Shown here piece after piece: positions 1-64,000 of a stretch of 64,000 nucleotides of DNA. The DNA is from an uncultured Butyrivibrio sp. Lineage in GTDB: Bacteria; Bacillota; Clostridia; Lachnospirales; Lachnospiraceae. Below the pieces are notes generated by a model that worked only from the letters and a program-made list of their open reading frames with translations, made no database searches and was not told where the DNA came from. The stretch is from assembly GCA_947167765.1 (NCBI GenBank), contig CAMVJI010000002.1, forward strand, positions 494 through 64,493, written 5' to 3'. Positions within the stretch are counted from its first letter, which is position 1; every line of letters begins with the position of its first letter. A program made the translations under genes and the position numbers.

Positions 1-207
1 AACACCAAGGATACTCATGGAGTCGCCAAGATCACCATAGTGAAGGTGGAAGTGTTCCTTGCCCTCAAGATGAGCGATCCTCTCTCTGTAGTCAACGGAG
101 GATCTTCTGATGATACCGTGAACATCATATCCCTTCTCTAAAAGGAACTCAGCAAGATATGATCCGTCCTGTCCGGTAATACCGGTAATAAGTGCTTTTT
201 TAGCCAT
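1..207 (-). CDS. gmd: GDP-mannose 4,6-dehydratase, N-terminal part (runs off the left edge)
   Basis: Manual reverse-strand translation from ATG at 207: [37 protein letters not shown]...HLHYGDLGD, the characteristic Gmd N-terminus. A GGAG RBS lies upstream. Not in the ORF track because it is truncated. Confidence 0.93.
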
Positions 208-257
208 TTGTGTCTCCTTATATGTGAATCTGTTAGTTCTCTCTTTAGCAAGACTTC

Positions 258-266
258 ATTCTACCA
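258..266 (-). promoter_or_regulatory. Putative extended -10 promoter for gmd
   Basis: The minus strand reads TG-G-TAGAAT in the AT-rich divergent intergenic region, about 50 nt upstream of the gmd start. Confidence 0.5.
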
Positions 267-309
267 TACTTTACTATATATTCATATATTAATGCAATTT
301 TTTTGTTCG

Positions 310-338
310 TTGAAAGACAGGCGCTTTAAGTGTAGAAT
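310..338 (+). promoter_or_regulatory. Putative sigma-A promoter for the first + strand operon
   Basis: TTGAAA (310-315), 17 nt spacer, TAGAAT (333-338). Confidence 0.55.
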
Positions 339-405
339 ATTGAATAGGAATGCGCATTTTTAGGTATCTGATAGGCGCATAATACTTGTTTTAGGGGGTT
401 CCTTC

Positions 406-1344
406 ATGGGACTTTTAAGTGTGATCGTACCCTGCTTTAATGAGCAGGAGAATATTTTTGATTTTTATAATGAGCTCATGAAAAATGAAGAGTTTTTCAA
501 GGGCCAGGGCGTCGACTTTGAGCTATTGTTTATTGATGACGGCTCAACTGACAAGACAGTATCCAATGTAAAAGAACTTATAGCAAAAGATAAGAGGGTT
601 CATCTTATAAGCTTTTCCAGGAACTTTGGAAAAGAAGCTGCCATGTACGCAGGGCTAAATTGTGCCAAGGGAGACTATGTGGCTATCATGGACTGCGACC
701 TTCAGGATCCGCCGGCTCTTCTTCCTGAGATGTACAGGGCTATCGCCCAGGAAGGCTACGATTCAGTTGCCACCAGAAGGGTTAACAGAAAGGGTGAGCC
801 GCCGATCAGGTCGTTCTTTGCAAGAAAGTTCTACAAGCTCATCAATAAGATGACCAAAACTGAGATCGTGGACGGAGCAAGGGACTACAGACTCATGTCC
901 AGAAAGTTTGTAGATGCGATACTTTCGATGAAGGAGTACAATCGTTTTTCAAAGGGAATCTTTGGCTGGGTAGGCTTTAAGAATAAGTGGCTTGAGTTTG
1001 AGAACATAGAGAGAAAGAAGGGAGAGACCAAGTGGTCTTTCTGGAAACTCTTTGCATATGCAATTGATGGTATAATGGCCTTTTCTACTGCGCCTCTTGC
1101 CATCGCTTCGTTCCTTGGACTGTTCTTCTGCGTTGTGGCTTTCATTTTTATAATCCTGATCATTATCAGACAGCAGACAGTTGGAGATCCTCACAACCTG
1201 GTTGGATGGGCATCCATGGCCTGCATCATTTTGTTTGTGAGCGGTGTGCAGCTCTTTTGCGTGGGCGTTGTTGGACAGTATCTGTCCAAGGCCTACCTGG
1301 AAGTAAAACAGCGTCCATTATACATTGTTAAAGAGGAACTGTGA
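406..1344 (+). CDS. GT2 polyprenyl-phosphate glycosyltransferase (GtrB/YkcC/CsbB-like)
   Basis: VIVPCFNE, DDGSTD, SRNFGKEAA and DCDLQDPP motifs, plus two C-terminal TM helices and the RPLYIV ending. Confidence 0.88.
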   Translation: MGLLSVIVPCFNEQENIFDFYNELMKNEEFFKGQGVDFELLFIDDGSTDKTVSNVKELIAKDKRVHLISFSRNFGKEAAMYAGLNCAKGDYVAIMDCDLQDPPALLPEMYRAIAQEGYDSVATRRVNRKGEPPIRSFFARKFYKLINKMTKTEIVDGARDYRLMSRKFVDAILSMKEYNRFSKGIFGWVGFKNKWLEFENIERKKGETKWSFWKLFAYAIDGIMAFSTAPLAIASFLGLFFCVVAFIFIILIIIRQQTVGDPHNLVGWASMACIILFVSGVQLFCVGVVGQYLSKAYLEVKQRPLYIVKEEL

Positions 1345-2090
1345 TGGTAAGTATTGTTGTTCCGGTGTACAATGCTGCAAACTACATAGAGAAAACTATC
1401 AGAATGGTATGTGATCAAACCTACAAGGACTGGGAACTGATCCTTGTGGATGACGCATCATCAGATAACAGCGTTCAGGTTATCGAGGATGTTATAAGCA
1501 CCCAGAAAAAGAGAATAAGACTCATCAAAAAAGATGTTAACGCCGGGGCTGCAGCAGCCAGAAATACTGGCATTGATGCTTCCTCTGGAAGGTTTATCGC
1601 TTTTCTTGATGCTGATGATGTATGGAAAGAGGACAAGCTTGAAAAGCAGGTGGCCTTCATGGAAAAAACTGGTGCTGCATTTGCTTTTCATTCCTATGAA
1701 TTTGGTGATGAAAAGGCAAATCCCACTGGGAAGATCGTACATGTACCTAAGGTGCTCAGGTTCAGGCAGGCTCTTTCAAGAACAGTGATATTCACGTCCA
1801 CAGTGATGTTTGATACTGAAAAGATCGATATGGAGATAATCCATATGCCTCAGGTTCCAAGTGAGGATACAGCCACCTGGTGGCGAATTTTAAAGAGCGG
1901 ATATGAGGCCTATGGTCTTGATGAGAATCTGACCATATACAGGCGGCCAGTAAGATCTCTTTCTTCCAACAAGATGGAGGCAATTTACAGGATATGGTTC
2001 CTTTACAGGAACATAGCTGGTTTATCTGTTCTGGAATCATTATTTTATTTTGGAGGATGGGCTGTCAGAGCAACACTACGAAGACTCTGA
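1344..2090 (+). CDS. GT2 glycosyltransferase (TuaG-like)
   Basis: VSIVVPVYN, VDDASSD, ARNTG, FLDADDVW and ED motifs. The start overlaps the previous stop. Confidence 0.88.
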   Translation: MVSIVVPVYNAANYIEKTIRMVCDQTYKDWELILVDDASSDNSVQVIEDVISTQKKRIRLIKKDVNAGAAAARNTGIDASSGRFIAFLDADDVWKEDKLEKQVAFMEKTGAAFAFHSYEFGDEKANPTGKIVHVPKVLRFRQALSRTVIFTSTVMFDTEKIDMEIIHMPQVPSEDTATWWRILKSGYEAYGLDENLTIYRRPVRSLSSNKMEAIYRIWFLYRNIAGLSVLESLFYFGGWAVRATLRRL

Positions 2091-2105
2091 TACCCAAGGG
2101 AGTGT

Positions 2106-3566
2106 ATGAAACAAAGAGAATCAAAAAAAAGGGTGATGGTACTGCTTCTGGGCTTTTGGGGCCTTTGCATGCAGACCGCTGTATATGCCTGGTTTTGGTT
2201 TAATGTATATTATCCGGTGGTTTCCAGCCCCCGTGTCAGTCAGGACGGATATGCTCTGGGAAATGGACTTAAGCTCTATTTCCGTGGACATCTGCTTATT
2301 CTGGCTATCTATTTCATTCTTCTCTTGTTCTTTTCGAATACCTATGGAGGTCTGAAAATAGGATATCTGCGCCCTATGGATGTGTTCTTTTCGCAGATAT
2401 TTGCCCTTTTCATGGTGAACTTCATCAGCTATTTCCAGATCGCTCTTTTAAACAACTGGTTGGTCAGGGTGGTTCCCATGATCATGATCTTTGTAATCCA
2501 GCTGGTGATAGCTTTTATCTGGGCTTACATAACAAATGGTATTTATATGAAGATCTTTCCGCCAAGAGAGCTTCTTCTTATCAGCGGAAGATATCCGGTA
2601 GATGACATAGAGCGCAAGTTCAACACCAGAAAAGACAAGTACCACATTGCAAAAAAGATGAACATCTCTGAGGGGATTGATGAGATCTACAAGGAGTGTC
2701 TTGGCAGGTATGACGGAGTAGTAGTATGGGATGTGCCAAGTCAGTTCAGGAACGGACTTGTTAAGTTCTGCTATGGCCATAACATTAGAGTTTATGTAAT
2801 GCCAAAGATAACAGATGTTTTGCTTAAGGGCTCTTCACAGCTGCACCTCTTCGATACTCCAGTGCTTCTGCTTAGGGGATACTCCATCAAGATCGAGCAG
2901 AGGGCAGTAAAGAGACTTCTTGATATAGTGTTATCTCTTTTACTTATAGTGATCACATCTCCTATCATGCTGGTAACAGCTATAGCCATTAAAACATACG
3001 ACGGCGGATCTGTCTTGTACAAGCAGGTTAGGTGCACAAGGGATCGCAAGCAGTTCAAGATAATGAAGTTCAGGAGCATGAGAGAGGATGCTGAAAAAGA
3101 CGGCGTTGCAAGACTTGCAGCCAAGAACGACGACAGGATCACTCCAATTGGAAAGGTCATACGATCCTGCAGGATTGATGAGCTTCCTCAGCTCTTTAAC
3201 ATCCTGGCTGGAGATATGTCTTTTATTGGTCCGCGTCCTGAGAGGCCTGAGATCATTGAGCAGTACCTTGAAGAGATGCCAGAGTTTGCCTTCAGAATGA
3301 GGGTGAAAGCTGGACTTGCGGGATACGCCCAGGTTTATGGTAAGTACAATACCACTCCTTACGACAAGTTAAAACTGGATCTTACGTATATAGAGAACTA
3401 TTCTTTCTGGCTTGATATCAAGCTGATGCTGCTTACGGTCAAGATTCTTTTCACTCCTGACAGTACAGAAGGGGTTGAGGAAAATCAGATCACAGCGCAG
3501 AAAAAGATAGATGGGGAGATCGATGGAGCAAAAGAGACTACAGATACTGATATCAGCGGTAAATAA
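2106..3566 (+). CDS. Initiating polyprenyl-phosphate phosphoglycosyl transferase (CpsE/WcaJ-type, large)
   Basis: N-terminal TM helices, then the bacterial sugar-transferase domain: KRLLDI, KFRSM, DELPQLFNIL, GPRPE, DLTYI. Confidence 0.9.
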   Translation: MKQRESKKRVMVLLLGFWGLCMQTAVYAWFWFNVYYPVVSSPRVSQDGYALGNGLKLYFRGHLLILAIYFILLLFFSNTYGGLKIGYLRPMDVFFSQIFALFMVNFISYFQIALLNNWLVRVVPMIMIFVIQLVIAFIWAYITNGIYMKIFPPRELLLISGRYPVDDIERKFNTRKDKYHIAKKMNISEGIDEIYKECLGRYDGVVVWDVPSQFRNGLVKFCYGHNIRVYVMPKITDVLLKGSSQLHLFDTPVLLLRGYSIKIEQRAVKRLLDIVLSLLLIVITSPIMLVTAIAIKTYDGGSVLYKQVRCTRDRKQFKIMKFRSMREDAEKDGVARLAAKNDDRITPIGKVIRSCRIDELPQLFNILAGDMSFIGPRPERPEIIEQYLEEMPEFAFRMRVKAGLAGYAQVYGKYNTTPYDKLKLDLTYIENYSFWLDIKLMLLTVKILFTPDSTEGVEENQITAQKKIDGEIDGAKETTDTDISGK

Positions 3567-4347
3567 GGATCCGGAAGAGCTCATCGGCTCAATGAACCTT
3601 GATTGTGATGCGGTCATAGTCAACCAGATCATAGATGACAGTGATGGCGAGGCTAAAAAAGATGATAACAATGACTACATCAAGCCTTTTGACGACTATG
3701 AAGCCAGGATTATCGTAAGAAGGGAAAAGGGCGTTGGACTATCCAGAAATACTGCCCTTGAAGCTTCTGATCACGAGCTTATCCAGTTTGGCGATGATGA
3801 TATTGTCTATGACGATGGATATGCTTCTAAAGTCATAGCTGAGTTTGACGCCCATCCAGAGGCAGACATGCTTCTTTTTAATGTCAAGGCCCAGGAGGGA
3901 AGAGAGACCTATTGGAACCAGGATTTTGCCAGGGTTAACTGGCGTAATTATGGAAGATATCCTGCCTACGCCATCTGTGCAAGAAGGAACAAGCTCGTAG
4001 GAAGCGGTGTTAAGTATTCTCTCCTTTTTGGAGGCGGAGCGCCATATATGAACGGAGAGGATTCTCTGTTTTTACACGACTGCCTCAAGGCGGGACTTAA
4101 TATCTACAGGACTACTGTGGCCATTGGAAAAGAAAAGCAGGGTCAGTCCACCTGGTTTAATGGGTTTACTGACAAGTTCTTCTTTGACAGAGGTGTACTG
4201 TACCACTTTTTATATGGCAAAATGGCTGTAATACTGGGATTTCGATATCTTTTCAAGAACCGGGAAGAGATGTGCAGCGAAAAAGGACTGCTTAAGTGCT
4301 TCAGGCTCCTGACAGACGGGGTTAAGCACGGGAGTACTATTTCATGA
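3523..4347 (+). CDS. GT-A/GT2 family glycosyltransferase
   Basis: GVGLSRN, FGDDDI and GEDSLF motifs. Start moved to ATG 3523 after a GGGGAG RBS. Confidence 0.78.
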   Translation: MEQKRLQILISAVNKDPEELIGSMNLDCDAVIVNQIIDDSDGEAKKDDNNDYIKPFDDYEARIIVRREKGVGLSRNTALEASDHELIQFGDDDIVYDDGYASKVIAEFDAHPEADMLLFNVKAQEGRETYWNQDFARVNWRNYGRYPAYAICARRNKLVGSGVKYSLLFGGGAPYMNGEDSLFLHDCLKAGLNIYRTTVAIGKEKQGQSTWFNGFTDKFFFDRGVLYHFLYGKMAVILGFRYLFKNREEMCSEKGLLKCFRLLTDGVKHGSTIS

Positions 4348-5219
4348 AAAAGACTTTTTTTACGATCGTTATAGTTTCATACAATGCTGGGGATAAGCTC
4401 CTTAAGACGGTGGAGAGTGTTGTAAGGCAGACCTACACTGATTACAAGATCCTTGTTAAGGATGGAATGTCTACAGACGGGTCTATCGAGAGGCTTAAAA
4501 AAGCTTATCAGGTCGGAAGCATCGACTCGGAGGAAGAATGCAGGATAACTCTTCTTGAAAGCTGCGACAATGGTATCTACCACGCCATGAATATCGCCAC
4601 CTCTCATCTTGAGGGCAGGGTCAAGGCTGGAGAGAATCCATCTTACGTGTTCTTCTTAAACTGTGGTGACTATTTGGGGAATGAGAATGTTTTAAGAGAT
4701 GTCCACAAGCTGATCCTGGACAGGAATCTCAAGGAAGGAACCACCCTTCCTACGATTTTTTACGGCGATATTTACGACAGGTCAGCAGGGGCAAGAGTTG
4801 CTTCTAATCCAAGGATTGATGACTATGCCTGTTACAGGAATGTGCCTTCTCACCAGGCCTGTTTTTACGACGAGAGGCTCATATACAGAAATCCCTTTGA
4901 TCTTAAGTACAAGGTAAGAGCAGACTATGAGCAGTTTCTTAGGTGCTATTACAGGGAAAAGGCTGAGACAGTTTATATGCCGGTTCTGATAGCTGACTAT
5001 GAGGGCGGCGGATACTCGGCTCAGAACCTGAAGATATCTGAAAAGGAGCGAAGGGAGATCATCCAGATGTATTTAACCAGCTCCCAAATCCGTAAATACG
5101 ATATTCTGCGTGTGCTGACACTGTCAAAGCTTCGTACAGCTCTTTCTTCAAACAAGCTGACAGCGGGACTTTACAATTCGGTAAAAGAGCTTATCTATCT
5201 TTTGAGACGAAAACGCTAA
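4344..5219 (+). CDS. GT2 glycosyltransferase (WcaE-like)
   Basis: IVIVSYNA, DGMSTDGS, DNGIYHAMN, FLNCGD, HQACFY and ADYE motifs. Confidence 0.87.
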   Translation: MKKTFFTIVIVSYNAGDKLLKTVESVVRQTYTDYKILVKDGMSTDGSIERLKKAYQVGSIDSEEECRITLLESCDNGIYHAMNIATSHLEGRVKAGENPSYVFFLNCGDYLGNENVLRDVHKLILDRNLKEGTTLPTIFYGDIYDRSAGARVASNPRIDDYACYRNVPSHQACFYDERLIYRNPFDLKYKVRADYEQFLRCYYREKAETVYMPVLIADYEGGGYSAQNLKISEKERREIIQMYLTSSQIRKYDILRVLTLSKLRTALSSNKLTAGLYNSVKELIYLLRRKR

Positions 5220-5235
5220 ATAAGGGGTAGCTAAA

Positions 5236-6519
5236 TTGAGAGTTCTTTGGGTATGTAATATCATGCTTCCGGCTTATGCCATAGCACACAACATGGATTA
5301 TTCCAGCAGGGAGGGGTGGCTGTCCGGATGTCTTAACAGAATAGCTGAAGGGAAAAAGGGCGATGAAAAGATCGACCTTGGAATATGCTTTCCTTCCTAT
5401 GGCGCTATTTCCAGCTCCAGTGAAGTGATAGACGAAATTACATATTATGGTTTCAGGGAGGACTTGAATCACCCCGAGGTATATGACGGAACTGTGGAAA
5501 ACAGGTTCCATGTGATCCTGGATGATTTTAAACCTGATATTGTGCATATTTTTGGCACGGAGTTTCCACATACCCTGGCTGTCATCAGGGCTTTTGGAAG
5601 ACCTGAGAGAGTTCTTCTTGGAATCCAGGGAGTCTGCAGCGCCATTGCCAGGGAGTATATGGCTGAAATTCCAGAGGAAGTTCAGGCATCTACAACCTTT
5701 AGGGACAGACTTAAGGAAGATTCTTTAAAACAGCAGCAGGAGAAGTTCAAGGTAAGGGCTGAGTATGAGAGAGAATCCATCATGCTCACAGGAAATATCA
5801 CAGGAAGGACTGCCTTTGACAAAAAAGAGACTTCTGACATAAATCCTGATGCAAGATATTTTGAGATGAATGAGACCATGCGCCCCTGCTTTTACATGGG
5901 CAAGTGGAGTGAGAAAAAGGCCCAGCCCCACAGTATCTTTTTATCCCAGGGAGATTATCCCCTTAAGGGATTTCATTTTATGCTTCAGGCTATGCCAATA
6001 CTACTGGAAAAATATCCTGATGCACATCTATATGTGGCAGGCAATAACATTATTGGAAAGGGTAAGAGCAAGTACCCATATTTCCTGCGGGCCAGCGCCT
6101 ATGGCAAGTATTTAAAGAGCCTTATTGGTAAGAACAAATTAAAGAAAAAAGTGACCATGCTCGGCATTTTGGATGAACAGGCCATGAAGGAACAGTTTTT
6201 AAAGAGCAGCGTCTTTGTCTGCCCTTCAATTGTTGAGAACTCTCCTAATTCCCTTGGAGAGGCGATGCTCCTTGGTGTTCCTATAGTTGCTTCAAATGCT
6301 GGAGGGATACCCAGTATGCTAACAGAAAATAAGGATGGTCTTCTTTTTGAAAAGGGAAATCCACAAGACCTGGCAGGAAAGATCCTTCAGATCTGGGATG
6401 AGCCAGTGATCGCGGCAGTTTACGGAGACAATTCCAGCAGCCACGCAAGGCTGACCCATAATCCAGATGCCAACTACAAGAGGCTTTTGGAAATATATAA
6501 CGAGATCATCAAAGAGTAA
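5236..6519 (+). CDS. GT4 (GT-B) glycosyltransferase
   Basis: TTG start with AGGGG RBS. C-terminal ENSPNSLGEAMLLGVPIVASNAGG (EX7E) motif. Confidence 0.85.
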   Translation: MRVLWVCNIMLPAYAIAHNMDYSSREGWLSGCLNRIAEGKKGDEKIDLGICFPSYGAISSSSEVIDEITYYGFREDLNHPEVYDGTVENRFHVILDDFKPDIVHIFGTEFPHTLAVIRAFGRPERVLLGIQGVCSAIAREYMAEIPEEVQASTTFRDRLKEDSLKQQQEKFKVRAEYERESIMLTGNITGRTAFDKKETSDINPDARYFEMNETMRPCFYMGKWSEKKAQPHSIFLSQGDYPLKGFHFMLQAMPILLEKYPDAHLYVAGNNIIGKGKSKYPYFLRASAYGKYLKSLIGKNKLKKKVTMLGILDEQAMKEQFLKSSVFVCPSIVENSPNSLGEAMLLGVPIVASNAGGIPSMLTENKDGLLFEKGNPQDLAGKILQIWDEPVIAAVYGDNSSSHARLTHNPDANYKRLLEIYNEIIKE

Positions 6520-6525
6520 AGGGGC

Positions 6526-7725
6526 TTGGACATGCAGATAACCTTTGTGTCCAACTACATAAATCACCACCAGCTTCCTTTCTGCAGGGCAATGCTTGAG
6601 GCGGGAGAGGATATCGATTTTCACTTCGTCCAGACTATGCCTATGGAAGAGAAGAGAGTAAACATGGGCTGGGCTGTGGATGAGAAAGCTCTTGATTTTG
6701 TGGTGCGTTCCTATGAGGAAAAAGAAAAGGCACAGCGCCTTATACTAGATAGCGATGTTGTACTTTTTGGATGGACAGAAGGTGAGACAGAGCAGATTGA
6801 GAAAAAGAGATTGTCCTCCGGAAAGCTGTCCTTTAGAGTAAGCGAAAGGCTCTACAGGGAAGGCCAATGGAAGTTTATAAGTCCTAAGGGCCTTAAAAGT
6901 AAGTACCATCAGCATTTTGTCTACAGGGATAAGCCTGTTTATCTTCTGTGTACTGGAGCCTACGTGGCTTCAGATTTTGAACTTATAAAGAGCTATCCTG
7001 GAAAGCGCCTTAAGTGGGGATATTTCCCAAGCGTAAGCTGCAGGATTGAGGAAAAAGAGCTTTCGGATACAGATAAGATAAGGATCCTTTGGGCCGGAAG
7101 ACTCATAAACCTTAAGCATCCTGAATACGCCATAGAAGCAGCTAAAGCTCTGAAAGAAAAAGGAATAAACTTCACCCTTGATATAATCGGGGATGGCCCA
7201 ATGAAAGAGGAGCTTGAAAGAAGCGTAAAGGCTCTTGGGCTTGAAGATCTTGTCAGCCTTAAAGGGGTAATGAAACCTGATAAAGTTCATGAGGCAATGG
7301 CTAAAAGCAATGTGTTCCTGTTTACCAGTAACTACCTAGAAGGGTGGGGAGCTGTTGTAAATGAGGCCATGCAGTGTGGATGTGCTGTGGTGGCTTCTAA
7401 GGAGGCAGGAGCAGTGCCTTATCTTATTGAAGATGGCGTAAACGGCCTGACTTTTGAAGGTGGAAGCCTTAATGAGTTTAAAAGAAAAGTAACTGACCTT
7501 TCCTGTGACAGGCATAGGATCGTAAGCCTTGGAATAAAGGCCAGGGTAACTATAAATAACAAGTGGAACGCTAAAAATGCAGCAACTGAGCTGATCAGAT
7601 TCTGCAAAGAATATTATAGAAATGGAAATCCATCTCCTTCTGAGGATGGTCCTATGAGCAGGGCTGAAGTGATCAAAGCCCCGGGATTTTTAAGGACTCT
7701 TAAGGAGAAGAATCATCTGGAGTAA
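6526..7725 (+). CDS. GT4 glycosyltransferase
   Basis: WAGRLINLKH, IIGDGP and EGWGAVVNEAMQCG (EX7E) motifs. Confidence 0.85.
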   Translation: MDMQITFVSNYINHHQLPFCRAMLEAGEDIDFHFVQTMPMEEKRVNMGWAVDEKALDFVVRSYEEKEKAQRLILDSDVVLFGWTEGETEQIEKKRLSSGKLSFRVSERLYREGQWKFISPKGLKSKYHQHFVYRDKPVYLLCTGAYVASDFELIKSYPGKRLKWGYFPSVSCRIEEKELSDTDKIRILWAGRLINLKHPEYAIEAAKALKEKGINFTLDIIGDGPMKEELERSVKALGLEDLVSLKGVMKPDKVHEAMAKSNVFLFTSNYLEGWGAVVNEAMQCGCAVVASKEAGAVPYLIEDGVNGLTFEGGSLNEFKRKVTDLSCDRHRIVSLGIKARVTINNKWNAKNAATELIRFCKEYYRNGNPSPSEDGPMSRAEVIKAPGFLRTLKEKNHLE

Positions 7726-7726
7726 G

Positions 7727-8944
7727 ATGCGGACTATTGATGATTTTTTTGACACTGAAATATCGGTATCTGGAGTGAAGATACGAATGCTGGACCTGTT
7801 TTTTGGCACTGTGATGCTGGGGCTTGGTATTGCAGTTCGGCTTTCGCTCTTTGACTTTGAATCGGGGGATTATTCTTTTTTTCTTGCTACATGGATGAAA
7901 GAGTGCCACGAGGCTGGGGGCTTTCCTTATCTTGGAATAACCCCGGGAATCTCTGATAAAAGCACCATAAACTATGGTTGCATGTACCAGTATATAATTG
8001 TTCTTCTTCACTACATAGGTGGAAATGATCTGCATATGCTAAAGACCGTTTCAGTGATATTTGACATGGTATGTGCATTTGCAATTTTAAGGATAGCCTT
8101 CCTTGTTACAAATGGTAATGTACAAAAATCCCTGATGGCCTTTGGGGCTGTGATGTTTCTTCCTACCTGCGTCTTAAACAGTGGCGCCTGGGCTCAGTGT
8201 GATTCTGTGTATACTGCCTTTGCACTGCTGGCTCTATATCACCTTATGAAGGAGCATAACGCAAGATTTTTTATTTATCTTGCTATATCCTACAGTTTTA
8301 AACAACAGGCGATATTTATTATTCCTTTTGCTATAATTATGTGGCTTAAAGGGAAAGTTAAAATACGATATATTTTTCTTTTCCCCGTGATCTTCCTTGT
8401 GACGCTGGTACCTGCCCTGGTGGCTGGAAGAGATTTTAATGAACTTATATCCATATATTTAAAACAGGTAGCAACCTATTCAAGGCTTAGTATGAACTAT
8501 CCCAATATATATTGCTTTGTGGCGGAAGCTTTGTCTGAACAGTCAAGGCTTATGCTGATCTCCTGCGGAACAGTCTGCTGCATACTTCTTTTAGGATTAT
8601 TGGCATACTACGTAAGAGATAAGGCTTTTGATCTGAGTATCTTATACATGGTCACTTTGGCTGTGTTTACAGTGCTTCTATGCCTCTATGCACTTCCTGT
8701 AATGCATGAGAGATATGGCTATATTGCAGAGCTTCTTTTGGTGGCCTATGGGATAACCTCATATAAACGCATGGGGATATGTGCTGTGGTCCAGGCTGTA
8801 TCAGTGATCACTTATTCAAGATTCCTTTTTGGTTCAACAGTGACAGCCCTGTGGCCTCTTGCCTTTATCAATCTGGCTGTCATTCTGGTCATTGGATATG
8901 ACCTTTATACTCAAATGAAAAAAGCGGAGGTGCAAAGTGGCTGA
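7727..8944 (+). CDS. Polytopic membrane GT-C-fold glycosyltransferase (GT87/Gpi18-like mannosyltransferase-like)
   Basis: About 10 TM segments, with SGDY near the N-terminus and NSGAWAQCDS, KQQA and MHERY motifs. Confidence 0.7.
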   Translation: MRTIDDFFDTEISVSGVKIRMLDLFFGTVMLGLGIAVRLSLFDFESGDYSFFLATWMKECHEAGGFPYLGITPGISDKSTINYGCMYQYIIVLLHYIGGNDLHMLKTVSVIFDMVCAFAILRIAFLVTNGNVQKSLMAFGAVMFLPTCVLNSGAWAQCDSVYTAFALLALYHLMKEHNARFFIYLAISYSFKQQAIFIIPFAIIMWLKGKVKIRYIFLFPVIFLVTLVPALVAGRDFNELISIYLKQVATYSRLSMNYPNIYCFVAEALSEQSRLMLISCGTVCCILLLGLLAYYVRDKAFDLSILYMVTLAVFTVLLCLYALPVMHERYGYIAELLLVAYGITSYKRMGICAVVQAVSVITYSRFLFGSTVTALWPLAFINLAVILVIGYDLYTQMKKAEVQSG

Positions 8945-9944
8945 TCATAATAAGACAATATCGGTTATCATCCCGGCTTTTAACATTGAGGACCTGCTTC
9001 CAAAGTGTGTTACCTCAGTAGCTTCCCAGGACTATCCGAAATCTCTTTTGCAGATAATAGTTGTAGATGACGGGTCCACTGATAAAACGGGAGCTGTAGC
9101 TGATAAGCTGTCAGCTCTATATGAGAACGTAGAGGTCATCCACAAGGAAAATGGTGGTTCCAGCAGTGCAAGAAATGCTGGACTTTTGGCAGCAACAGGT
9201 GAGTATGTCGGCTTTGTGGACAGCGATGACTATATTTCGCCAGAGATGTATGGCCTTCTCATGGACGCAGCCCTTCGAAATGATGCAGATATGGTGCAGA
9301 TTTCCAGGGATGAGATTTCTGAGAATGGTGACAGGCTACCTGATGTGGTAATTCCGCCAGAAAAAGAGATGGTGGTTTCTCCAAAAGAGCACCTTAGAAC
9401 TCTTTTGATGCATACAGGAGATGCATCCTTTTGTACCAAGCTTACGAAGAGAAGTCTCTTTTCAGAGGATATGAAGTTCCCTGAAGGAGAGCTCAATGAA
9501 GACTTCTATCTTATGATACATATGCTCCAGAAGGTAAATAAGCTAGTCATTCTTCCAGATCAGTGCTATCACGTGTTTTACAGGACCGGAAGTAACTCCA
9601 GGAAAAAGAAAGAAGATAAGGATTATTTCCCATCTGTATTTACAGATATTGTAAGAAATTCAGATGTGGCCCTTGAGCTTGTGAAAAGAAATAGCCCAGA
9701 TCTGTTAGAAGTTGCTGAGAGATTTGGGTTTGTGCAAAGACTGGATTATCTTTTGCATATACCAACTTCAAAAATGAAAAGTGACAATCTCTTTTACAGA
9801 GAGGTTGTGAAAAATATCAGAAAAAACCGGGGAAAGATCTTAAGTAATCACTACCTGACAGGTAAGCAGAAGGCTTATCTTATGATCTTGTCTGTAGCTC
9901 CGGGGTTTGTCAGGAAGACTCATGCCAGGATCAAAGGATTATAA
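8937..9944 (+). CDS. GT2 glycosyltransferase
   Basis: GTG start with GGAGG RBS. ISVIIPAFN, VDDGSTD, ARNAG, FVDSDD and NED motifs. Confidence 0.88.
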   Translation: MADHNKTISVIIPAFNIEDLLPKCVTSVASQDYPKSLLQIIVVDDGSTDKTGAVADKLSALYENVEVIHKENGGSSSARNAGLLAATGEYVGFVDSDDYISPEMYGLLMDAALRNDADMVQISRDEISENGDRLPDVVIPPEKEMVVSPKEHLRTLLMHTGDASFCTKLTKRSLFSEDMKFPEGELNEDFYLMIHMLQKVNKLVILPDQCYHVFYRTGSNSRKKKEDKDYFPSVFTDIVRNSDVALELVKRNSPDLLEVAERFGFVQRLDYLLHIPTSKMKSDNLFYREVVKNIRKNRGKILSNHYLTGKQKAYLMILSVAPGFVRKTHARIKGL

Positions 9945-11547
9945 AAATCTTAAAAAGTACATATTCTGCCTTATCTTTGTTGCATCGCTGGCTCTTAGCG
10001 TATTTTATGGCTTTCAGAAACAGGGATTTCATGAAGATGAGTACTATACCTATTTTTCAAGTAACAGGAGCCTTGGTCTTTACCAGCCTGACAGGCAATG
10101 GCAGGACAGGCAGACTATCCTTGATGAATTTGCAGTAAAAAAGGGCGATGGCTTTAACTACGGGCTTGTTAAGCTGGTCCAGTCCTGGGATGTGCATCCT
10201 CCCTTTTACTACTTTATTTTCCACACCCTGTGTTCATTTGTTCCAGGGGTGTTCACCAAGTGGACAGGTATCGCGACTAATCTGCTGGCTTTTGCTATCA
10301 GCTTTGTGTTTCTTTGTCTTATTATGGACAGGCTCAAGGTTTCGCCTTTTGTAGAGACATTGGTACTTCTGTTTTACGGGCTAAATCCCCAGACGGTTTC
10401 AGCCAACATATTTGTCAGGATGTATGCCTGGCTTGGAGCGCTGATCCTTGTCTGCGCTTATCTTCACATAAGACTCATCCAGGAATATGACCAAAATGCT
10501 TCAGACTTAAAGAAATACTGCATAAGGCTGCTTCTTCCCATAATGGTAGCCTCTTACATCGGATTTTTGATCCAGTATTTTTACATTTTCTTTTTTGTGT
10601 TTATTGGCATTGCAACAGCCTGGATAATAGCCTTTGTGAAAAGAGATATCAAAAACGCAGCGATTTACGTGGCAGGCTGCGCAGTTTCGCTGATGCTTTC
10701 GGTGGTAACATATCCGGCATGTTTAAGTCACCTCTTTGGAGGGTACAGAGGAAGCGGAGCCAGCGGCAGCTTTTTTGACATCCAGAATACAGGAATGAGA
10801 TTTGCGTTTTTTACAGGACTTTTAAATACCTTTGTTTTTGCTGGTGGTCTTGTCATAATCCTCTTAGTCATCTTTATTGGAACAATGTTAAAGATGGCAG
10901 CAAAAAAGAAAAATCCCTTCGTGGAGATCCCTCTAAAGAAAGACAGGAAGGGAAGTAGCGGCAATGCTTTAGAGATCATTGCTTTGGCAGTAGCTACCTT
11001 GGGGTATTTTTTCATGGCATCAAAGACAGCTCTTTTAGTGGGAAGCGCGTCAAACCGCTATGAGATGCCGGTGTACTCCCTTTTGATCCTGCTGATCTTT
11101 ATGGATGCTTTCTATGTTCTTGATAATTTCGGGAACAGGGCACTGATCTACGTGTTCGCAGCAATCCTTATGGCACTGCTCTTAAAGGGCCATCTGTCTG
11201 ATAAAAATGTATTGTTTTTGTATCCTGAGGATGCAGGCAAGATAGAGTATGCAAGAGAGAACTCCAAGGAAGCAGCAGTTGTGATGTTTAATCCTGTAAC
11301 TGCGCACAATGTATGGAGACTTACAGATGAGATCCTTGAATACGATAAAGTCTACTACATGGATGAATCAAACCTTCAAAGGGTAACTGACCCTGAAATA
11401 GTAAACGCAGACAAGGTTATCCTCTATGTGGCAGATGAGGATCATCAGCAGGAAGCCATAGAAGAATTCGTAAATAGCTGTAAAAACCTTTCAGATATCA
11501 CTTGGATCAGTTCAGAAGACATGTGGACAACCTTTGAGATAAACTAA
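9922..11547 (+). CDS. Polytopic membrane protein, probable GT-C (ArnT/PMT-like) glycosyltransferase
   Basis: HEDE after the first TM, DVHPPFYY and RMY motifs, and many TM helices. Start uncertain (9907 TTG or 9922 ATG). Confidence 0.68.
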   Translation: MPGSKDYKNLKKYIFCLIFVASLALSVFYGFQKQGFHEDEYYTYFSSNRSLGLYQPDRQWQDRQTILDEFAVKKGDGFNYGLVKLVQSWDVHPPFYYFIFHTLCSFVPGVFTKWTGIATNLLAFAISFVFLCLIMDRLKVSPFVETLVLLFYGLNPQTVSANIFVRMYAWLGALILVCAYLHIRLIQEYDQNASDLKKYCIRLLLPIMVASYIGFLIQYFYIFFFVFIGIATAWIIAFVKRDIKNAAIYVAGCAVSLMLSVVTYPACLSHLFGGYRGSGASGSFFDIQNTGMRFAFFTGLLNTFVFAGGLVIILLVIFIGTMLKMAAKKKNPFVEIPLKKDRKGSSGNALEIIALAVATLGYFFMASKTALLVGSASNRYEMPVYSLLILLIFMDAFYVLDNFGNRALIYVFAAILMALLLKGHLSDKNVLFLYPEDAGKIEYARENSKEAAVVMFNPVTAHNVWRLTDEILEYDKVYYMDESNLQRVTDPEIVNADKVILYVADEDHQQEAIEEFVNSCKNLSDITWISSEDMWTTFEIN

Positions 11548-11562
11548 GGACAGTCAGCGTTT

Positions 11563-11591
11563 TTGACCTTTACAGAGTCTTATTATATAAT
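11563..11591 (+). promoter_or_regulatory. Near-consensus sigma-A promoter for pseB
   Basis: TTGACC (11563-11568), 17 nt spacer, TATAAT (11586-11591). Confidence 0.75.
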
Positions 11592-11641
11592 TGGTTAGTT
11601 AAAGACTCTGCGTAAGCCTAATAATGATATGGAGATTTAAA

Positions 11642-12652
11642 ATGGAAAGATCAATGCTTGATAACAAAACTATTCTCGTGACTGGAGGAACAGGTTCTTT
11701 TGGACACAGCTTCACACAGTATGTCCTTGAGCATTACAATCCCAAGAAGCTTATCATCTATTCAAGAGATGAGTACAAGCAGTTCACAATGTCAAACGAG
11801 AAGATTTATAGAGATAATGCCGACAAGATGCGATTCTTTATCGGAGATGTAAGAGACGGCGCAAGACTTGAAAGAGCCTGCGAAAACGTAGACTATATCG
11901 TCCATGCAGCAGCCCTTAAGCAGGTACCTGCCTGTGAATACAACCCAGATGAGGCCATCAAGACCAATATTACAGGTGCCCAGAGCGTCATCAATGCAGC
12001 TCTTAACACAGGTGTTAAGCGAGTTGTAGCTCTTTCTACCGACAAGGCTGTAAATCCTGTTAACCTCTATGGTGCAACCAAGATGGTTTCAGACAAGCTC
12101 TTTATTGCTGCTAACGCCTATGCTGGCGCCAAGGACATCAACTTCTCAATTGTCCGCTATGGTAACGTGGCAGGCAGCCGTGGTTCTATCATTCCTTTCT
12201 TCAAGAGCCTTATTGAGAAAGGGGAAAAAGAGCTTCCTATTACGGATTATCGTATGACAAGATTCTGGATCAGTCTTCCTGAGGGAGTTGAGCTGGTTCT
12301 TAAGGCTCTTAAGGAGTCAAACGGTGGTGAGACCTTCATCAGCAAGATCCCTTCCTTCCATGTTAAGGACCTGGCAGAGGCTATGTGCCCTGGCATTAAG
12401 ACAGTTGAAGTTGGAATCCGTCCAGGTGAGAAGCTTGACGAGATAATGGTCACAACAGAGGATGCACCATTCACATATGAATTCGACAAGCACTATATCG
12501 TATATCCACAGGTTATCTTCAACGAGCGTCAGGCTCCAGACCCAGCTGGAAAGAAGGTTCCAGAGGGCTTCTACTACAGCTCAGGAAACAACACTGAGTG
12601 GATGAGCGTAGAAGAGATCAGAAACAGACTTTCTGAGGCTGAAATTCACTAA
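11642..12652 (+). CDS. pseB: UDP-N-acetylglucosamine 4,6-dehydratase (inverting)
   Basis: TGGTGSFG, SRDEYKQ, HAAALKQVPACEYNP, STDKAVNPVNLYGATK, RYGNVAGSRGS and GIRPGEKL motifs. ATG 11642 follows GGAG. Confidence 0.88.
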   Translation: MERSMLDNKTILVTGGTGSFGHSFTQYVLEHYNPKKLIIYSRDEYKQFTMSNEKIYRDNADKMRFFIGDVRDGARLERACENVDYIVHAAALKQVPACEYNPDEAIKTNITGAQSVINAALNTGVKRVVALSTDKAVNPVNLYGATKMVSDKLFIAANAYAGAKDINFSIVRYGNVAGSRGSIIPFFKSLIEKGEKELPITDYRMTRFWISLPEGVELVLKALKESNGGETFISKIPSFHVKDLAEAMCPGIKTVEVGIRPGEKLDEIMVTTEDAPFTYEFDKHYIVYPQVIFNERQAPDPAGKKVPEGFYYSSGNNTEWMSVEEIRNRLSEAEIH

Positions 12653-12676
12653 ATAGTGCTTTAACTTGGATAAAAT

Positions 12677-12712
12677 GGAAGCATGGCTTTAGTGGCTGAT
12701 GCTTCCTTTCTT
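12677..12712 (+). terminator. Intrinsic terminator after pseB
   Basis: GGAAGCAT...ATGCTTCC stem followed by TTTCTT. Confidence 0.6.
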
Positions 12713-12727
12713 GTATGAAGGGAAAAT

Positions 12728-13792
12728 ATGAAACTTAGCGTGGTAGTGCCTGTTTTTAATATGGCAGATGATGGAAGGCTCCAGTATTGTCTTGACAGCC
12801 TTGTTTCACAGACCCTTGAAGAGGGCTCCTACGAGATCATTGCAGTAGACGACTGTTCTACAGATGACTCATATGAGATTTTAAAACGCTATCAGGACAA
12901 GTACCCTGGAAAATTCATCGCTATCCATTCAGAAAAAAACCTTCATCAGGGTGGCGCCAAAAACATAGGACTTGCCATTGCAAAAGGAATGTGGCTTGGA
13001 TTTATTGATGCGGACGATTGGATCACTCCTGACTACTATGAAAAACTCATAAGTAAGGCGGAGGAAACTGGAGCTGATATGGTGGGCTGCGACTACAACC
13101 TGACCTATGAGCACAGCTTCAAGGTTGGTGAAGTGGTACACAACAATAACTTTGAGCAGACAGGCGTCATGAACAGGGAAAAGTACAAAAAGCTCCTTAT
13201 TGAGACAGGAAGCCTTGTGGTGAAGGTCTATAAAAGAGAGCTGATCCTGGGAGACTATGAACCTGGCACCAAGGATAAGCTTGATGTTTTCCCTGAGAAC
13301 ATTTTTTACGAAGACAATGCAGTAAGTAATACCTGGATGACAAGATCCAAGCACTTTGAGTATATCCAGGAGCCTCTTTACTATTATTACCAGCACAATG
13401 CTTCAACTGTCCACAGTATTTCTAAAAAGAACCTGGAAGACAGAATGGTCGCAGGCAGGATGATAATAAGTGAGGCCAAAAACAATGGCTACTTTGAAGA
13501 CTATCTCCCGGAGATAGAATTTCAATACACTGTGTTATTTTATGTCAACACATTGTTCTCAGCCATGCCGAAAAAATACAAAGTTAAAGATTGTTATAAC
13601 TTTACAAAAGCCCTTGGAAAAGAGATGAAGGAAACCTTTCCGGATTTCCAGAGTAACTCCTATTACCAGGAGAAGATACATCCTGAAGAGAAAAAACTCA
13701 TAGGTTTTCAGATGAAATCACATCTGTTTTTCTATATTTACTACAGGCTTCTGTGGTTTTACAGAGACCTGAAAAGCGGAAGGAAAAGCTAA
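12728..13792 (+). CDS. GT2 glycosyltransferase
   Basis: LSVVVPVFN, VDDCSTD, GGAKNIG, FIDADDW and FYED motifs. Confidence 0.87.
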   Translation: MKLSVVVPVFNMADDGRLQYCLDSLVSQTLEEGSYEIIAVDDCSTDDSYEILKRYQDKYPGKFIAIHSEKNLHQGGAKNIGLAIAKGMWLGFIDADDWITPDYYEKLISKAEETGADMVGCDYNLTYEHSFKVGEVVHNNNFEQTGVMNREKYKKLLIETGSLVVKVYKRELILGDYEPGTKDKLDVFPENIFYEDNAVSNTWMTRSKHFEYIQEPLYYYYQHNASTVHSISKKNLEDRMVAGRMIISEAKNNGYFEDYLPEIEFQYTVLFYVNTLFSAMPKKYKVKDCYNFTKALGKEMKETFPDFQSNSYYQEKIHPEEKKLIGFQMKSHLFFYIYYRLLWFYRDLKSGRKS

Positions 13793-13795
13793 TTA

Positions 13796-15547
13796 ATGCG
13801 TAAGATCTACAGCAAGTTAAAGGTGCTTCTTGACAGGAAGCAGAAATCACAGATGGTGGGAATCGTAGTGCTGATGCTCATCGGAGGCGTGCTGGAATCG
13901 CTGGGAATTGCAATGATAGCACCTGTTATGCAGGTTGTTATTGACCCTGAGAAGGTGGAAGAGAGCCATATACTTTCAGCAATCTATAATCTCTTTAACC
14001 TTACAAGTACCACCCAGCTTGCAGCCATTATCATGGTGTCCATCATTCTTGTTTTCATAATAAAGAATGTGTTTTTATATTTTATGAATGTGGTACAGCT
14101 AAGATTTGTTTACACCAACCAGTTTGCCACATCCCGCCGCATGATGATCAACTTCATGCAAAGGCCCTATGAGTACTATTTAAATGCAGACACTACAGTT
14201 ATTCAGAGAAACATCACTTCTGATGTCAATAACCTCTATGCCCTGATCCTTAGCTGCCTTCAGCTTACCAGTGAGATCATAGTATTTGTGTGTCTGGTGG
14301 CTATTCTTCTTAGTCAGGATGCCAGGATGACCCTTACTATAGCAACACTTCTTGTTATAGTACTTCTTGTTATCAAGTTTGTGATAAAGCCTGTCATGGT
14401 CAAGGCCGGTAAGGATAATCAGGACTACTACAGCGGACTTTATAAGTGGATTTACGAATCAGTAACAGGAATAAAAGAGATAAAGGTCGCTGCAAAAGAG
14501 AACTACTTCATAAATGGTTATGCTGATTGTGGAGCTGGTTATGTAAATGCAGTTCAGAAGTATAACCTCTACAACTCTACGCCCAGACTTCTTATTGAGA
14601 CTATTGCCATTGCAGGCATGATCGGATATATGCTCTTTGTTATGTCCCAGGGAACAAGTCTTACATCACTTCTTCCACAGCTCACAGTCCTTGCGGCTGC
14701 AGCAGCAAGACTTCTTCCAAGCGCCAACAGGATCAACAACTACCTGACCAGCATCGCTTATTTTGAACCATTTTTGGACAACGTAAGTGAAAACCTTCAG
14801 GATGAGATCCATGATGAATCAATTTCCTATAACAGCGAGGACTATCGCACTAAGGCCCAGACCGAAAAGCTTCCTGTGCATAATTCCATAAACCTTAAGG
14901 ACATTACCTACAAGTATCCAAACACTGACAAGTACATCCTTGACGGTGCAGACATGGAGATCCCTGTTGGTAAGAGCGTGGGAATCGTAGGGACATCAGG
15001 CGCAGGAAAAACTACGATTGTAGACGTACTTCTTGGACTTTTGGAGCCTGAAAAAGGCAGGATATTAGCTGACGGAGTTGATGTTAAGACCAACTACAAG
15101 GGATGGCTCAAGAACGTGGGCTACATTCCTCAGACTATTTTTATGACAGATTCAACTATCAGGAAAAACGTAGCTTTTGGTGTTCCTGAGGATGAGATAG
15201 ACGATGCCAAGGTGTGGCAGGCTCTTTCCGAGGCTGCTCTTGATTCTTTTGTAAAAGAACTTCCGGAAGGCCTTGATACTGAGATCGGGGAAAGAGGTAT
15301 CAGACTTTCCGGCGGACAGAGACAGAGGATCGGTATTGCGAGAGCTCTTTTCGAAGACCCTGAAGTGCTGGTACTGGATGAGGCAACATCAGCACTTGAT
15401 AATGACACAGAGGCTGCCATCATGGATTCCATCAACAGACTCCATGGTAAAAAGACTTTAGTGATCATAGCGCACAGGCTTCAGACCATCGAAAAGTGCG
15501 ACATGATCTATGGCATCAAGGACGGTAAAGCAGTTCGGGAAAGGTAA
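13796..15547 (+). CDS. ABC transporter, fused TMD-NBD (PglK/MsbA-type lipid-linked oligosaccharide flippase candidate)
   Basis: Six-TM domain, Walker A GTSGAGKTT, LSGGQRQR, VLDEATSALD and IAHRL. Located in a glycan locus. Confidence 0.85.
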   Translation: MRKIYSKLKVLLDRKQKSQMVGIVVLMLIGGVLESLGIAMIAPVMQVVIDPEKVEESHILSAIYNLFNLTSTTQLAAIIMVSIILVFIIKNVFLYFMNVVQLRFVYTNQFATSRRMMINFMQRPYEYYLNADTTVIQRNITSDVNNLYALILSCLQLTSEIIVFVCLVAILLSQDARMTLTIATLLVIVLLVIKFVIKPVMVKAGKDNQDYYSGLYKWIYESVTGIKEIKVAAKENYFINGYADCGAGYVNAVQKYNLYNSTPRLLIETIAIAGMIGYMLFVMSQGTSLTSLLPQLTVLAAAAARLLPSANRINNYLTSIAYFEPFLDNVSENLQDEIHDESISYNSEDYRTKAQTEKLPVHNSINLKDITYKYPNTDKYILDGADMEIPVGKSVGIVGTSGAGKTTIVDVLLGLLEPEKGRILADGVDVKTNYKGWLKNVGYIPQTIFMTDSTIRKNVAFGVPEDEIDDAKVWQALSEAALDSFVKELPEGLDTEIGERGIRLSGGQRQRIGIARALFEDPEVLVLDEATSALDNDTEAAIMDSINRLHGKKTLVIIAHRLQTIEKCDMIYGIKDGKAVRER

Positions 15548-15563
15548 TCTTGTTGGAGGCGTT

Positions 15564-16697
15564 ATGAGCGGAGCGTTGGGATCAGCAAAAAAGAGGGATG
15601 CAAATTTTGAGCTTCTAAGGATCATAGCTATGTTTATGATCATTACTTTACATTACAATCTCCATTCCAATGCCTTGTTGGAGCTTGGAGTTCCGGCTAC
15701 AAAAGTACAGCTTTTTGCAACACTTCTTGAGAGCTTTGCTATTACAGGACTTAATGTTTATGTTCTTTTGAGCGGCTATTTTATGTCCAGGTCAAATGTA
15801 AGGCCAAGTCGCTTGCTCAGCCTTATAGCACAGGTATATTTCTATACCATAGTCATATCTCTTGCAATGATCATTGTTGGAACATACGTGGTCCACTCTG
15901 GTAATTCGGTGTTCAAAATGGGGCAGTATCTGTTCCCTATATCATCTGAGCACTACTGGTTTGTGACTGCCTATATTATCATGTATGTTCTTTCGCCCAT
16001 CATGAATGCTGCTGTAAACACCCTTTCAAGAAAACAGCTCAAATGGTCGATCATAGGCCTTCTTGTATGGTTCTGCTTTATAAAGAGCATCGTTCCGGTG
16101 ATGTTTGTAACAGATAATTATGGATATGATTTTGGTTGGTTTATATGTCTCTATCTTATTGCCGCCTATATTAGAAAATATGATGTGGTTCTCTTCTACA
16201 ATGCAAAGAGAAGCGGACTGGTTTTTGTTTTTTCCTGCCTTATGATCTTTGCTATGTCAGTGGTACTACACTTTATCAATCTTAAGACTGGAAGATTCAA
16301 CTACTATGCCACAGTTCCAACCCATCTTAACTTTATCTTTACCCTGACAGGCTCTTTAGGACTCTTTTCGCTATTCAGGTTCTACAGGATGAAAGAGGGA
16401 AAACTGGCCGACATATCAAGATTCCTTGGACCCCTTACTTTTGGTGTGTATCTTGTGCATATGCATCTTGAAATAAGGGACAGATGGGTAGTTTGGATGG
16501 AGCATCTTATGGGAGAGGTGCCCGCTGAAAGCATCCTTCTTTTTGCCTGGCATTATATCAGGTCAATAATAATTGTTTTCCTGGCGGGAGTTTTTGTGGA
16601 CTGGATAAGGAAGATGATCTTTGATTTCTTTGGAAGAGTCCTTCAGGATACTTGGATGTTTAAAAAGCTAAGACAGTGGGATAAGGATTTATGCTAA
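15564..16697 (+). CDS. Acyltransferase-3 family (OafA-like) membrane O-acyltransferase
   Basis: RDANFELLRIIAMFMIITLH, VLLSGYF, YWFV and TFGVYLVH motifs, about 10 TM. Start moved to ATG 15564 after GGAGG. Confidence 0.82.
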   Translation: MSGALGSAKKRDANFELLRIIAMFMIITLHYNLHSNALLELGVPATKVQLFATLLESFAITGLNVYVLLSGYFMSRSNVRPSRLLSLIAQVYFYTIVISLAMIIVGTYVVHSGNSVFKMGQYLFPISSEHYWFVTAYIIMYVLSPIMNAAVNTLSRKQLKWSIIGLLVWFCFIKSIVPVMFVTDNYGYDFGWFICLYLIAAYIRKYDVVLFYNAKRSGLVFVFSCLMIFAMSVVLHFINLKTGRFNYYATVPTHLNFIFTLTGSLGLFSLFRFYRMKEGKLADISRFLGPLTFGVYLVHMHLEIRDRWVVWMEHLMGEVPAESILLFAWHYIRSIIIVFLAGVFVDWIRKMIFDFFGRVLQDTWMFKKLRQWDKDLC

Positions 16698-18436
16698 AGA
16701 CTATCCGTAGTTATTTTTACAACTTCAAAAAATACCAGAAGCCCCTGGAAAAGCTCGTCTTTCCGCTGATACTTCTTTTATATCCGCTCATAGGGGTTTC
16801 GCAGGGACTGGACATTACAGACACTACTTATGGGCTATCCAACTATGAGTTTCTCCCTGTTATTGATCCTATGTGGGGGCTTTCGACCTTCCTTGCCAAT
16901 GTCACAGGAAGGGCTATCATGAAGTTGCCCTTTGCTGGGACCATGCTTGGAATGGGCATCTACTGCAGCTTTATCATCAGTGTGATCGCACTTTCAGCAT
17001 ATTACTGTCTCCAGAGATGGATGCCAGGTTGGATGATCTTTATCGGAGAGTTTATAAGTCTGAGCCTTTGCTGGTGTCCCAGAGTTATTCTGTACAACTA
17101 TCTCACATATCTGTTCTTTACTCTGGGGCTTTTGTGCCTTCTTCTTGGGATATTTGAGTGGGAGAGGCAGACATTGTTTTTGGTCCTGGCAGGAATATGC
17201 CTTGGACTTAATGTGATGGTGAGATTTCCAAATATTGTTGAGACGGGGCTGATCCTTGTGTTGTGGTTCTACCAGATCATCACCGGGGATAAGTTTATTG
17301 AGACCGTTAAAAAGACACTTACCTGCATAGGCGGATTTTTTATTGGCATTTTGCTTCCTCTTTTGATGATATGCGTAATGTACGGACCAACAGCCTATTT
17401 TGATATGATCGGGTCTTTATTTGGCATGACGGAGGGGGCTTCAGATTATACAGCTTCCGGAATGGTCTCATCTATCCTGTCAGCCTATGGCACCACTTTA
17501 AAGGATATGATCATCATGATCCCCTGTGTGGCAGCAGGAGTTATAATGTTCAATCTCCTTCCGGGGAAGTATGTTCTTTTGAAAAAACTTCTGTATATAG
17601 CTGGCCTTCTTGTACTTGTCAGATACTATTTTGCAAATGGAGTATTTACCAGAAATTACGGCTATTATGACTCCATGTTCCAGGCAGCTATGATGTTTGT
17701 GATAATTGCAATTATCCTTGCTGTCATTGGCCTGGCTGGTATACTAAATGGCAGCAGGCAGGAGCAGACTTTGGCCTTTGCGGCTCTGGTTGTTATTTTG
17801 ATAACGCCACTAGGCAGCAACAACTACACATTTCCTGTGATCAATAACCTGTTCTTTGTTGCTCCGGTAACACTGTGGCTCCTTAGAAGACTGATGTTCA
17901 GACTTGGGGAAGGGGACTACCATTTTCCATGGCAGGCAATGGTGACGATGGTGATCATAGTCGTAGTGATCCAGGGAACTCTTTTCCACGGGAGCTTTGC
18001 ATTTCTGGACGGTGACGGCGGAGAAAAGAGAGACAGTCACGCCAAGATACCCAAGGTGTCTTCTATGGCTACTACTGCCTACAATGCGGAATCGTTAAAT
18101 GAGCTGTATGATGCTCTCAAAGATATAAATGCATCTGAGAAAAAAGCGATTTTCTTTGGGGCAGTTCCTGGCCTTGCGTACATATTTGACCTTGAGCCGG
18201 CCATAAATACTGTTTGGCCTGATCTTGACAGCTATAGCACTTTAAAGTTTAAGGGTGAGCTTTCAAAGGTTTCCGGGCTTAAGGCAGATGCTCCAATAAT
18301 CATTGTGGGGCAGAACCTTCCTGAATACGCCAACATAGAGGCTAAGAAAGATGTTTTGATGGACTATATTGCATCTAATGATTATAATAAGGTCTTTGAG
18401 AGTGATAGATTTACGGTTTATGCTGTAGAGAATTGA
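16691..18436 (+). CDS. Polytopic membrane protein, possible GT-C glycosyltransferase
   Basis: About 12 TM helices, GLDITDT after TM1, YN and RFP motifs, and a soluble C-terminal domain. Function inferred from context. Confidence 0.5.
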   Translation: MLKTIRSYFYNFKKYQKPLEKLVFPLILLLYPLIGVSQGLDITDTTYGLSNYEFLPVIDPMWGLSTFLANVTGRAIMKLPFAGTMLGMGIYCSFIISVIALSAYYCLQRWMPGWMIFIGEFISLSLCWCPRVILYNYLTYLFFTLGLLCLLLGIFEWERQTLFLVLAGICLGLNVMVRFPNIVETGLILVLWFYQIITGDKFIETVKKTLTCIGGFFIGILLPLLMICVMYGPTAYFDMIGSLFGMTEGASDYTASGMVSSILSAYGTTLKDMIIMIPCVAAGVIMFNLLPGKYVLLKKLLYIAGLLVLVRYYFANGVFTRNYGYYDSMFQAAMMFVIIAIILAVIGLAGILNGSRQEQTLAFAALVVILITPLGSNNYTFPVINNLFFVAPVTLWLLRRLMFRLGEGDYHFPWQAMVTMVIIVVVIQGTLFHGSFAFLDGDGGEKRDSHAKIPKVSSMATTAYNAESLNELYDALKDINASEKKAIFFGAVPGLAYIFDLEPAINTVWPDLDSYSTLKFKGELSKVSGLKADAPIIIVGQNLPEYANIEAKKDVLMDYIASNDYNKVFESDRFTVYAVEN

Positions 18437-18459
18437 TAGCAAGGAGTACTTGGAGATTT

Positions 18460-18930
18460 ATGGAAGATAACAAGAAAAAAGATATTTTTGACAGGATCAT
18501 GTCGCTGCCTGTTCTTAACATATTTGAACCATTTTATAAAAAGCATAAGGAAGGACTGTTGTACCTCTTCTTTGGAGGCCTCACATTCTTTTTGAGTCTA
18601 TTCCTGTTCTGGTTCATGGACAGCGTGATGCACATCAATGAGGTTATCAATAACTCTATCGACTGGGTTATTTGTGTGGCCTTCCAGTTCTTTACCAACA
18701 GGACCTGGGTATTTGATGGTAAGGTAGATAATACCAAGGACTTCCTTAAGCAGGCAGGTTCTTTTACTGCAGGAAGACTGTTTACACTGGTAGTAGAAGA
18801 TCTTCTGATCTTTATTTTCATAACACTGATGGGACTGCCCAAGATGCCTGTAAAGCTTGGTGCAACATTTGTTGTAATTGCCCTGAACTACGTTATAAGT
18901 AAGCTTATTGTTTTTAAAAAGAAGGATTGA
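18460..18930 (+). CDS. GtrA-family small flippase
   Basis: Four TM helices with YLFFGGLT, NRTWVF and NYVISKLIVF motifs. ATG 18460 follows GGAG. Confidence 0.82.
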   Translation: MEDNKKKDIFDRIMSLPVLNIFEPFYKKHKEGLLYLFFGGLTFFLSLFLFWFMDSVMHINEVINNSIDWVICVAFQFFTNRTWVFDGKVDNTKDFLKQAGSFTAGRLFTLVVEDLLIFIFITLMGLPKMPVKLGATFVVIALNYVISKLIVFKKKD

Positions 18931-18964
18931 GACACCTAAGGTGTTTATACAGGAGGAATGACAT

Positions 18965-20101
18965 ATGCGTATTAATTTTAATGTACCACCATATACAGGA
19001 CACGAATTTGATTACATAAAAGAGTGTGTTGAAGCACAGAAGATCTGCGGAGATGGCAAGTACACAGCCCTTGACAATGAGTGGATCGAGAAAAAGACAG
19101 GATGCACCAAAGCACTTCTTACCACATCCTGTACCCATGCCACAGAGATGGCTGCGATCCTTGCAGGGATAAAAGAGGGTGATGAAGTCATAATGCCTTC
19201 CTACACTTTTGTTTCAACTGCCAATGCGTTTGTACTTCGCGGAGCGAAGGTGGTATTTGTGGATATCAGACCTGATACCATGAACATAGATGAAAATCTT
19301 ATTGAGCAGGCAATAACTCCGAGGACAAGGGCTATCGTTCCTGTTCACTATGCAGGCGTTGGCTGCGAGATGGATACCATCATGGATATCGCAAAAAGAC
19401 ACAATCTTCTGGTAATTGAGGATGCTGCCCAGGGTGTTATGGCAACCTACAAAGGAAAAGCTCTTGGAGCAATCGGTGATTTTGGTAACTACAGCTTCCA
19501 TGAGACCAAAAACTACAGCATGGGAGAAGGCGGAGCATTGCTGCTTAGGGACGAGACATATGTTGATGATGCCATAATCATTAGAGAAAAGGGTACAAAC
19601 AGAACTCTTTACAAGCTTGGCAAGGTTGATAAGTACAGCTGGATCATGCCAGGATCTTCATTCCTTCCAAGTGACATGAATGCAGCATATCTCTATGCAC
19701 AGCTTCAGATGGCTGACGAGATAAATAGTGACAGACTCGATCATTACAACAGATACATGGAAGCTCTTAAGCCTCTTGAAGAAAAAGGCCTTATTGAACT
19801 TCCCTACGTGCCAAAAGAATGCGTTCACAATGCGCATATGTTCTACATCAAATGTAAAGACTTTGAAGAGAGACAGGGACTTATCAAGTACCTTACAAGC
19901 AACGATATTCTTCCTGCTTCTCACTATGTGCCTCTCCATTCTTCCAAGGCCGGTCTTATCTACAGTGAGTTTAGAGGAGAGGATAAATATACTACCAAAG
20001 AAAGCGAGAGACTTCTTCGTCTGCCTATGTATTACAAGCTCACTAATGATGACCTGGACGAAGTCGTTATGAGAATCAAGGAGTACTACCACTTCAACTG
20101 A
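18965..20101 (+). CDS. rffA: dTDP-4-amino-4,6-dideoxygalactose transaminase (WecE/RffA)
   Basis: LLTTSCTHATEM, PSYTFVSTANAFVLRGA, EDAAQG, SFHETKNYSMGEGG, REKGTNR and HYVPLHSS motifs. Confidence 0.87.
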   Translation: MRINFNVPPYTGHEFDYIKECVEAQKICGDGKYTALDNEWIEKKTGCTKALLTTSCTHATEMAAILAGIKEGDEVIMPSYTFVSTANAFVLRGAKVVFVDIRPDTMNIDENLIEQAITPRTRAIVPVHYAGVGCEMDTIMDIAKRHNLLVIEDAAQGVMATYKGKALGAIGDFGNYSFHETKNYSMGEGGALLLRDETYVDDAIIIREKGTNRTLYKLGKVDKYSWIMPGSSFLPSDMNAAYLYAQLQMADEINSDRLDHYNRYMEALKPLEEKGLIELPYVPKECVHNAHMFYIKCKDFEERQGLIKYLTSNDILPASHYVPLHSSKAGLIYSEFRGEDKYTTKESERLLRLPMYYKLTNDDLDEVVMRIKEYYHFN

Positions 20102-20115
20102 TATGGAGCCCCAAC

Positions 20116-21924
20116 ATGAAGAAACGATCCATAGATTTCAACTTCATAGCTTCAGCCATATTGACACTGTCTGTTTTCCTGGCAGCAGCTTTTATTGGGG
20201 ACTTTTATTTTGATCTTAATGATGACGTCCTTATGAAGGATATCTTATCTGGAGCCTACACAGGAGTTCCAGAGGGACATAACATACAGATGCTGTACCC
20301 TATAAGCGCCTTTATAGCTCTGCTTTACAGAGTATATAGAGGCCTTGACTGGTATGGCATTTTTTTGTGCACCTGCCAATTTGGGTGCGTGTTCATCTTC
20401 CTGCATCGGGTAATGAGTAAGTGTGAGGATAAGGGGTTAAAGATAGTAAGTGTCCTTGCGTTTTTACTGTTTTTCCTTGGAGGGATCCTGTCGCACTTTG
20501 TGTTTGTGCAGTACACCTTCACAGTAGGTTTTATGTCTGCTACAGCAGCATTTCTTATCATGACTCATGAGGGAGACAAAAAGGGTGACCATATCCTTGC
20601 CATCATACTTATTACCCTTGCGTATCTCATAAGGTCAGAGATGCTTCTTTTGACCCTTCCCATTGTTGGCGTCGGGATACTTATCAGATACTGCCTTATT
20701 CGCAATACCTTATGTGACAGATACAGCGGAGGTGTGCAGATATCTTCCTACGGGGAAAAGAAAAACCTCTTTAAACGCTACGTGTTTTTGTGCATAGGGA
20801 TCCTTTTGGGGCTTGTTTTATCAACAGTGCTTCATAAGATTGCTTACAACAGCCCTGACTGGAGAGAGTTTAACGCTCTTTTCGATGCGAGAACTGAGCT
20901 TTACGATTTTCAGTACATTCCGGACTATGAGGAAAATAAGGACTTCTATAATGAGATTGATATCTCTCAGCCTGAGCAGGAGCTACTTATAAATTACAAC
21001 TATGGAATTGACGACGAGATAGGCACTGACATATTAAATGCGGTGGCTAGCCATGCGGCTAAGTTAAGGACTGATGAGGCTCCGCTTATTACAAGACTTA
21101 TGCAGTCTCTTTCACTTTACCTGTACAGATTAAGGTACATTGCTTACCAAAAGAGCTATGAATATCCCATGACTGATGCTCCGTTTAACCTGATCACTGG
21201 GGTGCTATATTTAGGAGCGCTTCTTATTTGCCTCTTTTCAAAAGACAGGAAAAAGAAAGTATCCTCAGTATTTCTTTTGATCCTTTTGTTTGCCTGCAGA
21301 TCTACTTTGTGGCTGTACATAATTGTAAGGGGAAGGGATCCCATCAGGATTACTCACCCTCTGTACATAATGGAAATTGCTGTTTTAGCTGGAATGATCA
21401 TTATGGAAGGCAGAAACAAAAAAAGGATTGCAGCTGCTACTATGCTGATCGCCTCTATAGCTTCAGCACTGTTCATTCCAAACCAGGCAGGGACCATTAC
21501 TGATGAACTGTCTGAGAGAGCCAGGATGAGAGCTCACTACGACGTACTTTATGAGTATTTTGATGAGCACGATGACAACTTCTATTTTGTTGATGTGTAC
21601 ACATCGGTATCTGCAATGGATGGGGAAGAGAAGACTTTCTCAGAGAAGATGTTTGAGAATGTAGATAACTCTTTTGCAAACCACGACATTATGGGCGGAT
21701 GGGCATGTAAGAGCCCTCTGTATTATAAAAAGCTAAAGGCTGCAGGTTTTACATCCATGCAGGATGCAATTTTGCAAGATGGTGTCTACGTGGTGTCAAA
21801 GACAGTAAATGAAGTAGAGTGGCTAAAAGACTATTACCTTGAAAAAGGAATAAACGTTGAAGTCAGCAAGATTGATAGCGTTAGTGACGCATTTATCATC
21901 TATAAATTTAATGAAGTCGATTGA
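20116..21924 (+). CDS. Polytopic membrane protein, probable GT-C/GtrC-like transferase
   Basis: LNDD acidic motif after TM1, many TMs and extracellular loops. Lies between gtrA-like, wecE, GNAT and gtrB-like genes. Confidence 0.5.
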   Translation: MKKRSIDFNFIASAILTLSVFLAAAFIGDFYFDLNDDVLMKDILSGAYTGVPEGHNIQMLYPISAFIALLYRVYRGLDWYGIFLCTCQFGCVFIFLHRVMSKCEDKGLKIVSVLAFLLFFLGGILSHFVFVQYTFTVGFMSATAAFLIMTHEGDKKGDHILAIILITLAYLIRSEMLLLTLPIVGVGILIRYCLIRNTLCDRYSGGVQISSYGEKKNLFKRYVFLCIGILLGLVLSTVLHKIAYNSPDWREFNALFDARTELYDFQYIPDYEENKDFYNEIDISQPEQELLINYNYGIDDEIGTDILNAVASHAAKLRTDEAPLITRLMQSLSLYLYRLRYIAYQKSYEYPMTDAPFNLITGVLYLGALLICLFSKDRKKKVSSVFLLILLFACRSTLWLYIIVRGRDPIRITHPLYIMEIAVLAGMIIMEGRNKKRIAAATMLIASIASALFIPNQAGTITDELSERARMRAHYDVLYEYFDEHDDNFYFVDVYTSVSAMDGEEKTFSEKMFENVDNSFANHDIMGGWACKSPLYYKKLKAAGFTSMQDAILQDGVYVVSKTVNEVEWLKDYYLEKGINVEVSKIDSVSDAFIIYKFNEVD

Positions 21925-21936
21925 GTTGGAGTTGAG

Positions 21937-22470
21937 ATGGAAGAGAAACAGTTATTTATTGAAGGTGAGCTTATAAGGCTAAGGCCAATATCAGAAGATG
22001 ACTTTCCTCTTATTGTGAAATGGCGCAATAATGAAAACGTAAAGAAGAATTTTATCTACAGGGAGAAGTTCAACTTAGAAGGTCAGAAAAAGTGGAAAGA
22101 GACAATGATAGATACTGGAAAGGTTATCCAGTTTATCATTTGTGAGAAAGACAATGATGAAAGGCCTGTTGGAAGTGTCTACCTGAGAGATATTAACATG
22201 GAAAAAGGGTCTGCAGAGTACGGAGTTTTCATAGGAGAAGATGATGCACAGGGTAAGGGTTACGGCAATGAAGCAGCTATACTGATGACTGAGTTTGCTC
22301 AAAATGTCATGGCTCTTAAGCAGCTGATCCTAAGGGTGTTCACATACAATGTAAGCGCTATAAAGAGCTATGAAAATGCCGGTTTCGAAAGAATAGATTT
22401 TTTGCCGTCAGTTGAATGCAGCGATGGTTATAAAGGTGATATGATATTGATGAAAAAGACATTTAGCTAG
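21937..22470 (+). CDS. GNAT N-acetyltransferase (PseH/RimJ-like), probable amino-sugar acetyltransferase
   Basis: IVKWRN, AEYGVFIGE, QGKGYG and NVSAIKSYENAGF motifs. Confidence 0.8.
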   Translation: MEEKQLFIEGELIRLRPISEDDFPLIVKWRNNENVKKNFIYREKFNLEGQKKWKETMIDTGKVIQFIICEKDNDERPVGSVYLRDINMEKGSAEYGVFIGEDDAQGKGYGNEAAILMTEFAQNVMALKQLILRVFTYNVSAIKSYENAGFERIDFLPSVECSDGYKGDMILMKKTFS

Positions 22471-22481
22471 GAAGGTGTAAT

Positions 22482-23426
22482 ATGGCTGAAAAAATCATAA
22501 GCTTCGTAATTCCCTGCTACAGATCAGAGAATACGCTTGAAGCAGTTGTAAGTGAAATAGAAAAGACCATGTCCAGGCTTAGCTCCTATGGACATGAGAT
22601 AATCCTAATTAATGATGGCTCTCCTGACGATACCTGGGGAACCATTAAAGAGGTTTCTAAAAAGTATGCTGATACGGTAACTGGCATAAACCTTGCCAAG
22701 AACTTCGGACAGCATGCAGCTCTTATGGCAGGCCTCAACGCTGCCAAAGGGGATATAGTGATCTGCCTTGATGATGACGGGCAGACTCCTGCTGATGAGG
22801 CAGACAAGCTTATTGCGGCCATTGAGAATGGCGCAGATGTTGCTTATGCGAGATACAGCCATAAAAAACACAGCCTTTTCCGCAACTTTGGAACAGCAAT
22901 GAATGAGTGGATGGCCAGTGTAATGATTGGTAAGCCCAAGGATCTTTATGTTTCCAGTTACTTTGCCGCTAAGAGGTTTGTTGTGGACGAGATGGTGAAG
23001 TATGAAGGCTCATACCCATATGTAATAGGTCTGGTACTCAGGACTACCAAAAATATAGTTAATGTTGATGTTACCCACAGAAAAAGGGAAGTTGGCGAAA
23101 GCGGATATACACTGTCCAAGCTTTTTGCCCTGTGGATCAATGGCTTTACAGCCTTTAGCATCAAGCCTCTTCGAATAGCGACACTTTCAGGCTTTATATT
23201 TGCATTCCTGGGATTCCTTTACGGGATTTATACGGTTATCAAGAAGCTTGTATACCCTGTAGCACCTATGGGATTTGCAGCTTTAATGAGTGGGATCATG
23301 TTTATTGGCGGAATGCTGATGCTGATGCTTGGCATGATCGGTGAATATCTTGGGAGGCTCTACATATCACAGAACAAAAATCCTCAGTACGTGATCCGGG
23401 AGACTACGAAAGATGAGATCAAATAA
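22482..23426 (+). CDS. GT2 polyprenyl-phosphate glycosyltransferase (ArnC/GtrB-like)
   Basis: VIPCYRS, NDGSPD, KNFGQHAALMAG and DDDGQTP motifs, two C-terminal TMs, and GEYLGR...PQYVI. Confidence 0.87.
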   Translation: MAEKIISFVIPCYRSENTLEAVVSEIEKTMSRLSSYGHEIILINDGSPDDTWGTIKEVSKKYADTVTGINLAKNFGQHAALMAGLNAAKGDIVICLDDDGQTPADEADKLIAAIENGADVAYARYSHKKHSLFRNFGTAMNEWMASVMIGKPKDLYVSSYFAAKRFVVDEMVKYEGSYPYVIGLVLRTTKNIVNVDVTHRKREVGESGYTLSKLFALWINGFTAFSIKPLRIATLSGFIFAFLGFLYGIYTVIKKLVYPVAPMGFAALMSGIMFIGGMLMLMLGMIGEYLGRLYISQNKNPQYVIRETTKDEIK

Positions 23427-25062
23427 GGAAAACACACTGGCCTGGCTTATGTCAGGCTTGTTTGGCGTTTTGGCTGGTGTTTTTTTGACCTTTGGATATC
23501 AGCTTGAAACCTACGACCAGATCAATATTTTTGACAAAAATGCCATGCTGGTGATGCTGGCACTTATGATAATTGTCACAGTGGACACCAGGTATGTATG
23601 GAGAAACTATGATCTTACAGACAAAGGAGCCAAGCTCTTTGGTATAGTCAAGCTCCCTAAAAAAGGGCAGGAGAGAGAGTTTTCAAAAAGAGATTTCCTG
23701 ATAAACTATGCTTCTTTGGTGGTTTTGTGCATTCCGGTTTTTCTTGCTGAATTTCCAGGATTTTTTGTCTATGACGCCCAGGATGAACTTAATGAAGTCC
23801 TAACAAGGAGCTTTTCTACTCATCATCCGCTTCTTCATGTGCTGCTGCTTGGGGGAACAATAGCTCTTTTCCACAAGATAAGTGGTTCCTGGAATTTTGG
23901 AATAGCTGCCTATATCGTACTTCAGATGCTGGTGATATCAGCTATCTTTGCCTATGTGGTAACTTATCTGCAAAAGAAGGGAATTGCCAAAAGAGCAAGG
24001 ATATTGTGGCTTTTGTTTTACGGCTTGTTCCCAACTATTGTTATGTACACCTTGTGCTCCTGTAAGGATGGGCTCTTTACGGGATTCCTTTTACTGCTTA
24101 CTGCTTTTTTGGTACAGCTTGTGGAAGATCCAGAGGGCTTTTTAAAGAGCAAAGTCAAGGTTTGCCTGTTTGTATTATCTGCAGTTTTAATGCCGCTGTT
24201 TAGGCACAACGGCTTTTATGCATATCTGGTTTTTGTACCCTTTGCACTGATCTATTTCAGGAAAAAATTAAAGCCTCTACTTGTATCGGTCCTTGTTTTG
24301 CCGGTGATCTTATATCTTGTTATTTCAGGGATCTTATCTGGAATTTTTAGTTCAGAGGTCACTCATCATCAGGAAATGCTTACAGTACCCATCATGCAAC
24401 TAAGCAGAGTTTACGCCTATGATGGAGAGAGCCTTTCAGATGAAGACAAGGCTGTTATTGAGAGCTATATCCACAAGGAGAATCTTGATAAGTACACCCC
24501 AAGAGTGTCAGACATGGTAAAGGTAAACTTTGACAACGAGCTCTATGAAAGGGACAGTGCTGCCTTCTGGAAGGTGTGGTTAAAACTCTTTAAAGAGCAT
24601 CCCCTTGCCTATTTAAACGCCTGGATGCTTACAAGCTATGGTTATTACTATCCACCGGCTGTTATTAACGTGTATAAGGGCAACACGGTTTACACCTTTA
24701 CTTATGATGAGAGCTCCTACTTTGGATACGAGGTGGAACCTCCCGGAGAGAGAATTAGCCTTATTCCGGCAATAGATAAACTCTACAGATATATCTCTAT
24801 TGGAAGCTTTCAGCAGGATGCAATACTTCTGCGCCTGTTCTTTAATCCAGGGCTTTATCTGTTTATCTACATGTACGTATTTGCCTATAGATTATCTAAA
24901 AAGAGATTTTGCCAGATACTGCCATTTCTTCCTATGGTGCTGACCTTCTGCACAGTGCTGCTTGGGCCAACATATCTCATAAGATATGTACTGTATCTGT
25001 GGACCTGTATTCCGCTTCTGACCGTGACAGGGGGCGCAGTTAAGAGCACTGCAGCTGTTTGA
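23413..25062 (+). CDS. Polytopic membrane protein (DUF6020-like, possible GT-C)
   Basis: PGFFVYD, HHPLLH, KD, FRHNG and RY motifs, about 12 TM. Confidence 0.55.
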   Translation: MRSNKENTLAWLMSGLFGVLAGVFLTFGYQLETYDQINIFDKNAMLVMLALMIIVTVDTRYVWRNYDLTDKGAKLFGIVKLPKKGQEREFSKRDFLINYASLVVLCIPVFLAEFPGFFVYDAQDELNEVLTRSFSTHHPLLHVLLLGGTIALFHKISGSWNFGIAAYIVLQMLVISAIFAYVVTYLQKKGIAKRARILWLLFYGLFPTIVMYTLCSCKDGLFTGFLLLLTAFLVQLVEDPEGFLKSKVKVCLFVLSAVLMPLFRHNGFYAYLVFVPFALIYFRKKLKPLLVSVLVLPVILYLVISGILSGIFSSEVTHHQEMLTVPIMQLSRVYAYDGESLSDEDKAVIESYIHKENLDKYTPRVSDMVKVNFDNELYERDSAAFWKVWLKLFKEHPLAYLNAWMLTSYGYYYPPAVINVYKGNTVYTFTYDESSYFGYEVEPPGERISLIPAIDKLYRYISIGSFQQDAILLRLFFNPGLYLFIYMYVFAYRLSKKRFCQILPFLPMVLTFCTVLLGPTYLIRYVLYLWTCIPLLTVTGGAVKSTAAV

Positions 25063-25087
25063 TTAAGACCTTAAGGTGTGTTATCAT
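25059..25087 (+). promoter_or_regulatory. Putative sigma-A promoter for the ligase/pglF-like operon
   Basis: TTGATT (25059-25064), 17 nt spacer ending in TG-T, TATCAT (25082-25087). Confidence 0.55.
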
Positions 25088-25136
25088 ACTATGATGCACT
25101 TATTGTGCACAGTTACATATTAAAAGGGAAATTTTT

Positions 25137-27764
25137 ATGAGAAAAGTTATCAGCAAGAGCACAGCCATTAAGGCTGTTGTGCTTATTTTTGCATTAATAG
25201 GGATCCTTACTGTTTTTCCGGCAAGGATCTATTCAAGCCTTTGGCAGGCTCCCGGGGGAGGCGAGCTTACTAACGATACAGTGCCAGTTTATTTTGAGCA
25301 GCAGACCGTTATGCAAGAGTTTGTCTCTCAGTATAAGCGCCTTAGCTCCATTGACCTGTATATAACCCAGATGGAAAGAGGCCGCTACATAGGCCTTAAT
25401 CTTCTTGATGAAAATGGGATTTCTGTATTCAAGACCTTTGTGGACACCGAAGGGATCACTATACCAGGCTATGTTAACATCCCAATGGAGGTTAACACTG
25501 AGGTGGGCAAGGGCTACACTATCAATCTGATGCCTGTAAGGTCCAAATATCACGTTGGAACTGAAAGTGTAGTAAGCGCTGATTCATATCTGGGTAACCT
25601 CTATATGGACTATTCCGCCGTTGAGGCCAGGCACCTGGCAGCAAGGTACAATTACAGAATACCTATGTCAAAGGCGTCATCTCTTATTTGGATAGCAGGA
25701 ATAGCAGCTTTTGCAGTTCTTATCTGCCTTTGCACAGATCTTTTTTATAAAAAGAATCATGAAAAGAATACCATTGTAACAGTGGCACAGGTTCTGAAAG
25801 TAGTTGCAAACCCTGTTGCTGCCATCATATTCCTTACCCTTATGGTGATGGTATTTCCGCTTAAGCTCTTTGATTCAAGACCTTTGGACATAGTGTTCTA
25901 TGAACTTGGACTTATCATAACTGCAGCCATAACATTCTATGCGATCAATCACAAGGTTGTGACCCACGACATAGGGGTTTCATTCTGGCAGACACTTAAG
26001 AATGAAGACAGGCTTCAGTATGTGCTCATAATGTTGTGTATTGCTATGGGACTGTGGTATGCATCAGATTATATGAATGGCCTGTATGATATTTTCCACA
26101 ACATTTCTGAGACCCATATGACTATTTGGTTGCTCCTGGCTGCCATACTTACCTTTAAGATAAGTGAGGTTTTAAATATCCCCAATCTCATATGGATCGT
26201 GGCTTCTTCAATATATGGGATCTATTACTATGGTGCCAACAGGCTTGCAGATACGGAAAAAGAGGCGGACCTTAACAACCTGGTCCTTAGATGCAGGATC
26301 ATAATAGTGATCTTGTTTGGTGTTCTTGCCATCAATTTCCTGATGCTTATAGTTAGAGCTGTTAAGAAGAAAAAGCTTTCTGTACGTCCAAGTGCTTTCG
26401 GAATAATACTTGCTGTATTTTTCGTAGCTCTTATTCTCCTTAGGAACACAAGGCAGTGGGGTATTTCTTTAGTTCTTTTGTTTACCTGCCTGTTTATACG
26501 ACTCTCCGTATGGGACAAGAAAAAGGATTACTACAAGATCCTTGCTGGCGGTCTGATGCTTAACTTTGGAATATCCATGGTATTTTGCCTGATGCACAGA
26601 TATTTTGCGGGATACATGCTGGGAAGATTTGGCTTTCTTTTCCACACAGTTACTGTTACTGCAGAGTACCTGACAGTTATGGGAGCTGTGGCAACAGTCA
26701 TGCTTACAGTCAAGATCATTTCCCTGCCTAAGGGATGCAGTCTTAAGGACATGATCATCATCGCCTGGAAAGAGATCGTGCTCTTTGGCTTTATCATGTC
26801 ATATGCGATCTTTACTGTTTCAAGGACAGCTTACCTTGCCATAATTGTTTCAACGCTGCTGGTGATCTGCGTTGCTATTTCATATTACAAAAAGCAGTTT
26901 TTAAGGATAATCGCAATGTTTGTCTTGTCTGTTGTGCTGTGCTTCCCTGCAGCTTTCACGCTTCAGAGGATCATTCCTACAATAGTGGCAGATCCTGTTT
27001 TTTATCTCATTGATGACACCGATGAGTTTGTAAGAGGCGGCGCCGACTGGGATAACACAAACTTTATGTGTGTAGAGCGATTTGCAAATCTCTTCGAGGA
27101 CAAGATCCTGGGAATGGATGTTGGAACCTATGAATATCCTAACGATGCAAATAACTACGAGCTTGGTGGCAAAGGAGACCCTGTATATGATCAGTACGGA
27201 TTCCCCTATGAAGACAGCTTCGAAAATCCTGACAGCGGAAATTACGAGCCAGATAAATACGGCTACAATGATATAGAGGATGCGTCAGATCTTCTTGCTG
27301 CAGCATTCTTTACAAGAGCGGAAAGAACAATGCTCCTTGAGGAGATGGTTGATTATGTGGACTACGACAATGCACTGGATGTGATCTCCAACGGTCGTAT
27401 CACCATTTTTAAGTCCTACATATCTGAACTCAATTTGTGGGGACACGAAGACATGGGAGCCATGCTTCCAAACGGAGAGATTGCCCTTCATGCCCACAAC
27501 ACTTTCCTTCAGGTTGCTTATGACCATGGAATTGTGGGAGGAGTACTGTTTGCGATCACGATGATATCAGCACTTGTGGCATCACTTATATATTTTAAAA
27601 ACAACAGGACAAAAGAGATGCTCTCTTTAGTTACCTGTGCAGTGATAATAGGTTTTGCAGTTGCAGGTCTTACCGAGTGGGTGTTCCACTACTGCAATCC
27701 AATGACAATAGCACTTATGCTCTCATTAGCTCCATTAACATTTAAGGCACAAGGAAATGAATAA
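25137..27764 (+). CDS. Large membrane protein with C-terminal O-antigen ligase/Wzy_C-like domain (ligase, polymerase or O-oligosaccharyltransferase)
   Basis: More than 15 TMs. TVSRTAYLA, SNGRITIF and HAHNTFLQVAYDHGIVGG are WaaL/Wzy_C hallmarks. Extracellular N-terminal domain. Confidence 0.72.
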   Translation: MRKVISKSTAIKAVVLIFALIGILTVFPARIYSSLWQAPGGGELTNDTVPVYFEQQTVMQEFVSQYKRLSSIDLYITQMERGRYIGLNLLDENGISVFKTFVDTEGITIPGYVNIPMEVNTEVGKGYTINLMPVRSKYHVGTESVVSADSYLGNLYMDYSAVEARHLAARYNYRIPMSKASSLIWIAGIAAFAVLICLCTDLFYKKNHEKNTIVTVAQVLKVVANPVAAIIFLTLMVMVFPLKLFDSRPLDIVFYELGLIITAAITFYAINHKVVTHDIGVSFWQTLKNEDRLQYVLIMLCIAMGLWYASDYMNGLYDIFHNISETHMTIWLLLAAILTFKISEVLNIPNLIWIVASSIYGIYYYGANRLADTEKEADLNNLVLRCRIIIVILFGVLAINFLMLIVRAVKKKKLSVRPSAFGIILAVFFVALILLRNTRQWGISLVLLFTCLFIRLSVWDKKKDYYKILAGGLMLNFGISMVFCLMHRYFAGYMLGRFGFLFHTVTVTAEYLTVMGAVATVMLTVKIISLPKGCSLKDMIIIAWKEIVLFGFIMSYAIFTVSRTAYLAIIVSTLLVICVAISYYKKQFLRIIAMFVLSVVLCFPAAFTLQRIIPTIVADPVFYLIDDTDEFVRGGADWDNTNFMCVERFANLFEDKILGMDVGTYEYPNDANNYELGGKGDPVYDQYGFPYEDSFENPDSGNYEPDKYGYNDIEDASDLLAAAFFTRAERTMLLEEMVDYVDYDNALDVISNGRITIFKSYISELNLWGHEDMGAMLPNGEIALHAHNTFLQVAYDHGIVGGVLFAITMISALVASLIYFKNNRTKEMLSLVTCAVIIGFAVAGLTEWVFHYCNPMTIALMLSLAPLTFKAQGNE

Positions 27765-29694
27765 GAAAAAAGAACCATTTAACTTTGCAAAACTATATAG
27801 AAGAACAGGGCTTATATTCTATGATGTGATAAGCATTGTAGTGGCAAGCTTTGTTGCCATCCTTATGAGGTATGAGTTTGTTATCCGGAACGTTCCTGAT
27901 TACTACCTGGATTCCATAACAGCTTTTCTTCCCATCAACATTATCATCACAATAGTGGTGTTTTACCTGTTTAAGCTCTACGATAGTCTTTGGGCTTATG
28001 CTGGAGAGAGGGAGATGCAGAACCTTGTTATGGCCTGCGTGATCTCAGGTGTGATAAACGCCATTGGACTTCAGTTCTTTAAGTTTTATGAGCAGGCTGT
28101 ACCTCAGAGCTATTACTTCCTGTACACCTTTATCCTGATAACCGCTATTTTTATCAGCAGATTCTCATACAGGTTTTTTAGAAGTAAAAAGAACCAGGCA
28201 GTAAACAAGAACAACAGTAAGGCTGTGATGATCATTGGTGCTGGCGAAGCTGCTAACATCATAATCAAAGACATCATTACCAGCAATTACTCCACAATGT
28301 CCATAAAGTGCATCATCGACGATGACACCAATAAGTGGGGCAAGTACATTCAGGGAATCCGTGTAGTTGGCGGAAGAGACAAGATCGTTGAATGTGCAGA
28401 TCTTTACGACATCGATGAGATAATTGTGGCAATGCCTTCAGTATCAAGGCAGGAGCTTAAAAAGATCCTGGAGATCTGTAAGAACACAAATTGCAAGCTT
28501 CGTTCCCTTCCTGGAATGTATCAGCTTGTAAACGGCGAAGTAAATGTATCCCGTCTTCGTGACGTGGAAGTAGAGGACCTTCTTGGAAGAGATCCTATAA
28601 CTGTAGATCTTGATTCAATTGCAGGCTATGTAAGTGGAAAGACAATCCTGGTAACAGGTGGCGGCGGATCCATAGGTTCTGAATTGTGCAGACAGATTGC
28701 AGGACACAATCCAAAGCGTCTTATAATCGTTGATATTTATGAGAATAACGCCTACGAGATCCAGCAGGAGCTTAAGTACAAGTACCCTGACATGGACCTT
28801 GTGGTGCTTATAGCATCTGTTAGAAATACAGTTCGAATCAACAATATCTTTGAAAAATACAAGCCTGATATTGTCTATCATGCAGCAGCTCATAAACACG
28901 TACCTCTCATGGAGGACAGCCCTAACGAGGCCATCAAGAACAACGTATTTGGTACCTGGAAAACTGCCATGGCAGCAGCTACAAATGGTTGCAAGAAGTT
29001 TGTAATGATCAGTACAGACAAGGCTGTTAACCCCACTAACATAATGGGTGCAAGCAAGAGAATCTGTGAGATGATCATCCAGACCTTCAACAAGCACTAT
29101 GACACTGAGTTTGTGGCTGTAAGATTTGGTAACGTTCTTGGATCCAACGGCTCAGTTATCCCTCTTTTCAAAAAGCAGATAGCTGCAGGCGGGCCAGTTA
29201 CAGTTACAGACCCTGAGATCATCAGATACTTTATGACCATCACCGAGGCAGTATCACTGGTACTTCAGGCAGGAGCCTTTGCCAAGGGTGGAGAGATCTT
29301 TGTCCTTGATATGGGAGAACCGGTTAAGATATTAGACCTTGCTGAAAACCTTATTAAGCTCTCTGGCTATAAGGTTGGAGAGGATATAAGGATCGAATTT
29401 ACAGGCCTTCGTCCTGGAGAGAAGCTTTATGAGGAGATGCTTATGGACGAGGAGGGGCTTCAGGATACAGCCAACAAGATGATCCATATCGGAAAGCCAA
29501 TCGAGATGGATGAGATGAGATTCTTTTCACAGCTTGAAAAGCTCAATGAGGCAGCTAAAGAGGAATCTCCCAAGATCCGTGATATGGTAAAAGAAATCGT
29601 TGAGACCTATCATCCTGATGTTCACAGATATACAATGACTAGAGAGAGAAAAGAGGCCCTTCAGAAGACCGCGGAGGATATCAATGGAAATTAA
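27757..29694 (+). CDS. Membrane-bound UDP-GlcNAc 4,6-dehydratase (PglF/CapD/WbpM family)
   Basis: Four N-terminal TMs, then EDLLGR, TGGGGSIGSELCRQ, HAAAHKHVPLME, STDKAVNPTNIMGASK and RFGNVLGSNGSV. Confidence 0.92.
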   Translation: MNKKKEPFNFAKLYRRTGLIFYDVISIVVASFVAILMRYEFVIRNVPDYYLDSITAFLPINIIITIVVFYLFKLYDSLWAYAGEREMQNLVMACVISGVINAIGLQFFKFYEQAVPQSYYFLYTFILITAIFISRFSYRFFRSKKNQAVNKNNSKAVMIIGAGEAANIIIKDIITSNYSTMSIKCIIDDDTNKWGKYIQGIRVVGGRDKIVECADLYDIDEIIVAMPSVSRQELKKILEICKNTNCKLRSLPGMYQLVNGEVNVSRLRDVEVEDLLGRDPITVDLDSIAGYVSGKTILVTGGGGSIGSELCRQIAGHNPKRLIIVDIYENNAYEIQQELKYKYPDMDLVVLIASVRNTVRINNIFEKYKPDIVYHAAAHKHVPLMEDSPNEAIKNNVFGTWKTAMAAATNGCKKFVMISTDKAVNPTNIMGASKRICEMIIQTFNKHYDTEFVAVRFGNVLGSNGSVIPLFKKQIAAGGPVTVTDPEIIRYFMTITEAVSLVLQAGAFAKGGEIFVLDMGEPVKILDLAENLIKLSGYKVGEDIRIEFTGLRPGEKLYEEMLMDEEGLQDTANKMIHIGKPIEMDEMRFFSQLEKLNEAAKEESPKIRDMVKEIVETYHPDVHRYTMTRERKEALQKTAEDINGN

Positions 29695-30955
29695 ACCTTT
29701 TGAAAAGAAAGTATACCTGTCTTCGCCAACAATGCACGGAGAGGAACAGGAGTTTATCAGGGAAGCTTTTGAGACTAACTGGATTTCTACAGTTGGAGCA
29801 AATATCAATGAATCTGAAAAGATGATCGCTGAAAAGATCGGATGCAAGGATGCTGTAGCTCTTTCATCCGGAACAGCTGCCCTTCACCTGGCTATTAAGC
29901 TTGCAGGCGAAAGATTATATGGTCAGCCTAAGGTAGGACATGGTGTTCTTGAAGGGAAGAAAGTCTTTTGCTCAGATATGACTTTCGATGCAACAGTTAA
30001 TCCTATTGCATATGAGGGTGGAGAAGCAGTATTTATCGACACAGAGTATGACACCTGGAACATGAGCCCTAAGGCTCTTGAGAAGGCATTTGAGATATAT
30101 CCAGAGGTTAAGCTTCTTGTTATTGCGCACTTGTATGGAACTCCAGGCAAGGCAGATGAGATAAGGGCGATCTGTGATAAGCATGGTGCTCTTATTGTTG
30201 AGGATGCCGCAGAGTCTTTAGGCGCAACCTACAAGGGCAGGCAGACTGGAAACTTCGGAGATTACAGCATTATATCGTTTAATGGAAACAAGATAATTAC
30301 AGGATCCTCAGGCGGAATGTTCATTACAAATTCTGAAGAGGATGCTCACAAGGTCCGCAAGTGGTCTACCCAGGCCAGAGAGGATGCACCCTGGTATCAG
30401 CACGAAGAGCTTGGTTTTAACTACCGCATGAGTAACATCATCGCCGGTATTGTCAGGGGACAGATCCCTCATCTTGAAGAGCATATAGCTCAGAAGAAAG
30501 CTATTTATATGCGATACAAGGAAGGCCTTAAGGATCTTCCGGTTTCAATGAATCCTTTTGATGAGAAAAAGAGTGAGCCTAATTTCTGGCTCTCATGTAT
30601 GCTCATAGATAAAGATGCAATGTGCAAACAGGTAAGGGGCGAAAAGGACGTTTTATATGCATCTGAGCCTGGTAAGAGCTGTCCAACAGAAATTCTTGAC
30701 GCTATTTCAGCCATCAACGCAGAGGGAAGACCCATCTGGAAGCCAATGCACATGCAGCCTATCTATCGCTCTAATCCTTTTATTACAGAACAGGGTAATG
30801 GAAGAGCAAGAAGTAATGCCTATATAGACGAGGGAGCAATCCTTGATGTGGGCATGGATATTTTTGAAAGAGGTCTTTGCCTTCCAAGTGACAACAAGAT
30901 GACTCCTGAGCAGCAGGATGTTGTCATCGCAGCTATCAAGAAGTGTTTTGAGTAA
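29684..30955 (+). CDS. DegT/DnrJ PLP sugar aminotransferase (PglE/EpsN-like)
   Basis: SSGTAALHLA, EDAAESLGA, SFNGNKIIT, NYRMSN, RPIWKPMH and GLCLPS motifs. Confidence 0.9.
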   Translation: MEIKPFEKKVYLSSPTMHGEEQEFIREAFETNWISTVGANINESEKMIAEKIGCKDAVALSSGTAALHLAIKLAGERLYGQPKVGHGVLEGKKVFCSDMTFDATVNPIAYEGGEAVFIDTEYDTWNMSPKALEKAFEIYPEVKLLVIAHLYGTPGKADEIRAICDKHGALIVEDAAESLGATYKGRQTGNFGDYSIISFNGNKIITGSSGGMFITNSEEDAHKVRKWSTQAREDAPWYQHEELGFNYRMSNIIAGIVRGQIPHLEEHIAQKKAIYMRYKEGLKDLPVSMNPFDEKKSEPNFWLSCMLIDKDAMCKQVRGEKDVLYASEPGKSCPTEILDAISAINAEGRPIWKPMHMQPIYRSNPFITEQGNGRARSNAYIDEGAILDVGMDIFERGLCLPSDNKMTPEQQDVVIAAIKKCFE

Positions 30956-30969
30956 AGTGCTAAAGGTAT

Positions 30970-31620
30970 ATGTACAAGAAGTTTGTAAAAAGATTCTTAG
31001 ACATCTTAATATCACTGGTGATCCTTGTGCTGTTCTTTTGGCTCTATCTGATCCTTGCAGCCCTTGTGCGCATAAAGCTTGGAAGTCCTGTGCTGTTCAA
31101 ACAGCCAAGACCTGGCAAGGATGAAAAGATCTTTAACATGTACAAGTTCAGGACCATGACAGACGCAAGGGACAAAGAGGGTAAGCTTCTTCCAGATAGC
31201 GAAAGGCTCACAGGTTTTGGTAAGCTCCTTAGAAAGACCAGCCTTGATGAGCTTCCAGAGCTCTTTTGTATCCTGAAAGGAGACATGAGCTTTATTGGTC
31301 CAAGGCCCCTTCTTGTTGAGTATCTTCCCTATTACACCAAGAGGGAGAAACTCAGGCATACAGTAAGGCCGGGACTTACAGGGCTTGCTCAGGCCAGCGG
31401 CAGAAACACAGTGGACTGGGATACCAGGTTTGAGCTTGATGCCACATACGTTGAAAATTTAAGCTTTTTGATGGATTTAAAGGTCATTGTAATGACCATA
31501 AAAACAGTGCTTGGCCATTCTGAGCAGGTGGCAGAGGATACCTCCAAGGTTGAGGGTAACTTTGCAAAGATCAGGCAGGAGCGCCTTGATAGAACTGGCA
31601 AGCTAAAGGAAGATGAGTAA
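30970..31620 (+). CDS. Small phosphoglycosyl transferase (PglC/EpsL-like)
   Basis: KRFLDI, KFRTM, SLDELPEL, GPRPLL and RPGLTGLAQ motifs. Confidence 0.9.
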   Translation: MYKKFVKRFLDILISLVILVLFFWLYLILAALVRIKLGSPVLFKQPRPGKDEKIFNMYKFRTMTDARDKEGKLLPDSERLTGFGKLLRKTSLDELPELFCILKGDMSFIGPRPLLVEYLPYYTKREKLRHTVRPGLTGLAQASGRNTVDWDTRFELDATYVENLSFLMDLKVIVMTIKTVLGHSEQVAEDTSKVEGNFAKIRQERLDRTGKLKEDE

Positions 31621-31655
31621 CTTTTAAGTGCACGGTGTTAAAGGAGAGAAGGACT

Positions 31656-32645
31656 ATGCCAACAAACATTCTTGTACTCAGCGCTGGAACAAGGAATAAG
31701 GTCATACAGGCATTTAAGCAGGAGCTTGCCAACAATGGTAAGGTATTTGCCACAGACTGCTCCAATATTGGACCCGCAATCTATGATGCGGATGAGGCGA
31801 TTATCGTGCCAAGGATAAAGGATCCTTTTTATATTGATGAGATCCTTGGAGTCTGCAAAAAGAACAACATAAAGGGTGTATTTAGCCTGATAGATCCAGA
31901 GCTATCTCTTCTTGCTGAAAATGCTGACAGATTTACTGAGATTGGTGTAACTCCAATAGTTTCATCCTATGAGCTTTGTGAAACCAGCCTTGATAAATAC
32001 AGGATGTACGAAATGCTGGTGAAACTGGGAATACCTACAGCTAAGTGTTACCTTACAATGGAAGCCTTTGAGACAGCACTTTCTGAAGGCGAAGTAGACT
32101 ATCCGGTATTTGTTAAACCAAGAAACGGAAGTGCGTCAATAAATATAAATGCAGTAGAGTCAAAAGAGATGCTTGTAGCTCTTTTCCACGATTATGACGA
32201 CCTGATCATCCAGGAGTATATGAAGGGACAGGAGTACGGCGCCGATGTGTACATAGATCTTTTAAGTGGCAAGTGCACAGATATTTTCCTCAAAGAGAAG
32301 ATCAAGATGAGAGCAGGTGAAACAGATAAGTCTGTTTCTGTGAAGGATGAAAGACTCTTTGAGCAGATCGTATCTTTTGTGGAGACAGTGGGCTACAGAG
32401 GAATGATCGATATAGATCTTTTCTACGACAATGCTACTGATACCTGGTATCTTTCTGAAGTCAATCCAAGGTTTGGCGGCGGATATCCCCACGCCTATGC
32501 CTGCGGAGTAAACTTTCCAAGGTGCATTATCAATAACCTGAATGGTTATGAAAACCCTGTCAGGATCGGGGATTACCAGGAAGGTATATATATGATGAAA
32601 TATAACGAGCTTTGCATAATGGCTGAAGACAAGCTTGCAAAGTAA
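31656..32645 (+). CDS. ATP-grasp domain protein
   Basis: DKY, YPVFVKPRNGSAS, IIQEY and EVNPRFGGGYP motifs. Confidence 0.85.
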   Translation: MPTNILVLSAGTRNKVIQAFKQELANNGKVFATDCSNIGPAIYDADEAIIVPRIKDPFYIDEILGVCKKNNIKGVFSLIDPELSLLAENADRFTEIGVTPIVSSYELCETSLDKYRMYEMLVKLGIPTAKCYLTMEAFETALSEGEVDYPVFVKPRNGSASININAVESKEMLVALFHDYDDLIIQEYMKGQEYGADVYIDLLSGKCTDIFLKEKIKMRAGETDKSVSVKDERLFEQIVSFVETVGYRGMIDIDLFYDNATDTWYLSEVNPRFGGGYPHAYACGVNFPRCIINNLNGYENPVRIGDYQEGIYMMKYNELCIMAEDKLAK

Positions 32646-32648
32646 AAG

Positions 32649-33758
32649 GTGGAGAGTATGCCAAAAGCGTTGATACTGGCTAATTCATCCAGCGGTCTTT
32701 ATGACTTTAGAAATGAGCTTCTTACCGGGCTCATGGCGGAGGGCTTTGAGGTTGTTGTAAGCCTTCCCGATGATCTTAAGGTAAAAGAGCTTACGGATGA
32801 AGGCTGCAGGGTGGTACATACAGACATTAACAGGCGCGGAGTCAATCCTATGCAGGATATGGCTCTTTTTGGCGCTTATAAGAGATTATTAAAAAGTGAA
32901 AAACCTGATATAGTCATCACCTATACTATTAAGCCCAATATCTACGGAGGTTTTGCTTCAAGGCTCCTTAAGGTGCCGTATATTTCAACGGTCACAGGTC
33001 TTGGATCAACCTTTGAAAGAGGCGGAGTTCTTTTAAAGCTCATAGTTGCCATGTACAAGACTTCCCTTAAGGGATGCAGGAGTCTATTTTTCCAGAATGA
33101 GTACAATCATCAGATCTTTGAAAAGTATGGCATCAGAGGGAAAAAGGCAGTTGTGGTTAACGGCTCCGGAGTAAACCTTGAAAAGCACAGATTTGAGGAG
33201 TATCCGGGACACAGGGACGATGTCACAAGGTTCCTTTATATTGGACGCCTCATGAAGGAAAAAGGTACTGAGGAGCTATTGTATGCAGCTAAAAAAGCCC
33301 ATGAAAAATATGGGGATAAGGTTTCTTTTGCGGCGGTTGGATACTCAGAGGAAGACTTTGAGCAGCTGGTAAAGGAGGCCACAGCTGGAGGATACTTTAA
33401 GACCATTCCATACCAGAAGGATATACACCCTTACTTAAAGGAAGCTGATGCTGTTGTGCACCCCTCCTATCATGAGGGCATGAGTAATGTCCTTATGGAG
33501 GCAGCTGCCACGGGAAGGCCTGTAATTGCCTCAGATATAAACGGCTGTAAGGAAGTGGTTGAAAGAGATGTATCCGGATTTTTGTGTGCTCCAAGGGACA
33601 AGGAAGCTCTTTATGAAGCTATTGAGAAGTTCATGGAACTATCACCCCAAAAGCGTGCAGATATGGGAAAAGCAGCCAGAAACCACGTGGAGCAGAAATT
33701 TGACAGGCGTAGTATAATATTGACGTATATTAATGAGATAAAAGAGATTGTTAAATAA
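32649..33758 (+). CDS. GT4 glycosyltransferase (PglA/CapM-like)
   Basis: DFR, YTIKPNIYG, TGLG, GSGVN, GRLMKEKG and EGMSNVLMEAAA motifs. Start could be ATG 32658. Confidence 0.88.
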   Translation: MESMPKALILANSSSGLYDFRNELLTGLMAEGFEVVVSLPDDLKVKELTDEGCRVVHTDINRRGVNPMQDMALFGAYKRLLKSEKPDIVITYTIKPNIYGGFASRLLKVPYISTVTGLGSTFERGGVLLKLIVAMYKTSLKGCRSLFFQNEYNHQIFEKYGIRGKKAVVVNGSGVNLEKHRFEEYPGHRDDVTRFLYIGRLMKEKGTEELLYAAKKAHEKYGDKVSFAAVGYSEEDFEQLVKEATAGGYFKTIPYQKDIHPYLKEADAVVHPSYHEGMSNVLMEAAATGRPVIASDINGCKEVVERDVSGFLCAPRDKEALYEAIEKFMELSPQKRADMGKAARNHVEQKFDRRSIILTYINEIKEIVK

Positions 33759-33775
33759 ATCCTGGAGGAAATAAA

Positions 33776-35092
33776 ATGGATCTTTATGAGAAACTTCTTG
33801 CTGGAGAAGAAAAGCTTTCACTGGTAGGACTTGGTTACGTAGGAATGCCTATAGCTGTAGCTTATGCCAAGAAAATCAAGGTAGTAGGTTATGATTTCAA
33901 CGCTCAGAAGGTTGAGCTTTATAAAAAGGGCATCGATCCTACAAGAGAAGTTGGAAATGATGCTATCAAGGAGACAACTGTAGAATTTACAGCTGATCCT
34001 GAAAAGCTCCGCGAGTGTAAATTCCACGTAGTAGCAGTTCCAACACCAGTTAATGACGATCATACACCAGATCTTTCACCTGTTGAGGGAGCAAGCCACA
34101 CTCTTGGTAAGTACCTCACAAAGGGTTCTATTGTTGTATATGAGTCAACTGTTTACCCTGGAGTAACAGAGGACATCTGTGTACCTATCCTTGAACAGGA
34201 GTCAGGCCTTAAGTGCGGCGTTGACTTCAAGGTTGGTTATTCACCAGAGCGTATCAACCCAGGTGATAAGGTTCACAGACTTGATACCATCACCAAGATC
34301 GTATCTGGTATGGATGAAGAGACACTGGATACAGTAGCCAAGGTTTACAGCCTTGTTGCTCTTGCTGGTGTTTATAAGGCTCAGTCCATCAAGGTTGCTG
34401 AGGCTGCCAAGGTTATCGAGAACTCACAGCGTGATATCAACATCGCTTTCATGAACGAGCTGTCTATGATCTTCCACAAGATGGGCATTGACACCAAGAG
34501 CGTTCTTGAGGCAGCAGGTACCAAGTGGAACTTCCTTAAGTTCTTCCCAGGTCTTGTTGGTGGACACTGCATCGGTGTTGACCCTTACTACCTTACATAC
34601 AAGGCAGAGGAGCTTGGTTACCACTCACAGATCATTCTCTCAGGTCGTCGCATCAACGATGACATGGGCAAGTACATTGCTGAGTCACTGGTTAAGCGCC
34701 TTATCGCTAATGACATCTCAGTTAAGAATGCAAAGGTTGCTATCCTTGGATTTACTTTCAAGGAGAACTGCCCGGATACACGTAATACCAAGGTTATCGA
34801 TATCTACAATGAGCTTAAAGAATATGGCATCACTCCAGTAGTTGTGGATCCTCAGGCTGACGCTGATGAAGCAAGGCGCCTCTATGGTATCGAGTTTGAT
34901 TCTATGGATTCTGTTAAGAACATGGATGCTGTCATCATGGCTGTTGCACATGAGGACTTTAAGGACTACAAGCCTTCTGATATTGCCAGGTTCTTTGATC
35001 CTGCACACAAGACCAAAGTATTCATGGACCTTAAGGGCATCTATGACATGAATGATTACACAGCCCCAGAGTTTGATTATTGGAGGCTATGA
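33776..35092 (+). CDS. UDP-N-acetylhexosamine 6-dehydrogenase (WbpO/TviB/CapL-like)
   Basis: GLGYVG, VAVPTP, ESTVYPG, YSPERINPGD, GLVGGHCIGVDPYY and FKENCPD motifs. Confidence 0.92.
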   Translation: MDLYEKLLAGEEKLSLVGLGYVGMPIAVAYAKKIKVVGYDFNAQKVELYKKGIDPTREVGNDAIKETTVEFTADPEKLRECKFHVVAVPTPVNDDHTPDLSPVEGASHTLGKYLTKGSIVVYESTVYPGVTEDICVPILEQESGLKCGVDFKVGYSPERINPGDKVHRLDTITKIVSGMDEETLDTVAKVYSLVALAGVYKAQSIKVAEAAKVIENSQRDINIAFMNELSMIFHKMGIDTKSVLEAAGTKWNFLKFFPGLVGGHCIGVDPYYLTYKAEELGYHSQIILSGRRINDDMGKYIAESLVKRLIANDISVKNAKVAILGFTFKENCPDTRNTKVIDIYNELKEYGITPVVVDPQADADEARRLYGIEFDSMDSVKNMDAVIMAVAHEDFKDYKPSDIARFFDPAHKTKVFMDLKGIYDMNDYTAPEFDYWRL

Positions 35093-35104
35093 CTGAGAGC
35101 ACTT

Positions 35105-35173
35105 AACGAGGTTCTGTCGAGTTTAGTGCGAACGTCGTTCTGGCGAGCGTAGCGAGAGCAGAACTTCCTTGTT
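35105..35173 (+). other. Intergenic hairpin containing GCGAGCGTAGCGAG
   Basis: GTTCTG (35111 or 35137) can pair with CAGAAC (35159-35164), with AACGAG/CTTGTT outside. The loop carries TAGCGA at 35150-35155. Confidence 0.4.
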
Positions 35174-35185
35174 TAGGAGATAATT

Positions 35186-36160
35186 ATGGGATTTAAAGAT
35201 TTAAAGTTTCCTGAAGGCAGCGTGTTCCTTGTAACAGGCGGTGCAGGATTTATCGGTTCAAATATCTGCGAGGCTCTTCTTGATATGGGCTACACAGTCC
35301 GCTGTATGGACAACCTTTCTACAGGACACATAGAGAATATCCAGCCTTTCATGGAGAACCCAAGATTCACTTTCCTTGAGAAGGATATCCGCGATCTGGA
35401 TTCCTGCATGGAGGCTACTAAGGGAGTGGACTACGTTCTCAATGAGGCAGCCTGGGGCTCTGTTCCAAGAAGTATTGAGATGCCTCTTTTATATGAGGAG
35501 ATCAACATCAGAGGAACCCTCAACATGATGGAAGCTTCAAGACAGAACGGCGTTAAGAAGTTCGTCTATGCTTCAAGCTCTTCAGTTTATGGAGATTCTA
35601 CAGTTCTTCCCAAGAAGGAAGGACAGGAGGGCAACGTTCTTTCACCTTACGCCCTTACCAAGAAGACAGATGAGGAGTACGGCAAGCTCTATAAAAAGCT
35701 TTATGGTCTTGATACCTACGGCCTTAGATACTTCAACGTGTTTGGAAGACGTCAGGATCCTAACGGCGCTTATGCAGCTGTTATCCCTAAGTTCCTTCGT
35801 CAGCTCATGCACGGCGAGACTCCTACTATCAACGGCGATGGCAAGCAGTCAAGAGACTTCACATATGTTGACAATGTTATAGAGGGTAACCTTCGCGCAT
35901 GTCTTGCTTCATCTGAGGCAGCTGGAGAAGCTTACAACATTGGAGCTGGCGGAAGAGAGTATCTTATCGATGTCTATCATCACCTTACAGATGCTCTTGG
36001 CGTAGACGTTGAGCCAATCTTTGGACCTCCAAGAGCTGGAGACATCAGGGATTCCAACGCTGACATTTCAAAGGCAAGAAAGAACTTAGGCTACGATCCA
36101 TCTTATGATTTCAAGGCAGGTATTGAACTTGCCATTGAATGGTACAGGAACAATCTATGA
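35186..36160 (+). CDS. UDP-GlcNAc(A) 4-epimerase (WbpP/TviC-like SDR)
   Basis: TGGAGFIGS, GSVPRS, YASSSSVYG, SPYALTK, LRYFNVFG and YAAVIP motifs. Confidence 0.9.
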   Translation: MGFKDLKFPEGSVFLVTGGAGFIGSNICEALLDMGYTVRCMDNLSTGHIENIQPFMENPRFTFLEKDIRDLDSCMEATKGVDYVLNEAAWGSVPRSIEMPLLYEEINIRGTLNMMEASRQNGVKKFVYASSSSVYGDSTVLPKKEGQEGNVLSPYALTKKTDEEYGKLYKKLYGLDTYGLRYFNVFGRRQDPNGAYAAVIPKFLRQLMHGETPTINGDGKQSRDFTYVDNVIEGNLRACLASSEAAGEAYNIGAGGREYLIDVYHHLTDALGVDVEPIFGPPRAGDIRDSNADISKARKNLGYDPSYDFKAGIELAIEWYRNNL

Positions 36161-36900
36161 GAATAGCGATTCGTATGGATGACATCACACCGGATATGGA
36201 CTGGAGCAAGTTTAAGAGATTTAAGAATCTCCTGGACGAGCATGACATCAAGCCACTTATCGGAGTGATACCGGAAAACAGAGACAGAAGCCTTTCCAAG
36301 ACGGAAGCCAGAGAAGGGTTTTGGAGTTACGTAAAAGAGCTCCAGGAACATGGCTGGATGGTGGCTATGCACGGCTACAATCACGTTTATACCACCAAAA
36401 ATCCAGGAATGTTTCCTATTGGAGATAAATCTGAATTTGCCGGATTATCCTACGACAGGCAGTATGAGCTGATAAAAGAGGGAAAGAAGTCGCTACTTGC
36501 TAAGGGCATTGTAACAGACATCTTCATGGCGCCTTCTCACTCTTTTGACAAAAATACACTGCGGGCTCTCAAGGAGAATGGATTTTATATCGTCACTGAT
36601 GGATTTGGGATTGCGCCTTTCAGACAAAATGGAATGGTGTTTTATCCCATATCAGTAAACAGGTCCAGGACTTTAGAGGACACAAGGGATGGCATTGTGA
36701 CCTTTGTCTATCATTCAAACAGCATGAATGATAAAGACTTTGATAAACTTGAGAAGCTCCTTCTTAGCGGAAAAGCTGTTTCCTACTCTGAGTACAGTCG
36801 CCTTGCAATAGTGGACAAGACCACTACAGACAAGATAGGGCAGTACCTGACAGCTAAGGCTAAGTATACTTTCCTTCATCTTAGAAAAATATTGGGGTAA
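36157..36900 (+). CDS. Polysaccharide deacetylase-like protein (CE4/DUF2334-like)
   Basis: IRMDD, GVIP, MHGYNH, SEFAG and FMAPSH motifs. ATGA overlap with the previous stop. Confidence 0.75.
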   Translation: MRIAIRMDDITPDMDWSKFKRFKNLLDEHDIKPLIGVIPENRDRSLSKTEAREGFWSYVKELQEHGWMVAMHGYNHVYTTKNPGMFPIGDKSEFAGLSYDRQYELIKEGKKSLLAKGIVTDIFMAPSHSFDKNTLRALKENGFYIVTDGFGIAPFRQNGMVFYPISVNRSRTLEDTRDGIVTFVYHSNSMNDKDFDKLEKLLLSGKAVSYSEYSRLAIVDKTTTDKIGQYLTAKAKYTFLHLRKILG

Positions 36901-36904
36901 TGGT

Positions 36905-38350
36905 ATGGAAGAAGGCTACGGTCAGATCCGTGTACTCCATGTCCTTGGGGGATTAGGACTTGGAGGCGCAGAGTGCAGAATAATTGATCTATATAGGAAT
37001 ATGGACAGGGACAAGATACAGTTTGATTTCCTTGTCCACTATTCACCTGAAAAAACAGGAAAGAAGAGTCCGACTTCTGATGAACTGATGGCAGTTCGAG
37101 AGCCGGACTATTTTGATAATAGCGTACATAAACTTGGAGGCAGGATTTTCTGCCTTCCCAAGTTTACTGGTACAAATATTGTTGAGTACAAGTCTGCCAT
37201 AAAGAGATTCTTTGATACTCACCCAAATGAGTGGAAGGTTGTCCAGGGCCACATGACAAGCACTGCATCAATCTACCTTCCAATTGCAAAAAAATCAGGT
37301 GTACCTATCTGCATCGCCCATTCAAGAAGTGCCGGCGTAGACAATGGTATTAAGGGCTTTGCCACCAGGTTTTTGCGCACTCCTCTTCACAAGGAAGGCA
37401 TAACCGATTACAACTTTGCCTGCTCAAGTGAAGCGGGACTGTCTGTTTTTGGAAAAGAGCTTATGGACGCAGGAAAGGTTAAGATCATTCCCAATGCCAT
37501 TGACCTTAAGCGCTTTGCCTACAACGAGGAAAAGAGAAATGCCATCAGGCAGGAGCTTGGCGTATCAAATGCCATAGTCATCGGTCATGTTGGCAGCTTT
37601 AGATACGCAAAAAACCATGAGTTTTTGCTTAATGTATTTGCACAGGTCTGCAGGCTCCTTGATAATGATGACCTCAATCAGTACAGCATGATGCATGGAA
37701 TGAAGATCAAGCTCCTCATGCTTGGAAGAGGTCCTTTGATGGAGGATATGATGAAGCTTGCTGACAAGCTCCACATCAAAGACAGGTGCATTTTTGCAGG
37801 AAATAAGTCCAATGCCAGCGACTACTACCAGGCAATGGACTACTTCTGTTTCCCTTCAAGATATGAAGGACTTCCTGGAAGTGTTGTAGAGGCCCAGGCA
37901 GCAGGCCTTCAGTGTCTTGTATCTGACACCATCACAAAAGAGGTGTGTATAACAGAACTTGTTTCAGTCCGCAGCATTACTTCCCAGCCCCGTGACTGGG
38001 CAAGGAAGATTCTGGATGATCTGATGCTCAGGGAGGATTATCAGCCTGATGCACTTATGGAGGAGATCAAGGTCAACGAGACCTTCACCAAGATTGCAGG
38101 AGAGAGACGCGAGAGCGTATTTGAGACAGAGGATACTCCTGATATTGACATGCTTGATAATGGCACAGGATTTGAAGCTCTGAACATTCCAAAAGAAACT
38201 ACCAGTCACCACCACAGAGCTATTGAGTATTCAATTGGCGACAGGGCTCAGAGCAGTGACTATATTTTAGGCAAGCTCAGGGATGCAGGCTTTGATGTTA
38301 AGTCCCAGGCCAGAATGATGGTCTATTTCTACGAGAGAGGACATTTTTGA
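36905..38350 (+). CDS. GT4 glycosyltransferase (EpsF-like) with an insertion near the C-terminus
   Basis: RVLHV..GGAE, IAHSRS, IIPNAID, GHVG..KNH and EGLPGSVVEAQAAGL motifs. Confidence 0.85.
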   Translation: MEEGYGQIRVLHVLGGLGLGGAECRIIDLYRNMDRDKIQFDFLVHYSPEKTGKKSPTSDELMAVREPDYFDNSVHKLGGRIFCLPKFTGTNIVEYKSAIKRFFDTHPNEWKVVQGHMTSTASIYLPIAKKSGVPICIAHSRSAGVDNGIKGFATRFLRTPLHKEGITDYNFACSSEAGLSVFGKELMDAGKVKIIPNAIDLKRFAYNEEKRNAIRQELGVSNAIVIGHVGSFRYAKNHEFLLNVFAQVCRLLDNDDLNQYSMMHGMKIKLLMLGRGPLMEDMMKLADKLHIKDRCIFAGNKSNASDYYQAMDYFCFPSRYEGLPGSVVEAQAAGLQCLVSDTITKEVCITELVSVRSITSQPRDWARKILDDLMLREDYQPDALMEEIKVNETFTKIAGERRESVFETEDTPDIDMLDNGTGFEALNIPKETTSHHHRAIEYSIGDRAQSSDYILGKLRDAGFDVKSQARMMVYFYERGHF

Positions 38351-39549
38351 TGAGCTTATCGGAAAAGAAAAATCTGATGCTTATGGTTCCTATGCTCCAC
38401 CAGGGCGGATTTGAGAGAGTATGTGTAAAGACCGCCAGGCTGATGCAGGATTATTACAACGTATTTATCCTGATCTTCAGTTCAAAGGACATCAACTATG
38501 ATGTGTCAGGATTAAATGTCATCGACATAGATGTTCCTGCAAAAAAAGGAGCACTTAACAAGGTTATAAATGTATTTAAAAGGGTGAGCAAGGTCAAAAA
38601 GCTAAAAAGAGAGCTTAAGATCGATATATCCTACAGCTTCGGAAGCAGCGCCAATTATGTAAATGTTCTTTCAAGGACAAAAGAAAAAGTTCTGACAGGG
38701 CTTCGCTGCCAGACGGACATGGAAAATATCCGGCAGGTCAAGCTCTTTTGCGGAAGATCTGACCAGGTGCTGTCCTGTTCAAAAGAGATCGTTCGCCAGT
38801 TAGAAAAAGACTTTGACTATACAAGAAGCACTTTTATCTACAATCCTCTTGATGTGGAGGATATAGAGAAAAAGGCAAGTGAGGATATATCCGACTATCC
38901 ATTCACAGGTGATAACGTGGTGATCTCCTCCATGGCAAGAAATGATTATATCAAAGGAATCTGGCATCTTGTGAAGGCCTTTTCAATTGCGGCAAAGGAC
39001 CACCAGGAAGCTCGCCTTATGGTTTTGGGAGCAGGCAATTTTGATAAGTACAGAGAGCTTTCCAAGGCTCTTGGCATAGCGGACAAGGTCTTTTTCCCAG
39101 GAGTTAGAAAGAACCCATTCTCTTATGTTAAGGCCTCTGACATCTATGTATGCAGCTCCAATCACGAGGGGTTTCCCAATGCAGTTCTTGAGGCTATGGC
39201 TCTTAAAAAGCCCCTTATCTCTGCGGATTGTAAGACAGGTCCAAGAGAGATCCTCTTATCAGAAAAAGAGTACCAGGACCTTATAGACCGCATTCCAGAT
39301 GGCAGCAGTATACGAGAACCGGTTGAGGGTGAATTTGGTATCCTGGTTCCTGATATGGATGAGCATGAGAACTTCGATCCAGATGTTGTCACCGAGGGAG
39401 AAAGGCTTCTAGCTGCTGAGATTGAAAAGATGCTGGCATCAAAAGAGCTTCGGGAAAAATACAGCAAAAAGTCCTATGAAAGAGCTCTTTTCTATACACC
39501 AGAATGCTATAAAGACAGTATTCATAAGATACTTACGAGGTACGAATAA
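38350..39549 (+). CDS. GT4 glycosyltransferase (PglJ-like)
   Basis: GGFERV, IYNP, NPF and EGFPNAVLEAMA..DCKTGPREIL motifs. Confidence 0.85.
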   Translation: MSLSEKKNLMLMVPMLHQGGFERVCVKTARLMQDYYNVFILIFSSKDINYDVSGLNVIDIDVPAKKGALNKVINVFKRVSKVKKLKRELKIDISYSFGSSANYVNVLSRTKEKVLTGLRCQTDMENIRQVKLFCGRSDQVLSCSKEIVRQLEKDFDYTRSTFIYNPLDVEDIEKKASEDISDYPFTGDNVVISSMARNDYIKGIWHLVKAFSIAAKDHQEARLMVLGAGNFDKYRELSKALGIADKVFFPGVRKNPFSYVKASDIYVCSSNHEGFPNAVLEAMALKKPLISADCKTGPREILLSEKEYQDLIDRIPDGSSIREPVEGEFGILVPDMDEHENFDPDVVTEGERLLAAEIEKMLASKELREKYSKKSYERALFYTPECYKDSIHKILTRYE

Positions 39550-40484
39550 TGCATTATAATGTTGTGGTTTTTGGAGTAAAAGATACATCTGAGAACATCA
39601 TAGAATTTATCCAGAGCGAGATCTGCAAGGTGGATCTTGTTATTACCATTGCCCCCAAGGTTTTAGAGCACAACCAGGTTTCGGGCTTTAAAGGCCTTAG
39701 CTTTCTTACTGACAAGTTTGGCATTCCTGTATTTGAGGCTGACAGTTATTTTCTGAATGATGAAAAGACCACTGCTTTCATGAATGAGAACACCTTTGGC
39801 ATCGGTATTGTCATGGGATGGCAGAGGCTCATTCCTAAGGAAGTGCTTGATAAGTTTAATCCTGGAATATTTGGATTCCATGGAAACTGCGGATATCTGC
39901 CTTTTGGAAGAGGAAGGTCTCCCCTTAACTGGTCAATTATCCTTGGAGACAGCAGATTTAATCTCAATCTGTTTAAATATGATGAGAAGGCTGACAGCCC
40001 CAATGTATTTGCTACGGAGATGTTCCAGATAAACGAGCATGACGACATAAGGACTGCTCAGTACAAGAACATGATGTGTTCTAAAAACCTCATCAAAAAA
40101 CTCCTTACCACCTACCTTGAGACTGGAACAGTTAATATCAGGACTGATTCAAAAGACTTTGATTCATGGTACAATAAACGTACGGCCAAGGACGGAAAGA
40201 TAGATTTTACAGACAGGACAAGAAATATCTACAACCTCATAAGGGGCGTCGCAGCACCTTTCCCTGGAGCCTTCTGCTATGCAGATGTTGAGGACGATGC
40301 TCACAAGGTAACTGTCTGGCAGGCTCATCCCTTTGACGAGATGATGGATCTTTCAGCCTTTGCGCCGGGAGAGATAGTAGATATTTTTGATGGCAAGCTT
40401 GTAGTAAGGACTGTTGACGGGTCACTGCTTATCGACAAGTATGAGTGCCAGACGGAGTTAAAAAAGAAAGTGATCTTAAAGTAA
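39549..40484 (+). CDS. Formyltransferase-like protein (Fmt/ArnA N-terminal fold), probable sugar N-formyltransferase
   Basis: GWQRLIP, FH...LPFGRGRSPLNWSI, KR..DGKIDF and YNLIRGVAAPFPGAF motifs. Confidence 0.75.
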   Translation: MHYNVVVFGVKDTSENIIEFIQSEICKVDLVITIAPKVLEHNQVSGFKGLSFLTDKFGIPVFEADSYFLNDEKTTAFMNENTFGIGIVMGWQRLIPKEVLDKFNPGIFGFHGNCGYLPFGRGRSPLNWSIILGDSRFNLNLFKYDEKADSPNVFATEMFQINEHDDIRTAQYKNMMCSKNLIKKLLTTYLETGTVNIRTDSKDFDSWYNKRTAKDGKIDFTDRTRNIYNLIRGVAAPFPGAFCYADVEDDAHKVTVWQAHPFDEMMDLSAFAPGEIVDIFDGKLVVRTVDGSLLIDKYECQTELKKKVILK

Positions 40485-40487
40485 GTT

Positions 40488-41597
40488 ATGAAGAGTATTG
40501 CGTTTCACTTAAATTGCCTTGTGCAGGGCGGCGCTGAGAGGGTTGTATCAAACCTTGCCAATCAGTTTGCCAAAGAAGGCATCAAGGTATATGTGGCCAC
40601 AGAGTGGTATGACAAGGACGAGTTTGAACTGGACGAGAGAGTAACAAGAGTCCACGTAGGACTAAGGCCTGAAGATGAAAAGAAAAACAGGATCACAAAG
40701 TTCTTTTTAAGGATCAAGTACCTTAAAGAATTTGTAAAAGAGTATCATCCTGACGTGCTGGTGGCTTTCGCTCAGAGAGCTAATTACAGAGCTTTGATGG
40801 CTGCCGGAAAGAGCGACATTCCTGTTGTAATATCCATAAGGACCGATCCTGTTGGTCATTACGACGCCATCTCTGATAAGATCCAGATCAAATGGCTCTT
40901 TGACAGGGCAGCAGGCTGTGTGTTCCAGACAACAGGTCAGAAAGAGTTTTTTAAACCTTACCTTCAGGACAATTCAGCCATTATATTAAACCCTGTTAAC
41001 CCAAAATATTTTGATGTTAAGAGAGTTGATAATCCGGAAAAGGCTGTTGTACATCACGCAAGGCTTGTAGACTTCAAAAATCAGCCGCTTTTGTGCGAGG
41101 CTTTTGTGGAGGTACATAAAAAGCATCCTGACTATGTTCTTAAGATATACGGACCTGATTCCTTTGACGGAACAAAAGAGATCCTTGATAAGATAATTGC
41201 AGATAATCACGCTGAGGATTACATCCTTTTAATGGGCGGTTCTGATTCTCTTGAAAAAGAGATAATAAAGGGCGAAGTTTATGCCTTTACCTCTGACTGG
41301 GAGGGAATGCCTAATTCTCTTTTGGAAGCCATGGCAATGGGAATGCCTATTGTTGCAACTGACTGCCCCTGCGGAGGCCCCAGGACTGTTATGAGAGATG
41401 GTGAAAACGGACTTCTTGTTCCGATCAAGGACAAGGATGCCATCGTAAATGGTCTGTGCAGGCTTATTGAAGATAAAGAGCTTGCAACAAGGCTTGGAAA
41501 AGAGGCTGCGAAGATAGAAGAGATCACCAATGGCGATGCTATCTTCGTGCAGTGGAGAGACTATCTGGACAAGGTAATTGCTGATTTTAAGAAGTGA
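40488..41597 (+). CDS. GT4 glycosyltransferase (PglH/PglJ-like)
   Basis: GGAERV, FQT and EGMPNSLLEAMAMG..TDCPCGGP motifs. Confidence 0.86.
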   Translation: MKSIAFHLNCLVQGGAERVVSNLANQFAKEGIKVYVATEWYDKDEFELDERVTRVHVGLRPEDEKKNRITKFFLRIKYLKEFVKEYHPDVLVAFAQRANYRALMAAGKSDIPVVISIRTDPVGHYDAISDKIQIKWLFDRAAGCVFQTTGQKEFFKPYLQDNSAIILNPVNPKYFDVKRVDNPEKAVVHHARLVDFKNQPLLCEAFVEVHKKHPDYVLKIYGPDSFDGTKEILDKIIADNHAEDYILLMGGSDSLEKEIIKGEVYAFTSDWEGMPNSLLEAMAMGMPIVATDCPCGGPRTVMRDGENGLLVPIKDKDAIVNGLCRLIEDKELATRLGKEAAKIEEITNGDAIFVQWRDYLDKVIADFKK

Positions 41598-41615
41598 TTT
41601 TATAGGAGAAATAAA

Positions 41616-42377
41616 ATGTTTTCATTTGATGATTACAGAGAGATATTAAGGATAATCAAGGCTACAGGCCGCTATGCAACTTATGAAGAGGCTCTTTCAA
41701 AAGACGAATTCATCATCATGCGCCATGACGTAGAGTACTCAGTTGAGAGGGCTTATGCTCTTTCTAAGGTTGAGGAGAGCATGGACTTCAGATCCACATT
41801 CTTCTTCCAGTGGACCAACAATTCCTACAATATCCTCTCACGTAAGAACAGGGATATTCTTACTGATATGCATGAGAGAGGTCAGAATATAGGTCTTCAT
41901 TTTGCCCTTAATGGCATGACAGATATGAAGCTTGTAAGAGAGAGGATCAAGCAGGAGATCGACATGCTCAGCAACATGCTTGGATTTGAGATCAACTCTT
42001 TTTCCATTCACAGGCCTTCACCAAGTGTTCTTGCTGAGAATATCAAGCTTAAGGGCATTTTGAATGCATATCAGGACGAGTTCTTTTCTTTTGACCCAAA
42101 GGCTACACCTGAGTCCAAGCTTGAAGTCAAGTATATGTCTGATGCGAACCACATCTGGCGCTATGGATATCCTGATGAAGAGACCATAAATGGGCATAAA
42201 AAGATCCAGATCCTTACCCATCCATTTGCATGGTGCAAGAAGGGCTACGATAACCTCGATAACTACAAGGCTCTTGTAAATGAGAAGTACAAAGAGCTTA
42301 TTGATTCAATAGACAACGAATGTAAGGACTTTGGTCCACTTAGAGATGAGTTTGATAAAAAGATCTTTGATATGTGA
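41616..42377 (+). CDS. Polysaccharide deacetylase-like protein (WbmS-like)
   Basis: MRHDVE, STFFF, IGLHF, SIHRP, YMSD and QILTHP motifs. Confidence 0.65.
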   Translation: MFSFDDYREILRIIKATGRYATYEEALSKDEFIIMRHDVEYSVERAYALSKVEESMDFRSTFFFQWTNNSYNILSRKNRDILTDMHERGQNIGLHFALNGMTDMKLVRERIKQEIDMLSNMLGFEINSFSIHRPSPSVLAENIKLKGILNAYQDEFFSFDPKATPESKLEVKYMSDANHIWRYGYPDEETINGHKKIQILTHPFAWCKKGYDNLDNYKALVNEKYKELIDSIDNECKDFGPLRDEFDKKIFDM

Positions 42378-42399
42378 TCAGTCATTTGGAGAAGCTTAA

Positions 42400-44343
42400 A
42401 TGTGTGGAATCTGTGGATACGTATCTAAAAAAAGAATAACAGAAGAACAGCTCAGGATAATGAATGACACCATGTACCACAGAGGTCCGGATGATTCAGG
42501 TGTAGAGATTTATGCTGGAACTAATGATTACTTCGTGGGATTTGCGCAAAGGCGCCTTGCGATCCTTGATCTTTCACCCCTTGGACATCAGCCCATGCAT
42601 TCAGAAAATGGCAGAGTATCTGTGGTTTTCAATGGTGAGATATACAACTTCCTTGAGCTTAGGGAAGAGATAAGTGATTATGAGTTCAAGACCAACTGCG
42701 ATACAGAGGTGATAATTGCAGCTTACCTTAAGTGGGGCATTGACATGGTTGACCACATCCATGGCATGTTCGCCATAGCTCTTTATGACAGAGCAAGTAG
42801 CGAAGTATTTCTCATTCGCGACAGGATAGGCAAGAAGCCACTGTTTTACTGGATTGACGGTGGGAACATTGTCTTTGGCTCAGAGCTTAAACCTATCATT
42901 AAGTGCCCTGGCTTTAAGGGGGAGATCAGAAGGCAGCTCCTTCCAAGATATCTGTACAATCAGTATATCAGCGCTCCTGAGACCATTTTTACAGATGTGT
43001 ACAAATTGGAGGCTGGATCAGTACTACGGTTTAAAGACGGCGAGATCAAAAAGTGGAAGTACTGGGATATAAAGAAAGTATATAAAGAAAAGTCCATGGA
43101 TCCTGTTGGCAGCTATGAGGAGGCCAAAGAGGGACTTAAGCTCAGGCTTAAGAACAGCGTTGCAGCCCGTATGATCGCTGATGTGCCCCTTGGAACTTTT
43201 TTGTCAGGTGGCTATGATTCATCTCTTGTGACTGCCATGGCCCAGGAGCTTTCTGATGAACCCATAAAGACTTTCTGTATAGGTTTTGATGTGCCCAGCT
43301 ACAATGAGGCAGAGTATGCCAAGGAGATCGCAAACTATCTTGGCTGTGACCATACAGAGCTTTACATCACAGAAAAAGAGATGTTTGATCTGGTTGCCAG
43401 TATTCCTCAGTACTACGACGAACCATTTGCAGACAACTCAGAGATACCTTCCATGCTTGTAAGCAAGCTTGCAAAAAAGGACGTTACTGTAGCCTTATCA
43501 GGTGATGGGGGCGATGAGTTTTTCTGCGGCTATAATGTCTATGACAATGTATGGCAGGCTCAGAGACTGGAGATTCCAGGAGCTATTGTAAATGCCATTG
43601 GAGGGATCCCAGTAGGATCTGGAAAACTTATAGATAAGATGCCCTTCAGGGTTAAGGTCATCGCTGGAAATAGAGATCCTGAAACCAAGACACAGCTGGT
43701 GTCAGAAGGGTACGTTAAAGCGGCACATGCTTTTATTTCAGGAAAAGAGACACTGGACATACCTGTTTCAGCTCTTGACTATATAAATACAGATTTTAAT
43801 CTGGGTATTAATGAAGCTCCTGTTTTATATCCTATGGAGAGCCTGTATTCTACCAGGGATTTCCAGGTAAAGAGGATGCTTTTGGATATGGATACTTATC
43901 TTCCTGATGATATCCTTGTGAAAATGGACAGGGCATCCATGAAATATTCTCTTGAAAACAGATGTCCAATCATGGACACAGAGGTTATGGAGTACTCATT
44001 CAGGATCCCTCACAAGTTCAAGTATCACAACAAAGACAAGAAGCATATCCTTAAGGATATTGCTTATGATTACATTCCAAGACAGATGCTTGAACGCCCC
44101 AAGACAGGTTTTGGCGTTCCTATGGATGCATGGCTTCGTGGCCCATTAAAAGAGGCGCTTCTTGACTACAGCAGCACCTCCTACTTAAAGAAACAGGGAG
44201 TATTTGACCCTGAATATGTATCAAGATTTATAAGCGATTATGTAGCTAAAGGAGATGCAGGCCCGGCAACTGGAGCTAATTTCAGTAAGATTGCCTGGTC
44301 ATTCTATATCTTCCAGCAATGGTATAATTATTACATGGTTTAA
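42400..44343 (+). CDS. asnB: Asparagine-synthetase-like glutamine amidotransferase (probable uronic acid amidation)
   Basis: N-terminal MCGICG, HRGPD, RLAILDL, FNGEIYN, LSGGYDSS, SGDGGDE and KTGFGVP motifs. Confidence 0.88.
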   Translation: MCGICGYVSKKRITEEQLRIMNDTMYHRGPDDSGVEIYAGTNDYFVGFAQRRLAILDLSPLGHQPMHSENGRVSVVFNGEIYNFLELREEISDYEFKTNCDTEVIIAAYLKWGIDMVDHIHGMFAIALYDRASSEVFLIRDRIGKKPLFYWIDGGNIVFGSELKPIIKCPGFKGEIRRQLLPRYLYNQYISAPETIFTDVYKLEAGSVLRFKDGEIKKWKYWDIKKVYKEKSMDPVGSYEEAKEGLKLRLKNSVAARMIADVPLGTFLSGGYDSSLVTAMAQELSDEPIKTFCIGFDVPSYNEAEYAKEIANYLGCDHTELYITEKEMFDLVASIPQYYDEPFADNSEIPSMLVSKLAKKDVTVALSGDGGDEFFCGYNVYDNVWQAQRLEIPGAIVNAIGGIPVGSGKLIDKMPFRVKVIAGNRDPETKTQLVSEGYVKAAHAFISGKETLDIPVSALDYINTDFNLGINEAPVLYPMESLYSTRDFQVKRMLLDMDTYLPDDILVKMDRASMKYSLENRCPIMDTEVMEYSFRIPHKFKYHNKDKKHILKDIAYDYIPRQMLERPKTGFGVPMDAWLRGPLKEALLDYSSTSYLKKQGVFDPEYVSRFISDYVAKGDAGPATGANFSKIAWSFYIFQQWYNYYMV

Positions 44344-44356
44344 AAGGAGAAGTAAT

Positions 44357-44599
44357 ATGACAAGAGAAGAGATATTTGGAAAGTTAAATGAAGTGTTCAG
44401 AGATGTTTTCGAGGATGACGACATAACTGTTAGTGATGCCACAACTGCAGATGACATCGAGGACTGGGATTCTCTTGAGCACATCAATCTCATAAATGCT
44501 ATTGAGCAGGAATTTGGCATCAAGTTTAACATGGGACAGATCGTGTCAATGAAAAACGTTGGCGAGATGGTAAGCATTATCGAGAGCAAGCTTTCATAA
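44357..44599 (+). CDS. Acyl carrier protein
   Basis: 80 aa acidic protein with the WDSLEHINL phosphopantetheine site. ATG 44357 follows AAGGAG; the track ORF start at 44255 is too long. Confidence 0.88.
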   Translation: MTREEIFGKLNEVFRDVFEDDDITVSDATTADDIEDWDSLEHINLINAIEQEFGIKFNMGQIVSMKNVGEMVSIIESKLS

Positions 44600-44616
44600 G
44601 CTTTTAAGGAGCAGTT

Positions 44617-45009
44617 ATGAAGATTCATCACGTTGGTTACCTGGCCAAAAACCTTGAAAAGTCTGCAGCCAAATTTTTGGAGCTGGGCTACGAGGTTGAA
44701 AGACCATGTAAGTACGATCCGATCCGCAAGATAAATATTGAATTCTTAAAAAACGGGGATTACAGAGTTGAACTCATTCAGCCCATGAGCGAGGAATCGC
44801 CCATGTTCCCGCTTCTTAAGAGATTTAAGAACACACCCTATCACTTCTGCTATGAGGTGGAGGATGTTGAAATAGCTGCAAAAGAGCTGTCTGAAAAAGG
44901 CTACACTGTTATTCAGGAGCCAGAGATAGCACCTTGTATCGATGACAGAAGAGTTGTTTTTATGAACAACATCAGTATGGGGATCATAGAACTTGTCGAA
45001 ACCAGATAA
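44617..45009 (+). CDS. VOC/glyoxalase superfamily protein (methylmalonyl-CoA epimerase-like)
   Basis: IHHVGY, VELIQP, YHFCYEV and IELVE metal-ligand pattern. Confidence 0.8.
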   Translation: MKIHHVGYLAKNLEKSAAKFLELGYEVERPCKYDPIRKINIEFLKNGDYRVELIQPMSEESPMFPLLKRFKNTPYHFCYEVEDVEIAAKELSEKGYTVIQEPEIAPCIDDRRVVFMNNISMGIIELVETR

Positions 45010-46210
45010 CCAGAAAAAACCGCATATTGCCATGTACATTGGATCCCTGCAAAAGGGTGGCGCTGAGAGGGTTATGAGTAATCTCTGTGACTACTTTTTT
45101 GAACAGGGCTACAGGGTTACCCTTGTGACAACATACCTGGCAGCCAATGAGTATGAGGTAAAACATGCTGCCTGGAAGAGCGTACCTGCAGGTGCAGAAA
45201 ACGCTACGCTGGTGGCTGATCTTGATGAGAACCCTGTATGGGTGGATCTTTCTGGCGGTGAGAAAAATGGTATCCAGAGAGTCTTTTCAGCTCTTCTTAA
45301 GTCTGAGCAGAAGGACAGGATCACCAATTTCAGATTAAGACATAAAAAGCTCAGGGACATATGGCGCAGTTTAAAACCAGACGTGGTCCTTAGCTTTATT
45401 GGTAAGAACAATATAATGGCTCTTTCAACAGCCACAAGAGAGGGGATCAAGGTAGTTGTTTCCGTCAGGGCAGACCCTGACTGGGAGTATTCTACTACAG
45501 CCCTGAAGGCAGGAATGCTTTCAAACTTTGGCAAGGCAGCAGGTGTTGTTGTACAGTCCAACGGAGCAAAAGAAAAATTCCCGGGCTACATTCAAAAGAA
45601 GTGCACTATTCTTCCAAACTCCATGGATCTTTCCTTTGTGAGAAAGCGCTATGTAGGTGAGCGTGAAAACACCATAGTCATGGTGGCAAGACTTCATGAG
45701 AACAAGAATCAGGGTCTTGTTATGGAGGCCTTTAAAGAGGCTACAAAAGACAGATTTAAAGATTATAAGCTCGTATTTTACGGAGACGGTCCAGACAGAC
45801 TTAAGCTTCAGCACAAGGCCACTTCCATGGGAATTGATGACAGGGTGGAGTTTAAGGGCAATGTAAAGCACGTGGCCGAGCACATAGAAAAGGCCAAGCT
45901 ATTTGTCCTTGCATCAGGCCATGAGGGAATGCCTAACTCCCTTATAGAAGCCATGTCCTTGGGACTGGCCTGCATATCAACGGACTGTCCCTGCGGAGGA
46001 CCAAGGGACCTTATCACAGATGGTGTGAATGGACTTCTGGTTCCTGTAGGCGATGTTAAGGCATTGACTAATGCTATGGTAAAGGTACTTGAAGATGAGG
46101 ACTTTGCTAACAAGCTTGGCAGTGCAGCAACAAGCGTCCAGAAAAGATTTGCTCCTGACATTGCCAATGCTATGTGGAAGGAATATTTCGACAAGATAAT
46201 AAGACAGTAA
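44993..46210 (+). CDS. GT4 glycosyltransferase (paralog of 40488-41597)
   Basis: GGAERV and EGMPNSLIEAMSLG..TDCPCGGP motifs. TTG start overlaps the VOC gene. Confidence 0.85.
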   Translation: MSKPDNQKKPHIAMYIGSLQKGGAERVMSNLCDYFFEQGYRVTLVTTYLAANEYEVKHAAWKSVPAGAENATLVADLDENPVWVDLSGGEKNGIQRVFSALLKSEQKDRITNFRLRHKKLRDIWRSLKPDVVLSFIGKNNIMALSTATREGIKVVVSVRADPDWEYSTTALKAGMLSNFGKAAGVVVQSNGAKEKFPGYIQKKCTILPNSMDLSFVRKRYVGERENTIVMVARLHENKNQGLVMEAFKEATKDRFKDYKLVFYGDGPDRLKLQHKATSMGIDDRVEFKGNVKHVAEHIEKAKLFVLASGHEGMPNSLIEAMSLGLACISTDCPCGGPRDLITDGVNGLLVPVGDVKALTNAMVKVLEDEDFANKLGSAATSVQKRFAPDIANAMWKEYFDKIIRQ

Positions 46211-46229
46211 ATAGAAAACAGATAAATGA

Positions 46230-46256
46230 AAAACCTCGGCGCTCTGCCGAGGTTTT
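46230..46256. terminator. Bidirectional intrinsic terminator
   Basis: AAAACCTCGGC-GCTCT-GCCGAGGTTTT, a perfect 11-bp stem 20 nt after the stop at 46210. Confidence 0.85.
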
Positions 46257-46278
46257 AGTATATCTACTGAGTGGGGGA

Positions 46279-46514
46279 ATCCACAGCCGCTTCTTGAATT
46301 ATAAGCCTTGTGGAATGAATATCAATAGCCTTTCGCGGCATATCCTCGTTGAAGGTGAGTCAGTGGGGACGTTACAGTTTGACTCACTGGGGAGCTGTGA
46401 GTCAAACTGTAACGTCCCCACTGACTCACCTCCAACTGCGGTATTCCACGGTGCTATTGACATTCATCCCACAAGACTTTTTTGGTGATCAAGCGGCCAT
46501 GGATGGGGACGCTA
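46279..46514 (-). other. Hairpin A: ssoA/Frpo-like single-strand origin or ssDNA promoter candidate (alternatively a structured ncRNA)
   Basis: 226-nt rod (46279-46504) whose helical mismatches are G.T on the minus strand. The 3' arm has GATATGCCGCGAAA (46331-46344), TTGATA (46320-46325), 16 nt, then unpaired TATAAT (46298-46303). TAGCGT lies at 46509-46514. Confidence 0.65.
46353..46431. repeat. Perfect 35-bp inverted repeat (REP-like doublet) forming the apex of hairpin A
   Basis: AGGTGAGTCAGTGGGGACGTTACAGTTTGACTCAC (46353-46387), a 9-nt loop, then the exact reverse complement (46397-46431). Each arm has its own GTGAGTCA/TGACTCAC stem. Confidence 0.9.
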
Positions 46515-46547
46515 TTCCGCACCATCGTGTTCGCTGTGACGTTAATT

Positions 46548-46814
46548 TAATACCCCTGACCACTTTGGACTCGTAGGTATTATGGCTTTTAAAAAATAGC
46601 GCTTTTTATTTTAATAAAGATAATACCCAAGGCTATCTTACAACTGTCAGGTATTAAAAACTGAATGTGGTTTGATAAAAACTTGCATAAATTGCAGAGG
46701 AAAGGTCATACCAATAGCCACTAACTGTTATTGTGGTATTAAAAGCGCCTAAAATATTTATTTAAAGCAAGAAATCCATAAGACCAGCCATTAGTAATTC
46801 GTGAAGTGGTATTA
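46548..46814. repeat. Array of four 35-36 bp palindromic units TAATACC-N21/22-GGTATTA
   Basis: Units at 46548-46582, 46621-46656, 46706-46741 (TCATACC) and 46779-46814 (TAAGACC). Start spacing is 73, 85 and 73 nt, with AT-rich linkers. Confidence 0.75.
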
Positions 46815-47069
46815 GGTAGCTCATAATAGGGGGCAATCATCAAATCTTAAACAGCTCTGGGACAAGAATACTAGGGCAAGTCCGTAATGAGATTCGATAA
46901 CGGTTGATATTGCCCCAAATACTACGGACTAGAAGAAGGGAAAATGCTATACAGTCTGAATTTCACAAATAACGCCATCCTATTGGCATAATACCGAACA
47001 CCACAAAATGACGGCCCCAGATATGCCAAAAATCCCCGCTGGTAGCCAGCGCTCTTCATGCCACTCCCT

Positions 47070-47259
47070 GTTCATCCCCCGTTTGATTACCCAAAAACGT
47101 CCACCGGAAATCGGTCAAGTGGACCATGGAATACCGCAGCAGATACGGATGGTGGGATCAGCTGAATTGCTGAAAACACCTAGTATCTGCGAGGATATGC
47201 CGTGAAAGCTACTTGGGCGATTTACGGTGGACGTTATAATTCAAAGAGCGGGGATGAAC
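47070..47259 (+). other. Hairpin B: second ssoA/Frpo-like element, homologous to hairpin A, on the opposite strand
   Basis: 190-nt rod closed by GTTCATCCCC/GGGGATGAAC. The 3' arm has GATATGCCGTGAAA (47194-47207), TTGGGC (47213-47218, opposite GGTCAA), 16 nt, then unpaired TATAAT (47235-47240). Confidence 0.65.
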
Positions 47260-47264
47260 CCATA

Positions 47265-49058
47265 TTATCTTACTGATACCTTGATATGGCTGTTCTTGTT
47301 CTTGTAGTCGCTACTGATCTCCAGCTTGTAGGTGGCATTGCCATCGGCGTCTTCAGACACTTTTTCAAAGCCCTGAAGGGTGTAGAAATCTTTTACCATC
47401 TTGTTCTTGGCAGTAGGATAGTAGTAGCCATAGATGGTTTTAATGCCCTTTTCAAGGGCTTTTTCGTGAAGTGCATCCATCATTGCAAATTCCATATCTC
47501 TTTTAAGAACGCGGCAGCTCATGAGCCACAGGTCGATGTGGAGCTCGTCGCCTTTTATGCTTCCGGCAATGAGAGATACGATACCATTATCGCCAAACTT
47601 ATCTGATAGGCGCCCATAAAGTGTTATGCACTTTGGATCATTGGCCGTTTTTTCAATGTCATCGGGGCTGTAGCGTTTGGTGGTCAAATTGAACTGATTA
47701 CTCTTGTTGGTGAGCTGGGCTATCCTTGGAATATAGAGCTTTTCAAAAGGAGCAATCTCAGCCTCCATATCAAGGGAAGTGAGGTACTCTCCGTAATCAG
47801 CAAAGCTCTCCTCAGCTTCAGTGCGCTTTTTGTTGGCAATGTACATTTCGTTTCTTTTCCTGTCATCCTCAGATACAGAGGTGGCTTCAAAGAAACCTGA
47901 GTGATCAAGGATCCTTATGTAGTGCTCAGGAGTGTCTATTTCTGGGACTGCAGCCCCCTTTACCTGTCCTTCGATGATGGCTCTTTCTGCAGGATTGTCA
48001 TCTACAAATACCAGGGAATCAGGTAGTATGTTCAGCTCTTTGGCAATTGACTTAAGGTTCTCGCTCTTTGGATCCCAATTAGCTCTTATGGCCACAAAGT
48101 CGTCGGGCTTAAGGATTCCATCTGGGTGAGAAAGGCCTGCCATGGCATTTTCTTCCTCGTTCTTGGAATCAACGGTTAAAAGGACACCGATGTCCTTTTG
48201 CATTTTTACATAGTGCTGGAACTCTGCGTACACCTGACCAAGGTTGGTTTCCTGACCAATCTCAATCCCGTCAACGCCATCGTCTCCAATGACGCCTCCC
48301 CAAAGAGTATTATCAAGATCAAGTACAAGACCCTTTTTGTTCCTGCCATAGATTGACTTGATAATGTTGGCTACGCTGAAGCTAAGGGTTGGGATTGCTG
48401 GGATGCACAGGGCGTATTTGTACATGTGCCAGGTAAGTGGATCAGACCACTCATCAAGGCCATAGCAGCTTGAAAGGTAGTTTATATCGTTGATAAAAAA
48501 GCTTGTAGAGTTATCAGAAGCCTGCCTTGCAAACTGAGCAAATTTCTCATTTAATCTGTTTATGAACGATACTCTTCCGTGGACATCGTAGAAGTCACGG
48601 TTTCCCATAAGCCTGTAAAAGGGAGCTTCAAAATTGTTCTGGATAACAGGGCAGTGATAAGTCTCTATCAGTTTTTTCCACATGGTCTCAAAGTGCTGGT
48701 AAGTCTTATCAAGCTTATCCTCAACAGTAGCAGCATCGTCGTCCATTGTGGGATAGTCTGTAATGTTGCGGTTACTTGTGTGTATAAAGATCACATCAGG
48801 AGAAAATGAAGAAAGCTCCTCTCCAAACATGGCATCCTGCCAGTACTGTCCATATTCTGATTCATAGAATTCTGGTTCAATACCGTAGTTTAATAGAAAA
48901 AGCTCCATAACCTTTATGATATCGTGAGTGGTTGAACCTCCAAGAACCGCGATCTTCTTGTGAATGCGCTGGCTACCATCAGCTAAAAGAGCTTTCTTTA
49001 TGCTCTTTTTCTTTTTCATAATGTAGTTGCTATCAAAAGGATATTCTAGTTCTTTCAT
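47265..49058 (-). CDS. FkbH-like HAD-IIIC protein (glyceryl-ACP synthase family)
   Basis: LVLDLDNTLWGG, SKN, ANWDPKS, VFVDDNPAE, QLTNKSNQFNLT, DKFGDNG and WLMSCRVL motifs, plus an extra N-terminal domain. Confidence 0.88.
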   Translation of the reverse strand: MKELEYPFDSNYIMKKKKSIKKALLADGSQRIHKKIAVLGGSTTHDIIKVMELFLLNYGIEPEFYESEYGQYWQDAMFGEELSSFSPDVIFIHTSNRNITDYPTMDDDAATVEDKLDKTYQHFETMWKKLIETYHCPVIQNNFEAPFYRLMGNRDFYDVHGRVSFINRLNEKFAQFARQASDNSTSFFINDINYLSSCYGLDEWSDPLTWHMYKYALCIPAIPTLSFSVANIIKSIYGRNKKGLVLDLDNTLWGGVIGDDGVDGIEIGQETNLGQVYAEFQHYVKMQKDIGVLLTVDSKNEEENAMAGLSHPDGILKPDDFVAIRANWDPKSENLKSIAKELNILPDSLVFVDDNPAERAIIEGQVKGAAVPEIDTPEHYIRILDHSGFFEATSVSEDDRKRNEMYIANKKRTEAEESFADYGEYLTSLDMEAEIAPFEKLYIPRIAQLTNKSNQFNLTTKRYSPDDIEKTANDPKCITLYGRLSDKFGDNGIVSLIAGSIKGDELHIDLWLMSCRVLKRDMEFAMMDALHEKALEKGIKTIYGYYYPTAKNKMVKDFYTLQGFEKVSEDADGNATYKLEISSDYKNKNSHIKVSVR

Positions 49059-49106
49059 TCTTATCTCCGAAATGTAGTGTTTTTAAGGGGAATTTAAGTC
49101 TGTTTC

Positions 49107-49115
49107 ATCATATCA
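49107..49115 (-). promoter_or_regulatory. Putative extended -10 promoter for the FkbH-like gene
   Basis: The minus strand reads TG-A-TATGAT about 50 nt upstream of the ATG. Confidence 0.45.
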
Positions 49116-49130
49116 CATTTTCACTTAGGT

Positions 49131-49158
49131 TTGTTTATACCATAGAAAATGATATAAT
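49131..49158 (+). promoter_or_regulatory. Putative promoter for the asnB2-MBOAT-SGNH operon
   Basis: TTGTTT (49131-49136), then TG-A-TATAAT (49150-49158). Confidence 0.6.
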
Positions 49159-49206
49159 TCATTTGATACTAGGGCCTTTGGCCTTGGGAATTGTGAAAGG
49201 AATCAT

Positions 49207-51090
49207 ATGTGCGGGATCGCAGGACTTTTGAAGTTTAAGGGCGACGTCAGGGGCAACATCCAGAAGATGAATGAAAGGATGCTCCACAGAGGCCCTGACG
49301 ACGGCGGTATTTATATAAGTGAAGATGGCAGCGTGGCGCTTGGTCACAGGCGCCTTTCTATTGTGGATCTTTCTAAGAATGGTGCACAGCCTTTTGTGTC
49401 GGCATCTGGCAGGAACATAATGGTATATAACGGCGAGATATACAATGCTGGAGAGCTAAAAAAAGACCTTGAAAAAGAGATCTCTTTTCGCAGTACCTCA
49501 GACACAGAAGTGCTTATCGAAGCAATAGAAAAGTATGGAATAGACAGGACTCTTGAAAAGATCAAGGGAATGTTTGGCTTTGCTGTTTTTGATAAAGAAA
49601 AAAGGACAGTCACCCTTGCCCGTGACAGGATAGGGGAAAAGCCCCTTTACTACGGAATGGTAAACGGAGCATTTGTGTTTGCATCCGATATAGGCTGCAT
49701 CAGAGTGTTAGATGATTTTACCAATGGCATAAGTACAGATGTACTGGACATATACTTCGAGGATGGTTATATTCCATCTCCATATTCGATCTACAATGAT
49801 ATCTACAAGCTTGAGCCTGGCAAGTACCTTACTGTTAATGTTGACAGTTTGGAGACTTCGCAAAAAACCTACTATTCTCTTAAGAATGTAGCTTATAAAG
49901 GACAGCATGACAGGTTCAAGGGAAGCTTTGAGGAAGCCTCCCTGGAGCTTGAAAGGCGACTTAAGGATTCTATAAAAGGTCAGATGGTTGCGGATGTTCC
50001 TCTTGGAGCATTTCTTTCTGCCGGAATAGACAGTTCAACTGTTGTATCTCTCATGCAGTCTATTGCTCCTGGTAAGGTTCGCACCTTTACCATTGGCATG
50101 AACGACGATAAGTACAATGAGGCTGTTTATGCAAAAGAGATAGCACAGCATCTGGGGACTGACCACACAGAGCTTTATATCACAGAGGATGACGCCAAGG
50201 CAGTTATCCCAAAACTCCCATTTATGTTTGGTGAGCCCTTTGCGGATTCTTCCCAGATCCCAACATATCTGGTCAGCAAGATGACAAGAGATCATGTCAC
50301 TGTGTCGCTTTCAGGTGATGGTGGAGACGAGCTCTTTTGCGGATATAATTCCTACAGGTCAGTCAGCAGAGTCTGGAATAAGATAAAAAAGATCCCTTAT
50401 CCTTTGAGGAAGGCGTTAAGTGAAACCCAGCTTCTCTTTGCTGGAAGCGATATAACCGGGGATCCGGGAAAAGAGGTTAAGTACCTCAAGGCAAAATATA
50501 TGGGAGCAAGATCTCCCTATGAAGTTCACAAGTTTGAGCATGAGACAGATCCTTTGATAGGACAGATTGCCCTAAAAAAGGGCACTGCCAAATATAAGTG
50601 TATGGACATTCCAAAGGACTTTCTTGGGGAGGTCAATCACGAGGTCATGCTCATGGATATGCTTTTGTACCATCCGGAGGATATTCTTGTTAAGGTTGAC
50701 AGGACAGCTATGGCGGTATCCCTTGAGACTAGAGTTCCAATGCTTGACAGGGACGTCGTGGACTTTGCCTTTAGTCTTCCCATCGAGTATTTAAGGGATG
50801 ACAAGACTGGCAAAAAGATACTCAGAGATGTATTATACCGATATGTGCCAAAAGAGATGATGGAACGCCCCAAGAAGGGATTTTCCATTCCAATAAGCAA
50901 GTGGCTCCTGGATAGTGACCTTAGGCAGTGGGCTGAGGAGCTTTTAGACAGAGACAAGATAAGGCAGCAGGGAATTCTTGATGCCGATGTTGTTCATAAG
51001 ATATGGACAGACTTTACTACAAGGGGAATATACAGAGTGCAGATATGGTACATTCTGATGTTCCAGCAGTGGTATGAGGAAGAGTTTTAA
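49207..51090 (+). CDS. asnB: Second asparagine-synthetase-like glutamine amidotransferase
   Basis: MCGIAG, HRGPD, RLSIVDL, YNGEIYN, LSAGIDSS, SGDGGDE and KKGFSIP motifs. Confidence 0.88.
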   Translation: MCGIAGLLKFKGDVRGNIQKMNERMLHRGPDDGGIYISEDGSVALGHRRLSIVDLSKNGAQPFVSASGRNIMVYNGEIYNAGELKKDLEKEISFRSTSDTEVLIEAIEKYGIDRTLEKIKGMFGFAVFDKEKRTVTLARDRIGEKPLYYGMVNGAFVFASDIGCIRVLDDFTNGISTDVLDIYFEDGYIPSPYSIYNDIYKLEPGKYLTVNVDSLETSQKTYYSLKNVAYKGQHDRFKGSFEEASLELERRLKDSIKGQMVADVPLGAFLSAGIDSSTVVSLMQSIAPGKVRTFTIGMNDDKYNEAVYAKEIAQHLGTDHTELYITEDDAKAVIPKLPFMFGEPFADSSQIPTYLVSKMTRDHVTVSLSGDGGDELFCGYNSYRSVSRVWNKIKKIPYPLRKALSETQLLFAGSDITGDPGKEVKYLKAKYMGARSPYEVHKFEHETDPLIGQIALKKGTAKYKCMDIPKDFLGEVNHEVMLMDMLLYHPEDILVKVDRTAMAVSLETRVPMLDRDVVDFAFSLPIEYLRDDKTGKKILRDVLYRYVPKEMMERPKKGFSIPISKWLLDSDLRQWAEELLDRDKIRQQGILDADVVHKIWTDFTTRGIYRVQIWYILMFQQWYEEEF

Positions 51091-52638
51091 ATGAGTGTTA
51101 CATCCTTTAGTTTTTTGTGCTTTTTTGCACTGGTTTTGATCATATATTACGCGCTCCCTGTGTTGACCAAGGGGCGCGGTCAGTGGGTCGTACTTCTTTT
51201 GGCGAGTATGGCCTATTATCTGTTATCTGGCAATGAGGTTCTGATAATCTATCCAGTAATTTCTTCGTTTATCACCTGGGGGCTCCTCCAGATCCTTTCA
51301 AAGACATCAGAAGAAAACGTAAAGGTAAGGCGCATGCTCCTTGTGCTTGAACTTGTAACGCTCCTTGGAATACTGGTGGCATTTAAGTACACCAAGCTTA
51401 TTCATAAGGGATCAATAGTTCCGCCTTTAGGTTTGTCTTTTTATACCTTTATCCTTCTTGGATATTTTGTAGAAGTATACAACGGACTAAGTACTGCTAA
51501 TAAGAGCTTTTTAAAGACGGCTCTGTATGGCATGTATTTCCCGGTTATGATATCAGGTCCTATTTTTCAGATAAGGGAAACGGGAGAGCAGTTCTTTGAA
51601 AGGCACAGGCTGGATTACAAAAATCTTACCTTTGGCCTTTTTAGGATGCTCTGGGGATTTTTCAAAGAGCTTGTTATTTCCGAGAGGCTTGCAGTTATTG
51701 TAAACACAATCTACAACGATGACACTGCTTATCCAGGAACTTACATATGGATCGGTACAGTGTGCTTTGCGCTTCAGCTCTACACTAATTTTTCCGGATG
51801 CATGGACATAGTGATTGGTATTTCAGAGACCTTTGGCATCGTGCTTCCTGAGAATTTCAGAACTCCCTTTTTTGCAAAAAATATCAGCGAGTACTGGCGC
51901 AGATGGCATATCACTCTTGGTGTGTGGATGAGGGAAAATGTCTTTTACCCGCTGCTCAGGACCAGGATGATCACTGGACTTGGCAAGGCGCTTAAGGGTA
52001 AGCTCGGCAAAAAGAAAGGTAAGCAGTACACAACTTATGTGGCTATGTTTATCCTTTGGTTCTCTGTAGGTATGTGGCATGGCGGAGAGATGAAGTATGT
52101 TATCGGATCTGGCCTTCTTCACTGGGCATACATTGTTCTGGGCGAGATAACACTGCCGTTTTTTACCTGGCTCTTTGCAGAGAAAATGCATATGGATCTA
52201 AAGAGCAAGGCGGCGGATGTATTCAGGGTTATAAGGACTTTCTTCTTTGTATGCATCGGCGATCTGTTTTTCAGGGCAGATAATGTTCCCCACGCATTAA
52301 GAATGATGGCGGAGGGCGTATCAAAGTTCAATCCCTGGGTTTTAGTTGATGGAAGCATCTTTGAGCTTGGACTTGACTTTGTGGAGATAGGGATATTAGT
52401 TGTTTCTCTTATTATCCTGGTGGTGGTTTCAACTGTGCAGTACAGGATGGAACTTAGCGCGGATGGAGCTTTGGAAGGATCAAGATTTAAGGGATACTCA
52501 AATGTAAGAGAATATCTGGCATCTAAAGGCACTGCCATCAGATGGATAGTGATAATAGCATTTTTATTCTACTGCATATTGCTGGCTGAATATGGCCCTG
52601 GCTATAGCGCGGCTGAATTTATATATAAGGATTTTTAA
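51091..52638 (+). CDS. MBOAT family O-acyltransferase (AlgI/DltB-like) with a C-terminal FIYKDF motif
   Basis: PLGLSFYTF, YFP..SGPI, NFSG, ENFRTPF, YWRRWHITL and GMWHG motifs. Ends in EFIYKDF. Confidence 0.9.
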   Translation: MSVTSFSFLCFFALVLIIYYALPVLTKGRGQWVVLLLASMAYYLLSGNEVLIIYPVISSFITWGLLQILSKTSEENVKVRRMLLVLELVTLLGILVAFKYTKLIHKGSIVPPLGLSFYTFILLGYFVEVYNGLSTANKSFLKTALYGMYFPVMISGPIFQIRETGEQFFERHRLDYKNLTFGLFRMLWGFFKELVISERLAVIVNTIYNDDTAYPGTYIWIGTVCFALQLYTNFSGCMDIVIGISETFGIVLPENFRTPFFAKNISEYWRRWHITLGVWMRENVFYPLLRTRMITGLGKALKGKLGKKKGKQYTTYVAMFILWFSVGMWHGGEMKYVIGSGLLHWAYIVLGEITLPFFTWLFAEKMHMDLKSKAADVFRVIRTFFFVCIGDLFFRADNVPHALRMMAEGVSKFNPWVLVDGSIFELGLDFVEIGILVVSLIILVVVSTVQYRMELSADGALEGSRFKGYSNVREYLASKGTAIRWIVIIAFLFYCILLAEYGPGYSAAEFIYKDF

Positions 52639-53735
52639 TGAACAGAAAACAGATAATAACTTCAATAATTTTCATAGTGCTGGTGCTGTTTTTGGGACTT
52701 CACCTTACTTACATCCTTCGAACCAACGGAGATGTTAAGGACAGGTTTGTAGGTTTCTATGCGGAAAAGAATGATACCATCGATGCGGTATTTATTGGCT
52801 CAAGCCCCCTTCCTGCCTGTGTTGCAACGCCAAAGATCTACAAAGAGAGCGGGATCACAATTTACCCTTTGTCTTCTAACATGCAAAGACCAGTTGCCAC
52901 CAAATATCTTGTGGAAGAGGCACTAAAGAGCCAAAAGCCAGATCTTTTCATATTCGAGATGAGGATGTGGACTGCGGCAGATGAGGATCTTCTTGGAAAT
53001 ATGGCCCACACAAGGGAAGTTACTGACAACATGAAGTATTCTGTCAACAGGATTAAGACCATCAATGCAATGGTTGATGACAAAAACGACAGGATAAATT
53101 ACTACTTTGATATTTTCAAATATCATTCAAACTGGAAGACATTGTTCTTGTGGAGTCAGTTAAGAACTGCGTTTTACTGTTACCCGGAAGATCTTAAGGG
53201 AAGCCTTGTTGAGACAGAAGTAGGTCCCTGCGATCCGCCTGTCATGTTGCCAGAAAGTGAAAAGGAACCTATTCCATCTGAACAGGAAGAGTACCTCAAT
53301 GACCTTCTTGATTATCTTGATGAAAATAACATCAACGCACTTTTTGTTGTAACACCTTATGATGCCAAAGAACATGAACAGAGACGCTTTAACTATATGG
53401 CTGACATCATTTCAAAAAGAGGATATAACTTCCTTGATATGAACAGGCATTTAGATGAGATCGGAATAGATTTTTCCAGAGATATAAAAGACTATGGAAC
53501 CCATACCAATGTGGCGGGAGCTGCAAAGGTAACGGACTTCCTTACACAGTATCTTATCGAGAATTATAGGGATAAAGGCATAGCCCTTTCTGATGATCAC
53601 AGAGAAGATCCAAGGTACAAGTCTTGGGATAAGGCCTATGACAAGTGGCAGACAGAATATGAAGAGGGACTTGATACTATTGACAGTAACCTTGAGAATG
53701 GTATCTACTATGAGCTGCCTGACGAAGATGACTGA
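52638..53735 (+). CDS. Membrane-anchored SGNH/DltD-like extracellular acyltransferase
   Basis: One N-terminal TM, a VFIGSS nucleophile block and a DYGTHTN..GA DxxH block. Translationally coupled to the MBOAT. Confidence 0.7.
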   Translation: MNRKQIITSIIFIVLVLFLGLHLTYILRTNGDVKDRFVGFYAEKNDTIDAVFIGSSPLPACVATPKIYKESGITIYPLSSNMQRPVATKYLVEEALKSQKPDLFIFEMRMWTAADEDLLGNMAHTREVTDNMKYSVNRIKTINAMVDDKNDRINYYFDIFKYHSNWKTLFLWSQLRTAFYCYPEDLKGSLVETEVGPCDPPVMLPESEKEPIPSEQEEYLNDLLDYLDENNINALFVVTPYDAKEHEQRRFNYMADIISKRGYNFLDMNRHLDEIGIDFSRDIKDYGTHTNVAGAAKVTDFLTQYLIENYRDKGIALSDDHREDPRYKSWDKAYDKWQTEYEEGLDTIDSNLENGIYYELPDEDD

Positions 53736-53747
53736 GATGCTCACTTA

Positions 53748-53756
53748 TGGTATAAT
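53748..53756 (+). promoter_or_regulatory. Extended -10 promoter for the GT11/ABC operon
   Basis: TG-G-TATAAT, 33 nt upstream of ATG 53790, which has a GGAGG RBS. Confidence 0.55.
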
Positions 53757-53789
53757 TTCATATGTATATGCAATTTTGTCGGAGGGGAT

Positions 53790-54662
53790 ATGATAATAAT
53801 CCAGCTCAAGGGCGGACTGGGAAACCAGATGTTCCAGTATGCTCTTTACAGAGAATTACTTCATAGAGGAAAACAGGTCAAGATCGACGACGTAACGGGA
53901 TTTGAGAATGATAAGTTAAGGAAGCCTGTTTTGGATCGTTTTGGAATAGAGTATGAGAGGGCAACACCTGAAGAGGTAGTGGCCATCACTGATTCCAAAA
54001 TGGATATTTTTAGCCGTATAAGGCGTAAACTGACAGGCCGTAAGACCCACAGGATAGATGAGACTGAAGGTATCTTTGATCCCAAGATTTTAGAAGTTGA
54101 TGAAGCGTATCTGGTTGGCTACTGGCAGTCAGACAAGTACTTCACTTCACCAGAAGTTATCGAACATCTTCAGGAGACCTTTGCAAAGAGACCTCAGGAG
54201 ATAATGCATGACTCAGTCAGCTGGACTACCCTGCAGCAGATCGAGTGCAGCGAGTCTGTAAGTATTCACGTTAGACGTACAGATTATCTGGACGAAGAGC
54301 ACATCAAGATCCACAACCTGTGCTCAGCAAAATATTATAAAGACGCTATCAGCATGGTTAGGGAGAAGCATCCCAACGCTGTGTTCTTCATCTTTACCGA
54401 TGACAAAGAGTGGTGCAAGGAGCACTTTAAAGGTCATAATTTCATTAACGTAGAACTCCAGGAGGGCGAATTTACTGATGTTGCAGATATGCTCTTAATG
54501 AGCAGATGCAAGCACCACATTATAGCCAACAGCTCCTTTAGCTGGTGGTCAGCGTGGATCGGGGATTCTCCGGAGAAAATGGTCATCGCTCCAGCAAAGT
54601 GGATCAACAACAAAAAGATGGATGACATCTATACAGAGCGTATGACAAAGGTGGCAATTTAA
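53790..54662 (+). CDS. GT11 alpha-1,2-fucosyltransferase
   Basis: GGLGNQMFQY, GYWQSDKYF, IHVRRTDY, FTDD and IIANSSFSWW motifs. Confidence 0.9.
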   Translation: MIIIQLKGGLGNQMFQYALYRELLHRGKQVKIDDVTGFENDKLRKPVLDRFGIEYERATPEEVVAITDSKMDIFSRIRRKLTGRKTHRIDETEGIFDPKILEVDEAYLVGYWQSDKYFTSPEVIEHLQETFAKRPQEIMHDSVSWTTLQQIECSESVSIHVRRTDYLDEEHIKIHNLCSAKYYKDAISMVREKHPNAVFFIFTDDKEWCKEHFKGHNFINVELQEGEFTDVADMLLMSRCKHHIIANSSFSWWSAWIGDSPEKMVIAPAKWINNKKMDDIYTERMTKVAI

Positions 54663-56438
54663 ATGAATCTTTTGAAAAAGATCAATTATATATTTGACAA
54701 AAAACAAAAAGGACAGCTTGTACTTTTAGCTGTCCTTATACTGATTGGAGGTGTCGTTGAGACTCTTGGTGTTTCAATGATGATCCCTGTTATTTCAGTT
54801 ATCTTAAAACCAGAGTCCCTTCACAGGCAGATCGACAAGTACCCTGTCCTTAAAAGCGTCATCGAAGGGATGGGGCTTGACAGTGATCTCAAGCTGGCAA
54901 GTGCTCTTTTGATCATTCTTATATTTCTTTTTATATTTAAAAATCTCTATCTTCTGTTTCTTGTTTACAAGCAGAACACCTTCATATCACATGCCAGAAA
55001 CGACATGATAAGCAGAGTCATGAGGGAGTTTTTGAACAGGCCCTACGAAGATTATCTCGGGGCAGATATCCCTACAGTATTCAGAATAACTGACAGTGAC
55101 ATCCCCAAGACATTTACACTTATGCTGTCGATCCTGTCACTTACAACAGAGCTGGTAGTTTCCATCTGTCTTGGAATAGTTCTTTTATTTGTAAACTGGC
55201 AGATGACTGCACTTATCCTGGTTGTCCTTGCTGTTCTGACCCTTATCATCACCAAGATATTAAAGCCAAGGCTCAACGTGATCGGCAGAAGAAATCAGGA
55301 GACTCAGTCAAGGATAGCAAAGTGGAGACTTCAGGCTATTTATGGTCTTAAGGATGTAAAGGTTTTAAACAGACAGGATTTCTTTATCAGGAACTACTAC
55401 GAGCAGGGTAAGATAGGAGCTGACATCGACAGGAACTATGTCGTAATGAACAACATTCCAAGGCTCCTTATTGAGACCGTGTTTATTGCTGTGGTTCTTT
55501 TGTATGTGCTTTTCTATTTGCTTAGCGGAGGGGATGCAACATCTCTGCTTCCACAGATCACAGCATTTGGTATGGCAGCAATCCGTATCATGCCTTCTGC
55601 CAACAGGATAAATACTTATCTTACACAGATAGCCTACAACCAGTACAGTCTTGATTTTGTCTACAACAACCTGACAGAGTCCATGAAGACAGACAAGGCC
55701 ATGAGGGCAGAGAGAGCAGCCATTGCAGGACCAGCTCTCCATTTGGAAAAAGAGATCCAGATGAAGGATATTGTTTTTGCTTACCCTGATTCTGAAGTAA
55801 ATATTTTTTCTGGTGCCAACATGACAATCAAAAAAGGACAGTCTGTGGGACTTATGGGACCATCTGGTGCAGGTAAGTCCACAATAGTTGATATCCTTTT
55901 AGGACTTCTTCACGTTAAGTCTGGAGAAATACTTTGCGACGGCAGCAATATCTTTAGTAACTACGAATCCTGGCTTGCCCAGATAGGTTATATTCCTCAG
56001 TCCATCTACCTTGTGGATGAATCCATAAGAGAGAACATCGCTTTTGGTATCGACGCAGAAGAGATAGACGATGACAGGATCTGGGAGGTCATGGAAGAGG
56101 CACAGCTATCTGACTTTGTTAAGTCACTTCCAGAGGGACTTGATACCAAGATCGGCGACAGAGGCGTAAGGCTCTCTGGCGGACAGAGACAGAGGATCGG
56201 TATTGCCAGAGCTCTTTATCACAACCCTGAGATCCTGGTATTTGATGAAGCCACCAGCGCTTTGGATAACGAGACAGAAGCAGCAGTTATGGAGGCCATC
56301 AACAGCTTCCATGGCCGCAAGACCATGATCATCATTGCCCACAGGCTCAACACTATTGAGAACTGCGATGTGATCTATGAGGTTAAGGATCAGACAATAA
56401 CACAAACGTCTCTGGAAGGAAGAGCAGTAATTCACTAA
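54663..56438 (+). CDS. Second fused TMD-NBD ABC transporter (PglK-like), paralog of 13796-15547
   Basis: GPSGAGKST, LSGGQRQR and FDEATSALD motifs. Shares TMD motifs with the first copy (PRLLIET, PSANRIN). Confidence 0.85.
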   Translation: MNLLKKINYIFDKKQKGQLVLLAVLILIGGVVETLGVSMMIPVISVILKPESLHRQIDKYPVLKSVIEGMGLDSDLKLASALLIILIFLFIFKNLYLLFLVYKQNTFISHARNDMISRVMREFLNRPYEDYLGADIPTVFRITDSDIPKTFTLMLSILSLTTELVVSICLGIVLLFVNWQMTALILVVLAVLTLIITKILKPRLNVIGRRNQETQSRIAKWRLQAIYGLKDVKVLNRQDFFIRNYYEQGKIGADIDRNYVVMNNIPRLLIETVFIAVVLLYVLFYLLSGGDATSLLPQITAFGMAAIRIMPSANRINTYLTQIAYNQYSLDFVYNNLTESMKTDKAMRAERAAIAGPALHLEKEIQMKDIVFAYPDSEVNIFSGANMTIKKGQSVGLMGPSGAGKSTIVDILLGLLHVKSGEILCDGSNIFSNYESWLAQIGYIPQSIYLVDESIRENIAFGIDAEEIDDDRIWEVMEEAQLSDFVKSLPEGLDTKIGDRGVRLSGGQRQRIGIARALYHNPEILVFDEATSALDNETEAAVMEAINSFHGRKTMIIIAHRLNTIENCDVIYEVKDQTITQTSLEGRAVIH

Positions 56439-56452
56439 TTTTGGAGAGGGCA

Positions 56453-57499
56453 ATGATCGGAACAGAATTCATACCGGGATATGGTCTTGGTAATCAGTTG
56501 TTTTTCTATATAACCACCAGATGCATCGCTATGGAGAAAGGCGTGGATTTTGGCTTTGTTAATCCTGGCCAGATAGGTAATGTCTTTCATTCCCAAAAGG
56601 GTATGTACTTTATGGATCCAATTGATCTGGGAAAAGAGATTACCAAGGATGAGATGAAAGACTACAAGATATATCATGAGCAGGATGACAGACTTTTTAT
56701 GGGAAATTCCAGACATGATATGAGTAATGGCTGCTACATAAGTGGTGTGGACAAGGCACTTATGGAAGTTGAAGATGGTACTATCATTTATGGTAATATG
56801 CAGGCCCAAGAGTACTTTGAAAAGTATCGCAGTGAAATTAAAAACTGGCTTCACGTAAAAGATGAAGCAGAATCTTATGAGTATACTGCTGACGACCTTT
56901 GCGTAATCAACTTGCGGGGCGGTGAATATACCAATCATCCTGAGCTGTATCTTGACAGATGCTATTTTTTAAATGCTATAAAAAACATGAAGAAGATAAA
57001 TCCCAAGATGCGTTTTATGGTTATTACAGAGGACGAAGAGTCTGCTAAAAAGGTTCTTCCAGAATTCGAGTGTCACCACTTTGATATGGGAAAGGACTAT
57101 GTGACACTAAAAAATGCAAGATATCTGATTCTTAGTAATTCCTCATTTGCCCTGGTACCGGTGATGTCAAGTACAGAGCTTAAGATGGCCATCGCTCCAA
57201 AGTACTGGGCAAGACATAATATTTCAGATGGCTTTTGGTCATCAGAACAGAACATCTATAGCTTTTTGACATATCAGGACAAAAAGGGAGATCTCTTTTC
57301 CGCTGAAGAATGTAAAAAAGAACTTGAAGAATATAAAGAGAGATCTGCTCTTTACAGAAGGCGTAATAAGCGTCCTGGAAAGATAAGATTTTATTGCCAG
57401 ATAGTAAGAAGAAAATGCCTCTATGGAATATTCTATTTTAAAAAGATATTAAGGTCTTTTGAGAGGCGTGTAGGTATCATAAAAACCTATAACGTATGA
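56453..57499 (+). CDS. GT11-like glycosyltransferase (divergent fucosyltransferase fold)
   Basis: GYGLGNQLF, GNMQAQEYF, NLRGGEY, ITED, ILSNSSF and IAPKYW motifs. Confidence 0.65.
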   Translation: MIGTEFIPGYGLGNQLFFYITTRCIAMEKGVDFGFVNPGQIGNVFHSQKGMYFMDPIDLGKEITKDEMKDYKIYHEQDDRLFMGNSRHDMSNGCYISGVDKALMEVEDGTIIYGNMQAQEYFEKYRSEIKNWLHVKDEAESYEYTADDLCVINLRGGEYTNHPELYLDRCYFLNAIKNMKKINPKMRFMVITEDEESAKKVLPEFECHHFDMGKDYVTLKNARYLILSNSSFALVPVMSSTELKMAIAPKYWARHNISDGFWSSEQNIYSFLTYQDKKGDLFSAEECKKELEEYKERSALYRRRNKRPGKIRFYCQIVRRKCLYGIFYFKKILRSFERRVGIIKTYNV

Positions 57500-57511
57500 A
57501 TGCGGAGTTTT

Positions 57512-58279
57512 ATGAGTGACAAACAGAAATTGCAGTTGCCACAGGTAACACTGGTGGCCATGACAAGTGTAAATGTATATGAGACTGTAAGGGCTATGGA
57601 GTACAGCATGAGAGGGATAGACTTTGGTGATGCTGTACTAGTCACAGATAAAAAGCCCTGGTTTCTTCCAAAGAACATCAGATACAGTCACACAAGTAAG
57701 CTGGATAATATCGACAAGTTCAATTACAAGATGGTATATGAACTTAAGGATCATATAAAAACTGACTTCTGCCTGGTGGTCCATGCGGATGGTTTTGTTA
57801 TCCACCCTGAAAACTGGAGGGATGAATTCCTTGACTACGACTATGTAGGATCTCCTTGGCCACTTCCCAAAAACGACTATGCATACAGAGATAGCAAAGG
57901 TCAGATCTGCAGAGTTGGAAACAGCGTATCCTTAAGATCAAAAAGACTTTTAGAATTTCCTTCTGCCCATAACCTGAAGTGGGAGAGGGTAGACGATGGA
58001 TTTTACAACGAAGATATTTTTATTTGCTGCCACTCCAAGAATCTCATGGAGGAGGAAGGCATGAAGTGGGCGCCCTTTGACCTGGCCCTCAGGTTTGGAA
58101 GAGAACATCCACTTCCTGAAAACAAAGGAATTGAGCCTTTTATCTTCCACAAATGGTGGGGAGAAAATGCTGATTATCCAAGATTTTACAGCCCTAAAAA
58201 GAGATTCAAGATGGCTGTCAGACCATTTCTTTTCTGGAGACGTTCAAAGAAGTGGAAGAAGGAGCATGGAATAGAATGA
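57512..58279 (+). CDS. DUF5672-like putative glycosyltransferase
   Basis: DGFV, W.DEFLDYDYVGSPW, VGN..SLRSK, NED and FH motifs. Confidence 0.65.
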   Translation: MSDKQKLQLPQVTLVAMTSVNVYETVRAMEYSMRGIDFGDAVLVTDKKPWFLPKNIRYSHTSKLDNIDKFNYKMVYELKDHIKTDFCLVVHADGFVIHPENWRDEFLDYDYVGSPWPLPKNDYAYRDSKGQICRVGNSVSLRSKRLLEFPSAHNLKWERVDDGFYNEDIFICCHSKNLMEEEGMKWAPFDLALRFGREHPLPENKGIEPFIFHKWWGENADYPRFYSPKKRFKMAVRPFLFWRRSKKWKKEHGIE

Positions 58280-59340
58280 TCTTTTCAATCATTATTCCTA
58301 TATGTAACGCCGGTGATTACCTTTTGGAGTGCGTAAAAAGCGCAGTTTCACAGGATATTTCTTTTGCTGCTCCAAAGGAAGTAAAAGACGTGTACGAAGT
58401 GCTCCTAGTGGAAAACGGGTCAACCGACGACAGCCCAATGATCTGCGACGAGCTTGCAACTAAGTATCCACAGGTTAATTGCATCCACGAAGGGAAGATT
58501 GGGCTCTATGCTGCAAGGCAGGTTGGATTTAGTAAAGCACAGGGTGAGTACCTTATATCCCTCGATGCGGATGATGCTCTTTTGCCTTGTGCATTAAAGG
58601 AGCTATACCTGGCCATAACTGACTGTCAAAACAATAATGAGAACGTGGAGCTTTTTATCTATGACGCAGCAGATATGAGGCATCCAGACAAGGCTCTTTC
58701 TGAGAGGATATTTACTCCTGGGTACGCTTACGCAGCAGATGAGAAAAAGATATTTGTTGAGCAGCTCTGCAGGGATGATTCCATAAACTCCATGTGGATA
58801 AAGTGTGTCAAAAAGACTATTGCCTGTCTTGGAAAACAGGAGATGTTCCTAAACTACGGAGAGGACCTGTATCAGACAGCAGAGTACTTAAACAGGGCAG
58901 CAGCTGTCATGTATATTGATAAGATACTTTATCTGTACAGAACTGATGCCAGCAGCATGTCCACCACCTACAGTGAGACATATCTGGAAAATGAAAAGAT
59001 TACATGGAAAAAGCTTGATGAGATAGCAGAAAAATGGTGTAAGGATGAGTTTACTGATCTTATTGATGAAAGAAAAGCCTTAACCTGCACCATAGCTGTA
59101 GCAAGACTCATATATTCTGATCTTAAACAAAAAGAAAAAAAGATAAAGCTGGATAAACTCTTTGAAGATGAGTTTTATAAAAAGTATGGGAAGGTTTCTC
59201 TCCCTTCCTGGGCACAGGAAGAACCAAGGTTTGTAAAGGTTTTGCAGGACAGTGCTGATCCCAGGTCGGCCCTGCTTAATAATGCTCTTAAAAACAGAGT
59301 AAAGAGAATTGTAAAAGGATGGATAAGAAATGGTCATTGA
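58276..59340 (+). CDS. GT2 glycosyltransferase
   Basis: FSIIIP, VENGSTD, AARQVG, LDADD and GED motifs. ATGA overlap with the previous stop. Confidence 0.83.
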   Translation: MIFSIIIPICNAGDYLLECVKSAVSQDISFAAPKEVKDVYEVLLVENGSTDDSPMICDELATKYPQVNCIHEGKIGLYAARQVGFSKAQGEYLISLDADDALLPCALKELYLAITDCQNNNENVELFIYDAADMRHPDKALSERIFTPGYAYAADEKKIFVEQLCRDDSINSMWIKCVKKTIACLGKQEMFLNYGEDLYQTAEYLNRAAAVMYIDKILYLYRTDASSMSTTYSETYLENEKITWKKLDEIAEKWCKDEFTDLIDERKALTCTIAVARLIYSDLKQKEKKIKLDKLFEDEFYKKYGKVSLPSWAQEEPRFVKVLQDSADPRSALLNNALKNRVKRIVKGWIRNGH

Positions 59341-60283
59341 TCTTTTGCCATTTTTTAATGAAATAGATATTTTGAAGCTTCATCTTGGGATAATGGATCC
59401 TTATGTAGATAAGTTTGTCATTGAGGAGTCCACAGTGACTTTTTCAGGAAAAGAAAAAGAGCTTTCCTTTGACAGCAATAGGGATAAATTTTCCAAGTAC
59501 CTGGACAAGATAGTTTATATCAAGGTTGAAGATACTCCAAGGAATGCTTCCACTCATCAAAGGGACTACTTCCAGAAAAATCGCCTTATAGAGGGCCTTC
59601 AGCAGCTTGGAGCAGGCAGCGATGATGTGATCATATTTGGTGACTGCGATGAGATCCCTAATCCGGTGGAGCTTGAAAAGATCATTAAGAATTTTGATAA
59701 AACAAAAGTCTATCACCTGGCTCAGAGGAACTTCTACGGATTCCTTAACATGGAGGAAAAATCAGGAAAGCTTCTTTCTATCACAAGGGATTTCCCGGAG
59801 ATTGCTGACAAGGACAGAAAGTGGCTTGGAACCAAGGTGACTTCAATAGACAACATTCCCAAGGAGGGAATAGTAAGACTCCGTGATCTTTGTGCTGTAA
59901 CAGATGACAATGCAGTGAGAGTTGCTAACGGAGGCTGGCACTTTGGATATATGGGCGGAGACCATGAGACCAATCCTGTTAAGAGAATCGGTGTAAAGGT
60001 TGAAGCAGCTGCCCATCAGGAGTACAACGAGAGGGAAATAATCCTTGAAACCATGGACAGGCTTGTGCTTGGACAGGACATCTTTGGAAGAGATGCAAGG
60101 TTTGAAAGAGTAGAGATAGATGACAGCTACCCTGAGTACCTAAGGAATCATTTGTCAGAATACGAGCACCTTGTGATGCCAAGGATAACTATTTTTTCAA
60201 AGTGTTATCACAAGTTTGATATTACAGTTGGAAGATTTTTTAGAAAGGCAATCCGGAAGATAAAGAGGATCATCTTCAGATAA
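59330..60283 (+). CDS. GT17 family (GnT-III-like) N-acetylglucosaminyltransferase
   Basis: FFNEIDIL, VDKFVIEES..TFSGKEK, DCDEIP, GGWHFGY and AHQEYN motifs. Confidence 0.82.
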   Translation: MVIDLLPFFNEIDILKLHLGIMDPYVDKFVIEESTVTFSGKEKELSFDSNRDKFSKYLDKIVYIKVEDTPRNASTHQRDYFQKNRLIEGLQQLGAGSDDVIIFGDCDEIPNPVELEKIIKNFDKTKVYHLAQRNFYGFLNMEEKSGKLLSITRDFPEIADKDRKWLGTKVTSIDNIPKEGIVRLRDLCAVTDDNAVRVANGGWHFGYMGGDHETNPVKRIGVKVEAAAHQEYNEREIILETMDRLVLGQDIFGRDARFERVEIDDSYPEYLRNHLSEYEHLVMPRITIFSKCYHKFDITVGRFFRKAIRKIKRIIFR

Positions 60284-60287
60284 ACCA

Positions 60288-61460
60288 ATGCTGAGCAGAT
60301 TTTTTACAGATGAAAGTAGAAATAAAATAGTAAATACTCTGTTCTACCTGGCTCTTACCATAGAGCTGGTTCTTATGATCGTTGAAAAGAGTGAGATCCA
60401 CATTGGATTTGAAAGCTATGTGTTCAGATTAACTTTCTTTTTGACCCTTGTAGCTGTTGCGCTTATAAAGAGGGATAAAAAAGAGTGGATAGCTGTTGCT
60501 GCCATCACCGTTTTTACTGCAGTATGTTACAAGTTGTCTGGAAAAAACGACCTTCTGCGGATAGCAGTATTTATCATGGCTGCCAGGGACATTGATCTTA
60601 AAAAAGCCATGAAGTACAGTTTTTATCTTTGCCTTTGCGGCTTTTCAGTTATAGCTCTTTTGTCAGTTTTTGGAATACTTGGGGATGTGGTGCTGGTGGC
60701 AGACTATGGCCGGGGAATTGCCAATGAGTCGAGACTTGTCCTGGGCTTTGGTCATCCAAACACCCTTATAGGATGCATTTTTGTGCTGGTACTTATGTGG
60801 CTGTGGATTTACGGAGAAAAAGCCAAAATCTGCTATCACCTTGTGGTGATCGCAATCTCTTTCCTGTTTGCAATATACACCAGGTCAAGGACAGCTATGG
60901 CAGTTCTTGCAATGGTTTTGTTTTTGGGGCTACTACTTAGGCTGTTCCCTAAGCTTCGGGATGTGAAAGCCATCTATATTCTGACTGGACTTGTTACTCC
61001 TTTTGTATGCATCTTTATTGCAGTTCTGGCAGCAGGTATGAGTCAGCATATTTATGTGGGAGGAGGTTTTAATACTCCTGATAATATCTGGAGAATTGAA
61101 GAAGTTCTAAACTACAGGATCAGCAGCATCTACTATGAGGCCCTTGATAGAGGAGCAGTCCTTTGCAACTGGAAGCTATTTGCGGGCCATAGCGCTGATG
61201 GATACTTTGATATGGGATGGGTCAGACTCTTTTACTGGTATGGAATCATACCAACAGCGCTCATTGCAGTGGCAATCATGCTTTTGATCTACATTTGCTA
61301 TAAGAAACGGGACCCGTGGACACTGTTGATAATACTGTCAGTTTCCGTATATACTATAATCGAGGCGACCTTTGTTTCAAGGTACATTGGAAGGGCCTTC
61401 TATCTCATGATCGCTGGCGTATATTTTGGATATTTGTTTAAGGGGAAAACAAATGAGTGA
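60288..61460 (+). CDS. Wzy-like polymerase / membrane protein
   Basis: About 11 TMs with R.VLGFGHPN, TRSRT and D.GW..L..YG motifs typical of Firmicute Wzy. Confidence 0.62.
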   Translation: MLSRFFTDESRNKIVNTLFYLALTIELVLMIVEKSEIHIGFESYVFRLTFFLTLVAVALIKRDKKEWIAVAAITVFTAVCYKLSGKNDLLRIAVFIMAARDIDLKKAMKYSFYLCLCGFSVIALLSVFGILGDVVLVADYGRGIANESRLVLGFGHPNTLIGCIFVLVLMWLWIYGEKAKICYHLVVIAISFLFAIYTRSRTAMAVLAMVLFLGLLLRLFPKLRDVKAIYILTGLVTPFVCIFIAVLAAGMSQHIYVGGGFNTPDNIWRIEEVLNYRISSIYYEALDRGAVLCNWKLFAGHSADGYFDMGWVRLFYWYGIIPTALIAVAIMLLIYICYKKRDPWTLLIILSVSVYTIIEATFVSRYIGRAFYLMIAGVYFGYLFKGKTNE

Positions 61461-62817
61461 CAAGCTCAGAAAGAAACTGTTCTATGCAGCTACTTTAGCC
61501 AATTTCATAATGATCACAATATATGAGTTTCTTACTCCAAACATGTCTGATGATGTCATCTATGCTGATGCAGTTGCTGAGGCAGGGAACTTCTTTGACC
61601 TGTTTGCTCAAGAGTATGAACACTATATGTTTCATACGGGCAGAAACGTGGCGCATATTATTTTAAGGATCTTTTTGTACATAGGGAATAAAGGCGTTTT
61701 CAATATTGCAGCTGGAATTGTGTTTACTCTTTTATCACTTTGCATCTACAACTGCGTTGATAATAAAAAGAACTACGACCTTCGCATATACATTGGCATA
61801 CTGATCCTTATGTGGCTCTTTGATCCAGCCATCAGTAACAATGTACTGTGGGAGACCGGTGCTTGTAATTATCTTTTTACTGCAACCATAATGTTCCTGT
61901 ATCTGACACTGTTCAGGAGCGCTTATTTAAAAGACAGAGCGACTACCCCTTTATTTGCTATTGGTATGTTCCTTCTTGGACTACTTGCTGGCTGGTGCAA
62001 TGAGAACTCCTCTGGTGGAGTTATCTTTTTCGTACTCTTACTCTTATTCCTTAAATGGTACAGGGAAAAGAGCTTTAAGGGCTTTAAAGCCTGGATGATA
62101 TCAGGCCTTTTGGGAAATATTATTGGCTTTATGATAATGATCCTTTCTCCTGGAAACAGTGCAAGGGCAGCAGCTGCTGATGAAGCCCACACTGGACTAT
62201 TGGCCATGGCAGCAAGATTTTTAAGAGTAACTCTTACACTTAAAGATAATTACCTGGTACTTATGCTGGTATTCATAGTTCTTTTCATTGCCATCGCATA
62301 CAGGGCAGGAAAGAGCGGAATTACTGAAGGCGCTGGTCCAATGCTTTTATTTGGTCTTGCATTTCTTGTTACCAGCTATGCTCTTATCGCAGTTCCGGAT
62401 TCTCAGCTTCGTACCTATTACTGCGCAAGTCTCTTCCTCATGACAGGAATAGTAAATGGTTTCGGATGGGTAGTTAATAAGGGCTTTAAAGAAGATGTTG
62501 TTCAGATCATGGCAACCAGTCTGATTACTGTTTTCTCAGTTCTTTTCCTCTTTACCTACATTGAAGAGGGCGCCAATCTTGCCAGAATAAAGAGGGAGTT
62601 TGACGAGAGAGAAGCTTATTATAAAGAGATGGTAGCCAGGGATGAGATGGTCATAGAAGCTCCAATGCTTCGCCCCGACTGGGAGAGCAGATATTCAATG
62701 GCTTATGAGTCAGACATCTGTGAAGATAAATTCAACTGGCTTAATGTAAGTTATGCCCAACACTATGGCCTTTGGTACATCATTGGCGTAGACAGAGAAA
62801 GCTGGACAGGATACTGA
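61453..62817 (+). CDS. Polytopic membrane protein (DUF6056-like, possible GT-C)
   Basis: SDD after TM1, plus GR, W.TGACNY, GWCNEN and SPGN.AR motifs. Confidence 0.58.
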   Translation: MSDKLRKKLFYAATLANFIMITIYEFLTPNMSDDVIYADAVAEAGNFFDLFAQEYEHYMFHTGRNVAHIILRIFLYIGNKGVFNIAAGIVFTLLSLCIYNCVDNKKNYDLRIYIGILILMWLFDPAISNNVLWETGACNYLFTATIMFLYLTLFRSAYLKDRATTPLFAIGMFLLGLLAGWCNENSSGGVIFFVLLLLFLKWYREKSFKGFKAWMISGLLGNIIGFMIMILSPGNSARAAAADEAHTGLLAMAARFLRVTLTLKDNYLVLMLVFIVLFIAIAYRAGKSGITEGAGPMLLFGLAFLVTSYALIAVPDSQLRTYYCASLFLMTGIVNGFGWVVNKGFKEDVVQIMATSLITVFSVLFLFTYIEEGANLARIKREFDEREAYYKEMVARDEMVIEAPMLRPDWESRYSMAYESDICEDKFNWLNVSYAQHYGLWYIIGVDRESWTGY

Positions 62818-62823
62818 TAGATA

Positions 62824-63816
62824 ATGACAGATAGTAGAGAAAAAATAGCAAGTATAATAATCCCTGTTTATCAGGCAAAAGACACACTAAAAACGTGTGT
62901 CTTATCTTGTTTAAACCAGAAATTTGTTAAGCCACAGGAGATGGAAGTTATTCTGGTGGATGATGGTTCAACTGACGGCTCATCAGAGATCTGCGATGAG
63001 CTTATGCGTGAGTATGGGGATGAGCGCATTGTGGTGATCCACGGGAAAAATCACGGAGTATCCCATGCCCGCAATCTAGGAATAGAGAGAGCAACCGGAA
63101 GATTTCTTATCTTTGTGGATGCAGATGATAAGGTAAATGAAACTCTGATAGACAATATGACCAAGTACGCTGACGAGGGAACAGTACTTGTTGATGAGAC
63201 AAAAAAGTATGTGGGCTTGCAGAAACTCAGCGGCTTTCAGTATATAGAGAATGTTATCCTTAACGAGAATACCCACGTATGGGGTAAGCTTTTTGACAGA
63301 CATACCATAAATTACAGAAACATCAGATTTAACGAAAATCTCACTATCGGTGAGGACCTTATCTTTTTGATCGATCTTGCTCTTTCTCAGGAAAAAGACC
63401 ACACAATAAGATGCATAACTGAGGAAGATTATATATATAACGACAACCAGGACGGGGCCATGGGGAGTGCCTTCAAGGAGAGCTACATGGACCAGTTTGT
63501 GTGCTGGAAGATGGCTGAAAAGAAACTATTGCCTTACAAAAAACAGGTGACAGAATACGCCTTTGTGAGCCTTTCCTGCAGTCAGATAATGACAGCTCTT
63601 TTGGTTGTTGGCAAGGTGGCTGTACTTGGGAAAAATGAGAGGGATGATGTGCTTGCAGATCTTGCTGTTTCAGAAGCGAGGGACCAGATAGACCATGCTC
63701 TGAAAACGAGAGGGGCCTTTGCAGGGCTTTCTTTCGGCTACAAGATCAAGGTTATGCTCTTTAGGATAAGTCCTAAGGCCTATCTTGATCTATACTACAA
63801 ACACAAGAAGGGATGA
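62824..63816 (+). CDS. GT2 glycosyltransferase
   Basis: SIIIPVY, VDDGSTD, GVSHARN, FVDADD, WGKLF and GED motifs. Confidence 0.87.
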   Translation: MTDSREKIASIIIPVYQAKDTLKTCVLSCLNQKFVKPQEMEVILVDDGSTDGSSEICDELMREYGDERIVVIHGKNHGVSHARNLGIERATGRFLIFVDADDKVNETLIDNMTKYADEGTVLVDETKKYVGLQKLSGFQYIENVILNENTHVWGKLFDRHTINYRNIRFNENLTIGEDLIFLIDLALSQEKDHTIRCITEEDYIYNDNQDGAMGSAFKESYMDQFVCWKMAEKKLLPYKKQVTEYAFVSLSCSQIMTALLVVGKVAVLGKNERDDVLADLAVSEARDQIDHALKTRGAFAGLSFGYKIKVMLFRISPKAYLDLYYKHKKG

Positions 63817-64000
63817 AAGACATCATGAGTATTGATCTGGGAAGACCCATAATTCTGTATATGCATGCCGGATCTGGCAATCACGGCTGCGAAGCCATCG
63901 CAGACAGCCTTATCAGGATCATCGATGCTATCAGAGCATATAATGGCGCAGATTCACGAATGCCAATAGTCCTGGTGACCAACAGTGCCAGGGAAGATAG
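63813..64000 (+). CDS. Polysaccharide pyruvyl transferase family protein, N-terminal part (runs off the right edge)
   Basis: Manual translation MKDIMSIDLGRPIILYMHAGSGNHGCEAIADSL... The N-H-G-C-E-A-I pattern is typical of this family's N-terminus. ATGA overlap with the previous stop. Confidence 0.6.
   Translation, partial: MKDIMSIDLGRPIILYMHAGSGNHGCEAIADSLIRIIDAIRAYNGADSRMPIVLVTNSARED

Follow-up and report, generated by a model that had tools for sequence, protein, structure and literature searches.

Five genes inside a large glycan locus of a rumen Butyrivibrio sp. probably encode a carrier-fed relay that acylates a polymer outside the cytoplasm, Dlt-like in its working but charged by a different loader, judging from sequence and structural comparisons. 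The acyl group would be D-glyceryl, or a form of it altered by a VOC protein, and its acceptor would most likely be the glycan built by the surrounding glycosyltransferases. The window, by which we mean the whole 64-kb stretch of contig CAMVJI010000002.1 that was analysed, holds all five genes of the initial annotation as intact open reading frames with their expected motifs (DSL, DLDNT, SCR and FIYKDF), and the annotation of the surroundings agrees with the glycan-locus setting that had been assigned to them. The five genes and the features between them are:

44357–44599, + strand: acyl carrier protein (ACP), 80 amino acids; PP-binding match of 27 bits against a cut-off of 20.8
44617–45009, + strand: VOC/glyoxalase-fold metalloenzyme, 130 amino acids; Glyoxalase_4, 67 bits
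44993–46210, + strand: GT4 glycosyltransferase, between VOC and FkbH; Glycos_transf_1, 131.8 bits
46279–47259, no strand: dispersed repeat, non-coding, with nested inverted repeats
47265–49058, − strand: FkbH-type loader, 597 amino acids; TIGR01686 (294 bits) plus FkbH_N
49207–51090, + strand: AsnB-type amidotransferase, abutting the MBOAT start; Asn_synthase, 341 bits
51091–52638, + strand: MBOAT, 515 amino acids; PF03062, 50.5 bits against a cut-off of 27
52638–53735, + strand: predicted membrane-anchored SGNH-fold transferase, 365 amino acids, assigned by fold; its start overlaps the MBOAT stop codon

FkbH lies on the strand opposite to all its neighbours and is parted from ACP by the GT4 gene and the repeat element, the latter a non-coding separation of about 1.05 kb between FkbH and GT4. 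The 149-bp gap upstream of FkbH showed no promoter-like site. The repeat is bounded by terminal inverted repeats, with nested inverted repeats spanning 46287 to 47251; as an insertion, it parts GT4 from the 3′ end of the inverted FkbH gene, has partial copies (67–94% identity) on at least eight other contigs of the same genome and is not part of the relay. The GT4 gene is a neighbour outside the relay, found at this position among the Butyrivibrio compared only here and in B. proteoclasticus. The AsnB-type amidotransferase is probably likewise a neighbour outside the relay; this genome and B. proteoclasticus are the only ones compared in which it separates FkbH from MBOAT, and other Butyrivibrio carry it at a different place in the locus.

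The reported absence from the window of a DltA-type enzyme and of any PKS/NRPS extends to the entire contig. A profile search found no AMP-binding match and no ketosynthase on it, and the genome's eight AMP-binding matches and single ketosynthase all lie on other contigs. The open-access literature likewise yielded no biochemical description of the FkbH/ACP/MBOAT/SGNH combination, in agreement with the initial annotation.

To our knowledge, the only route by which acyl groups leave a carrier protein, cross the membrane and reach a wall polymer is the D-alanylation of teichoic acids, and all other MBOAT–SGNH systems are taken to use acetyl-CoA. We consider it an even call whether the cassette represents a second carrier-dependent route of polymer acylation beyond the membrane, one that is widespread among Bacillota of the gut and rumen, that places glycerate esters (D, or L with a VOC epimerase) on surface glycans from 1,3-bisphosphoglycerate, that arose in one MBOAT lineage when a DltA/DltC-like loader was swapped for FkbH/ACP, and that shows fused-shuttle MBOATs not to be limited to acyl-CoA. 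If true, this would be a new surface modification, a neutral hydrophilic hydroxy-acid ester, tying surface chemistry to central carbon flux through a glycolysis-fed, ATP-independent loader. It would extend the range of donors used by bacterial MBOATs, could help to explain how glyceryl esters such as gellan's are installed, and would assign a role to a gene set that is very common and unannotated in rumen and gut Bacillota, its members being labelled 'HAD-IIIC family phosphatase' and 'acyl carrier protein' in annotations. Since esters on the surface influence how phages adsorb, how the immune system recognises cells and how the polymers behave, the cassette would bear on microbiome ecology.

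Loader, carrier and VOC protein

The FkbH protein, the sole FkbH match in this genome, is a member of TIGR01686 (294.3 bits against a cut-off of 146.65, positions 3–320 of 323). It consists of an FkbH_N domain, a HAD-IIIC phosphatase domain (DLDNT, D247/D249; 63.5 bits to the HAD-SF-IIIC model) and a C-terminal domain with Cys515 (codon 47514–47516); both DLDNT and SCR are present. Across 18 homologues of 28–64% identity, residues D247, D249, T251, S298, K331, D353, D354 and C515 are invariant, and the solved protein BF1531 (3slr) matches residues 18–398 with an E value of 5e-49. The accepted role of FkbH proteins is to load glycerate from 1,3-bisphosphoglycerate onto a carrier (as cited in PMC13122637). 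The window's protein shares with the FkbH/OzmB glyceryl-ACP synthases the FkbH domain, the HAD motifs, the catalytic cysteine and a constant pairing with a carrier. Unlike their polyketide and hybrid pathways, the window has no PKS/NRPS, and has instead a free-standing ACP and a membrane acyltransferase partner in a glycan locus.

The ACP belongs to PF00550 and scores below the cut-offs of all generic ACP models. Its phosphopantetheine serine, S39 in DWDSL (codon 44471–44473), is invariant in 37 sequences, and the protein is 57–85% identical to the FkbH-adjoining ACPs of 36 other loci; by its sequence, it is a dedicated carrier for the FkbH cassette.

The VOC protein scored 51.6 bits with the methylmalonyl-CoA epimerase model TIGR03081, below the cut-off of 114.95; it has the VOC fold and falls short of that equivalog. 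Its nearest solved proteins, 2qh0 and 3hdp, were deposited as 'glyoxalase I' (E 1.5e-36). Glyoxalase I handles 2-hydroxyacyl thioesters via an enediolate. Present within the cassette in 12 of the 59 distant FkbH loci described below, VOC is probably an optional member that acts on a 2-hydroxyacyl thioester on ACP. In other lineages the same slot after ACP is taken by a MaoC dehydratase, alone or together with a short-chain reductase, which suggests that the C3 unit is often edited.

Both the occupants of this slot and the glyoxalase I relatives of VOC would suit a relay that works as proposed and carries a group other than glyceryl, either because FkbH loads another small phosphorylated acid or because VOC converts glyceryl-ACP before transfer; beta-elimination, for one, would give a pyruvoyl or 2-hydroxyacryloyl thioester. 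We regard such a substitution as distinctly unlikely. The FkbH domain scores at twice its family cut-off with phosphatase and Cys residues all invariant, and the ACP in this window has no adjoining dehydratase, reductase or methyltransferase. VOC is moreover missing from about four-fifths of cassettes, so plain glyceryl transfer must be workable.

The MBOAT and its SGNH-fold partner

Profile searches placed FkbH, PP-binding and MBOAT above their cut-offs, as had been anticipated, but the expected DltD/SGNH partner matched nothing in Pfam or NCBIfam, including the DltD model PF04914; it is assigned to SGNH by its modelled fold. The AlphaFold model (pLDDT 93.6, N-terminal helix over residues 3–27) aligns with many SGNH proteins at Z 12–13 and an rmsd of about 2.8 Å over about 165 residues, with Z 12.2 for PatB and Z 12.0 for OatA, and DltD structures are among its weak Foldseek hits. 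G54, S56, G188 and H289 are invariant in 31 homologues, Ser56 (52803–52805) being the candidate nucleophile and His289 being encoded at 53502–53504.

The MBOAT ends in FIYKDF (52618–52635), a fused acyl-shuttle motif containing Tyr512. Its candidate catalytic His330 (codon 52078–52080), in WHGG, aligns with the conserved WHG histidine of DltB 6bug, and both H330 and Y512 are invariant in 37 homologues. DltB (6bug, 8jem) is the only solved MBOAT that it matched by sequence. The genome has eight MBOATs, and only that of the window has FkbH, ACP and VOC nearby. A C-terminal FxYxxF occurs in nearly all of 103 related MBOATs, and the SGNH partner family adjoins every related MBOAT examined. Because the fused tail and the SGNH family also accompany carrier-free MBOATs, neither alone indicates an ACP donor.

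In the Dlt pathway, a loader charges a carrier, an MBOAT moves the acyl group to the tyrosine of FxYxxF, and a membrane-anchored SGNH-fold protein delivers it to the polymer (PMC12148441). The window's set has a counterpart for each part of that pathway (DltA, DltC, DltB, DltX, DltD): loader, carrier, MBOAT, tyrosine motif and SGNH-fold partner. The loader, however, is an FkbH phosphatase/transferase instead of the adenylation enzyme DltA, which was not found on this contig; the proposed group is a C3 hydroxy acid from glycolysis, taken up without ATP activation, instead of an amino acid; and the tyrosine motif is fused to the MBOAT, whereas in Dlt it sits on the separate DltX microprotein. 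At the level of profiles, the MBOAT scored 140 bits with the DltB equivalog, below the cut-off of 375, the ACP had no DltC model among its listed matches, and the partner, as noted, lacks the DltD domain. The window resembles PatA/PatB and AlgI/AlgJ in that its MBOAT has two additional helices at the C terminus, with FxYxxF at the very end, and in that the SGNH transferase is a separate protein; those systems use acetyl-CoA and no carrier (PMC12148441), whereas the window's MBOAT travels with a dedicated ACP and loader.

In the relay that we propose, FkbH would take 1,3-bisphosphoglycerate, its HAD domain would remove the 3-phosphate, and the glyceryl group would be held on Cys515, as family membership implies, before being passed to the Ser39-phosphopantetheine of ACP. 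VOC, where present, would alter the 2-hydroxyacyl thioester on ACP, the simplest reading being epimerisation to L-glyceryl. The MBOAT would then take the acyl group from ACP at the cytoplasmic face and convey it via His330 to its own Tyr512 at the outer face, where the SGNH protein would pick it up on Ser56 and esterify a hydroxyl of the surface polymer.

Linkage of the cassette across genomes

Four further Butyrivibrio assemblies and a metagenome contig keep the cassette genes together, in three gene orders. The orders seen in Butyrivibrio are FkbH-ACP-VOC-MBOAT-SGNH, ACP-VOC-FkbH-MBOAT-SGNH and ACP-VOC-GT4-FkbH-AsnB-MBOAT-SGNH. FkbH itself is unusually conserved across Butyrivibrio (70–91% identity), which would fit a core wall polymer, and glyceric acid is described as a backbone unit of Clostridioides difficile PS-III (abstract of PMC13558421). 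FkbH–ACP might accordingly provide glycerate as a backbone or anchor unit, as in the glyceric-acid lipoteichoic acid of C. difficile, with the MBOAT acting on something else. We think this very improbable, because a thioester on ACP is an acyl donor and not a glycosyl acceptor, and because the tight MBOAT–SGNH linkage and the four-gene operons described below would be left unaccounted for.

In a sample of 151 Lachnospiraceae genomes, one per genus, FkbH scored above its cut-off in 24. Within 5 kb, ACP was present at 16 of the 19 Lachnospiraceae FkbH loci scored and an MBOAT at 12 of them; conversely, the six best matches to the window's MBOAT in this family were all at most 5 kb from an FkbH gene. 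A more distant set comprised 59 FkbH loci with at least 3 kb of flank on both sides, labelled as Lachnospiraceae, Oscillospiraceae, Christensenellaceae, 'Bacilli' and a few bins of other phyla. Within 5 kb, 56 of these had an ACP, 42 an MBOAT and 42 both, counts that overstate independence because the sampled loci are mutually related and were picked via FkbH. In at least two of the apparent MBOAT misses (L082 and L087), a DHHW/AlgX-like partner lies immediately upstream of FkbH, and the large gene beside it, which carries no annotation, may be an MBOAT that escaped detection. Four other loci (L037, L073, L100 and L041) are compact FkbH-ACP-MBOAT-SGNH operons with gaps of 3–81 nt and opposite-strand genes directly upstream, in L037 on both sides.

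No MBOAT was detected at about a quarter of the FkbH–ACP loci, and some of these hold an aminoglycoside N-acetyltransferase-like protein or a hexapeptide transferase instead. Such loci lend some weight to a reading of two unrelated systems, in which the MBOAT–SGNH pair is an acetyl-CoA O-acetyltransferase like PatA/PatB or AlgI/AlgJ, and FkbH–ACP–VOC makes glyceryl-ACP for cytoplasmic acylation, for example of an N-glyceroyl amino sugar. The product of cj1302 in Campylobacter jejuni is regarded as an N-linked glyceroyl derivative of cytoplasmic origin. Like the window's loader gene, cj1302 is an FkbH-domain gene in a glycan-modification locus, that of flagellar glycosylation, with no polyketide synthase; unlike it, no MBOAT partner is mentioned (PMC7099621). 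N-glyceroyl sugars exist, as in the Pse5Am7Gra of Tannerella forsythia (PMC5420450), and the window contains amino-sugar tailoring genes (DegT aminotransferases, a formyltransferase-like gene and deacetylase-like genes). MBOATs with a fused motif have been described as users of acyl-CoA without a carrier protein (PMC12148441), and carrier-free MBOAT–SGNH pairs of the same build are present in this very genome.

We nevertheless hold two unrelated systems to be unlikely. An MBOAT within 5 kb of FkbH at 42 of the 59 distant loci compares with about 1% expected by chance, a rough estimate that assumes about three MBOAT genes per 3-Mb genome. The four-gene operons contain no other acyltransferase, and the window yielded no candidate for an acyl-ACP-dependent N-acyltransferase.

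The MBOAT tree and related DltA-like cassettes

The phylogeny of the MBOATs also speaks for a carrier-fed relay over two separate systems, in that FkbH-linked MBOATs form their own groups. In a quick, unrooted tree of 103 sequences, the window's MBOAT falls in a group of 42, all FkbH-linked, with moderate support (SH-aLRT 81), nested in a split of 67 (SH-aLRT 96). The split comprises 45 FkbH-linked MBOATs and 20 that have a DltA-like adenylation enzyme and a DltC-like carrier for neighbours; the remaining 2 have neither kind of company. A carrier or loader therefore accompanies 65 of the 67, contrary to what defines the PatA/AlgI type; it is either FkbH (with ACP detected or not) or DltA-like and/or DltC-like, and lies within 5 kb for 62 and at 5–8 kb for three. 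The five carrier-free MBOATs of this genome fall outside the split.

The MBOATs with DltA-like and DltC-like neighbours are the nearest relatives of the window's MBOAT outside the FkbH-linked group. Their cassettes, from Lachnospiraceae, share with the window's both the SGNH partner family and the fused tyrosine motif, and differ in the loader, which is an amino-acid adenylation enzyme, and in the carrier, which belongs to a distinct family of 74–77 amino acids; the acyl group is thus presumably an amino acid. Given the mixture of the two in the tree, one carrier-fed MBOAT lineage seems to be served by either of two loading pairs, FkbH/ACP or DltA/DltC-like.

The initial annotation had proposed a Dlt-like relay with FkbH in the position of DltA, and had named co-occurrence of the genes across genomes as a check. 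Co-occurrence was borne out both within Butyrivibrio and at distant loci, and four independent kinds of comparative evidence support the replacement: adjacency despite shuffled gene order, frequent linkage across many genera and families, the four-gene operons and the DltA-like-flanked relatives of the MBOAT. We know of no description of the DltA-like/DltC-like/fused-motif MBOAT/SGNH cassettes of Lachnospiraceae. One of them occurs in this same genome, on another contig (C12).

Cassette genes and their products

The cassette comprises genes for FkbH, an acyl carrier protein (ACP), a VOC protein, an MBOAT and its membrane-anchored SGNH partner. All of its ORFs are intact, at exactly the coordinates proposed in the initial annotation, and family models match all but the SGNH partner. 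The locus layout likewise held in its genes and coordinates, and was corrected in one point of strand: FkbH is inverted relative to its neighbours. As had also been claimed, the locus lacks an adenylation enzyme and any PKS/NRPS, with zero AMP-binding or ketosynthase genes on the window's contig.

Genes of the cassette and those interleaved with it, in window coordinates
44357-44599: ACP, 80 aa; PP-binding model, 27 bits against a cut-off of 20.8
44617-45009: VOC/glyoxalase-fold protein, 130 aa
Between VOC and a 1.05-kb non-coding gap: GT4 glycosyltransferase
47265-49058, minus strand: FkbH protein, 597 aa; TIGR01686, 294 bits against a cut-off of 146.65; FkbH_N and HAD-IIIC models match
Between FkbH and MBOAT: AsnB-type amidotransferase
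51091-52638: MBOAT, 515 aa; C-terminal end FIYKDF
52638-53735: SGNH partner, 365 aa; start overlaps the MBOAT stop codon; no Pfam or NCBIfam match

The HAD motif residues and Cys515 of FkbH are invariant among 18 homologues, down to 28% identity, and its closest homologues (70-91% identity) are all named Butyrivibrio. The WHGG histidine of the MBOAT aligns with the catalytic-region histidine of solved DltB. For the SGNH partner, a sequence search of solved structures gave nothing meaningful and fold search alone worked: the predicted model (pLDDT 93.6), an N-terminal helix followed by a Rossmann-like domain, has an SGNH fold with Z of 12-13 to many SGNH proteins, including PatB (12.2) and OatA (12.0), and DltD is among its Foldseek matches. 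Gly54, Ser56, Gly188 and His289 of this protein are invariant in 31 homologues. Among solved structures, the VOC protein is closest to 2qh0 and 3hdp (Clostridium-type, E 1.5e-36), deposited as lactoylglutathione lyase/glyoxalase I; methylmalonyl-CoA epimerase models match weakly. Should the genes for 2qh0 and 3hdp also neighbour an FkbH-ACP pair, the glyoxalase annotation may describe a side activity.

Gene linkage across genomes

The co-occurrence expected from this one locus was found in Butyrivibrio, in other Lachnospiraceae and in other families. In Butyrivibrio, the five genes are adjacent throughout and their order varies: FkbH-ACP-VOC-MBOAT-SGNH at three loci with identical FkbH proteins (in two Butyrivibrio assemblies and on a metagenome contig), ACP-VOC-FkbH-MBOAT-SGNH in B. 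fibrisolvens, and ACP-VOC-GT4-FkbH-AsnB-MBOAT-SGNH in B. proteoclasticus, which is the order of the window but with FkbH co-directional.

Among 151 Lachnospiraceae genomes, one per genus, 24 had an FkbH domain above cut-off and 136 had MBOAT homologues. An FkbH gene lay at most 5 kb from each of the six best MBOAT matches (41-59% identity). Twenty Lachnospiraceae FkbH loci were fetched; within 5 kb of FkbH, the 19 with enough flank for scoring had an ACP in 16 cases and an MBOAT in 12. Chance MBOAT adjacency over this distance is about 1%, a rough estimate from approximately three MBOAT genes per 3-Mb genome.

A pattern search beyond the family yielded 80 loci whose FkbH is at 55-65% identity. 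Their labels are Lachnospiraceae, Oscillospiraceae, Christensenellaceae, Acutalibacteraceae and 'Bacilli'; a few bins carry the labels Synergistaceae, Endomicrobiellum, Odoribacter or Leptolinea, perhaps through binning errors. We scored the 59 with at least 3 kb of flank on each side. An ACP was present in 56 and an MBOAT in 42, every one of which also had the ACP; the SGNH partner family was found in 16 and VOC in 12. Two apparent MBOAT misses (L082 and L087) carry a DHHW/AlgX-like partner directly upstream of FkbH, beside a large gene without annotation, perhaps an MBOAT below the profile's detection.

The main competing explanation is that the MBOAT-SGNH pair performs plain O-acetylation from acetyl-CoA while FkbH-ACP feeds cytoplasmic N-glyceroylation. 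N-glyceroyl sugars are known in Tannerella (PMC5420450), an FkbH-domain gene lies within a C. jejuni flagellar glycan locus (PMC7099621), amino-sugar tailoring genes are plentiful in the window, and a minority of FkbH-ACP loci lack an MBOAT and encode other transferases. We nevertheless regard this explanation as improbable: the high FkbH-MBOAT linkage opposes it, as do four-gene operons in which FkbH, ACP, MBOAT and SGNH genes are separated by gaps of 3-81 nt (L037, L073, L100 and L041). Opposite-strand genes lie directly upstream of these compact operons, and on both sides of the one in L037; their ACP-bound product has no other consumer.

Variant cassettes differ in the slot that VOC occupies in the window. 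In L023, L024, L053 and L074, a MaoC-like dehydratase follows the ACP there, itself followed by a short-chain reductase in L023 and, by homology, in L074. Because the slot is filled in these different ways, the comparison suggests that the C3 acyl unit is edited differently in different bacterial lineages. Separately, L055 (12027-19989) and L072, both 'Bacilli' bins, encode FkbH-ACP-MBOAT with three to five paralogous SGNH partner genes, mostly in tandem downstream of the MBOAT; a single donor and a single MBOAT may there serve several acceptor-specific transferases.

Carrier-linked MBOATs and the proposed relay

For comparison, we took the 20 best-matching MBOATs from genomes without FkbH nearby. 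The FkbH-type ACP profile found zero carriers beside them. A reading of these loci as carrier-free was ruled out by a second carrier family (74-77 aa, weak matches to DltC models) and an adenylation enzyme of about 507 aa, both present in 19 of the 20; by name, the enzyme matches DltA models best, at 287-313 bits, which is short of the equivalog cut-off. The window's own genome has such a cassette on contig C12 (4791-9141, minus strand), encoding a 74-aa DltC-like carrier, a 507-aa DltA-like adenylation enzyme, an MBOAT ending FIYGGF and an SGNH partner, and of 20 other Lachnospiraceae genera sampled, 19 have the same set beside the MBOAT. The cassette is Dlt-like, but its DltX motif is part of the MBOAT and its scores fall below the DltA, DltB and DltC equivalog cut-offs.

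In a quick, unrooted tree of 103 MBOATs, the window's enzyme falls in a group of 42 (SH-aLRT 81), all FkbH-linked, with FkbH at most 5 kb away in 39 and 5-8 kb away in three. This group is nested in a split of 67 (SH-aLRT 96) with 45 FkbH-linked members, 20 linked to a DltA-like enzyme and carrier, and two with neither, one of which lies on a contig ending in an AMP-binding fragment. The five MBOATs of the window's genome without a carrier nearby lie outside this split. Another 16 FkbH-linked MBOATs form a separate group with full support in a different part of the tree. The tree requires 10 changes of the loader label, whereas shuffled labels require 30 on average, a count that measures clustering and not independence, because related sequences share labels.

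On the plain reading, one lineage of MBOATs is fed by carriers, and FkbH/ACP pairs and DltA-like/DltC-like pairs serve it as alternative loaders. The placing of FkbH in the role of DltA within a Dlt-like relay, first drawn from a single sequence, agrees with both the MBOAT tree and the loader neighbourhoods; the clade structure also opposes plain O-acetylation. All these MBOATs, carrier nearby or not, have the fused FxYxxF tail and a partner of the SGNH family; these features show a tyrosine-shuttle relay and do not indicate its donor. The 2.9-Mb genome encodes eight MBOATs, on contigs C1, C2, C12, C96, C228 and C298. Three of the genes lie within 19 kb on C1 (36545-55045), two with same-family SGNH partners and none with a carrier or loader beside it.

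We consider a carrier-fed glyceryl relay from FkbH through ACP and MBOAT to the SGNH partner the probable function of the cassette. FkbH would take and dephosphorylate 1,3-bisphosphoglycerate to form glyceryl-S-Cys515, as its family membership and conserved residues suggest, and the near-universal adjacency of FkbH and ACP points to transfer of the glyceryl group to the Ser39-phosphopantetheine of the ACP. The VOC protein might then edit the 2-hydroxyacyl thioester. Linkage and tree position suggest that His330 of the MBOAT would shift the acyl group to Tyr512, from which Ser56 of the SGNH partner would hand it to a polymer hydroxyl, judging by its fold and by analogy to DltD and PatB. Epimerisation to L-glyceryl is our simplest guess for the VOC step because both related enzyme classes, glyoxalase I and methylmalonyl-CoA epimerase, use an enolate or enediolate adjacent to a thioester; beta-elimination is the alternative guess. 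A predicted MBOAT-ACP complex (alignments A3 and A4) scored 0.18 against a mark of 0.32, without controls, and counts neither for nor against binding. A different acyl group and a backbone role for glycerate jointly take up what probability the glyceryl relay and the O-acetylation explanation leave.

The system works like Dlt and yet falls outside it, with no DltA, no DltD Pfam match, a fused DltX motif, and proteins below the DltB and DltC model cut-offs. PatA/PatB-type pairs share its architecture but come without a carrier; polyketide FkbH proteins are of the same family as its loader, whereas no PKS is present here. MBOATs with a fused motif have been described as acyl-CoA users without a carrier protein (PMC12148441). 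Since the systems here combine fused motif and carrier, that description must be too narrow, unless the linkage misleads. We searched open-access text for an FkbH-fed MBOAT relay and for FkbH in studies of polysaccharides or teichoic acids; the matches were confined to papers on natural products and a mention of C. jejuni cj1302, and none described such a relay.

The inverted FkbH gene and its glycan surroundings

FkbH is intact in this copy and is the sole FkbH gene in the genome (79% complete). The sole long non-coding gap in the window (46211-47264) is a dispersed repeat of about 1 kb, with nested terminal inverted repeats spanning 46287-47251, a perfect 35-bp palindrome inside, and partial copies (67-94% identity) on at least eight other contigs of the genome. 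Because it sits at the exact site of the FkbH inversion relative to B. proteoclasticus, it resembles a non-autonomous mobile element and not a regulatory cis element; an Rfam search of the gap gave a chance-level match only. We rejected FkbH as an invertible segment: no inverted repeats bracket the gene, and those found bracket the non-coding element only. A promoter scan gave no excess of sites over shuffled sequence, and the gap upstream of FkbH contained no consensus promoter, so expression of FkbH in this strain is assumed.

The window is a single long cell-surface glycan region, almost wholly plus-strand. Many GT2, GT4, GT11 and GT17 glycosyltransferases lie on both sides of the cassette, with two initiating phosphoglycosyl transferases, two ABC exporters, an 875-aa Wzy_C-like protein, 4,6-dehydratases, DegT aminotransferases, a UDP-sugar dehydrogenase, an ATP-grasp enzyme, a formyltransferase-like protein, DUF2334 and CE4-like deacetylase candidates and two AsnB-type amidotransferases. 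From this gene content, the acceptor polymer is likely a complex heteroglycan with amino and amidated uronic sugars. A nonulosonic-acid synthase, sought with N-glyceroyl pseudaminic acid in mind, was absent among the annotated window ORFs, all of which lie outside 60.3-63.8 kb.

The gene at 41616-42377 specifies a conserved protein of 253 aa that matches neither Pfam nor NCBIfam; other Butyrivibrio encode it immediately upstream of the cassette, and L009, L033 and L038 close by. The automatic Atlas name of its look-alikes is GCN5 acetyltransferases, hence a possible GNAT acyltransferase; its invariant motifs (RHDVE, GLH, HRP and HPF) look instead like those of a NodB/CE4-type deacetylase. At 33776-40484, genes for a UDP-sugar dehydrogenase, an SDR epimerase/decarboxylase-like protein, a DUF2334 deacetylase-like protein and an ArnA-like formyltransferase are interleaved with glycosyltransferases; by analogy, the set recalls the Arn pathway for 4-amino-arabinose, and its order is kept in other Butyrivibrio loci (L003-L006). 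A DUF6020 membrane protein (549 aa) and the 875-aa protein, whose Wzy_C (O-antigen ligase-like) match is weak, are encoded at 23413-27764, and PglK-like ABC exporters at 13796-15547 and 54663-56438; together they hint at flipping of a lipid-linked glycan before its ligation to a protein or wall acceptor.

Follow-up and report, generated by a model that had tools for sequence, protein, structure and literature searches.

We find that positions 46257 to 47261 of the window (the whole stretch of 64,000 nucleotides that was analysed; all coordinates are positions within it) are, judging from an empty site and homologous units elsewhere, one copy of a MITE of the IS1182 type, about 1 kb long, without genes and non-autonomous. 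Its non-coding cargo consists of two diverged hairpin modules of about 190 nt each, an A-type and a B-type, set in inverted orientation around a repeat-rich interior. The preliminary description had reported the hairpin pair with "no mobile element present"; on the contrary, the pair itself makes up the ends of a multi-copy, insertion-polymorphic element. On balance, we favor the view that each strand bears, near its 3′ end, one hairpin that probably acts strand-specifically as a ssDNA promoter or priming site. The element copy at 46257 to 47261 is called the window copy below, and it and its surroundings are laid out as follows.

44993 to 46210, plus strand: GT4 glycosyltransferase gene, left flank, outside the element (Pfam Glycos_transf_1, 2.4e-38)
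46230 to 46256: bidirectional intrinsic terminator of the glycosyltransferase gene, the target structure (terminator scan; also at the empty site of genome G031)
46257 to 47261: the whole inserted element, about 1005 bp, non-coding, assigned as a non-autonomous IS1182-type MITE (empty site and homologous units)
46258 to 46270, plus strand: left copy of the likely target-site duplication, GTATATCTACTGA (compared with the right copy and with the single copy at the G031 empty site)
46279 to 46504, minus strand: hairpin A, the A-type end module, 5′ arm toward the interior (RNA fold; covariance model R1, 164.5 bits)
46505 to 47069: non-coding interior, 65-80% identical between copies
47070 to 47259, plus strand: hairpin B, the B-type end module, 5′ arm toward the interior (RNA and DNA folds; covariance model R1, 194.2 bits)
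47261 to 47276, plus strand: right copy of the likely target-site duplication, CATATTATCTTACTGA, overlapping the stop codon of the neighbouring gene
47265 to 49058, minus strand: FkbH-like gene, right flank, outside the element (Pfam FkbH_N, 5e-06)

The window copy resides in the chromosome, where convergent glycan genes flank it and no gene lies downstream, and it was inserted directly 3′ of the T-tract of the glycosyltransferase terminator. The sister genome G031 (C1) has an empty site, where flanks 83-86% identical to those of the window meet with an 8-bp gap. The sequences at 46258 to 46270 and 47261 to 47276 are tentatively read as a target-site duplication in imperfect copies. Examining the interior, we found no conserved ORF; it contains small hairpins in arrays, their stems being fixed (TAATACC-N20-GGTATTA), and long copies show alternating TTACGGACT and AGTCCGTAA. 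A reverse match between two short copies had first suggested that the interior was inverted; this was rejected because those interiors are themselves palindromic.

We detected 15 hairpins in this genome, namely seven pairs and one at a contig end, with further copies at contig breaks. The element thus occupies at least eight loci here, the window copy and homologous units at seven further loci, and it is carried by 12 of the 88 Butyrivibrio genomes; Butyrivibrio sp. CB08 is an isolate that has it. Empty sites are known for the window copy and for the C23 and C58 copies, and copies in relatives correspond to empty sites in this genome. Decayed copies with the interior alone also exist. The whole unit, used as a BLAST query, had no match among plasmids or phages.

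The assignment to IS1182 comes from the ends and the targets. Many copies have terminal repeats (CAGAYTGTAGACAAAGTA) on the outer side of the hairpins, as does the divergent G027 family; those of the window copy are degenerate only. The same repeats are found at the borders of IS1182-family transposase genes (NF033551, scores of 453 and 360 bits, cut-off 270) and of full 1649-bp ISs in Butyrivibrio. Terminator stem-loops are duplicated whole, over 22-28 bp around the MITE and 35 bp around the full IS. Stem-loop targeting has been reported for IS1272, an IS1182-family member (PMC5678879), and the duplications around both MITE and IS match this type of targeting. It shares identical 18-bp terminal inverted repeats and insertion at stem-loops or terminators with the IS1182-family ISs and MITEs/MICs (e.g. 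IS1272). In contrast to the autonomous IS1182 copies examined, it has no transposase, and its cargo is the pair of hairpin modules with the repeat-rich interior. Most likely, an IS1182-family transposase supplied in trans moved it. Such a transposase is present in 40 of the 88 genus genomes and in 4-5 of the 12 carriers, and it was not found in this 79%-complete assembly. Among the 80 metagenome loci and the genus copies examined, no autonomous IS1182 copy had the hairpins; thus, the hairpins are cargo and not a requirement for transposition. An IS6-like transposase was rejected as the mobiliser since its distribution in the genus does not track the element. A group II intron, IS200/IS605, HUH-type ends, an integron attC and a rolling-circle dso in the interior were set aside in view of the true inverted-repeat ends and target duplications, and no such family was matched.

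The hairpins carry the following features, given by position.

46298 to 46325, minus strand: TTGATA-N16-TATAAT in the 3′ arm of A, 11/12 match, −35 in duplex and −10 in the bubble, reading outward in dsDNA
46330 to 46347, minus strand: 3′-arm box of A, GAGGATATGCCGCGAAAG, RS_B-like, invariant in the 15 own-genome copies and in distant families
46349 to 46435: nested independent palindromic repeat replacing the apical stem-loop of A (comparison with other copies)
46436 to 46447, minus strand: 5′-arm box of A, GGAATACCGCAG, pairing with the RS_B-like box, invariant
47128 to 47139, plus strand: 5′-arm box of B, GGAATACCGCAG (sequence comparison)
47191 to 47208, plus strand: 3′-arm box of B, GAGGATATGCCGTGAAAG, RS_B-like (sequence comparison)
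47213 to 47240, plus strand: TTGGGC-N16-TATAAT in the 3′ arm of B, −10 in the bubble (sequence and folds)

Both hairpins, A on the minus and B on the plus strand, are present with arms that align without gaps, just as the preliminary description had it. Folded as RNA, hairpin A reaches -158.5 kcal/mol (z -17) and hairpin B -100.2 kcal/mol (z -8.7), far better than shuffles. The DNA fold of hairpin B gives -52.6 kcal/mol on its own strand versus -43.1 on the opposite strand. In A and B alike, the TATAAT falls within an 11x12-nt internal loop and the −35-like hexamer (TTGAnn) lies in duplex, so the earlier reading of a bubble at the one and a paired stretch at the other holds for both folds. An imperfect duplex, in which GGAATA..CCG pairs with GGA..TATGCCGyGAAAG, is invariant, and TTG and TAnAAT (TAyAAT) are conserved across element families. 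Each module folds only on the strand where it sits near that strand's 3′ end. One argument had to be dropped: the fully paired (25/25) central stem of hairpin A, offered before as covariation, is the nested palindrome at 46349 to 46435. This palindrome is missing from other A-type copies, and the DNA contigs of those copies skip it. It stands alone at another locus of the sister genome G031 (C30), and its arm recurs on four other contigs (C52, C297, C28 and C163). The apices of A-type hairpins are recipients of nested palindromic repeats.

Aligning 37 copies, we checked whether the pairing is maintained. Paired cells amount to 97.3%, as compared with 30-39% for slid controls in the same test; double changes are seen in 28 of 50 pairs, and none of 500 shuffles reaches the observed values. 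The compensatory change from G-C to A-T in the conserved box, noticed earlier between the two hairpins, is borne out, with 19 copies of the one state versus 18 of the other. In the G027 family, a 2-nt insertion of AA in one box is compensated by TT in the other. The proposed strand-specificity of the wobbles also stands as a bias: on the called strand there are 118 G.T versus 24 A.C, or 81 versus 24 after leaving out one invariant pair. Such a G.U-type bias fits RNA equally well as ssDNA. Between orthologous loci, identity is 93-98% in the hairpins, 88-92% in the interior and 92-97% in the coding flanks.

We also searched plasmids using a covariance model built from the Butyrivibrio copies alone. 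The F plasmid gave a match at about 54.0 kb (60.6 bits, E 1.4e-12), on the template (transferred) strand and about 100 nt upstream of a leading-region methylase gene. A 2.6-kb Rep+MobV plasmid matched with 56 bits, and a Pseudomonas conjugative plasmid with 45 bits upstream of a DUF932 gene. By this model, the core is homologous to transferred-strand hairpins of the F leading region and to hairpins of small Rep/Mob plasmids. Over the 16 kb of F leading region covered by the search, the match at 54.0 kb was the only one; none fell at Frpo1 or Frpo2 (ssiD, ssiE), as placed by their map positions. Frpo1 and Frpo2 map upstream of ygeA and ssb (PMC9849209), and a ssDNA promoter upstream of leading-region methylase genes has been described (PMC7736820). 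BLAST located the core on 2082 plasmids, of which 1595 are conjugative and 311 mobilizable (together 92%), and its polarity there fits downstream early genes. What the covariance model picks up is a hairpin family, apparently without a name so far, that lies upstream of leading-region genes on over 2000 plasmids, F among them. An IS6-like IS also carries the core, with the module on the sense strand directly 3′ of the transposase stop codon. The RS_B-like box, the 16-nt spacing and the TATAAT had been expected to persist in homologues. The box is indeed invariant and TTG/TAnAAT is kept across families, but the compact versions in the IS6-like IS, F and the small plasmid have no recognisable −10 at the right spacing. 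Thus, the "promoter" reading rests mainly on the long form of Butyrivibrio.

The box had originally been likened to RS_B of ssoA origins. That comparison agrees with the RS_B sequence TTTATGCCGAGAAAA (PMC6395029), and we found RS_B in pT181; according to one report, RNA polymerase needs RS_B in order to bind ssos (PMC8860593). Compared with ssoA (pT181 palA, pMV158 ssoA), the element matches the RS_B core TATGCCGnGAAA at 11/12 positions (TATGCCGyGAAA), and the G027 family matches as ATTTATGCCGnGAAA at 14/15. The partner strand TGGAATA(AA), an A/G mismatch, a bulged A and the adjacent TATTG(A/G)/CAATA helix are likewise shared. In contrast, RS_B is apex-proximal on the 3′ arm here, whereas it is loop-distal, at the base of the 5′ arm, in pT181 and five other ssoAs, which amounts to a circular permutation; ssoA origins are transcribed toward the loop. 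CS-6 (TAGCGA/T) was found in the terminal loop of 0/37 copies, and the element has no Rep or dso and no ORF inside. The similarity spans about 25 nt in this permuted form. When ssoA-derived nhmmer profiles were run against this genome, the element copies were not among the top matches, and BLAST likewise retrieved none; thus, the likeness to ssoA is at motif level only. Judged by CS-6, topology and the missing Rep/dso, the element is not an ssoA member.

We picture the probable ssDNA promoter or priming function as follows. The fold would set TTGAyA in duplex and TAyAAT, 16 nt downstream, in the conserved bubble, with the invariant duplex adjoining. When the DNA becomes single-stranded, the host sigma-A RNA polymerase would take the folded module as a pre-opened promoter, and it would transcribe or prime along the 5′ arm into the element; on single-stranded hairpin A, the 5′ arm would serve as the template and synthesis would run inward. 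The outcome may be a ssDNA promoter or a primer for complementary-strand synthesis. As each strand has its own module, the cassette should function whatever its orientation and whichever strand is exposed. The hairpin structure would be ironed out on return to duplex DNA. Of the earlier proposal of single-strand initiation, this much gains support from the core homologues on the F transferred strand, on Rep/Mob plasmids and on the 2082 plasmids; its framing as a lone pair, its central-stem argument and its ssoA membership do not survive. Against the reading, no regular phase in which the chromosomal copies are single-stranded is obvious, and a DDE transposase needs no ssDNA stage; the hairpin-free autonomous IS1182 copies, the missing −10 of the compact versions, the short and permuted ssoA similarity and the wobble bias that suits RNA too also weigh against it.

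Among the closest known parallels is the Frpo/ssi class of leading-region ssDNA promoters (Masai & Arai 1997, as cited in PMC11541004, PMC9849209 and PMC7736820). Like these, the modules are long strand-specific hairpins with the −35 in duplex and the −10 imperfectly paired, and a core homologue sits on the F T-strand upstream of a leading-region methylase gene. In Frpo/ssi, the host RNA polymerase reads ssDNA only, and the transcript runs 5′-ward along the folded template; by analogy, the same may apply to the element. The hairpins here differ in being chromosomal, inside a MITE and arranged as an inverted pair, with a non-coding interior instead of a downstream gene. Accordingly placed sites, on a transferred strand upstream of early genes, are seen for the core homologues in F and the Pseudomonas plasmid but not for the window copy.

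MITEs with outward promoters are well established. The Correia (CREE) elements of Neisseria are multi-copy intergenic MITEs of 100-155 bp that have promoter hexamers at their ends and can form hairpins when transcribed, the hairpin being made by both TIRs together. The present element resembles them in its multi-copy intergenic nature, end promoter hexamers and hairpin potential; it differs in having a 190-nt hairpin at each end, conserved internal loops and a core with plasmid homologues. We weighed whether the modules are ordinary outward sigma-A promoters of dsDNA at both MITE ends, with the upstream complementary arm incidental or acting through cruciform extrusion or a DNA-binding protein. 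The outward-reading TTGATA-16-TATAAT, matching at 11/12, and the conservation of TTG and TAyAAT across families agree with this. However, it leaves unexplained the strand-biased wobble (118:24), the conserved non-promoter side of the bubble and the compensatory changes along 50 pairs; its transcripts would meet the flanking terminator copies at once, and the homologues in F and small plasmids have no −10. We thus regard dsDNA promoter activity as an unlikely explanation of the hairpins.

Another view is that the hairpins work at the RNA level. Transcription would run outward from interior promoters or, in the case of the IS6-like IS, the hairpin would form the 3′ UTR of the transposase mRNA; the RNA might decoy the polymerase in a 6S-like manner, regulate in antisense or lend stability as a structure. 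The G.U-type wobble bias, the very stable RNA fold, the sense-strand placement of the IS6-like module immediately behind the transposase stop codon and weak interior promoter-like sites aimed at each hairpin are all in line with such a role. However, the interior sites are no commoner than in shuffles, RNA has no need of DNA-level −35/−10 hexamers at 16-nt spacing, and the homologues occur at known places of ssDNA signals, i.e. plasmid leading regions and next to rep. The 6S-like RNA, formerly the main alternative, shares with the element a long hairpin with a promoter-like bubble; the element differs in being multi-copy and mobile, in its DNA-type −35/−10 hexamers and in its homologues in plasmid ssDNA contexts. 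Scanning Rfam, 6S included, we obtained nothing relevant at the gathering threshold on the window, at E<=10 on the region or at the gathering threshold on the seven further loci. Contigs from RNA libraries span the flanks and have thin coverage over the interior, but being assembled contigs they are uninformative on strand, ends and level, and the libraries possibly contain DNA. Taken together, we give an RNA role little credence.

It is similarly improbable, in our estimation, that the hairpins have no present chromosomal function and are plasmid or IS relics trapped between two IS1182 ends, or that they are large stem-loops serving transposition. IS1182-family transposases do target stem-loops, A-type apices receive nested palindromic repeats, decayed interior-only copies exist and the IS1182 transposase was not found in this assembly. 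Against this, the boxes and pairing are conserved over the deep divergence from Butyrivibrio families to the F plasmid, conservation of the hairpins between orthologous loci equals that of the coding flanks, and autonomous ISs transpose without hairpins.

Returning to the preferred ssDNA reading, a wider extension of it is possible, though we hold it to be doubtful: the element may be a portable, orientation-independent "second-strand cassette" with nothing else as cargo than a ssDNA promoter or priming hairpin for each strand, dependent on RNA polymerase, and its core, as seen in F-type leading regions, small Rep/Mob plasmids, the IS6-like IS and, permuted, ssoA, may be one ancient polymerase-recognition module for ssDNA that ISs spread across phyla. 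If so, any landing site (chromosome, plasmid or ICE) would be primed or transcribed on whichever strand becomes single-stranded during conjugation, transformation or strand-displacement replication. Plasmids, phages and ICEs are known to contain single-strand origins and ssDNA promoters as fixed components; in the present case they would be the cargo of a MITE and an IS, scattered in chromosomes. A functional element would offer a route by which second-strand priming and early-expression signals pass between replicons, and it would join three separate literatures, on ssoA RS_B, on leading-region ssDNA promoters and on MITEs. Should the chromosomal copies be inert, they would still illustrate cleanly how IS1182 targets stem-loops and how MITEs of rumen bacteria carry cargo. 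In addition, the copies lying at contig ends indicate that the element breaks Butyrivibrio assemblies.

Long hairpins are predicted at window positions 46279-46504 on the minus strand (hairpin A) and 47070-47259 on the plus strand (hairpin B). Their RNA folding energies were -158.5 and -100.2 kcal/mol (z-scores of -17 and -8.7), respectively. With DNA parameters, hairpin B reached -52.6 kcal/mol on its own strand versus -43.1 kcal/mol on the opposite strand. The two hairpins align arm for arm and are built of the following parts:

Closing stem, then an 11 × 12-nt bubble: hairpins A and B, with TATAAT on the 3′ side of the bubble
Long stem above the bubble: TTGATA in A and TTGGGC in B, 16 nt upstream of TATAAT
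Conserved imperfect duplex: hairpins A and B, GGAATACCGCAG versus GAGGATATGCCGyGAAAG
Variable apex: hairpins A and B, beyond the conserved imperfect duplex

Of the 12 A-type hexamer positions, 11 agree with the sigma-70 consensus. An Rfam search returned no family matching the hairpins.

The window's own genome is a Butyrivibrio assembly of 2.95 Mb in 310 contigs (79% complete). The invariant boxes occur in it 15 times, forming seven pairs and one hairpin at a contig end. Within each pair, an A-type and a B-type hairpin are inverted relative to each other and enclose a non-coding interior of 280-920 bp that is 65-80% identical among copies. The long interiors contain three TAATACC-N20-GGTATTA hairpins together with five TTACGGACT/AGTCCGTAA motifs in alternation. 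Some decayed copies have kept nothing but the interior. In reference genomes, matches to the exact pattern came chiefly from Butyrivibrio records, the isolates CB08 and MC2021 among them. Of 88 genomes in the genus, 12 contain the hairpin according to a covariance model (R1) trained on 14 copies from the own genome; the matches are mostly pairs 330-1050 bp apart, with single matches only in some genomes. Sequences flanking the copies of relatives fall at contig ends of the window's genome (C103/C109, C45:16-610, C168:1-341 and the end of C49), so the element has probably broken the assembly and the real copy number probably exceeds the eight loci seen. Two contigs with other element copies also carry a Clostridiales-1 RNA (L005:878-1026, minus strand, 91 bits) and a T-box leader (L006:3911-4155, plus strand, 119 bits), neither adjoining the element.

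In a sister genome (G031), the sequences flanking the window copy (83-86% identical) are separated by 8 bp, which defines the insertion as window 46257-47261. The insertion point lies directly 3′ of the T-tract of a glycosyltransferase terminator. Relatives also have empty sites for the copies on contigs C23 and C58, and the window's genome has reciprocal empty sites for relatives' copies. In many copies, an inverted terminal sequence, CAGAYTGTAGACAAAGTA, stands 8-25 nt outside each hairpin; the window copy has only degenerate remains of it and an imperfect direct repeat of ~15 bp. At several filled sites the whole terminator stem-loop is duplicated (22-28 bp), and one site shows no duplication. 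Stem-loop targeting has been reported for IS1272, a member of the IS1182 family, with a model in which the whole stem-loop is either duplicated or replaced (PMC5678879); this model accounts for the variable outcome here. Scanning metagenomes for the terminal sequence, we found at least 119 loci, many at contig ends. Transposases encoded by 1.6-1.7-kb units running between terminal inverted repeats at these loci reach 453 and 360 bits against NCBIfam IS1182 (cut-off, 270 bits). Complete copies of 1649 bp bounded by these ends are present in Butyrivibrio, and a 35-bp terminator duplication surrounds one of them; no IS1182 transposase was found in the 79% complete own assembly. From the terminal repeats common with the IS1182 transposase units, the empty sites and the stem-loop duplications, we conclude that the element is a non-autonomous IS1182-type miniature transposon (MITE), or mobile insertion cassette. 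The preliminary description had seen an orphan pair without a mobile element; the 15 boxes in the genome and the empty sites in relatives reveal a multi-copy MITE instead. A mini-MITE of ~230 bp in Butyrivibrio genome G027 (L049:3805-4036, G027:C20) has the same IS1182 terminal repeats around an unrelated interior. Cargo of several types appears to be moved in Butyrivibrio by this one transposase family.

Across 37 copies, 97.3% of cells were paired, with double changes in 28 of 50 pairs. These pairing values were attained by none of 500 shuffles, and slid controls were 30-39% paired. A single split between A-type and B-type hairpins makes up much of the covariation, and within-type changes are also present. 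The called strand has 118 G.T versus 24 A.C pairs. In a divergent family from genome G027, 2-nt insertions in both boxes (5′ box, AA; 3′ box, TT) give a helix of 5 bp instead of 3. At orthologous loci of three genomes, identity was 93-98% in the hairpins, 88-92% in the interior and 92-97% in the coding flanks. Folding, alignment and pairing thus bear out the long hairpins first described, and the hairpin structure is under selection in single-stranded form.

Compact versions of the core (65-90 nt) were found in 8 of 150 further genera in the family; the apex, the boxes and the -35 duplex are retained. One genome has five compact copies directly behind the stop codon of the gene for a DDE transposase (493 aa), within a 1930-bp IS with IS6-like ends (GGTAGTGTCAA) and 8-bp target duplications (L070:1393-3322, G211:C1; further copies in L071-L074). 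This transposase falls under every NCBIfam IS cut-off (best, IS6 at 72 bits). Fifteen of 88 Butyrivibrio genomes contain the IS, and many genomes hold only pieces spanning the first 50-95 transposase residues, which may be short derivatives. Its right end (L070:3100-3322), 3′ of the hairpin, contains several GC-rich stem-loops (GAGGACGGG..CGGGCAGAGCCCG..CAAGGGACTGGTCCCTTG..TTAGGGCAGTGCCCTAA) and is 86% identical to part of the 1.6-kb uncultured-bacterium plasmid pRGI01449 (HG796494.1; L083, 735-826). Similar sequence also lies 3′ of the hairpin in other Lachnospiraceae genera.

Performing BLAST with a compact hairpin from the genome with the IS6-like IS against 72,556 plasmids, we obtained matches in 2082 records (1595 conjugative, 311 mobilizable). 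The records were mostly from Klebsiella, Escherichia and Pseudomonas and often contained 2-4 sites each, in intergenic DNA lacking annotation. R1, built from Butyrivibrio copies only, matched plasmids as follows:

F plasmid, ~54.0 kb: template strand of leading-region genes, ~100 nt upstream of a methylase gene (60.6 bits, E 1.4e-12)
2.6-kb Rep+MobV plasmid, 56-143: ~490 nt upstream of the replication-initiator gene at 629-1207 (56 bits, E 1.7e-11)
Pseudomonas conjugative plasmid: upstream of a DUF932 gene (45 bits, E 4.5e-09)

In each conjugative plasmid match the early gene lies 5′-ward of the folded strand, which is the direction transcription would have to take were the 3′ arm to serve as the non-template strand in a folded promoter. 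The F match was the only R1 match within the 16 kb of leading region searched, and this hairpin is homologous to the Butyrivibrio core. By the published map, which places the ssDNA promoters Frpo1 and Frpo2 ahead of ygeA and ssb, it is neither of these two. The literature describes an ssDNA promoter preceding leading-region methylase genes (PMC7736820); we found no name for the F hairpin in the literature searched. It lies at L211 ~2000-2071 (NC_002483, ~54.0 kb, minus strand) and overlaps an annotated hypothetical ORF (53784-54089). The R1 matches on plasmids, an independent homology, strengthen the earlier idea of a predicted ssDNA-promoter function.

RNA polymerase binding to ssoA single-strand origins reportedly requires the RS_B box (PMC8860593), TTTATGCCGAGAAAA. 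In pT181 and five other ssoA plasmids, the partner strand of RS_B is a conserved TTGGAATAAAGC; RS_B then leads into TTATTG(G/A), which pairs with CAATAA. The Butyrivibrio duplex has in common with ssoA the strands TGGAATA(AA) versus (TT)TATGCCGyGAAA, an A/G mismatch, a bulged A and an adjoining TATTGA/TCAATA helix. Unlike in ssoA, the Butyrivibrio chain is closed at the opposite end, a circular permutation that places RS_B beside the apex on the 3′ arm. The ssoA terminal-loop motif CS-6 was found in 0 of 37 copies, and the element is not an ssoA member, a point on which the preliminary description needs correction. As a control, profiles from ssoA strands did not rank element copies in a search of the own genome; the likeness is therefore short and at motif level, and may reflect homology or convergence on a common polymerase-binding shape.

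Alongside the anatomy, mobility, single-strand selection and plasmid homologues observed, we propose as the most likely mechanism that each module, when single-stranded, would fold into a pre-opened sigma-A promoter. Polymerase would copy the 5′ arm and proceed into the element, making either a transcript or a complementary-strand primer. Like the pT181 ssoA relative to its nick site, each module sits close to the 3′ end of the strand that folds, and priming there would span nearly the whole element. With one module per strand, the cassette would be orientation-independent. Candidate single-stranded phases of a chromosomal copy are transfer, transformation, and strand displacement in transposition or repair, or such a phase may arise only once the copy has moved to a plasmid or ICE. 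It is unlikely that the hairpins are duplex outward promoters like those of Correia-type MITEs, just as improbable that they act as RNA, and there is a similarly small chance that they are inert or transposition-related stem-loops; each of these leaves the wobble bias, the DNA-type hexamers or the deep conservation unexplained.

At 46349-46435, the apex of hairpin A holds a nested, separate palindromic repeat, and this is the 25-bp central stem described earlier. It is absent from other A-type copies, and contigs of other copies skip it. The earlier argument from central-stem covariation therefore fails, as part of the covariation cited is this nested repeat. The repeat (~75-85 bp, arms GAGTCAGTGGGGACGTTACAGTTTGACTCA) stands alone at a different intergenic locus of the sister genome (L040, G031:C30). 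Single arms occur on four further contigs of the window's genome (C52:11838-11871, C297:511-543, C28:7570-7602 and C163:728-747). The palindrome appears to represent a second family of repeats, REP-like or MITE-like. On C160 and C49, the apex of the A-type hairpin contains a 33-38-nt piece (C160: L005, ~3790-3830) that is 94-97% identical to C21:23305-23338, C26:18126-18161, C62:10031-10063, C70:11099-11130 and C97:4912-4949 of the same genome. As this piece is shared with five other contigs, hairpin apices seem to be recurrent landing sites for other small repeats.

Follow-up and report, generated by a model that had tools for sequence, protein, structure and literature searches.

The window is a stretch of 64,000 nucleotides (64 kb) of DNA from an uncultured Butyrivibrio sp. 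that includes a noncoding gap of 1,054 bp (46211-47264) between a GT4 glycosyltransferase gene and an FkbH-like gene (Table 1). Two large hairpins, A and B, stand on opposite strands near the ends of the gap, with a core of palindromic units between them. Folded as minus-strand DNA, hairpin A reached -90 kcal/mol (z = -15.8), and hairpin B, folded as plus-strand DNA, reached -55 kcal/mol (z = -5.5). Positions 40000-54000 gave no match in a search against Rfam at E <= 1, and a search for tRNA and tmRNA genes found none.

Table 1. Coordinates of genes and sequence features in and around the noncoding gap
Feature	Coordinates	Strand	Remarks
GT4 glycosyltransferase gene	44993-46210	plus	left neighbour of the gap
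Two-way intrinsic terminator	46230-46256		after the GT4 glycosyltransferase gene; left edge of the insertion site of the repeat element
Hairpin A, type A member	46279-46504	minus	strand given is the sense (functional) strand
-10 hexamer TATAAT, hairpin A	46298-46303	minus	16-nt spacer; -12 paired, -11 to -7 in internal bubble
-35 hexamer TTGATA, hairpin A	46320-46325	minus	3' nontemplate arm; begins 4 nt past the RS_B block
RS_B-like block, hairpin A	46330-46344	minus	GATATGCCGCGAAAG; 3' arm, adjoining the apex
Perfect 35-bp inverted repeat	46353-46431		in the apex of hairpin A
RS_B pairing partner, hairpin A	46440-46448	minus	TGGAATACC; 5' arm
TTGACA	46457-46462	plus	minus-strand complement TGTCAA is the template-arm partner of the -35
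Template-arm side of the -10 bubble, hairpin A	46478-46490	minus	GATCACCAAAAAA; conserved, noncomplementary to the -10
TAGCGT (plus-strand ACGCTA), proposed CS-6	46509-46514	minus	chance hexamer specific to this locus
Element core	46515-47069		four palindromic units at 46548-46814 and shorter inverted motifs
Small terminator-like hairpin, then T run	47037-47051	minus	holds TAGCCA at 47043-47048
Hairpin B, type B member	47070-47259	plus	strand given is the sense strand
RS_B pairing partner, hairpin B	47127-47135	plus	TGGAATACC
RS_B-like block, hairpin B	47194-47208	plus	GATATGCCGTGAAAG
Promoter, hairpin B	47213-47240	plus	TTGGGC, 16-nt spacer, TATAAT
FkbH-like gene	47265-49058	minus	right neighbour of the gap; stop codon abutted by hairpin B

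A dispersed noncoding repeat of Butyrivibrio

The whole gap is one copy of a dispersed, multicopy, noncoding repeat element that was previously unrecognised. The source genome, a 79%-complete MAG of 310 contigs, contains at least 8 elements with 15 hairpins, including 7 complete hairpin-core-hairpin units, spread over other contigs. The order is always a hairpin on the minus strand, the core array, and a hairpin on the plus strand, with the hairpins 600 to 1,050 bp apart. No other copy has the 35-bp palindrome that hairpin A carries in its apex; it is a small REP-like sequence, separate from the element, that also occurs by itself elsewhere in the genome.

We scanned one genome per prokaryotic species (GTDB) and recovered the element from Butyrivibrio only, in the MAGs SIG344, SIG347, and RGIG8880 and in the isolates CB08 and MC2021. 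Clear copies were present in 2 of 24 other genomes of the genus, and 53 metagenome contigs carry the element. Scan matches in Thermoplasmata, Aquificaceae, Paenibacillus, a Clostridia MAG, and OW818664 came without the hairpin or the full RS_B motif and were taken as chance. When a relaxed motif was run against 400 genomes (one per genus of the family), it returned 5 single matches and no real copy; 3 of these matches were folded, and none forms the hairpin. The strict family motif had no match in viral contigs.

The neighbours of the element are ordinary chromosomal genes, encoding ClpX, adenylosuccinate synthetase, an ABC transporter, a GGDEF protein, and a response regulator, and, judging by gene context, the copies are not on a plasmid, conjugative element, or phage. 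Flanking genes are mostly convergent, and for this reason the element sits just past terminators. A search of the 79%-complete genome for initiators of the Rep_trans family (PF02486) detected none, and no inovirus genes were found in the same assembly. Its sole Zot-like match, considered as a sign of a helper phage, proved to be a PhoH-type ATPase.

The core consists of 3 to 6 units of short inverted arms spaced ∼21 nt apart, and the window copy has 4 units with 7-nt arms. Arm sequences are TAATACC/GGTATTA in the window, TTAGTACC/GGTACTAA in CB08, a 10-nt arm in MC2021, and ACGTATAA/TTATACGT in the copy designated L086. Each element has one arm sequence throughout, but subfamilies have different ones, a pattern suggesting that the units are binding sites for a protein supplied in trans. 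No open reading frame inside the element is kept between copies, and we found no autonomous copy. In L086 the hairpins are 3.8 kb apart, which had made it a candidate for an autonomous form with cargo, but the spacing results from an unrelated IS21 (IstA/IstB) inserted in the core.

Closely related strains differ by the presence or absence of the element at the same site. Three contigs of the source genome (C22, C42, and C28) have empty sites that are filled in other sequences (L027, L024, and L106). One of these filled/empty pairs was clean and revealed 18-bp terminal inverted repeats together with a ∼27-bp duplication of a terminator; the two other pairs had neither terminal repeats nor a duplication. 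The terminal repeat motif was present in only 13 of 82 outward flanks, and the ends are not uniform. Terminators in the outward sense occurred in 25 of the 82 flanks, versus 30 of 82 for the opposite sense. These counts led us to reject an outward small-RNA unit made up of promoter, terminal repeat, and terminator.

Structure and motifs of the hairpin family

We analyzed the hairpins in two sets, an alignment of 36 hairpins in the folding sense and a collection of 84 unique complete hairpins. Family members are ∼200 nt long and form an extensive imperfect hairpin on one strand, with the orientation specificity that characterizes ssoA. The alignment supports 49 base pairs, for which 96.2% of cells were paired, compared with 33 to 40% when the partners were slid (RNAalifold and pair counting). 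Both sides had changed in 27 of the 49 pairs, and 0 of 500 shuffles reached the observed values. Many of the double changes fall between types A and B and so represent inherited events; more were seen within types and in the divergent copies from CB08 and MC2021. Based on the aligned sequences, we conclude that the hairpin structure is under selection. Of the two strands, the one that bears the promoter is the more stable when folded in 80 of 84 hairpins (mean difference, 6.6 kcal/mol), and it carries more G-T pairs (302 on the sense strand versus 158 on the complement).

The apex is variable across the family. Two blocks, TGGAATACCGCAG on the 5' arm and CGAGGATATGCCG(C/T)GAAAG on the 3' arm, pair with each other and are invariant throughout the 36-hairpin alignment. 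Their pairing runs from ATA/TAT through a G-A mismatch to a CGTGG/CCGCG helix with an invariant T-G wobble, and then to unpaired GAAAG. One pair in the CGTGG/CCGCG helix covaries, being G-C in type A and A-T in type B. The most conserved block of the family, TATGCCGNGAAA with the partner TGGAATA, matches RS_B, a motif published as 5'-TTATGCCGAGAAAATTT-3' (PMC4598088); TATGCCG(C/T)GAAA is invariant (36/36) and agrees with the published motif at 11 of 12 positions. In ssoA, RS_B is loop-distal and required for polymerase binding (PMC8860593), and it is also found in ssoU, ssoT, and ssoW (PMC5703833). The genome has 16 occurrences of TATGCCGNGAAA, compared with 1.4 expected by chance, and 15 of the 16 lie within family hairpins.

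A promoter-like arrangement follows on the 3' arm. TTG fills the -35 slot, 4 nt past the RS_B block, in 83 of 84 hairpins; the spacer measures 16 nt in 71 of 84 and is paired and covarying with the opposite arm. The -10 hexamer is TACAAT or TATAAT in 57 of 84 hairpins, with the third base as its only variable position, and about one-quarter of the hairpins are without a good -10. In a promoter scan, hairpin A (TTGATA, 16 nt, TATAAT) scored 11 of 12 matches. For the 55 hairpins in which TAYAAT stands at the 16-nt spacing, position -12 was paired in all minimum-energy folds, and positions -11 to -7 were unpaired in 93 to 100%. These unpaired positions face a conserved, noncomplementary GAT(C/T)ACC(C)AAAAA stretch, and pairing is back at about -1/+1 in the base stem. 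Since -11 to -7 are held unpaired opposite a noncomplementary stretch, the modeled strand looks like a promoter that is already open, as in an open promoter complex. Covariation of the spacer with the opposite arm, as read from the alignment, is not needed by a purely double-stranded promoter.

The preliminary description of this DNA had placed RS_B, -35, and -10 in order from apex to base, with a polarity like that of Frpo, and the family bears this out: the conserved promoter points to the base and out of the hairpin. The perfect complementarity of TTGACA on the plus strand to TGTCAA on the template arm was likewise confirmed, and its TCAA/TTGA core is invariant in the 36 aligned hairpins. 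It had further been claimed that both hairpins initiate inward. This follows from the predicted geometry, in which the 3'-arm promoter faces the base, provided that the hairpins act in single-stranded form.

Candidate single-stranded DNA entry sites and alternatives

Hairpins A and B belong to a conserved family that, going by motifs and modeled folds, probably works as single-stranded DNA entry sites for host RNA polymerase, directed inward and with one site per strand. The RS_B-type module near the apex, built by both arms, would recruit polymerase; in ssoA, the RS_B-type motif is a site needed for polymerase binding (PMC8860593). Polymerase would then start at the edge of the base stem, with the 5' arm as template, and exit the hairpin into the core. 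Hairpin A on the minus strand would yield plus-sense RNA from about position 46491, and hairpin B on the plus strand would yield minus-sense RNA from about position 47083. The RNA could be a primer for complementary-strand synthesis or a transcript, and whichever strand becomes single-stranded would carry one active hairpin. Family membership, structure, motifs, strand bias, and distribution are direct observations, from which we infer polymerase binding, start sites, and any priming role. The main weakness of the entry-site reading is context, as the copies are chromosomal and no replicon or helper was found. Also counting against it, the same -35 and -10 elements would work outward in double-stranded DNA.

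That outward promoter is central to an alternative that we consider unlikely, in which the repeat is an ordinary miniature transposable element, its palindromic ends serve transposition or form cruciforms, and its likeness to RS_B is coincidental. A dispersed, multicopy, noncoding repeat whose presence at a given site varies among close strains is what such an element would look like, and the clean filled/empty comparison supplies both terminal inverted repeats and a duplication. The 11/12 promoter score of TTGATA and TATAAT at 16 nt also fits, as does the terminator at 46256-46230, where an outward transcript from hairpin A would end. However, few flanks carry the terminal repeat motif (13/82), and outward terminators are no more frequent than those of the opposite sense (25/82 versus 30/82). 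A double-stranded promoter, moreover, leaves unexplained the spacer covariation, the bubble that begins exactly at -11, and the strand bias, and coincidence sits poorly with an RS_B block, partner, and wobble that are common to ssoA origins and an inovirus intergenic hairpin (see below). Less probable again is a structured RNA, whether the hairpins are processing or stability elements or part of a large noncoding RNA transcribed from the core, with the internal loops as RNA motifs. Strong covariation, a strand bias compatible with G-U pairing, and the further hairpin-like units in the core would all suit an RNA, but Rfam returned no match even at E = 1, and we saw no convincing promoter leading into either hairpin on its sense strand (the core matches reach 9/12, at chance frequency). 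The conserved positions instead follow a sigma-70 pattern, with TTG, a spacer fixed at 16 nt, and T-A-x-A-A-T in which the third base is free. The invariant block corresponds to a DNA motif found in single-strand origins, and the inovirus hairpin lies in the noncoding origin region of a single-stranded DNA genome.

A more specific proposal for hairpin A held that TAGCGT acts as a CS-6 element that terminates a primer. CS-6, with the sequence TAGCGT (PMC4598088), lies in the terminal loop of ssoA and ends the ∼20-nt primer (PMC8860593, a secondary source for primer geometry). The positional part of the proposal was accurate. The hexamer lies 4 nt outside the base of hairpin A, which ends at 46504, and its claimed distance of ∼18 to 20 nt past the start fits, since a start predicted 7 nt after the -10 (template ∼46491-46492) puts it at +18 to +23. 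The degenerate TAGCCA reported near hairpin B is also present, in a small hairpin at about +32 to +46 of the predicted inward transcript from hairpin B. This small hairpin was rejected as a family feature: in the whole-element alignment, only 2 of the 8 copies that cover the stretch have it.

The preliminary description had named a lack of conservation in homologs as refuting the role of TAGCGT as a primer terminator, and this is what we found: the hexamer was present in only 1 of the 36 aligned hairpins and in 2 of the 84 unique ones. The two with TAGCG(T/A) in the 5' flank are the window copy and a metagenome copy (L064) that represents the same locus as hairpin A. Across the 84 hairpins, TAGCG(T/A) was found anywhere in 3 and in the apex of 1, and it was not conserved in flank, arms, or apex. 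Other hairpins of the 36-member alignment (folding sense) have ACAACA, GCCACA, or CCGCAC at the hexamer position. In every other copy of the whole-element alignment, ∼90 nt that the window copy lacks separate the base of the hairpin from the aligned hexamer, and the hexamers aligned to ACGCTA differ from it (GAGCTA, GCGATA, GTGATA, and GCACTA). TAGCG(T/A) occurs 25 times on both strands of the window, which corresponds to a P of ∼0.003 for a 15-nt tolerance window and of 0.047 for a match anywhere in one hairpin. From this comparison of copies, we conclude that TAGCGT is a chance match outside the device and that it adjoins the base of hairpin A because of the ∼90-nt deletion specific to the window copy. 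We find it highly improbable that, in the window copy only, TAGCGT stops a ∼20-nt primer at hairpin A, by chance or through recent selection. The +18 to +23 geometry and the report of CS-6 as the primer terminator in ssoA (PMC8860593) would agree with such a stop, but in ssoA the motif is in a terminal loop and not in flanking single-stranded DNA, the hexamer is absent from 82 of 84 family members, and its position is a product of the deletion. For annotation, the lesson is that a lone hexamer match such as CS-6 is not to be trusted without a comparison of homologous copies.

Comparison with known origins, promoters, and repeats

To compare the entry-site candidates with ssoA, we folded the palA regions of pT181 and pE194. 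Both contain a local fold made of a TTTAT/ATAAA helix, an unpaired G opposite A, CCGA/TTGG with a G-T wobble, and a GAAAA bulge. A helix follows the bulge, and TTG starts 4 nt past it; in pE194, TATACT comes 16 nt after TTGCGT. The Butyrivibrio hairpins and these ssoA origins thus have in common a TAT/ATA helix, a G-A mismatch, a CCGN/NTGG helix with a conserved G-T wobble, and a GAAA bulge, as well as a TTG on the same arm, 4 nt past the RS_B motif. Like ssoA of pT181, pE194, and pLS1/pMV158, they are long imperfect hairpins and, by analogy, would be active on one strand only. The connectivity is different. In ssoA, RS_B is on the 5' arm, loop-distal, and the helix beyond it leads to the apex, so that polymerase runs toward the loop, whereas in Butyrivibrio it is the 3' arm that carries RS_B, the apex closes the RS_B side, and the promoter lies in the helix beyond, which ends at the open base. 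On the basis of motif order and predicted folds, the connectivity of the Butyrivibrio hairpins is a circular permutation of ssoA. The permuted ssoA of the preliminary description is substantially supported in this sense, with module, local fold, and register as in pT181 and pE194 and with RS_B at the apex. Three features of ssoA are missing: RS_B is not basal, there is no CS-6 in the terminal loop or elsewhere, and the hairpins are not on a rolling-circle replicon, having no Rep gene or double-strand origin nearby. Further differences are that the Butyrivibrio hairpins have a -10 that is pre-melted in the predicted fold and that they are chromosomal, multicopy, and paired on opposite strands.

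Frpo and ssi promoters share with the Butyrivibrio hairpins a hairpin that mimics a double-stranded promoter with -35 and -10 elements (PMC11541004, PMC4595007), and the Butyrivibrio stem does reconstitute both elements. Transcription from Frpo leaves the hairpin (PMC11541004), and the exit of Frpo/ssi transcription into flanking single-stranded DNA is matched by the predicted Butyrivibrio geometry. We found no sequence similarity to Frpo/ssi; blastn of hairpin B against 72,556 plasmid records (E <= 0.01) gave no match. Unlike Frpo/ssi, the Butyrivibrio hairpins do not occupy a leading region ahead of ssb, psiB, or antidefence genes. They have the RS_B module where Frpo has an A+T-rich UP element, and they form a convergent pair within a noncoding repeat. 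The family belongs neither to ssoA nor to Frpo, because some defining features of each were tested and do not hold for it.

A relaxed version of the permuted pattern matched 51 viral contigs, mostly by chance. Of these, 16 small contigs (6.5 to 12.4 kb) form a family with matches of uniform length that encodes a Zot-like assembly ATPase and a rolling-circle initiator and includes the Ralstonia phages RSM1 and RSM3 (Inoviridae, Habenivirus). The RSM1 hairpin (∼195 nt, 5702-5896, coding strand) is found within the 886-nt intergenic region that separates ORF11 from ORF12, the gap that has the Zot-like gene on one side and the replication initiator gene on the other. In all 16 contigs, the sense strand of the hairpin is the strand with more long-ORF residues. 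RSM1 and RSM3 share with Butyrivibrio a permuted ∼190-nt hairpin in which the partner GTGGAATAAA is followed by the apex, TTTATGCCGCGAAAG, and the stem, and in the phages this hairpin is on the coding (packaged) strand. The phage hairpins differ in being GC-rich, with no evident TTG, 16-nt spacer, and TAYAAT and no bubble from -11, and each genome has one copy, inside a true single-stranded DNA replicon. No palindrome array like the Butyrivibrio core was found in the RSM1 intergenic region. At the sequence level, then, the inovirus and Butyrivibrio hairpins share the RS_B module and its wiring only. That the RSM hairpin is located in a genome of single-stranded DNA speaks for a role on DNA in this form. 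No function for the RSM phage hairpin was described in the literature searched.

Taking these comparisons together, we put forward a broader idea more tentatively than the entry-site reading and with some doubt, namely that the RS_B fold is an ancient, portable module for polymerase on single-stranded DNA that exists in two wirings and that Butyrivibrio has added a new chromosomal element that is strand-symmetric and protein-free. One wiring would have RS_B at the base and a loop-terminated primer, as in the ssoA of Gram-positive rolling-circle plasmids. The other, represented by RSM-type inoviruses of Proteobacteria and by Butyrivibrio, would place RS_B at the apex and send transcription out of the hairpin. 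The Butyrivibrio element would then consist of two convergent hairpins, activated as single-stranded DNA, around palindromes that resemble binding sites, and it would fire when either strand is exposed. It might be used for self-priming of a single-stranded mobile intermediate or as a device that reports single-stranded DNA.

The known single-strand origins and single-stranded DNA promoters come from plasmids, conjugative elements, and filamentous phages, all of which must pass through a single-stranded DNA stage. To our knowledge, and in the literature searched, no conserved family of such hairpins has been described that combines rewired connectivity, a -10 open from exactly -11, pairing on opposite strands, and chromosomal noncoding amplification. 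If the hairpins recruit polymerase on single-stranded DNA, they would offer a compact natural scaffold for promoter recognition without DNA melting, and ssoA origins, Frpo-type promoters, and inovirus origins would be linked through one shared motif. A role of this kind would also call for an explanation of when and why chromosomal DNA turns single-stranded at element sites.

Composite intergenic repeats such as pneumococcal BOX and Correia elements are noncoding and dispersed, lie near gene ends, and are built from end modules and variable internal units. The Butyrivibrio element resembles them as a modular intergenic repeat able to carry promoters. It differs in being much larger, at 0.7 to 1.4 kb, in the variation of its internal-unit arm sequence between subfamilies, and in its ends, each of which is a 200-nt hairpin with features of an origin or promoter.

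Small palindromes and the apexes of type A hairpins

Two families of small palindromes seem to land in the apexes of the element's hairpins. The first is a REP-like family of ∼33 nt that is dispersed through the genome carrying the window and is represented by an inverted pair in the apex of hairpin A (see the table). One of its copies, on contig C28, stands alone at an intergenic site that is filled by a full 1.2-kb element in the metagenome relative L106. The second, a palindromic repeat of ∼32 to 38 nt, makes up the type A apex in some element copies and is also solitary at many other sites in the same genome (contigs C190, C21, C26, C54, C62, C70, C9, and C97).

Variant copies and their surroundings

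The core of one metagenome copy is interrupted by an IS21-family insertion sequence encoding IstB and an IstA that combines an rve domain with a C-terminal domain of the Mu-transposase kind. In the isolate Butyrivibrio sp. MC2021, an unrelated hairpin takes the place of the left one and the right one belongs to the RS_B type (RS_B being the presumed polymerase-binding motif of ssoA origins); the arms of the core units are 10 nt long and differ in sequence. The insertion at the filled site L027 has a ∼27-bp terminator hairpin on either side, versus a single one in the empty site of the window's own genome; the doubling is a duplication of unusual length or, possibly, a recombination core. The window copy lies in a glycan locus that is bracketed by two asparagine-synthase-like paralogues and also contains genes for a VOC protein, a GT4 protein, an FkbH-like protein, and an MBOAT protein.

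Coordinates of the features discussed
Feature	Sequence	Positions	Remark
REP-like palindromes, hairpin A apex	Window	46353-46431	Inverted pair
REP-like palindromes, own genome	C28; C297; C52	7570-7602; 511-543; 11838-11871	∼33 nt
Palindromic repeat as hairpin A apex	L002 (own contig C160)	418-628	∼32-38 nt
Asparagine-synthase-like paralogues	Window	42400-44343; 49207-51090	647 aa; 627 aa
IS21-family insertion sequence	L086 (metagenome)	2428-4407	Within core
GC-rich hairpin	L022 (MC2021)	3360-3720	∼360 nt; replaces left hairpin
Terminator hairpins	L027	4190-4225; 5425-5465	Flank insertion
Terminator hairpin	C22	495-530	Empty site
Intergenic hairpin	L162 (phage RSM1, NC_008574)	5702-5896	∼195 nt; coding strand
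palA	L042 (pE194)	∼625-860
palA	L041 (pT181)	3755-3975

A candidate inovirus origin and plasmid single-strand origins

Inoviruses of the RSM1/RSM3 type, here represented by the Ralstonia phage RSM1, contain in their large intergenic region a hairpin with the RS_B-like motif TTTATGCCGCGAAAG and its partner GTGGAATAAA on the coding strand. We consider this hairpin a candidate minus-strand origin, and as such a candidate tie between Gram-negative inoviruses and the ssoA origins of Gram-positive bacteria. In the classical palA origins of pT181 and pE194, TTG begins exactly 4 nt downstream of RS_B, and in pE194 TATACT lies another 16 nt downstream, which is the register of the Butyrivibrio promoter.
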